Shown here: one piece after another, positions 1 through 16,840 of the stretch
Position numbering within the stretch: the stretch's first letter is position 1
Layout: every line of letters begins with the position of its first letter
Source: Candidatus Bathyarchaeia archaeon
GTDB lineage: Archaea > Thermoproteota > Bathyarchaeia > Bathyarchaeales > Bathycorpusculaceae
Direction of reading: 5' to 3'
Assembly: GCA_049970895.1 (NCBI GenBank)
Contig: JBMFMB010000024.1
Coordinates: 1-16,840 of the forward strand
DNA: 16,840 nucleotides
Notes under the pieces: model-generated
Databases searched by the model: none
The model's input: only the letters and a program-made list of their open reading frames with translations
What the model was told of the DNA's origin: nothing
Position numbers and translations under genes: made by a program

Positions 1-177
1 CTTCTTGATTTTCACGGCGAGGGAGAGGGGGTCAGGTATAAACTCCAGCACAAGCTTCCCACCTTCAACCCTCATCAGAACCTTGTCCTCCTCGCTTATG
101 CCTAACCGTTCACATATACGCTTAGGTATGTAAACAGCTCCCTTTTTACCAACCTTAGATATAAAAACCTGGCTCAA
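1..177 (-). CDS. AbrB/MazE/SpoVT-family DNA-binding antitoxin (3' end runs off the window)
   Basis: Hand translation from TTG at 177 (alternative TTG at 183): MSQVFISKVGKKGAVYIPKRICERLGISEEDKVLMRVEGGKLVLEFIPDPLSLAVKIKK. Matches the swapped-hairpin pattern KVGxKGxxxIPKxIxExLGIxxxDxVxxxVEGGKLVL. Confidence 0.88.
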   Translation of the reverse strand, partial: MSQVFISKVGKKGAVYIPKRICERLGISEEDKVLMRVEGGKLVLEFIPDPLSLAVKIKK

Positions 178-185
178 ACGCAACC

Positions 186-208
186 CCAGAATAAAAATAA
201 AATTCTGG
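186..208. promoter_or_regulatory. Palindromic operator upstream of the AbrB antitoxin
   Basis: CCAGAAT-N9-ATTCTGG between the start codon and an AT-rich TATA-like tract (~211-220); extra TTCTGG half-site at 221-226. Confidence 0.5.
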
Positions 209-240
209 AAAATATAAATATTCTGGTATTCCCTTCGCGA

Positions 241-333
241 ACCGGTAGACCCGAAATAGATGCTTGGGATATCGCATTCACACCCGAGGGACCTAAACCG
301 CGAAAAGTACCCATAGAATTCGAGATAATTTAG
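241..333 (+). pseudogene. C-terminal fragment, probably of a retropepsin-like (clan AA) protease
   Basis: TGRPEIDAWDIAFTPEGPKPRKVPIEFEII*. No start codon; begins directly after CGCG (236-239). Resembles the xIGxxxxxxWxIxx tail of archaeal retropepsin-like proteins. Confidence 0.45.
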
Positions 334-434
334 CATCGTCACCCTGCGCGCGAGTTAGAAAGCAGAGTGGTCAAAGCCAGAAGCCAAATAAAACCATTTC
401 TTGTCCGAATTTAGTAACAGCCTAGTACGCTAGA

Positions 435-475
435 AAGGTTTAATATATTCCCGCTTAAACCTTCTGATTGAAATG
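435..475 (+). promoter_or_regulatory. Orphan BRE/TATA promoter with inverted repeat, followed by an ATG cut by a GCGCGC junction
   Basis: GAAAGGTTTAATATA; arms AAGGTTTAA (435-443) and TTAAACCTT (455-463); ATG at 473 runs into GCGCGC 475-480. Confidence 0.4.
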
Positions 476-596
476 CGCGCATAAGTGGTCATTAAATAGT
501 TTTAGGCTCTTTTTCTCAAAATAGGGCTGTTTTTGGCTTAGTTAAGTTTATAGGGGTGAGGGTGTCAAGGGATAGTTAAATCAACCTGCGCGCGCG
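476..596. mobile_element. Short CGCG-bounded segment carrying a degenerate copy of the 3670/4134 element end
   Basis: Left end CGCGCATAAGTG matches the 3670 terminus over 12 bp, then AAATAGTTTTAGGCTCTTTTT vs AAATGGTTTTAAGTCTGTTTTT. Right end CCTG-CGCGCGCG. Confidence 0.5.
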
Positions 597-781
597 AAGA
601 AATAGGGAAAAAGTATGGAAAAACCCCAGCACAAGTAGCACTCAACTGGTTAATTTCAAAGGAGAACGTCGTAGCCATACCAAAAGCAATCAACTTGGCT
701 CATGTAAAAGAGAACGCCGAAGCAATGGGATGGAGATTATCGAAGGACGATCTAGAGCTTATATCCTCACTCTTCAGCTGA
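596..781 (+). pseudogene. Aldo/keto reductase C-terminal fragment
   Basis: EEIGKKYGKTPAQVALNWLISKENVVAIPKAINLAHVKENAEAMGWRLSKDDLELISSLFS*. Has the AKR motifs TPAQVALxW, IPK and ENxxA. The 5' part is missing and the break is exactly at the GCGCGCGCG run 588-596. Confidence 0.9.
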
Positions 782-904
782 TAATTCAATAAGAGAAATC
801 GGCACCCTCAATTTTTTCAAATATGTCTTTCTCGCGCAATACTATAAGAGTCATCTCACATGAGGGGATCTTTGTAGCATAATATGGTTTTTCATGGCAA
901 CTTA

Positions 905-1258
905 TTAGTAGAGTAGGAGCGTCCACTCTCTGAGTTTTCCTGTGAGCGGATCCACTTGTAATCCTAAAACCTCCAGGGTTGTTACGCCGATAAGCACCTT
1001 ATCTATTACATCTGAAATAAGCGCTGGCACGACCTCGCTTCTTCCCTCTAACTCTATCCACACCCTCGAGCGCTCAAGCTCTAATCTCCCAGCACCAGTC
1101 TCAACGGTAGATTTCCCAGTTAACCTAAGATTAAGGTCAAGAGCCATCTTGCGCGGTATAATCGTAAGCGTGGCTCCAGTATCAACTAGAGCATCAACCT
1201 CAACGAACCTCGTAAGATTTTCATCGCCTATCTTGACCTTAACCCAAACATGACCCAA
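905..1258 (-). CDS. Clan AA (retropepsin-like) aspartic protease
   Basis: ALVDTGAT catalytic motif; C-terminal LIGVTTLEVLGLQVDPLTGKL; 117 aa. Confidence 0.9.
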   Translation of the reverse strand: MGHVWVKVKIGDENLTRFVEVDALVDTGATLTIIPRKMALDLNLRLTGKSTVETGAGRLELERSRVWIELEGRSEVVPALISDVIDKVLIGVTTLEVLGLQVDPLTGKLREWTLLLY

Positions 1259-1322
1259 GAATTACTCTCCGCAATAAATTTAATGAAAGTTAAAATTTAA
1301 ATCTATTTAGGAACATTAGAGG

Positions 1323-1639
1323 TTAAATCTGCTTTTTCCGTCTTTCCGCTTCTGCTTTAACTAAGTCTACAACCGCCTCAAGTATTGGCTTAAGATCACT
1401 ACGTAAACCGTGAAACTCTTCGTTAATTCTTGCTATTGAACTCTCGATACCAGAAAGTGCTTTTGCATTGTCAGCTAAAAGTTTCATGTTATGTGTGTTT
1501 ATCAGTAACATGAGATCTTGAACCCTCAGCTTTTTACCCCTAACTTTTCCACAGCATCCTTCAACAACGGATACGTTGAAATAATAATCTCAACGATGGA
1601 TTTAGGATCCCTTTTCCCCACTTCCCGCTCATTTAGCAT
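1323..1639 (-). pseudogene. Frameshifted small coiled-coil hypothetical protein
   Basis: ATG 1639 (SD-like GGGTGA): MLNEREVGKRDPKSIVEIIISTYPLLKDAVEKLG. Frame changes near 1535-1540 to GKKLRVQDLMLLINTHNMKLLADNAKALSGIESSIARINEEFHGLRSDLK... (ORF 1323..1511). Confidence 0.55.
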
Positions 1640-1695
1640 TCACCCTACCCAATTAAAACGATAAAATCTCATTTTATTATCCTTTTCCGCAAGTT

Positions 1696-1712
1696 TTATG
1701 AAACTTTCATAA
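1696..1712. promoter_or_regulatory. Perfect palindrome, putative operator
   Basis: TTATGAAA-C-TTTCATAA; its ACTTTCAT half-site also occurs in both arms of the 1278/1843 inverted repeat. Confidence 0.5.
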
Positions 1713-2030
1713 GCCGTAACTATCCGAAATAGCCAAGTCTGACTTTTCGCTGGTCCCCGGCAAAGCAAGTTACGACCGCCAACTAATAGGAGAAAACAGT
1801 GGTTAATGAGAAGAAATGATTTAAAGTTTAACTTTCATTAAATAAATTTAGATCTGCACGTTTAAATACCTCTCTAGCGACCGCAAGAATTACCATGAAT
1901 ATTTTTCAGCACGTATAATAATCATATGTTTACAGCGAAGCGATTAGAACACACTAAACAGCGGATGGTTTTTAACCAGCGGCTTTATCCCTAGGCTTTT
2001 TGCATGATATGCTATTATTGCATCGATCAT

Positions 2031-2141
2031 CGCGCAAACAGGGAAGATCTACTTGGCCTTTTCTATGGACCATAGATTATGAAGTTTGCTCCCTCTGTTT
2101 GTGCAAGGGCTAATGCTCCGCCCCTACAAGCTATCTTCGCG
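2031..2141 (-). pseudogene. Possible PIN-domain (DUF3368-like) internal fragment bounded by CGCG on both sides
   Basis: Minus strand reads GALALAQTEGANFII, resembling the GEAEAIALAxExxAxxLIxDD motif; short and degraded. Confidence 0.3.
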
Positions 2142-2459
2142 TCCTTTTCTAGACCTTTGGTTTTGCCCATTTTCCCACAACGCCCATTGGCGCAGTTTCA
2201 GTTGGAAAAACCAAACTTCTCTTTAGCTGAGTGTACGCCGTAACCGCAAAACATATGCCTTGAACATCTAGAACCGGCATGAAGATTAGAGGTTTCCCTA
2301 TTCCAGCCATTAAAGACTTGGCGATTAATCCATCTTTTTCCGAGGACTTTTCGAGAATTTGAATCATTCGTCCGGATACGGGTTTCTGAGGTTGAAGGCT
2401 TGTTCTACGGAACCTTTTGCGGAAGAGAAAGGCTTGTCACCAATTGAGGAAATGCTCGG

Positions 2460-2611
2460 ATGGCTCGATGTAAAATTTGCGGTCATGGACTGTCGGTGTT
2501 TACAAGCACAGCTTTTACTGCCCAAAGCTTGACACAAAAACGCATATAACGCTTGAAGAGGAGCTTGAAAACACATGCCACTGCGATTACTGCGCGTTAG
2601 GGTGTTGCTAA
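2460..2611 (+). pseudogene. Possible small Cys-rich (Zn-finger-like) gene with a frameshift
   Basis: MARCKICGHGLSV, then -1 shift near 2500, then YKHSFYCPKLDTKTHITLEEELENTCHCDYCALGCC*. Confidence 0.3.
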
Positions 2612-2830
2612 TTCTTTCATTTGACGCGTGCATGTGCACTTGGCCTTAGCCACCCCTTTATGAATCAGGAAATTTACACAAAAACATTAATTTAGCAACA
2701 AGCTATCACGCGTCAACCCCATAATACTTGCAACAGCAAAAACCTAAACGCAAAAATAATCACAGGAGACGAGCACTCCGACAATCTCGCTTTTCCCTTT
2801 CAAATCCAAAAGAAACCAAAATGTTCACCT

Positions 2831-3382
2831 CTAATATTGCTGTGCCATTATGTCTTCTAGAATTTGAAGTGTGCCCTCTTTTTCTGCTTTACGCCTAACC
2901 GCCTCCAAATCAACCCTTGTAAATTTCAGTATGGCTTTCACGTCGTCCACATCCTTCTGTGCTCTTTCTCGGGGCACTGTTGCCTTAATCATTCGCAGTT
3001 TTGCCAAAACCAAATCCTCTGGCATCTGGAAAAAAGCCCTCAAACCAGCCATTTTACCCCTTTTCCTATCAAATTTTTTGTCAGAAATTATTACGTCAAC
3101 ATTGTATGGTGTTTCCCTATCCCTAAAACTGGCTATCCCATAGCCGGACTCTAAAGCGCGGTCAATTTCTGCTTCATCAACATCTAATCCAGCCTTACGC
3201 AAAGCATCAACAAGCTTTGCTTTACATGCATCATCAGAAACATAAACTATAACGTCAACATCCACCGTTGTCCGCGGAACACCATAAAAGCTGACTGCCA
3301 AAGCACCAGTAAAAGCATAATTCAATTCAGCCTTCTCAAAACCCATTATAAGACGCTTAACGAAATCATAAAAAGCTTCCAA
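2831..3382 (-). CDS. Nucleotidyltransferase toxin, MenT1/AbiEii-like
   Basis: Motifs YAFTGALAVSFYGVPRTTVDVDV, PEDLVLAKL and RAQKDVDDV. Likely start is TTG 3382, 1 nt after the stop of the upstream small gene (ORF track extends it to 3442). Confidence 0.85.
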   Translation of the reverse strand: MEAFYDFVKRLIMGFEKAELNYAFTGALAVSFYGVPRTTVDVDVIVYVSDDACKAKLVDALRKAGLDVDEAEIDRALESGYGIASFRDRETPYNVDVIISDKKFDRKRGKMAGLRAFFQMPEDLVLAKLRMIKATVPRERAQKDVDDVKAILKFTRVDLEAVRRKAEKEGTLQILEDIMAQQY

Positions 3383-3383
3383 A

Positions 3384-3584
3384 TTAAACGCCTTTTCTGC
3401 CCCAGCGTTTGCTCCATTCAAGCCTTTCCCGCAATTTTTCAATAAGCTCTCTTTCGGTTATGTTTGGATTCTGCGCCTTAATGCCGTTAGCACAAACCCT
3501 CACAACAAAATCCGACAGGCCAATGGCTAACATAACCTTCTCCTCCGGCTTAAGCCTTCCAAGCCTATCCGCATCCTTACCCAA
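3384..3584 (-). CDS. Small helical antitoxin, MenA1 (Rv0078B)-like
   Basis: 66 aa, PEEKVMLAIGLSDFVVRVCANGIKAQNPNITERELIEKLRERL; closely coupled upstream of the NTase; BRE/TATA-like AGAAGGTTAAAG at ~3616-3627. Confidence 0.65.
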   Translation of the reverse strand: MGKDADRLGRLKPEEKVMLAIGLSDFVVRVCANGIKAQNPNITERELIEKLRERLEWSKRWGRKGV

Positions 3585-3669
3585 GCCCTACACACTCGCG
3601 CCATTGTCCTTGAAGCTTTAACCTTCTAATTAGACTTTTCGCCGCGAACGGTTGCCTACCAAGCTCCGA

Positions 3670-4134
3670 CGCGCATAAGTGTTGAAAAATTGTTAAAAAT
3701 GGTTTTAAGTCTGTTTTTAATTATTTACAGTTGTTATGGCCTCTTTTGATGAGCGCGTCTTAAGAGTTCTGAGCGATGGTAGAAAGAGGATTTTTCCGAG
3801 CTTTCAAGCGTTGTGGATTTCTCCACAACACCCTGCGACTGGTCTCGAAGCCTTGTGGACAGAGGTCTAATTTTAAAGGAGAAAATGCCCAGGAAAGGTC
3901 ATGGAAGACAATGTTCACATACGCCATATCCCATTTCTAAAGCGCCAAATAATCCGCATACTGTCAGAACCATACACAGAATTTGTTCACCTTCTTAGTA
4001 AACTGAAACGTCTCTGCAGGTTTGAGAAGGGCGGATACTACAAGAAAAGGGCGTATGCGAAGCCAAAAATGCCCAGAAATCCAAAAAGGAGAATAAAAAC
4101 CATTAAAAACCAAATAATTCAACACTTATGCGCG
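3670..4134. mobile_element. Non-autonomous inverted-repeat-bounded element (CGCG-CATAAGTGTTGAA ... TTCAACACTTATG-CGCG)
   Basis: Perfect 17-bp inverted repeat 3670-3686 / 4118-4134 with imperfect extension to AATGGTTTT; CGCG on both flanks; a single passenger gene and no transposase. Confidence 0.75.
3736..4096 (+). pseudogene. Winged-helix (ArsR-like) protein with C-terminal Cys cluster, multiply frameshifted
   Basis: Reconstructed across frames: MASFDERVLRVLSDGRKRIF..VDFS.NTLRL..LVDRGLILKEKMPRKGHGR..FTYAI..LKRQIIRILSEPYTEFV..SKLKRLCRFEKGGYYKKR..C..KCPEIQKGE*. Contains an HTH recognition helix and a GR.xxY wing. Confidence 0.7.
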
Positions 4135-4283
4135 CTTTAGCTAAATGTAGCCTATCCTGCAAGTTTCTACTGTGCTCACGTCACCCTCTTGGAACAGTTA
4201 GGTTTTCAGTTATAAGGCGCTCAGCTGGCACTGTTATGGCATATTCACGGGTTGCAAAGCCTAGAAAGGGGGGTAGGTTTAGG

Positions 4284-4510
4284 ATGCCTGATAAGAAACG
4301 CATCGTGAAGATAGTTGAAACGTTATCAGGATTAAGAACTTCTGCGAGATCAAAACCTAGGGGCTCGTGTAAGGCTGATAGGTGAGCTGGAAAGGCTTTT
4401 CCCCTACGCCAAGGAGACGGCTTGAACGGTTGAGAACCGCGAGTTTTGGGTGAGAGCGAGGAGCAAAAGAAACTAGGCGTCAATAGCGCCTGAGCTGAAG
4501 TTTAACATGT
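4284..4510 (+). pseudogene. Degraded copy A of an unknown helical protein (paralog of 5239-5409)
   Basis: MPDKKRIVKIVETLSGLRTS, then frameshifts. DNA 4348-4450 aligns with 5304-5408 (e.g. TAAGGCTGATAGGTGAGCTGGAAAGGCTTTTCCCCTACGCC vs TAAGGCTGATTGATGAGCTTGAAAGGCTTTTCCTCTACGCC). Confidence 0.6.
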
Positions 4511-4596
4511 CCTATTTGAAGGGTGAGGGCGGTTTAACCCTTCGGCGGGAAGCCTTATAAAAGGCGGAGAGCTGCTTCATTAGGGATGGGAGAGTT

Positions 4597-4971
4597 ATGG
4601 CCAGCCTTGAAAGGGTTAAACTCATCGAGCGCCTGCTCAGCGAAGCCGACGGTTTTCTGGAGAGGGGCGACGCCGTCCAGTCTTCTGAGAAGCTCTATAA
4701 GGCAGCTGAGGAGTGCATAAAAACCCTTGCAGAGCGCTTAAACCTGAAAGAGGTTAAGGAAGCAGAAGAGAAAGGTCGATGGACGGTGACGCTTCTCGAA
4801 AAAGCCGTTGGAAAACTCACAGAAAAATTGGGGATGGACGTGGAAATCGGATGGGACGCGGCAAACTACCTCCACATATGGGGGTTCCATGAAACAAAAC
4901 TCGACGTGGAAGACGTTAAGAGAAGACTCCCTATAATAGTAAGACTTAAGGAGCTAACACAGAAAACCTAG
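4597..4971 (+). CDS. PaREP1-family (HEPN-like) protein
   Basis: GDAVQSSEKLYKAAEECIK and WDAANYLHIWGFHE motifs; TATA CTTATAA at ~4554-4560 and GGGAGAG before the ATG. Confidence 0.92.
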   Translation: MASLERVKLIERLLSEADGFLERGDAVQSSEKLYKAAEECIKTLAERLNLKEVKEAEEKGRWTVTLLEKAVGKLTEKLGMDVEIGWDAANYLHIWGFHETKLDVEDVKRRLPIIVRLKELTQKT

Positions 4972-5238
4972 GCAAAACAAACCAAAAGGCGGACACATCT
5001 CGTTTCGCCACCAAACCCACAACAATTCAACATCAGAATATGCTTTTTATTAAATGTTCGCGTGAAATGCTTTAAATTCTAATGCTGAAAAATTACGCGC
5101 GCATATCAGCGGGTCACGGCATATTCGTAAGCCAGAAAGCGTAAAGGGGGCCTAGAGGGGGGTGCGGAATGGCTGATTTTATGACCAAAATTTTGACCAA
5201 AAACCATCAAAATTTTAGCTAAAACGGGAGGCGATAAA

Positions 5239-5409
5239 ATGGTTAGGAAAAACCGCATTGTAATGATTCAGGAAAGCCTCATTAAAATGAGGAGTTTCTG
5301 CAAGATCAAAACTCAGGAGCTTCGCATAAGGCTGATTGATGAGCTTGAAAGGCTTTTCCTCTACGCCCAAGAAAAGGCTCGAACGGCTGAAAACCGTGAG
5401 GTTTGGTGA
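5239..5409 (+). pseudogene. Copy B of the unknown helical protein, probably prematurely terminated
   Basis: SD GGGAGG, then MVRKNRIVMIQESLIKMRSFCKIKTQELRIRLIDELERLFLYAQEKARTAENREVW*. Similarity to copy A resumes near 5515-5527 (GCTGAGTTAACAT vs GCTGAAGTTTAACAT). Confidence 0.6.
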
Positions 5410-5581
5410 AAATCTGCGGCGTTTTATTGTTGTTTGTTGGCTGTTAATTTTGGGTTTCCATCCTAAAGCTTTGGTCCTTAAAGTCCCGTTGTGTTTTGAC
5501 ATCGATCTGACGAAGCTGAGTTAACATAGCCCGAACTGGTGGGGCAACAGAGAGAGAATGTCACACGCTTGAGCAATGGTG

Positions 5582-6060
5582 TCAAACAGAAAGTGCTTTC
5601 AAATGGTTTTCGCTTATATATATCTCAAGCTTTCTCGTTTTGACGCCGATACCACTTAAGATGTCAATAATCTCGCTGCATGAACTTTTTGGAACCAAGA
5701 TGCAGCCTTCACTAAGTTTAATGCCTCCTGCCTTGGTAACAGCGCCTTCACCTCCCTTCTTGTAAAGGAGGTAGAAAGCCTTCATTTTATCCTTATAGTC
5801 TAAACCAGACATATTATAGAGGATCAAACAAAATGGTTTCAGGTTTATGGGCTTGAGAAAGACTTCGAGGGGCAATCTGGCAAAAAGTACTTTTCCATTC
5901 TTGAACAACTCGTCTAAGAAAACCGGATTAGCCGTCTTAAGCTCTTCAAGAGTTTCAGGAATCACGTGCAAGTTCATTCCAAGATTACCTACGGCTTGAA
6001 AAAGCCCATCCCAACTCCGCCACATTGAAGCCGCCAGGTTGTATGTCTTGACTTCCTATT
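5582..6060 (-). pseudogene. 5'-truncated nucleotidyltransferase-domain protein with C-terminal ferredoxin-like domain
   Basis: Retains the NTase tail (LEELKTANPVFLDELFKNGKVLF) and a C-domain (LILYNMSGLDYKDKMKAFYLLY...GGIKLSEGCILVP). The N-terminal GSxARG/DxD motif is absent and upstream sequence stops at CGCG 6061. Confidence 0.65.
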
Positions 6061-6226
6061 CGCGCACGACTTGATAGTAAAAGTCACAAACCTCACGAAG
6101 GCACATAAATAATAGCGTAAAGCTGGACATTCACTGCATTCCTGGACTTTGTAGCTTCAATGGGAAGTATGTTCAATTTTGGTGAAAACGTATCAAATCG
6201 CAGGGGGAGAGTTAACATGCGCGGCG

Positions 6227-6568
6227 TTAGACGTACTTTTTGCAATTGTAGCAATACCATCTTTGATATTGCTGAATATAACTTAGCGGCCCCTTACATG
6301 TTGGGCATATTGGCTGGGTAGGCTGTGTTGGCGCAGCCACTTCTGCGGCTGGTTTTAGAACCACAAAATCTCCTGCTCCTTGGATGTTCTCCCAAGGGAT
6401 GTCGCGAATTTCACCATCCTTGTCTTCCACACTCAGCGAAATGCCTATCTTTCCAAGGGTGAAGCTTACATCCTTAACTGTTCCAACGAGGTTTCCATCA
6501 GCGTCAATAACCTTCATACCTACGAGTTTTTCTTTGGTTATGGTCTTTTCTTTCTGCGGCTTGGACAT
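6227..6568 (-). CDS. PRC-barrel protein with C-terminal Zn-ribbon
   Basis: KLVGMKVIDADGNLVGTVKDV...IPWENIQGAGDFVVLK; Pro/Gln linker; CPTC...WYCYNCKKY. Confidence 0.88.
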   Translation of the reverse strand: MSKPQKEKTITKEKLVGMKVIDADGNLVGTVKDVSFTLGKIGISLSVEDKDGEIRDIPWENIQGAGDFVVLKPAAEVAAPTQPTQPICPTCKGPLSYIQQYQRWYCYNCKKYV

Positions 6569-6683
6569 AAAACTCGCCTTTTAAAAATATTTGCATTAAG
6601 GACCCTAATAAGCTTTGACCATGATGTAGTAAAGCTAATAAAGCCAATAGAAACAATAGCTGAAGCAAAGTGGAGCAGTTAAT

Positions 6684-7400
6684 ATGTCGGCAAAATCTGT
6701 AGAAGCAATATCGAAAGGCGTAGACATTTCAACGAAAAACCCCGTTTTATTCGTTCCAACCCTTGCACCCTTAACAATTCAGCTAATCTTCCTAATACTG
6801 GCTTACGTTGTTTTCCCTGTTAGGTACGGCGTATACCCCATGTTCTATGTTGAAGCTCCAAACCCGGTGCTCATATGGGGAGGCTACTTTATTGCGGCCA
6901 TAGTCGGGTTCATTGCCAGCTGCATGATTGTTGACATGGCCAACGACGTCATCAATGGGCATCCAATAGACCTGAAGAAGAGCATGAACCTCATTATGAG
7001 CAGATTGGGAACCCTAATTCTTGTAGCTATAATCTCAGCAATCTGTTTCATCACATTCATCCTGATTCCAGTAGCTCTTTTCATTATTACTATTGCCATA
7101 ATAGAGGGAACAGACGCTATTGAAAGCACAAAAAGGGCTTTTGACTTCATCATCAAAAACTTGGAAGAAGTAATCGTCTTCATAATCATAGTAATTGTAG
7201 TTTCCATAATCCTCGGCTTCGTTTTCGCATTAATACCAATTGTCGGCGCTTACATAGGAGCAATAGCAAGCTGGGTTGTAAATGTTATTTTCACAGTGGC
7301 ATCCGTACACTTTTATCTTACTCTAAGACAAGCATTACCACCGCCTCCACCCCAGCCTCCACCTCCTCCTCCGCCTCCACCGCCTCCACCAGCTTTTTAA
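6684..7400 (+). CDS. Multi-pass membrane protein with C-terminal polyproline tail
   Basis: About 5-6 hydrophobic segments; ends LPPPPPQPPPPPPPPPPPPAF. Confidence 0.85.
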   Translation: MSAKSVEAISKGVDISTKNPVLFVPTLAPLTIQLIFLILAYVVFPVRYGVYPMFYVEAPNPVLIWGGYFIAAIVGFIASCMIVDMANDVINGHPIDLKKSMNLIMSRLGTLILVAIISAICFITFILIPVALFIITIAIIEGTDAIESTKRAFDFIIKNLEEVIVFIIIVIVVSIILGFVFALIPIVGAYIGAIASWVVNVIFTVASVHFYLTLRQALPPPPPQPPPPPPPPPPPPAF

Positions 7401-7447
7401 CAGGTGCATGAACCATCTGCGAACAACAGCCCGGTTCAGTGTTACAC

Positions 7448-7831
7448 TTAAACCCGCTTTCTCCTTCCCACATACTCTTCTAGTATTTCGTCAACGCTTT
7501 TTGGTTTCATTTTCCATTTCTCTATAATTGAGGATTTTTCAATCTGTTTTCTGTACCATGCCTTTTTCCTGTCATAGTGTATGACTAATATGAAGGCTAC
7601 TGATGAGATGCCGAACCCTACTATGGTTAAAATCAATCCAAGACTTGCTGTTGCTGTTTGAAGCTGCCAATAAATGGAGAAAGGCCACAACGTCTGCCCT
7701 CCGGAAACGATTATTGTCACCACTAGACCGGCGGTTGAAAGGTGAATGCCCAAAATTATCAATAGGAAAGCTAAGATCTCGTTGTGGGCGCTTTCCTCAG
7801 CCTTTCTGTGAAGCCAATCTTCCACTAACAT
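7448..7831 (-). CDS. Two-TM hypothetical membrane protein
   Basis: 127-aa ORF with two hydrophobic helices and a basic tail; paralog of the pseudogene at 12475-12894. Confidence 0.8.
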   Translation of the reverse strand: MLVEDWLHRKAEESAHNEILAFLLIILGIHLSTAGLVVTIIVSGGQTLWPFSIYWQLQTATASLGLILTIVGFGISSVAFILVIHYDRKKAWYRKQIEKSSIIEKWKMKPKSVDEILEEYVGRRKRV

Positions 7832-8014
7832 TCTAAGTCACGCGTTCAAAGTCTATGCATTAAAGGGTTAAATGGACAAGTAAACCTTCCGAATTTGGAA
7901 TATAGATTATCAGGATTGTTCTATAATTTGCCTACCTTTATATGGAAGCGTCTTCGAGAAAGCGTGCTGCAATTGGAAAATTTCTTTATCCATGTTTTGG
8001 TCGAAGTCTGTCGT

Positions 8015-8175
8015 TTGGTGCTATCTCTTCAGCTTTGTTTTTAACGTCAAGTCGTTGCAAATAAGCTGCTGCGCCTATGGCTATGTATAGTGGCAATAGA
8101 ATCTTGCCATATGCGATTTGTTGGCGGCTAGTGCTGGAGAGCCATTATTGTAGCGGATGCTTGGGGCTTTCCATG
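8015..8175 (-). pseudogene. Possible highly degraded VapC/PIN remnant
   Basis: Across frameshifts DS..LYIAIGAAA.ICNDLTLKNKAEEIAP, similar to the PIN C-terminal DxLYIAxA...TxDxxL; boundaries approximate. Confidence 0.3.
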
Positions 8176-8255
8176 CTGTTTGTCGGTCCACTTTTACTCT
8201 AATTGTTTTTGATACGAAGTAAACTAATGTGTAAAGGTTACTGGAAGAGGTGTTT

Positions 8256-8459
8256 CTACTTGCAAATGGTTTTTCTAAGACCTACATCCAAGAAGACGAC
8301 GGTCGGTTGGTTTAATTGGTTATGTATTTGCCTACTCTCCAGCGCCAGCGTCCTTCAAGTTCGCCTTGCAATTTAACACTCTGGTAACGGATTCTGCCAA
8401 GCTTTGGCACCTATAGATTCAAGTAAGCGAAATTATGGGTCTGTTCCAGCTAAAACGTT
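8256..8459 (-). pseudogene. RelE/ParE-family toxin remnant, 5'-truncated
   Basis: Across frameshifts: RLLESI..SLAE..YQSVKLQGELEGRWRWRVGKY...TVVFLDVGLRKTICK*. Upstream sequence ends at CGCG 8460-8463. Confidence 0.75.
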
Positions 8460-8585
8460 CGCGCCAACCTCAAGGATTTGAGGCTCCCAGTGTTATCCTC
8501 AAAGTGATGCATGGCACGTCTAAAACGCAGTTTTCCCCTCGGGACTTCTCGGAATCAGAAGCGTAAGTCTGACTCCGCTTTCCGC

Positions 8586-8951
8586 TCATGTTTCGATAAG
8601 CATTGAGAGTTGCGCTTCCTTCAGTGTGTTTTTATTGGGTCTACTTCAAGTCCAAGGGCTTCGAGGGCTGTCACTCCAAGTATTTGCAATATCATCTTTT
8701 TCTCCGAAGATTAGAGTTATGCCTCCTCTCCTGCCCATGAGCTCTACCTCAGCGATGCCTATTTCCCTTTCCACATCTCCGCCCAACGCTCTGAACCTCC
8801 TCTTCTCAACAGGCTTTAAACCTATGGATTCAAGTAGGCTCCTGCTTACCACCGTTTAGATTGCCCCAGTATCTACAACACCCTCAACATCTATGTGCCT
8901 TTCCCTATCCATTGGGTTTACAATTCTAAACTTAGCCTTAATGAAGCCCAT
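8586..8951 (-). pseudogene. Clan AA aspartic protease pseudogene
   Basis: MGFIKAKFRIVNPMDRERHIDVEGVVDTGAI*TVVSRSLLESIGL..., in-frame TAA after DTGAI, frameshift before ILGVTALEALGLEVDPIK and another near the end. Confidence 0.88.
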
Positions 8952-9178
8952 TGTCTGCTCGTTTAATAAACCCGTTTTCTCATACTTAAAAATATTCAAA
9001 ATTTTACGTTTCTTCCCTTTCATCTTACGGCTTCGATGTCCCTTGCTTTTTGTTTTTGTGGCGCGGATGCTTGACTGAATTTAATAAATTTTGGTGGTGG
9101 ATGATGTATGTGGAAGAGCGTTTAGCTTAACATTTTGAGAAGTTTCTCATGATTTATTAAATTGTCAATTAAGTTGTT

Positions 9179-9362
9179 TTAACAGGAAATTTTTAAGTCT
9201 TCGTCCATCGTGAGAGTTGCACGTTGTTCACAGCTGATGTGGCGTAGAAAAGTTACCAATAATGTCTCTATGCCCAGCATCGTCAGTTTAAAGGCCAGCT
9301 TAATGTCTTTAATGTTGGCGTTAGCCACTCGTAGAAGCCTAATTTCACAAGGGATTTGACGG
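9179..9362 (-). pseudogene. VapC/PIN toxin C-terminal remnant
   Basis: Across frameshifts: VKSLVKLGFYE.ANANIKDIKLAFKL.MLGHRDIIGN..YATSAVNNVQ.LTMDEDLK, matching the archaeal PIN pattern GHxDxxDNxxYA...LTxD. Confidence 0.55.
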
Positions 9363-9391
9363 GCTGATGGCTGGAGGCAGGCGGCAACTTC

Positions 9392-9595
9392 AGCGGAAAA
9401 CAACTCCTACACGACCGATGGCACCGGACAAGGTGAATAGCTGAAGAGCAGAGCAGACTAGCAAAAGTTAACAAGGCTAAAAATCCAGAAGCTTAAAAGG
9501 CTGTGCAGTTAAGGCAGAAGCGAAACATAATCCGCCAAGGTGGTGGAAACCCACCGCTGAAGCGTATGGGAGAACGTCAAAAAGACACGGTACCC
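9392..9595 (+). mobile_element. tnpB: Degraded IS200/IS605 TnpB remnant
   Basis: SGKQLLHDRWHRTR*IAEEQSRLAKVNKAK..LKRL..RQKR..IIRQ...AEAYG resembles the TnpB helical region and AEExG motif, with large internal deletions; boundaries approximate. Confidence 0.5.
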
Positions 9596-9886
9596 TCGCC
9601 ATAGCAAAGCTATTACCAACCTAATATAATATAGAATGGAAAAACAAACATAATACGCAACAAAATTCCTAAAAGAAATCAACAATTAACCTCAACTTTT
9701 GACGTAAAATGGAAGTTTTCTAACGCTTTTCACCGTTCAGGCGCCGAAAGAAGGTTGAATCGGCTTCTATTGAAGCTAAATAAAACTGTAACTTTGCTTA
9801 ATTGTTGCAGCACTTCTTAAAAATTGGCCTATTCCAGCCCATTCTTTTCAACGTAGACGCTATGATTCGCTGCAAACCAACGCCAA

Positions 9887-10258
9887 TCAGTATAAACTGA
9901 GCAGGAGGTATCCGCCTTCAGGCGATATTTCCTCCAAGCTGCCGGTTTTTGGGTTCACTTTAAACCCCAACGTTTCTAAAGCATAGACGCCTAGAATAGG
10001 CCTTGGTGTTTCAAGCTCAGCTATGAATGCAGGTCCCCTCCTGCCCTCCACTTCAACTTCCGCTAGGAAAAGGTTTGCCTCAACTTCCCTTTTATCGGCC
10101 AGCGTCAACTTCACCTTATAGGGGGTTTCAAGCAACCCCAGCTCCTTGATGGTTCCCGGGTCTAAAACAATGTATGTGGAACCCGTATCTACAAGCATCC
10201 TAAGCGACGCGGTTTTTCCCATACCTATGACTTTAACGCTTACATATGTAAAGCCCAT
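9887..10258 (-). CDS. Clan AA (retropepsin-like) aspartic protease
   Basis: MLVDTGST motif, ILGVYALETLGFKVNPKTGSL; SD GGTGAGGTG and TATA TTATATTATAT upstream. Confidence 0.92.
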   Translation of the reverse strand: MGFTYVSVKVIGMGKTASLRMLVDTGSTYIVLDPGTIKELGLLETPYKVKLTLADKREVEANLFLAEVEVEGRRGPAFIAELETPRPILGVYALETLGFKVNPKTGSLEEISPEGGYLLLSLY

Positions 10259-10429
10259 TACACCTCACCATAACATTCGTGGCATTATATAATATAATTT
10301 ATCTTTTATCTTTTGGAAACAAAACAGATAAGAGGAATAAGAAACCAACATGAACGCGGGAAAGTTTTCTTTCGCCATAGAAATAGAAAAAGAGGGGGGT
10401 TTTGCGAGAAATCTCCATCTGCTGTTGTT

Positions 10430-10457
10430 CCGGGTTCAAATCCCGGCGGCCGCACCA
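10430..10457 (+). other. Isolated 3' fragment of a tRNA (probably tRNA-Gly); att-site scar
   Basis: CCGGGTTCAAATCCCGGCGGCCGCACCA is a T-arm, 3' acceptor strand and A-CCA. The complementary 5' GCGGCCG, D-arm and anticodon are absent upstream. GCGGCCG/CGGCCGC-A acceptor stems are typical of archaeal tRNA-Gly. Confidence 0.82.
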
Positions 10458-10505
10458 TAGGCTTTTAACTTTAAACGTACATATTTTGCTTAAGGGGTTA
10501 TGTAT

Positions 10506-10697
10506 ATGCCTATAGTTCATGTGTATGTTTGGGAGGGTTTCGGGAAAGACCGCATTAAAACACTGATGAGGGAGATAACGAGGGTGTTTGGAGGCTTGGG
10601 GGTTCCAGAAAGCGCTGTTGAGGTAATCGTGCACGAAGTCCCAAAAACGCATTGGGGTATTGGTGGAGAGCCGGCCTCTGAGAAGTTTAGGGAATAA
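10506..10697 (+). CDS. 4-oxalocrotonate tautomerase family protein
   Basis: Second ATG gives catalytic Pro1: MPIVHVYVWEG...VEVIVHEVPKTHWGIGGEPAS. Confidence 0.92.
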   Translation: MPIVHVYVWEGFGKDRIKTLMREITRVFGGLGVPESAVEVIVHEVPKTHWGIGGEPASEKFRE

Positions 10698-10700
10698 GCC

Positions 10701-11310
10701 TTAACGGGCGATGGCTGCAAGGGCTGTTATGGTGAATGGTGCTGCCACTGTCAGTATGACGTCGCTCGTGAAGGCTGTTATGAGAGTTTCTTGGCCGCAG
10801 TTGCGTACTATTATGGGCAGTGTTGTGTCCATTGCTGTTGCGCCTCCCATGGCTATTGGCGCATATTTGTCCAACTTTGCGAGTAGCGACGCGCCGACTA
10901 TTGTTGCAAGTTCTCTGAGAAGGTTCACTGTGAAGACGAGGGCGCCCCACTCCAGCCCGAAAAGCTGTCCAGCCAATGGTCCAGCTAGCGTGTACCATCC
11001 ATAGCCAGCACAAACTCCCATAGAGGCGAATACATTAATTCTGAGATATTCCGCCAACAAGCCCTCCTGTTATGCTGCCTAAAGCCACAGCAAATGGGAA
11101 AACAATTATTCTAAACTTGGCTTCCCTAATTTTTGCCACGGCTTTTTCATCCGCCATGAAAAACATGTCCATCAAAAACAGCAGCGCAATTAACGAGAAG
11201 TTGAAAGTGTATTGTGAAAAAACGGTGTTTAAAAGCGGAGTCCCAAAATTATTGTTTAAGTAGCCAGCCAGAATTCCAACGGCAAGTGCGAGTAGAACAT
11301 ATTTTATCAT
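10701..11310 (-). pseudogene. LysO/DUF340 lysine-exporter family protein, frameshifted
   Basis: ORFs 11035..11310 and 10701..11060 join by a frameshift near 11045; motifs GYGWYTLAG, NLLREL, GGATAMDTTLP. Confidence 0.85.
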
Positions 11311-11597
11311 ACTTTCACCAATTTTCGAGCTGCCTTCACGAAGAGTATGCTGAAAAGCAAAGCCATAACCAAGAGCATTAGGGCATTAAACCCGACACTT
11401 GGCATTATTCCCAAAAGTTCAGAATTTAAGCCTATCGAAAAGCCCAGAGAGAAAATTAGTATTAGAATAATGCCAAGTACAAGCTTTCCAAAATTAGGAA
11501 GCTTCTTGCCCCTCAGATAATAGCCAATCACCATCCCCGCAACCAACGGAGGGACAAGCAAAGCAACATCCATAAGACCAGCCATGTCAACCGCCAC
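11307..11597 (-). CDS. Small LysO-family (DUF340 N-terminal-like) 3-TM protein
   Basis: ILILIFSLGFSIG motif; 4-nt overlap with the downstream LysO gene. Confidence 0.78.
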   Translation of the reverse strand: MAVDMAGLMDVALLVPPLVAGMVIGYYLRGKKLPNFGKLVLGIILILIFSLGFSIGLNSELLGIMPSVGFNALMLLVMALLFSILFVKAARKLVKV

Positions 11598-11660
11598 CGG
11601 ACAATAAGCGAACCTAACGGACAGGATTTAAAATCTTTTCTAAAAAAGGAGCCACCGAAG

Positions 11661-12443
11661 CTATAGCTTATTGGAGATTATTTCCCTAATTTTCCTTCTA
11701 GCCTCACACATGTTTTTAGCAATTACATCTGGTTTCTGTCCACTTTCAAGAAGCTTTTCAAACGGGAAGAACTGGGAGGCAACAAAAATGGTTTTTATGC
11801 CTAATTGTTTTGCACCCTTAATATCTTCTTCTGGACTGTCTCCAACGTAAACAGTTTCTTCAGCCACAACCCCCAGCCTTTTTAATGCTTCTTTGAAGAT
11901 TTTGGCGTGGGGTTTCCGCCAGCCAACAGCATCCGAAACCAATATTACATCGAAAAAGCAGCTTATACCAACTCTTCTAAGCCCAGCATATATCACTGGA
12001 GCATATGTAAAGTTTGAAACAAGCCCAAGCTTATAATTCCCAGACAGCATCTCCAAGGTTTGTTTTGCACACTTTCTCAGCCTAAAGGAGCTCAAGTAAT
12101 CCTCAAAGAAAATGTTAACAGCTGTCTTTATGCAAGCGTCTTCTGGACTTGTCTTAAACCCCAAACTGTTTAGGGCTTCAGAAATCCATATAGCATTTGT
12201 GACCTCAACAAGCTTCTGATAGCGTACAACACGATATTTTTCATGGGCTCGACTGTACGCCTCTAAAAAGTCTTCTTGGGTTACTTTGAAACCAGCGTCG
12301 AAAATAGCCCTATAAAGCTTCATTTTCGACTTTTCTAGGCTGTAGCCTTTTACATTAACCAGCGTGCCGATGAAGTCAAACATCACAGCCTTAATGGGTG
12401 GCAAAGCCTCGCTTCTCCATGGATTTCCAACACTTTTCTGCAA
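11661..12443 (-). CDS. HAD-superfamily hydrolase
   Basis: AVMFDFIGTL (motif I), LVSN, RKPHAKIF, YVGDSPEEDIKGA; start could be TTG 12404. Confidence 0.93.
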   Translation of the reverse strand: MQKSVGNPWRSEALPPIKAVMFDFIGTLVNVKGYSLEKSKMKLYRAIFDAGFKVTQEDFLEAYSRAHEKYRVVRYQKLVEVTNAIWISEALNSLGFKTSPEDACIKTAVNIFFEDYLSSFRLRKCAKQTLEMLSGNYKLGLVSNFTYAPVIYAGLRRVGISCFFDVILVSDAVGWRKPHAKIFKEALKRLGVVAEETVYVGDSPEEDIKGAKQLGIKTIFVASQFFPFEKLLESGQKPDVIAKNMCEARRKIREIISNKL

Positions 12444-12474
12444 TACTTATTTCCACATAATAAGGTTTAGGTAT

Positions 12475-12894
12475 ATGTCCAATAATGAGAATATTCAAGG
12501 CAGCATATCTCATAGAGACTACTTACACGAGAAGGTTGAGGAGTCAAAGCACAACGAAACAGTAGCCTATCTAATGTCTCCTGCTGGAACAGTATTCTTT
12601 GTAGGAGGAATCCTTGAAAACCTACTCATAAGCAACAATTATCAATGCAAGCCTAGACTGGTTCCTATTCATTCCATCCTACGCTATCTGTTTTGGGCTT
12701 AGCCCTACTAATCTGCGGTTTAACTTTAACTGTTTTGGAATAATGGCTGGAATAGCTATTCAAGGGACAGAAGCTGATACATGAATAGGCTTCGAAAGGA
12801 AAACTCCTTAGAGGAAGTTTTACTGTCCAAGAAGAAGGTTACAAGCGAATCGGGCGAAAAGAAAGCGAAAAGAACTAAGAAAACAGCCAATTAG
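12475..12894 (+). pseudogene. Degraded paralog of the 7448-7831 membrane protein
   Basis: DYLHEKVEESKHNETVAYLM vs DWLHRKAEESAHNEILAFLL; later VLGLALLICGLTL and YSRDRS*YMNRLRK vs SLGLILTIVGFGI and YDRKKAWYRKQIEK; several frameshifts and a TGA. Confidence 0.75.
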
Positions 12895-13624
12895 GGTTAA
12901 AGGGGATTTTTGAGACAATTGCAGCCAGTTTTTTGGCAAAATCCGTCTTCAAAAGCGCATCAACATTTCCAAGCGATTCCTCAACTTTTGGGTCGAAGGG
13001 CAAATCTCCAAGGAAAGGTAAGCCTGCACACGTCACATTTCTTGATACAAGCGCACTTTTCCTCATTTTCATGTTTTCGACAACTCCTAAAACCGGCACC
13101 TTAAGCTCCGCAAGAAGCCCCAGCAGCTTTTTAACGGTTTCAAAGGCAAGTGGGGAAGGGGTTGTAACTATGAGGAATTTTATGCCCTTGATAAGCCTGA
13201 TTAGGTCTAGGGTGGCATCGCTTATGCCCGGAGGCATATCCACTATTAGGAAGTCTAAGTCCCCCCATATTGTTGCGGCAAAGAGCTCTATGAGGGCGTT
13301 TGAAATGTCTGCGCCCCTTAGGGGCAGTGGCTTCTCCTTCGAGTAGGCGACGACTGAAACGTATTTTAAGCCGTAAACCTCTGCTGGAATTATGCCCTTT
13401 TCCTCTTTTGGCTTAGCGTCTTTAACGCCCAGAATTAGGTGTGTTGAAGGACTTGTAAAATCCAAGTCAAACAATCCAACTTTAAAGTTTTTTCTCGCCA
13501 GCGTTAGTGCAAGGGTGGATGCAACGAGGCTTTTTCCAACCCCGCCCTTACCACCTGAAACAGCGATTATGCTTTTCACTTTTTCAAGTCTCTTGCCGAT
13601 GATGGTTTCCCTCGGATCAATCAT
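12875..13624 (-). CDS. Mrp/NBP35-family ATPase, probable Mrp/MinD-type HypB
   Basis: SGKGGVGKS, DLDF, DMPPG and ENM motifs; N-terminal IDPR; no CxxC; 1 nt downstream of hypA. Confidence 0.9.
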   Translation of the reverse strand: MIDPRETIIGKRLEKVKSIIAVSGGKGGVGKSLVASTLALTLARKNFKVGLFDLDFTSPSTHLILGVKDAKPKEEKGIIPAEVYGLKYVSVVAYSKEKPLPLRGADISNALIELFAATIWGDLDFLIVDMPPGISDATLDLIRLIKGIKFLIVTTPSPLAFETVKKLLGLLAELKVPVLGVVENMKMRKSALVSRNVTCAGLPFLGDLPFDPKVEESLGNVDALLKTDFAKKLAAIVSKIPFNPNWLFS

Positions 13625-13625
13625 G

Positions 13626-14024
13626 CTATTTGACTCCTTTCACGCTCTCAAGCCACACGCCTCTCCCCTGCAAAATTTCAAAGTCCGGACTTCCACATCT
13701 TGGACATTTAATATAGGCGTGCACCGTCTCGGGGACGAAATGGATAGCTTCGGCTGTTTCCATGTCAAGCTTGTTTCTGCTAAAAGACCATTTTTGTCCA
13801 CAAACTCTGCATAGTAGCTCAGCTTTGACTGTTTCTATGGAGAATTTGGCATTTTTGAACTTCGCCATTTTAAGCTCTGATAGGGCAAACTCCAAAATGT
13901 CTAATTCAACCTGTTGAAGTTCACCAACTTTTATTTTAACTTCCCTAACCTCTTTTAACCCTTCCTTTTCAGCTATCTGCGAAACAGAGGAGATTATCGC
14001 TTCTGCCAAAGCCCACTCATGCAT
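13626..14024 (-). CDS. hypA: Hydrogenase nickel incorporation protein HypA
   Basis: MHEWALA start (ATG 14024), VGELQQV, CRVC...CPRCGS, GRGV. Confidence 0.96.
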   Translation of the reverse strand: MHEWALAEAIISSVSQIAEKEGLKEVREVKIKVGELQQVELDILEFALSELKMAKFKNAKFSIETVKAELLCRVCGQKWSFSRNKLDMETAEAIHFVPETVHAYIKCPRCGSPDFEILQGRGVWLESVKGVK

Positions 14025-14143
14025 AAGAAAGCCTTCAACAAAGCCAGATTTAAAAATATTGTAGAATAAGCCTTTAAACAGCTCTAACTGAAACGAAAAA
14101 TTTTTAAGTGCTTGATTTTTCCCAACAAAATTTGGTGATAGCC

Positions 14144-14200
14144 ATGCCAAAGAAGAAGAAGGAGGAGAAGAAAGAGGAAAAGAAGGAGGAGAAGAAGTAG
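14144..14200 (+). CDS. Candidate 18-aa Lys/Glu microprotein MPKKKKEEKKEEKKEEKK
   Basis: BRE/TATA GAAAAATTTTTAAG (~14095-14108), SD GGTGA 5 nt before the ATG, T-rich tract at ~14268-14283. Confidence 0.55.
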   Translation: MPKKKKEEKKEEKKEEKK

Positions 14201-14333
14201 AAGCCTCCTCTAAAACTTGAAAAAACGCTTGGCCTTCACCAACTAACGTTTAAATTTTCACGTTCTCACTTTCTTTTTCTCTTAGGTGTTAAAAGGGAAG
14301 TGTTAAATTGCCGCATTTTGATTTGTCTTCCCA

Positions 14334-15224
14334 GTGCTCGGAATGAATAAAGTGAGTAGGGTTGCCATAATTAGGGGCTTAGACCCTATAGAAACAACTG
14401 TTAAGGCGCTTAATGCTGTGAAATCGGATTTAGATGCTGTCCTTTCTTCTGAAAAGCCGATTTTGATAAAGCCAAATTACATAACGGCTCAGCACCCGTC
14501 CACAGGAGTTACAACAGACGCCAGAGTGGTGGAAGGAGTTGTCAAATTCCTTAAAGAGCAGGGTAAAGGCGATATCATTATTGGTGAAGGAAGCGGTTGG
14601 GCGGACACTTTTGAGGCTTTCAAGGTTGCGGGAATAGATAGGATAAGCGAAAAGTGGAAGGTTAAACTCGTCGACCTTAACAGGGATGTTTTCGTTGAGG
14701 TTTATCCGCCCAATCCTCTAGCCCTTAGAAGAGTTAAGGTGGCTAAAACGGCTTTAGAAAGCGTGATAATAAGTGTTCCAAAACTGAAACTTCATAGGCT
14801 GGCAACGGTGACGCTTGGGATAAAGAACATGATGGGAGCCCTAGCCTCAAAGGGAAGCATGCATAATGGGAGGCTCCACGCGAACATTGCGGACTTGGCG
14901 TCTGTGCTGAAACCAAGCCTAACAGTTATTGACGGAATAATAGCAGGAGAAGGACATGAAACAAGCGGGAACCCTGTGGAAATGGATTTAGTTATAGCTG
15001 GTTCGGATCCCGTTGCTGTTGACGCGGTAGGCGCCGCTGTAATGGGTGTTTCGCCAACAGAGGTTAAGCATCTGGTTTTGGCGGAGAAAAAGGGGCTTGG
15101 AACGTGCCGACTGGAAAACATAGAGGTTATTGGAGAGCCTATCGAAAAGTTGGCGAGAAAGTTCCGAAGGTCTATCTCTTCAAAATTCTTGAATATTTCT
15201 GAAAACTTTTGGAAAAGCTTTTAA
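14334..15224 (+). CDS. DUF362 domain-containing protein
   Basis: ILIKPN, GVTTD, IGEGSG, SVPKLKLH, TLGIKNMMG, IDG...GEG, DPVAVD; start may be ATG 14343. Confidence 0.92.
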   Translation: MLGMNKVSRVAIIRGLDPIETTVKALNAVKSDLDAVLSSEKPILIKPNYITAQHPSTGVTTDARVVEGVVKFLKEQGKGDIIIGEGSGWADTFEAFKVAGIDRISEKWKVKLVDLNRDVFVEVYPPNPLALRRVKVAKTALESVIISVPKLKLHRLATVTLGIKNMMGALASKGSMHNGRLHANIADLASVLKPSLTVIDGIIAGEGHETSGNPVEMDLVIAGSDPVAVDAVGAAVMGVSPTEVKHLVLAEKKGLGTCRLENIEVIGEPIEKLARKFRRSISSKFLNISENFWKSF

Positions 15225-15252
15225 GACTTCCCTTTAACGTAAAGGGAAGCCT

Positions 15253-16647
15253 ATGGCTGAAGACTCTGAAAGCTTGCCAGAGCCGAGTGGAATAAGCAAG
15301 TATAGAGACAAGATTATTGACGGCCCCATCATTCGTACAATTTTTTGGTTGGGAATGCCGCCCCTTGTGAACCAGCTTGTGGTTGTAGCCTACAATGTGG
15401 CTGACACTTATTGGCTTAGCGTCTACAGCGAACAAGCTGTGGCTGTTCCAAGGCAGATGTGGCCCATCCTTGTGCTTTTTCAGGCTCTTGCAAACGCCAT
15501 CACCACGGCAAGCCTAAGCATGATTTCACAGTACGTGGGGAGCAAAGACTACAAAGAGGCAAGCGTATCAGCCTCTCGCTTCTTCACCCTTTCCCTTATA
15601 TCTGGTGGTGCCCTAAGCATACTTCTTTTGATGCTTAGAAACATGATTTTCACAGTTGTTATGTCCACTCCAACTGAAATTTTTGAGGATGTTATGAAGT
15701 ATTCCGGCGTCATAGCCTTCGACGTGTTTTTTAACTACATAGCCCTAACATACACGACGATTCTCCAAAGCGTTGGAGACACGAAAAGGCCTGCAATCGT
15801 TAATGTTATATCTGTTGCCATAAATGCAGCCTTAGACCCATTCCTTGTTTTAGGCATCGGACCTTTCCCAAGACTTGGCGTAATTGGCGCCTCCCTAACG
15901 GATGTTATGGGTAAAATAATTTCAATAATAGCCCTAACATATATTCTGAGAAAAAATTACCCTGAGCTTCGCATAAAGCCCACTTGGAAAATGGACGCCG
16001 CATGGGCGCGTTTAGTTTTGCGCATAGGACTGCCAATCTTAACACTTGGATTAACAAATGGCTTCGCCTTTCTCATGCAGCTTAAACTTGTCAACATGTT
16101 TGGAATCGTGACGGCAACAGCCTTCTCCATAGGCTTCATAATAATGGACATTGTGGACGCCGCCCTCTGGGGTTTAAGCGGAGCCCCAGCCATAATGATA
16201 GGTCAAAGCCTAGGAGCAAACAGCCATAAAAGAGCCAGAGAAGTGGCCTTTAAGGCAGCCCTCCTAATATTTGCCCTAATAATGATAAGTGCAGCTATAA
16301 TATACCCATTTAGAAGAAACTTGGTGGACGTTTTCGCAGACGACCCCAAAACAATAAACGAGACGGATGTTCTTCTCCAAACAATGCTGCCCACCCTCCC
16401 ATTTTTCGGACTTTTCGCTGTAGCCCTATCCGTTGGAAGGGGCTCTGGGCACACAACGTTTCCAACGGGCTTAGGAATGTTTAGACTTTGGGGAATAAGG
16501 ATAGCCACAGGCTATTTTATGGCTTTCGTTTTGAACATGGGGTCAATAGGGGTTTGGCTAGCCATAGCAATAAGCAACATTATTGGAGGAATAATAGCCA
16601 TCCTCTGGATAAAGTATGGAAACTGGGCGAAAGCAGTCATAAAATAA
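15253..16647 (+). CDS. MATE-family efflux transporter
   Basis: 464 aa, about 12 TMs; YNVADTYW, SQYVGS, GDTKRP, NAALDP, LGVIGA, GQSLGA. Confidence 0.95.
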   Translation: MAEDSESLPEPSGISKYRDKIIDGPIIRTIFWLGMPPLVNQLVVVAYNVADTYWLSVYSEQAVAVPRQMWPILVLFQALANAITTASLSMISQYVGSKDYKEASVSASRFFTLSLISGGALSILLLMLRNMIFTVVMSTPTEIFEDVMKYSGVIAFDVFFNYIALTYTTILQSVGDTKRPAIVNVISVAINAALDPFLVLGIGPFPRLGVIGASLTDVMGKIISIIALTYILRKNYPELRIKPTWKMDAAWARLVLRIGLPILTLGLTNGFAFLMQLKLVNMFGIVTATAFSIGFIIMDIVDAALWGLSGAPAIMIGQSLGANSHKRAREVAFKAALLIFALIMISAAIIYPFRRNLVDVFADDPKTINETDVLLQTMLPTLPFFGLFAVALSVGRGSGHTTFPTGLGMFRLWGIRIATGYFMAFVLNMGSIGVWLAIAISNIIGGIIAILWIKYGNWAKAVIK

Positions 16648-16764
16648 TAAACACCAAAATCTATAGAGGGGGCTAGTCAATTTAGCAAAACCACACAACC
16701 TAAAATTGACCAAAAGTCGTGCAAAATCCCAATAGTTCAATAATTATATGTAGGTGAAAACAGA

Positions 16765-16837
16765 AGCCGGGGGTGGGAGTTGAACCCACATATAGCTGCT
16801 CTGCAGGCAGCCGCCTGAACCGTTCGGCCACCCCGGC
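16765..16837 (-). tRNA. tRNA-Cys(GCA), intronless, CCA not encoded
   Basis: Reverse complement GCCGGGGTGGCCGAACGGTTCAGGCGGCTGCCTGCAGAGCAGCTATATGTGGGTTCAACTCCCACCCCCGGCT; 7-bp acceptor stem, anticodon arm GCTGC-CTGCAGA-GCAGC, U73 discriminator. Confidence 0.96.
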
Positions 16838-16840
16838 GCA

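What the first reader, a model, noticed from the sequence alone, without database searches (positions are those of the whole stretch)
236..9065. Island pieced together at CGCG/(CG)n junctions: candidate novel cassette insertion or shuffling system
Seen: by-eye count gives about 30 CGCG loci in 1-10430, mostly non-coding, versus 4 (all inside genes) in 10460-16840. Extended runs occur only in the island (347-352, 475-480, 588-596, 4130-4135, 5096-5102). Unrelated genes lose their 5' ends at or next to such sites: protease-like tail (236), AKR (596, exact), NTase (6061), RelE (8460); a promoter plus ATG is cut at 475. Several segments read CGCG-CA...TG-CGCG (476-592, 2031-2596, 3670-4134, 6061-6223), and 8460-9065 reads CGCGCCA...TGGCGCG. 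Inference: a transposase or recombinase that targets or duplicates CG/CGCG repeatedly inserts and deletes cargo, with (CG)n runs as footprints. Alternatively the island was built by joining blunt CG^CG restriction fragments (ThaI/BstUI specificity). Caveats: no catalytic gene is in the window, some sites (3597, 7841) sit between a promoter and its gene and may be incidental, and the VapC/TnpB junction (~9365-9390) has no CGCG.
Basis: partly seen in the sequence, partly recalled or inferred. Interest (0 to 1): 0.82.

Follow-up and report, generated by a model that had tools for sequence, protein, structure and literature searches.

The report
Transposon scars in decayed tRNA island
The CGCG-rich stretch is the worn-out remnant of a mobile island lodged at a tRNA gene, peppered with ends of ordinary jumping genes that are almost always bordered by CGCG, so it shows a curious insertion habit and no new cassette system.

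Summary
The CGCG excess is real. The island holds 35 CGCG, the highest of 993 genome windows of the same size. CGCGCA is ten times denser there than elsewhere.

The island is also real. Relatives G005 and G013 have an uninterrupted tRNA-Gly(GCC) at this spot. In this genome the intact tRNA lies on contig C14 beside a truncated archaeal integrase, and a 28-nt copy of the tRNA 3' end closes the island at 10430-10457.

It is an IS5/IS1182-like DDE transposase (DUF772 + DDE_Tnp_1). At least three families with unrelated terminal repeats, plus their miniature derivatives, abut CGCG. In public genomes 48 of 57 ends of one family are CGCG-flanked, including both ends of all 4 complete copies.

In the window these ends account for the junctions at 475, 588-596, 2592-2712, 3670 and 4134, and for three gene truncations. 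Other claimed junctions (2031, 8460, 236) are not junctions, and "RelE" is an epimerase fragment.

Three points are open:
- Only 6 of 31 CGCG loci sit at recognisable element ends.
- I could not tell whether CGCG is a target duplication or the element tip.
- (CG)4 runs beside truncated genes are only partly explained.

Verdict: known kind, new variant.

The parts
1..177 (-). AbrB/MazE-type antitoxin gene, running off the contig start
   Evidence: Pfam MazE_antitoxin E 6.9e-9. 98% identical to G011:C34:1556-1917, where a weak PIN-domain gene follows it.
346..352 (.). (CG)3 run, also present in G011. Not a breakpoint between the two genomes.
   Evidence: The W/G011 deletion junction is at 361/362, 10 nt away.
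362..424 (.). Right-hand remnant of a MITE-C copy (my label) with terminal repeat TAGGCTGTTACTAAATTC on the minus strand. Its flank has decayed to GTACGC.
   Evidence: G011:C34:2391-2582 holds the full 192-bp copy at the same place.
437..474 (+). Orphan promoter-like box plus ATG. The gene body has been replaced by the IS end.
   Evidence: G011 continues from the same ATG into an open frame.
476..587 (+). CGCG plus the left end of insertion sequence IS-A (my label), truncated after its leader. The match is 113 nt at 475-587, and the terminal repeat CATAAGTGGTCATTAA starts at 480.
   Evidence: 99% identical to C16:358-470, which runs on into a DUF772 transposase N-terminus.
588..596 (.). (CG)4 run joining the truncated IS-A to the aldo-keto reductase fragment
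   Evidence: Intact IS-A copies read CAACCT-CGGAAGG at this point.
593..781 (+). 3' fragment of an aldo-keto reductase gene (last ~60 codons)
   Evidence: Pfam Aldo_ket_red profile 229-288 of 291, E 2.6e-10.
905..1258 (-). Retropepsin-like aspartyl protease gene, one of three paralogs
   Evidence: Pfam Asp_protease_2 E 1.1e-9.
1947..2483 (-). mtrH-like pseudogene: residues 133-309 of 309, frameshifted, N-terminal part missing. The CGCG at 2031 lies inside it.
   Evidence: tblastn with the G027 and G028 homologs. The G027 protein is Pfam MtrH, E 8.9e-88.
2593..2712 (.). Small MITE of the C family (2598-2705) with CGCG on both sides (2593-2596 and 2709-2712)
   Evidence: Inverted repeat I9. Terminal repeat matches the IS ends on C42, C65 and C71.
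2713..2790 (+). 3' fragment of a PIN-domain (vapC) gene, cut at the MITE flank
   Evidence: 85% identical to the 3' end of G009 and C12 genes. The G009 protein is Pfam PIN, E 2.2e-18.
2831..3584 (-). Nucleotidyltransferase (DUF6036/AbiEii-like) with a small upstream ORF, probably a toxin-antitoxin pair
   Evidence: Both Pfam hits are just below their cut-offs.
3670..4134 (.). MITE-A (my label): a 465-bp non-autonomous element with IS-A-type terminal repeats, CGCG at both ends and a decayed winged-helix gene inside
   Evidence: 22-nt arms, 91%. Further copy ends at C46 and G011:C7. An intact 124-aa HTH_5 homolog with different terminal repeats but the same CGCG flank is in G032. Present in an independent contig, L114.
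4597..4971 (+). PaREP1-family gene. The cassette is duplicated at C19 (87%).
   Evidence: Pfam PaREP1 E 2.8e-34..
5096..5102 (.). (CG)3 run followed by CATATCAG, with no recognisable element end. Unexplained.
5585..6046 (-). Nucleotidyltransferase gene that has lost its first 79 codons, including part of the Polbeta domain
   Evidence: 95% identical to residues 80-233 of the 233-aa G011 protein. Pfam Polbeta covers residues 44-136 of that protein.
6042..6103 (.). 62-nt repeat shared with C48 (95%). The CGCG at 6061 is internal to it.
8385..8577 (-). The CGCG at 8460 lies inside it.
   Evidence: tblastn residues 279-347 of 365. Pfam Epimerase_2 E 3e-114 for the G017 homolog.
8646..9023 (-). Retropepsin-like pseudogene with an in-frame stop
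   Evidence: ORF list. Read by eye against the other two paralogs. Pfam found nothing in either half.
9179..9362 (-). Likely 3' part of a PIN-like (vapC) gene. There is no CGCG at its break.
   Evidence: 80% identical to G011:C34:1030-1274, inside an ORF with a weak PIN hit (20.5 bits, below cut-off). Pfam silent on the window piece.
9887..10258 (-). Retropepsin-like aspartyl protease gene
   Evidence: Pfam Asp_protease_2 E 7.7e-8.
10379..10429 (+). Element-side arm next to the attachment core, conserved beside tRNA 3' ends in many related genomes
   Evidence: Matches at 79-93% in genomes that include G011, G017, G031, G012, G002, G013 and G025.
10430..10457 (+). 28-nt copy of the 3' end of tRNA-Gly: right attachment site and island boundary
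   Evidence: 100% identical to C14:4283-4310 and C2:32989-33016. Empty sites in G005 and G013.

Best explanation
Window 1-10429 is the right-hand part of a decayed integrative island.

HOW THE ISLAND ARRIVED. An archaeal integrase placed the island into the 3' end of tRNA-Gly(GCC). The intact tRNA and a truncated integrase lie on contig C14. A 28-nt repeat of the tRNA end closes the island at 10430-10457.

WHAT HAPPENED AFTERWARDS. The immobilised island became a dumping ground for a group of insertion sequences and their miniature derivatives. These elements encode DUF772 + DDE_Tnp_1 transposases of the IS5/IS1182 kind. The same elements occur in genomes titled Bathyarchaeia. I label the three families IS-A, IS-B and IS-C/MITE-C. 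Their terminal repeats are unrelated, yet their ends are almost always bordered by CGCG, with consensus G-CGCG.

MOST LIKELY MECHANISM (INFERRED). The transposase inserts at a palindromic GCGCGC/CGCG target and duplicates CGCG. Each insertion then adds a CGCG. Nested insertion or excision makes (CG)3-4 runs. Deletions that start at element ends leave gene fragments butted against CGCG.

SHOWN:
- the island and its attachment sites;
- the transposase genes;
- the CGCG-bounded ends;
- the truncated genes at those ends.

INFERRED:
- that CGCG is a target duplication and not the element tip;
- the excision footprints;
- the order of events.

Part of the CGCG excess is not tied to any recognisable element. 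It may be older scars or the composition of the foreign genes.
For: ISLAND.
- G005 and G013 carry C14 backbone, tRNA-Gly(GCC) and C24 backbone contiguously.
- The ORF beside the C14 tRNA matches residues 4-103 of 387-421-aa neighbours of tRNAs in 5 same-genus genomes. The G013 one is Pfam 'Archaeal phage integrase', E 3e-29.

TRANSPOSASES.
- C16 carries IS-A with a DUF772 domain, E 5.6e-16.
- Full 338-aa copies in G190 and G041 have DDE_Tnp_1 (E 3.6e-22) plus DUF772.
- DDE_Tnp_1 C-terminal parts lie on C42, C65 and C71, each followed by the C-type terminal repeat.

CGCG BORDERS, FROM SCANS THAT DID NOT INCLUDE THE FLANK.
- In G000, 5 of 5 IS-A-type ends and 3 of 3 IS-B ends abut CGCG.
- Of the 15 C-type ends that I picked by eye as real from that scan's 32 hits, 8 abut CGCG directly and 3 more partially.
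- In public genomes, 39 of 41 ends in Bathyarchaeia-titled records are CGCG-flanked, against 0 of 42 chance hits in other records. That count covers the first 80 of 114 loci.
- Over all 114 loci, 48 of 57 ends with the IS-A subterminal signature are CGCG-flanked. G stands at position -5 in 48 of 57.
- All 4 complete copies read CGCG|IS|CGCG-C with no further direct repeat.
- Elements in other families (G032, G030) have different terminal repeats but the same flank.

IN THE WINDOW. Element ends sit at 475-480, 2593-2712, 3670 and 4134. Truncated genes sit against them: the ATG-only gene, the AKR fragment and the vapC fragment.

GENOME-WIDE.
- 22 of 57 (CG)>=3 runs lie within 1 kb of a contig end, which is 7.3% of the bases (p 2e-11).
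- 11 of 26 homology breakpoints lie within 20 nt of a CGCG, against 3.4 expected.
- CGCGCG occurs 69 times against 42.6 expected.

INDEPENDENT ASSEMBLY. Contig L114 is 99.7% identical over 2068-6437 and includes both MITEs.
Against: - Only 6 of 31 CGCG loci (8 of 35 occurrences) sit at recognisable element ends. That tally is mine. Without them the island still has 27, against a genome mean of 15.7.
- No filled-site/empty-site pair at high identity was found.
- Three diverged stand-ins for empty sites (74-81% identity) show no CGCG where the element sits. That fits 'CGCG belongs to the element' as well as, or better than, 'CGCG is duplicated target'.
- (CG)4 runs abut truncated sequences whose intact relatives have no CGCG at that point. 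Examples are the IS-A leader, the C12 integrase fragment, the C18 membrane-gene paralog and the C46 MITE-A. Simple insertion at a native CGCG therefore does not explain them.
- The left part of the island (C14:1-4282) is CGCG-poor: 3 sites, 0.70 per kb.
- The runs at 346-352, 833, 5096-5102 and 6219 have no identified element.
- Some breakpoints (361/362, about 9362, 8279) are nowhere near a CGCG in a meaningful way.
- The breakpoint test used ends of BLAST hits that I picked. They include the element ends themselves.
- Reads were not examined.
Confidence: 0.55

Rival explanations
1. Same transposons, but CGCG (GCGCG) is the outermost part of the element itself, a conserved tip. Insertion is not aimed at CGCG and makes no duplication, as reported for one IS1182-family member. 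(CG)4 runs would then be two abutting tips left after loss of an element's interior.
For: - Stand-in empty sites lack CGCG.
- (CG)4 abuts sequences with no native CGCG.
- No direct repeat lies outside CGCG in 4 of 4 complete copies.
- The IS1272 abstract (PMC5678879, abstract read) reports inverted-repeat targets and no target duplications in the IS1182 family. The N-terminal domain of IS-A resembles that family most, E 1.7e-32, below the curated cut-off.
Against: - Three or more families with wholly unrelated terminal repeats share only this border.
- The number of CG units beside an end varies from 2 to 4.
- Conservation fades outward: CGCG in 48 of 57 ends, G at -5 in 48 of 57, C at -6 in 24 of 57. 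That looks like a target preference and not like a cleavage tip.
- IS-A repeats start with CAT, as I recall for IS4-family subgroups.
- The stand-in empty sites are only 74-81% identical.
Confidence: 0.27
2. A novel site-specific recombinase or cassette system joins unrelated DNA segments at CGCG cores.
For: - Several unrelated fragments meet at (CG)3-4 runs with no element end beside them (588-596 right side, C12:26039, C18:25364).
- Island segments are shared with G011 in a different order, at higher identity (93-98%) than the backbone (84-88%).
Against: - No recombinase gene lies in the window. The PF00589 search of the genome hit 7 places, none on C24.
- Every CGCG junction that could be traced leads to a DDE-transposon end.
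- Claimed cassettes 2031-2596 and 8460-9065 cut through pseudogenes.
- No conserved site beyond CGCG is shared by the junctions.
Confidence: 0.04
3. The island was assembled from blunt CG^CG restriction fragments of foreign DNA that were ligated and integrated.
For: CGCG is a known blunt-cutting specificity (recalled, not tested). Junctions lie at CGCG.
Against: - CGCG is only mildly under-represented (Markov o/e 0.73, against GGCC 0.25 and GATC 0.43).
- No C5 methyltransferase was found. One N6/N4 methyltransferase of unknown specificity is present.
- Fragment joining would give single CGCG sites, not (CG)3-4, and would not place transposon terminal repeats beside them.
Confidence: 0.02
4. 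The excess is mainly compositional: foreign genes and non-coding DNA that never adapted to the host's mild CGCG avoidance. The few transposon ends are incidental.
For: - ORF-covered parts of the island also have more CGCG (2.43 against 1.52 per kb).
- 25 of 31 loci have no identified element.
Against: - The left part of the same island is CGCG-poor (0.70 per kb).
- The tenfold CGCGCA excess and the (CG)n runs are not compositional effects.
- (CG)>=3 runs track contig ends and IS ends genome-wide.
Confidence: 0.1

Closest known systems
IS5 / IS1182 / IS4 group of DDE insertion sequences (Pfam DDE_Tnp_1 with N-terminal DUF772)
   Same: - Single ~338-aa transposase with DUF772 + DDE_Tnp_1.
- About 1.2-kb element with 17-18-nt terminal inverted repeats.
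- A short palindromic border of 4 nt. An IS1182-family element with a 4-bp direct repeat is listed in a table of PMC3281130 (passage seen). IS5's 4-bp YTAR duplication is recalled.
   Different: - The protein scores below the curated cut-off of every NCBIfam IS family model (best IS1182, 113 bits against 270; IS5_4, 65.6 against 140).
- The border is CGCG/GCGCGC. I found this described in no paper in four full-text searches.
- Whether it is a duplication is not shown.
MITEs (miniature inverted-repeat elements derived from insertion sequences)
   Same: - 3670-4134 and 2598-2705 are short.
- They carry the terminal repeats of IS-A and of the C-type IS respectively.
- They lack a transposase and recur in G000 and G011.
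   Different: The 465-bp element carries a passenger: a small winged-helix gene, decayed here and intact in G032 (HTH_5, E 3.9e-6). It is therefore a non-autonomous transposon with cargo and not a plain MITE.
Archaeal integrative elements at tRNA genes (integrase family Pfam PF16795)
   Same: - Insertion at the 3' end of a tRNA gene with a direct repeat of the tRNA end.
- Integrase gene next to the intact tRNA.
- Empty site in relatives.
   Different: - The integrase is truncated after about 103 residues.
- The cargo is mostly toxin-antitoxin pieces and pseudogenes.
- The middle of the island is not assembled.
Target-specific cut-and-paste transposons that leave footprints (Tc1/mariner at TA, piggyBac at TTAA). 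Recalled, used as a working analogy only.
   Same: A short palindromic site on both sides of every copy. Runs such as (CG)4 equal two borders joined, as expected for an excision footprint.
   Different: A different transposase superfamily. Excision, footprints and target choice are not demonstrated here.

Membership tests
IS4/IS5/IS1182-type DDE insertion sequence | DDE_Tnp_1 catalytic domain | tested here: met
   PF01609 E 3.6e-22 in the 338-aa G190 protein. Three C-terminal fragments in G000.
IS4/IS5/IS1182-type DDE insertion sequence | N-terminal DUF772 domain | tested here: met
   PF05598 E 5.6e-16 for the C16 fragment and E 7.6e-12 for the G190 protein.
IS4/IS5/IS1182-type DDE insertion sequence | Assignment to one named IS family by NCBIfam equivalog cut-off | tested here: not met
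   All of the 11-12 IS-family hits per protein lie below their cut-offs (IS1182 113 of 270 bits, IS5_4 65.6 of 140, IS4_1 62.1 of 115).
IS4/IS5/IS1182-type DDE insertion sequence | Terminal inverted repeats | tested here: met
   G041 and G190 copies have 17-18-nt repeats. Four complete ~1.2-kb copies.
IS4/IS5/IS1182-type DDE insertion sequence | Target-site duplication | tested here: inconclusive
   CGCG lies on both sides of 4 of 4 complete copies, with nothing repeated outside it. No true empty site was found, and the stand-ins lack CGCG.
MITE | Short, terminal repeats of an autonomous IS, no transposase, several copies | tested here: met
   3670-4134, with copy ends at C46 and at G011 C7, C36, C19 and C3. 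2598-2705 compared with the C42, C65 and C71 ends.
tRNA-integrating archaeal element | Direct repeat of the tRNA 3' end at the far border | tested here: met
   28 nt, 100% identical.
tRNA-integrating archaeal element | Uninterrupted site in relatives | tested here: met
   G005 and G013.
tRNA-integrating archaeal element | Integrase next to the tRNA | tested here: met
   A remnant only: residues 4-103 at 55% identity to a PF16795 integrase.
Integron-like cassette array | Recombinase gene beside an array of cassettes with a shared recombination site | tested here: not met
   No PF00589 hit on C24. The junction contexts share nothing beyond CGCG or CGCGCA.
CGCG restriction-modification footprint | Strong avoidance of the site plus a cognate methyltransferase | tested here: not met
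   Markov o/e 0.73. No PF00145 hit. One PF01555 hit of unknown specificity.

The most novel reading that the evidence does not exclude
A clade of IS5/IS1182-like transposases in Bathyarchaeia is strictly specific for the palindrome GCGCGC/CGCG and moves by cut-and-paste. Each insertion duplicates CGCG, and each excision leaves a (CG)3-4 footprint. The footprint is both a better target and a fragile point. Insertions, excisions and one-sided deletions then pile up in a few 'sinks', where they truncate and re-join unrelated genes.
Probability: 0.3. Interest if true: 0.55.

Novelty: new variant of a known kind. Interest (0 to 1): 0.35.

Why it matters
- For genome annotation, it turns a puzzling CG-rich 'island' into three ordinary layers: a tRNA-integrated element, toxin-antitoxin debris, and IS/MITE scars.
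- It gives simple marks for finding such scars in Bathyarchaeia assemblies: CGCG next to CATAAGTG..., AATGGTATGAG... or CTAGGNNGTTGC....
- It explains many contig breaks.
- If the CGCG border proves to be a strict target duplication, it would add a G+C-palindrome specificity to a transposase group known mostly for A+T-rich targets.
- It would also offer a natural case of footprint-driven hotspot growth in archaea.
- Practical value is modest. The mechanism is still inferred.

Tried and rejected
EMPTY-SITE HUNTS THAT LED NOWHERE.
- The flanks of the G011:C3 IS copy, compared with G000:C10, diverge at the junction.
- The upstream half of the gene broken by IS-A on C16 is not in the assembly.
- The flanks of six G011 element copies gave no clean empty site in G000.
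- C23's MITE lies in another variable region.
- The G190 IS flanks, searched in 41 same-genus genomes, gave no adjoining match.
- Three recent-looking copies in one Bathyarchaeia MAG, searched against five related MAGs, sit in variable DNA.

OTHER SEARCHES WITHOUT A USEFUL RESULT.
- The metagenome scan with the NTase protein gave one near-identical contig (L114). It carries both MITEs, so it is no empty allele.
- An anchor-motif search for paralogous upstream regions was uninformative.
- A terminal-repeat search around three more distant transposase genes (L059, L061, L062) found no convincing repeats.
- Rfam and ARAGORN found only tRNA-Cys in the window.
- Literature: four full-text searches found no description of a CGCG-bordered IS. 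PMC13343696 was searched for terms only. Supplements were not opened.

REJECTED READINGS.
- 'RelE' at 8460.
- Cassettes at 2031-2596, 6061-6223 and 8460-9065.
- The protease tail at 236.

RUNS. X1 and X2 (labelled hot springs metagenome) hold 94-95% of the sampled words, and X3 holds 49%. None was laid, so nothing is claimed from them.

Full report
WHAT WAS CLAIMED AND WHAT THE SEQUENCE SHOWS.

The window is a whole 16,840-bp contig (C24) of a 1.34-Mb, 79-contig assembly with 45% G+C. It contains 39 overlapping CGCG. Thirty-five lie in 1-10430 (31 merged loci) and four lie beyond. Every alternating C/G run of six or more is in the left part.

This is not chance.
- The genome averages 1.52 CGCG per kb.
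- The island's 35 is the top value of 993 sliding windows of equal size (mean 15.7, sd 4.3).
- With a crude ORF mask, non-coding DNA elsewhere has 1.44 per kb, against 4.19 per kb in the island.
- The hexamer CGCGCA/TGCGCG occurs 13 times against 1.3 expected (p 1.5e-9).

THE ISLAND IS REAL AND HAS A CLASSICAL ORIGIN.

Positions 10430-10457 are an exact 28-nt copy of the 3' end of tRNA-Gly. In two same-genus genomes (G005, G013) one intact tRNA-Gly(GCC) sits directly between the sequence of contig C14 and the right part of this window.

In this genome the intact tRNA is at C14:4283-4360. Beside it is an ORF whose first ~100 residues match proteins of 387-421 residues that lie next to tRNAs in five relatives. 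The G013 protein is a Pfam 'Archaeal phage integrase' (E 3e-29). Here the gene is cut after about residue 103.

The island is therefore C14:4282-1, then an unassembled gap, then window 1-10429, which makes at least 14.7 kb. It was integrated by a tyrosine-type integrase and is now immobilised. The 50 nt left of the repeat (10379-10429) recur beside tRNA ends in many related genomes, as expected for the element's attachment arm.

The cargo is mostly small accessory genes and wreckage:
- an AbrB/MazE antitoxin;
- three retropepsin-like genes, one of them broken;
- a DUF6036/AbiEii-like nucleotidyltransferase pair;
- a PaREP1 gene;
- PRC-barrel and membrane proteins;
- fragments of AKR, vapC, mtrH, a Polbeta nucleotidyltransferase and a UDP-GlcNAc 2-epimerase.

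THE MISSING CATALYTIC GENE.

Window 475-587 is 99% identical to the start of contig C16. There it continues into the N-terminus of a DUF772 transposase.

Full copies in two related genera encode 338-aa DUF772 + DDE_Tnp_1 proteins, flanked by 17-18-nt terminal repeats that begin CATAAGTG or CATGTGTG. NCBIfam places the protein nearest IS1182, IS5 and IS4, but below every curated cut-off.

Two further families are present in the genome. The labels are mine.
- IS-B has ends reading AATGGTATGAGAAGGG. It is seen at C9, C31 and C75, and C75 holds a 36%-identical transposase piece.
- IS-C has ends reading CTAGGNNGTTGCTAAATT. DDE_Tnp_1 C-termini lie on C42, C65 and C71, and MITE derivatives lie at C23, C14, C4 and C32 and in G011.

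THE CGCG BORDER.

The three terminal repeats are unrelated in sequence, yet the base pairs just outside them are CGCG.

In scans that did not include the flank:
- 5 of 5 IS-A-type ends in G000 abut CGCG;
- 3 of 3 IS-B ends abut CGCG;
- of the 15 C-type ends that I picked by eye as real from the scan's 32 hits, 8 abut CGCG directly and 3 more are one or two changes away.

In the public species-representative genomes, the IS-A repeat occurs in 114 stretches.
- Among the first 80, 39 of 41 ends in records titled Bathyarchaeia or Bathyarchaeota are CGCG-flanked. None of 42 chance hits in other organisms is.
- Over all 114, 48 of 57 ends with an IS-A-like subterminal signature are CGCG-flanked. G stands at -5 in 48 of 57.
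- All four complete ~1.2-kb copies read ...CGCG|IS|CGCG-C..., with nothing else repeated.
- Related small elements in two other families (G032, G030) have yet other terminal repeats and the same border.

(CG)>=3 runs are over-represented: 69 CGCGCG against 42.6 expected. They cluster at assembly breaks: 22 of 57 lie within 1 kb of a contig end, which covers 7.3% of the bases (p 2e-11).

WHAT THIS EXPLAINS IN THE WINDOW.

1. At 475 a promoter and ATG that open a normal gene in G011 are followed instead by CGCG and the IS-A end.
2. IS-A is itself cut after 113 nt, at a (CG)4 run (588-596). That run leads straight into the last ~60 codons of an AKR gene.
3. A 108-bp C-type MITE (2598-2705) has CGCG on both sides. 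Its right side butts against the last ~25 codons of a vapC gene.
4. 3670-4134 is a 465-bp element with 22-nt IS-A-type repeats, CGCG at both ends and a decayed winged-helix gene. The intact 124-aa homolog in G032 is an HTH_5 protein.
5. 362-424 is the right third of a C-type MITE that is complete in G011. The left part and a neighbouring protease gene were lost in a 585-bp deletion whose junction (361/362) is not at a CGCG.

An independent metagenome contig (L114) is 99.7% identical over 2068-6437 and includes both MITEs. These structures are therefore not artefacts of one assembly.

WHAT IT DOES NOT EXPLAIN.

Only 6 of the 31 CGCG loci are at recognisable element ends. Several claims fail or stay open.
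- The CGCG at 2031 lies inside the mtrH pseudogene.
- The CGCG at 6061 lies inside a 62-nt repeat shared with C48, 15-20 nt beyond the true break of the nucleotidyltransferase gene.
- The (CG)3 at 346-352 is conserved in G011.
- The runs at 5096-5102 and the sites at 833 and 6219 have no identified partner.
- The left part of the island on C14 is CGCG-poor.
- ORF-covered DNA of the island is also somewhat CGCG-rich, so part of the excess may be compositional.

MECHANISM: WHAT IS SHOWN AND WHAT IS INFERRED.

It is shown that DDE transposons with CGCG-bordered ends have repeatedly hit this region, and that gene fragments abut their ends.

I infer, at roughly 55-60%, that the transposase inserts at a GCGCGC/CGCG palindrome and duplicates CGCG. 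The grounds are these.
- Unrelated terminal repeats share only the border.
- No other duplication exists in complete copies.
- The number of CG units varies from two to four.
- Conservation fades outward in the manner of a target preference.

Against this inference:
- Three diverged stand-ins for empty sites (74-81% identity) have no CGCG at the insertion point.
- (CG)4 runs abut truncated sequences whose intact relatives have no CGCG there. These are the IS-A leader, an integrase fragment at C12:26047, a membrane-gene paralog at C18:25364 and MITE-A on C46.

These cases need either excision footprints plus one-sided deletions, or CGCG carried as the element's tip. The second option is the rival I rate at about 27%. 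A member of the IS1182 family is reported to use inverted-repeat targets without duplication (PMC5678879, abstract). Another is listed with a 4-bp repeat (PMC3281130, table passage). Known relatives therefore allow both readings.

COMPARISON AND NOVELTY.

The island is a member of a known kind, a tRNA-integrating archaeal element. The transposons are members of the DDE_Tnp_1/DUF772 group and fit no curated IS family model. The small elements are MITE-like, and one carries a passenger gene.

What seems undescribed is the CGCG/GCGCGC border shared by several families in this lineage, together with the association of (CG)3-4 runs with truncations. Four full-text searches found no report of it. 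ISfinder itself could not be consulted.

This is a new variant of a known kind, not a new system. The restriction-fragment idea and a new recombinase are poorly supported.

LIMITS.
- The coding mask is crude.
- The breakpoint test used BLAST ends of my choosing.
- Family labels are mine.
- The lineage name comes from titles of other records that hold the same IS, not from the window's own record.

Noticed in passing
window 1273-1303 and 1818-1848: A 31-nt inverted repeat (90%) encloses about 576 bp with a small ORF (1323-1511, minus strand). There is no CGCG at its ends and no other copy in the genome. It may be another kind of small element.
   Followed up: no
window 16764-16840; G000:C2:79033-79462: The tRNA-Cys at the window's right end is 100% identical to the one on C2. 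There an integrase fragment (PF00589) lies 170 nt away. This suggests a second tRNA-linked element or a contig join.
   Followed up: partly
window 1854-2067 versus L114: An independent metagenome contig replaces this stretch (the end of the mtrH pseudogene, including the CGCG at 2031) with about 22-26 unrelated bases close to its own contig end. This is a strain or assembly variant.
   Followed up: partly
window 4183-8279 versus 10378-16815, compared with G011: Island segments shared with G011 are 93-98% identical, apart from one at 85% (4183-4453) and three more outside the stated stretch at 80-82%. The chromosomal backbone next door is only 84-88% identical. This suggests recent exchange of island pieces between lineages.
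   Followed up: no
window 905-1258, 8646-9023, 9887-10258; G011:C34:1981-2310: A small family of stand-alone retropepsin-like aspartyl protease genes recurs in these islands, near AbrB/PIN pairs. Their role is unknown.
   Followed up: no
G000:C12:26039-26046, C18:25364-25371, C46:344-351, C6:8622-8631, C45:237-251: Elsewhere in the genome (CG)4-7 runs stand exactly where genes or elements are truncated: an integrase C-terminal fragment, a paralog of window gene 6684-7400, and MITE-A. Intact relatives show no CGCG at those points.
   Followed up: partly
whole genome: GGCC (Markov o/e 0.25) and GATC (0.43) are strongly avoided, far more than CGCG (0.73). This hints at restriction systems with those specificities.
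   Followed up: no
window 3738-4100; L027 1551-1922 (G032): The passenger of the 465-bp element is a small winged-helix (HTH_5) protein with several cysteines near its C-terminus. It is intact in G032 and carried between terminal repeats with CGCG borders. It may regulate or assist transposition.
   Followed up: partly
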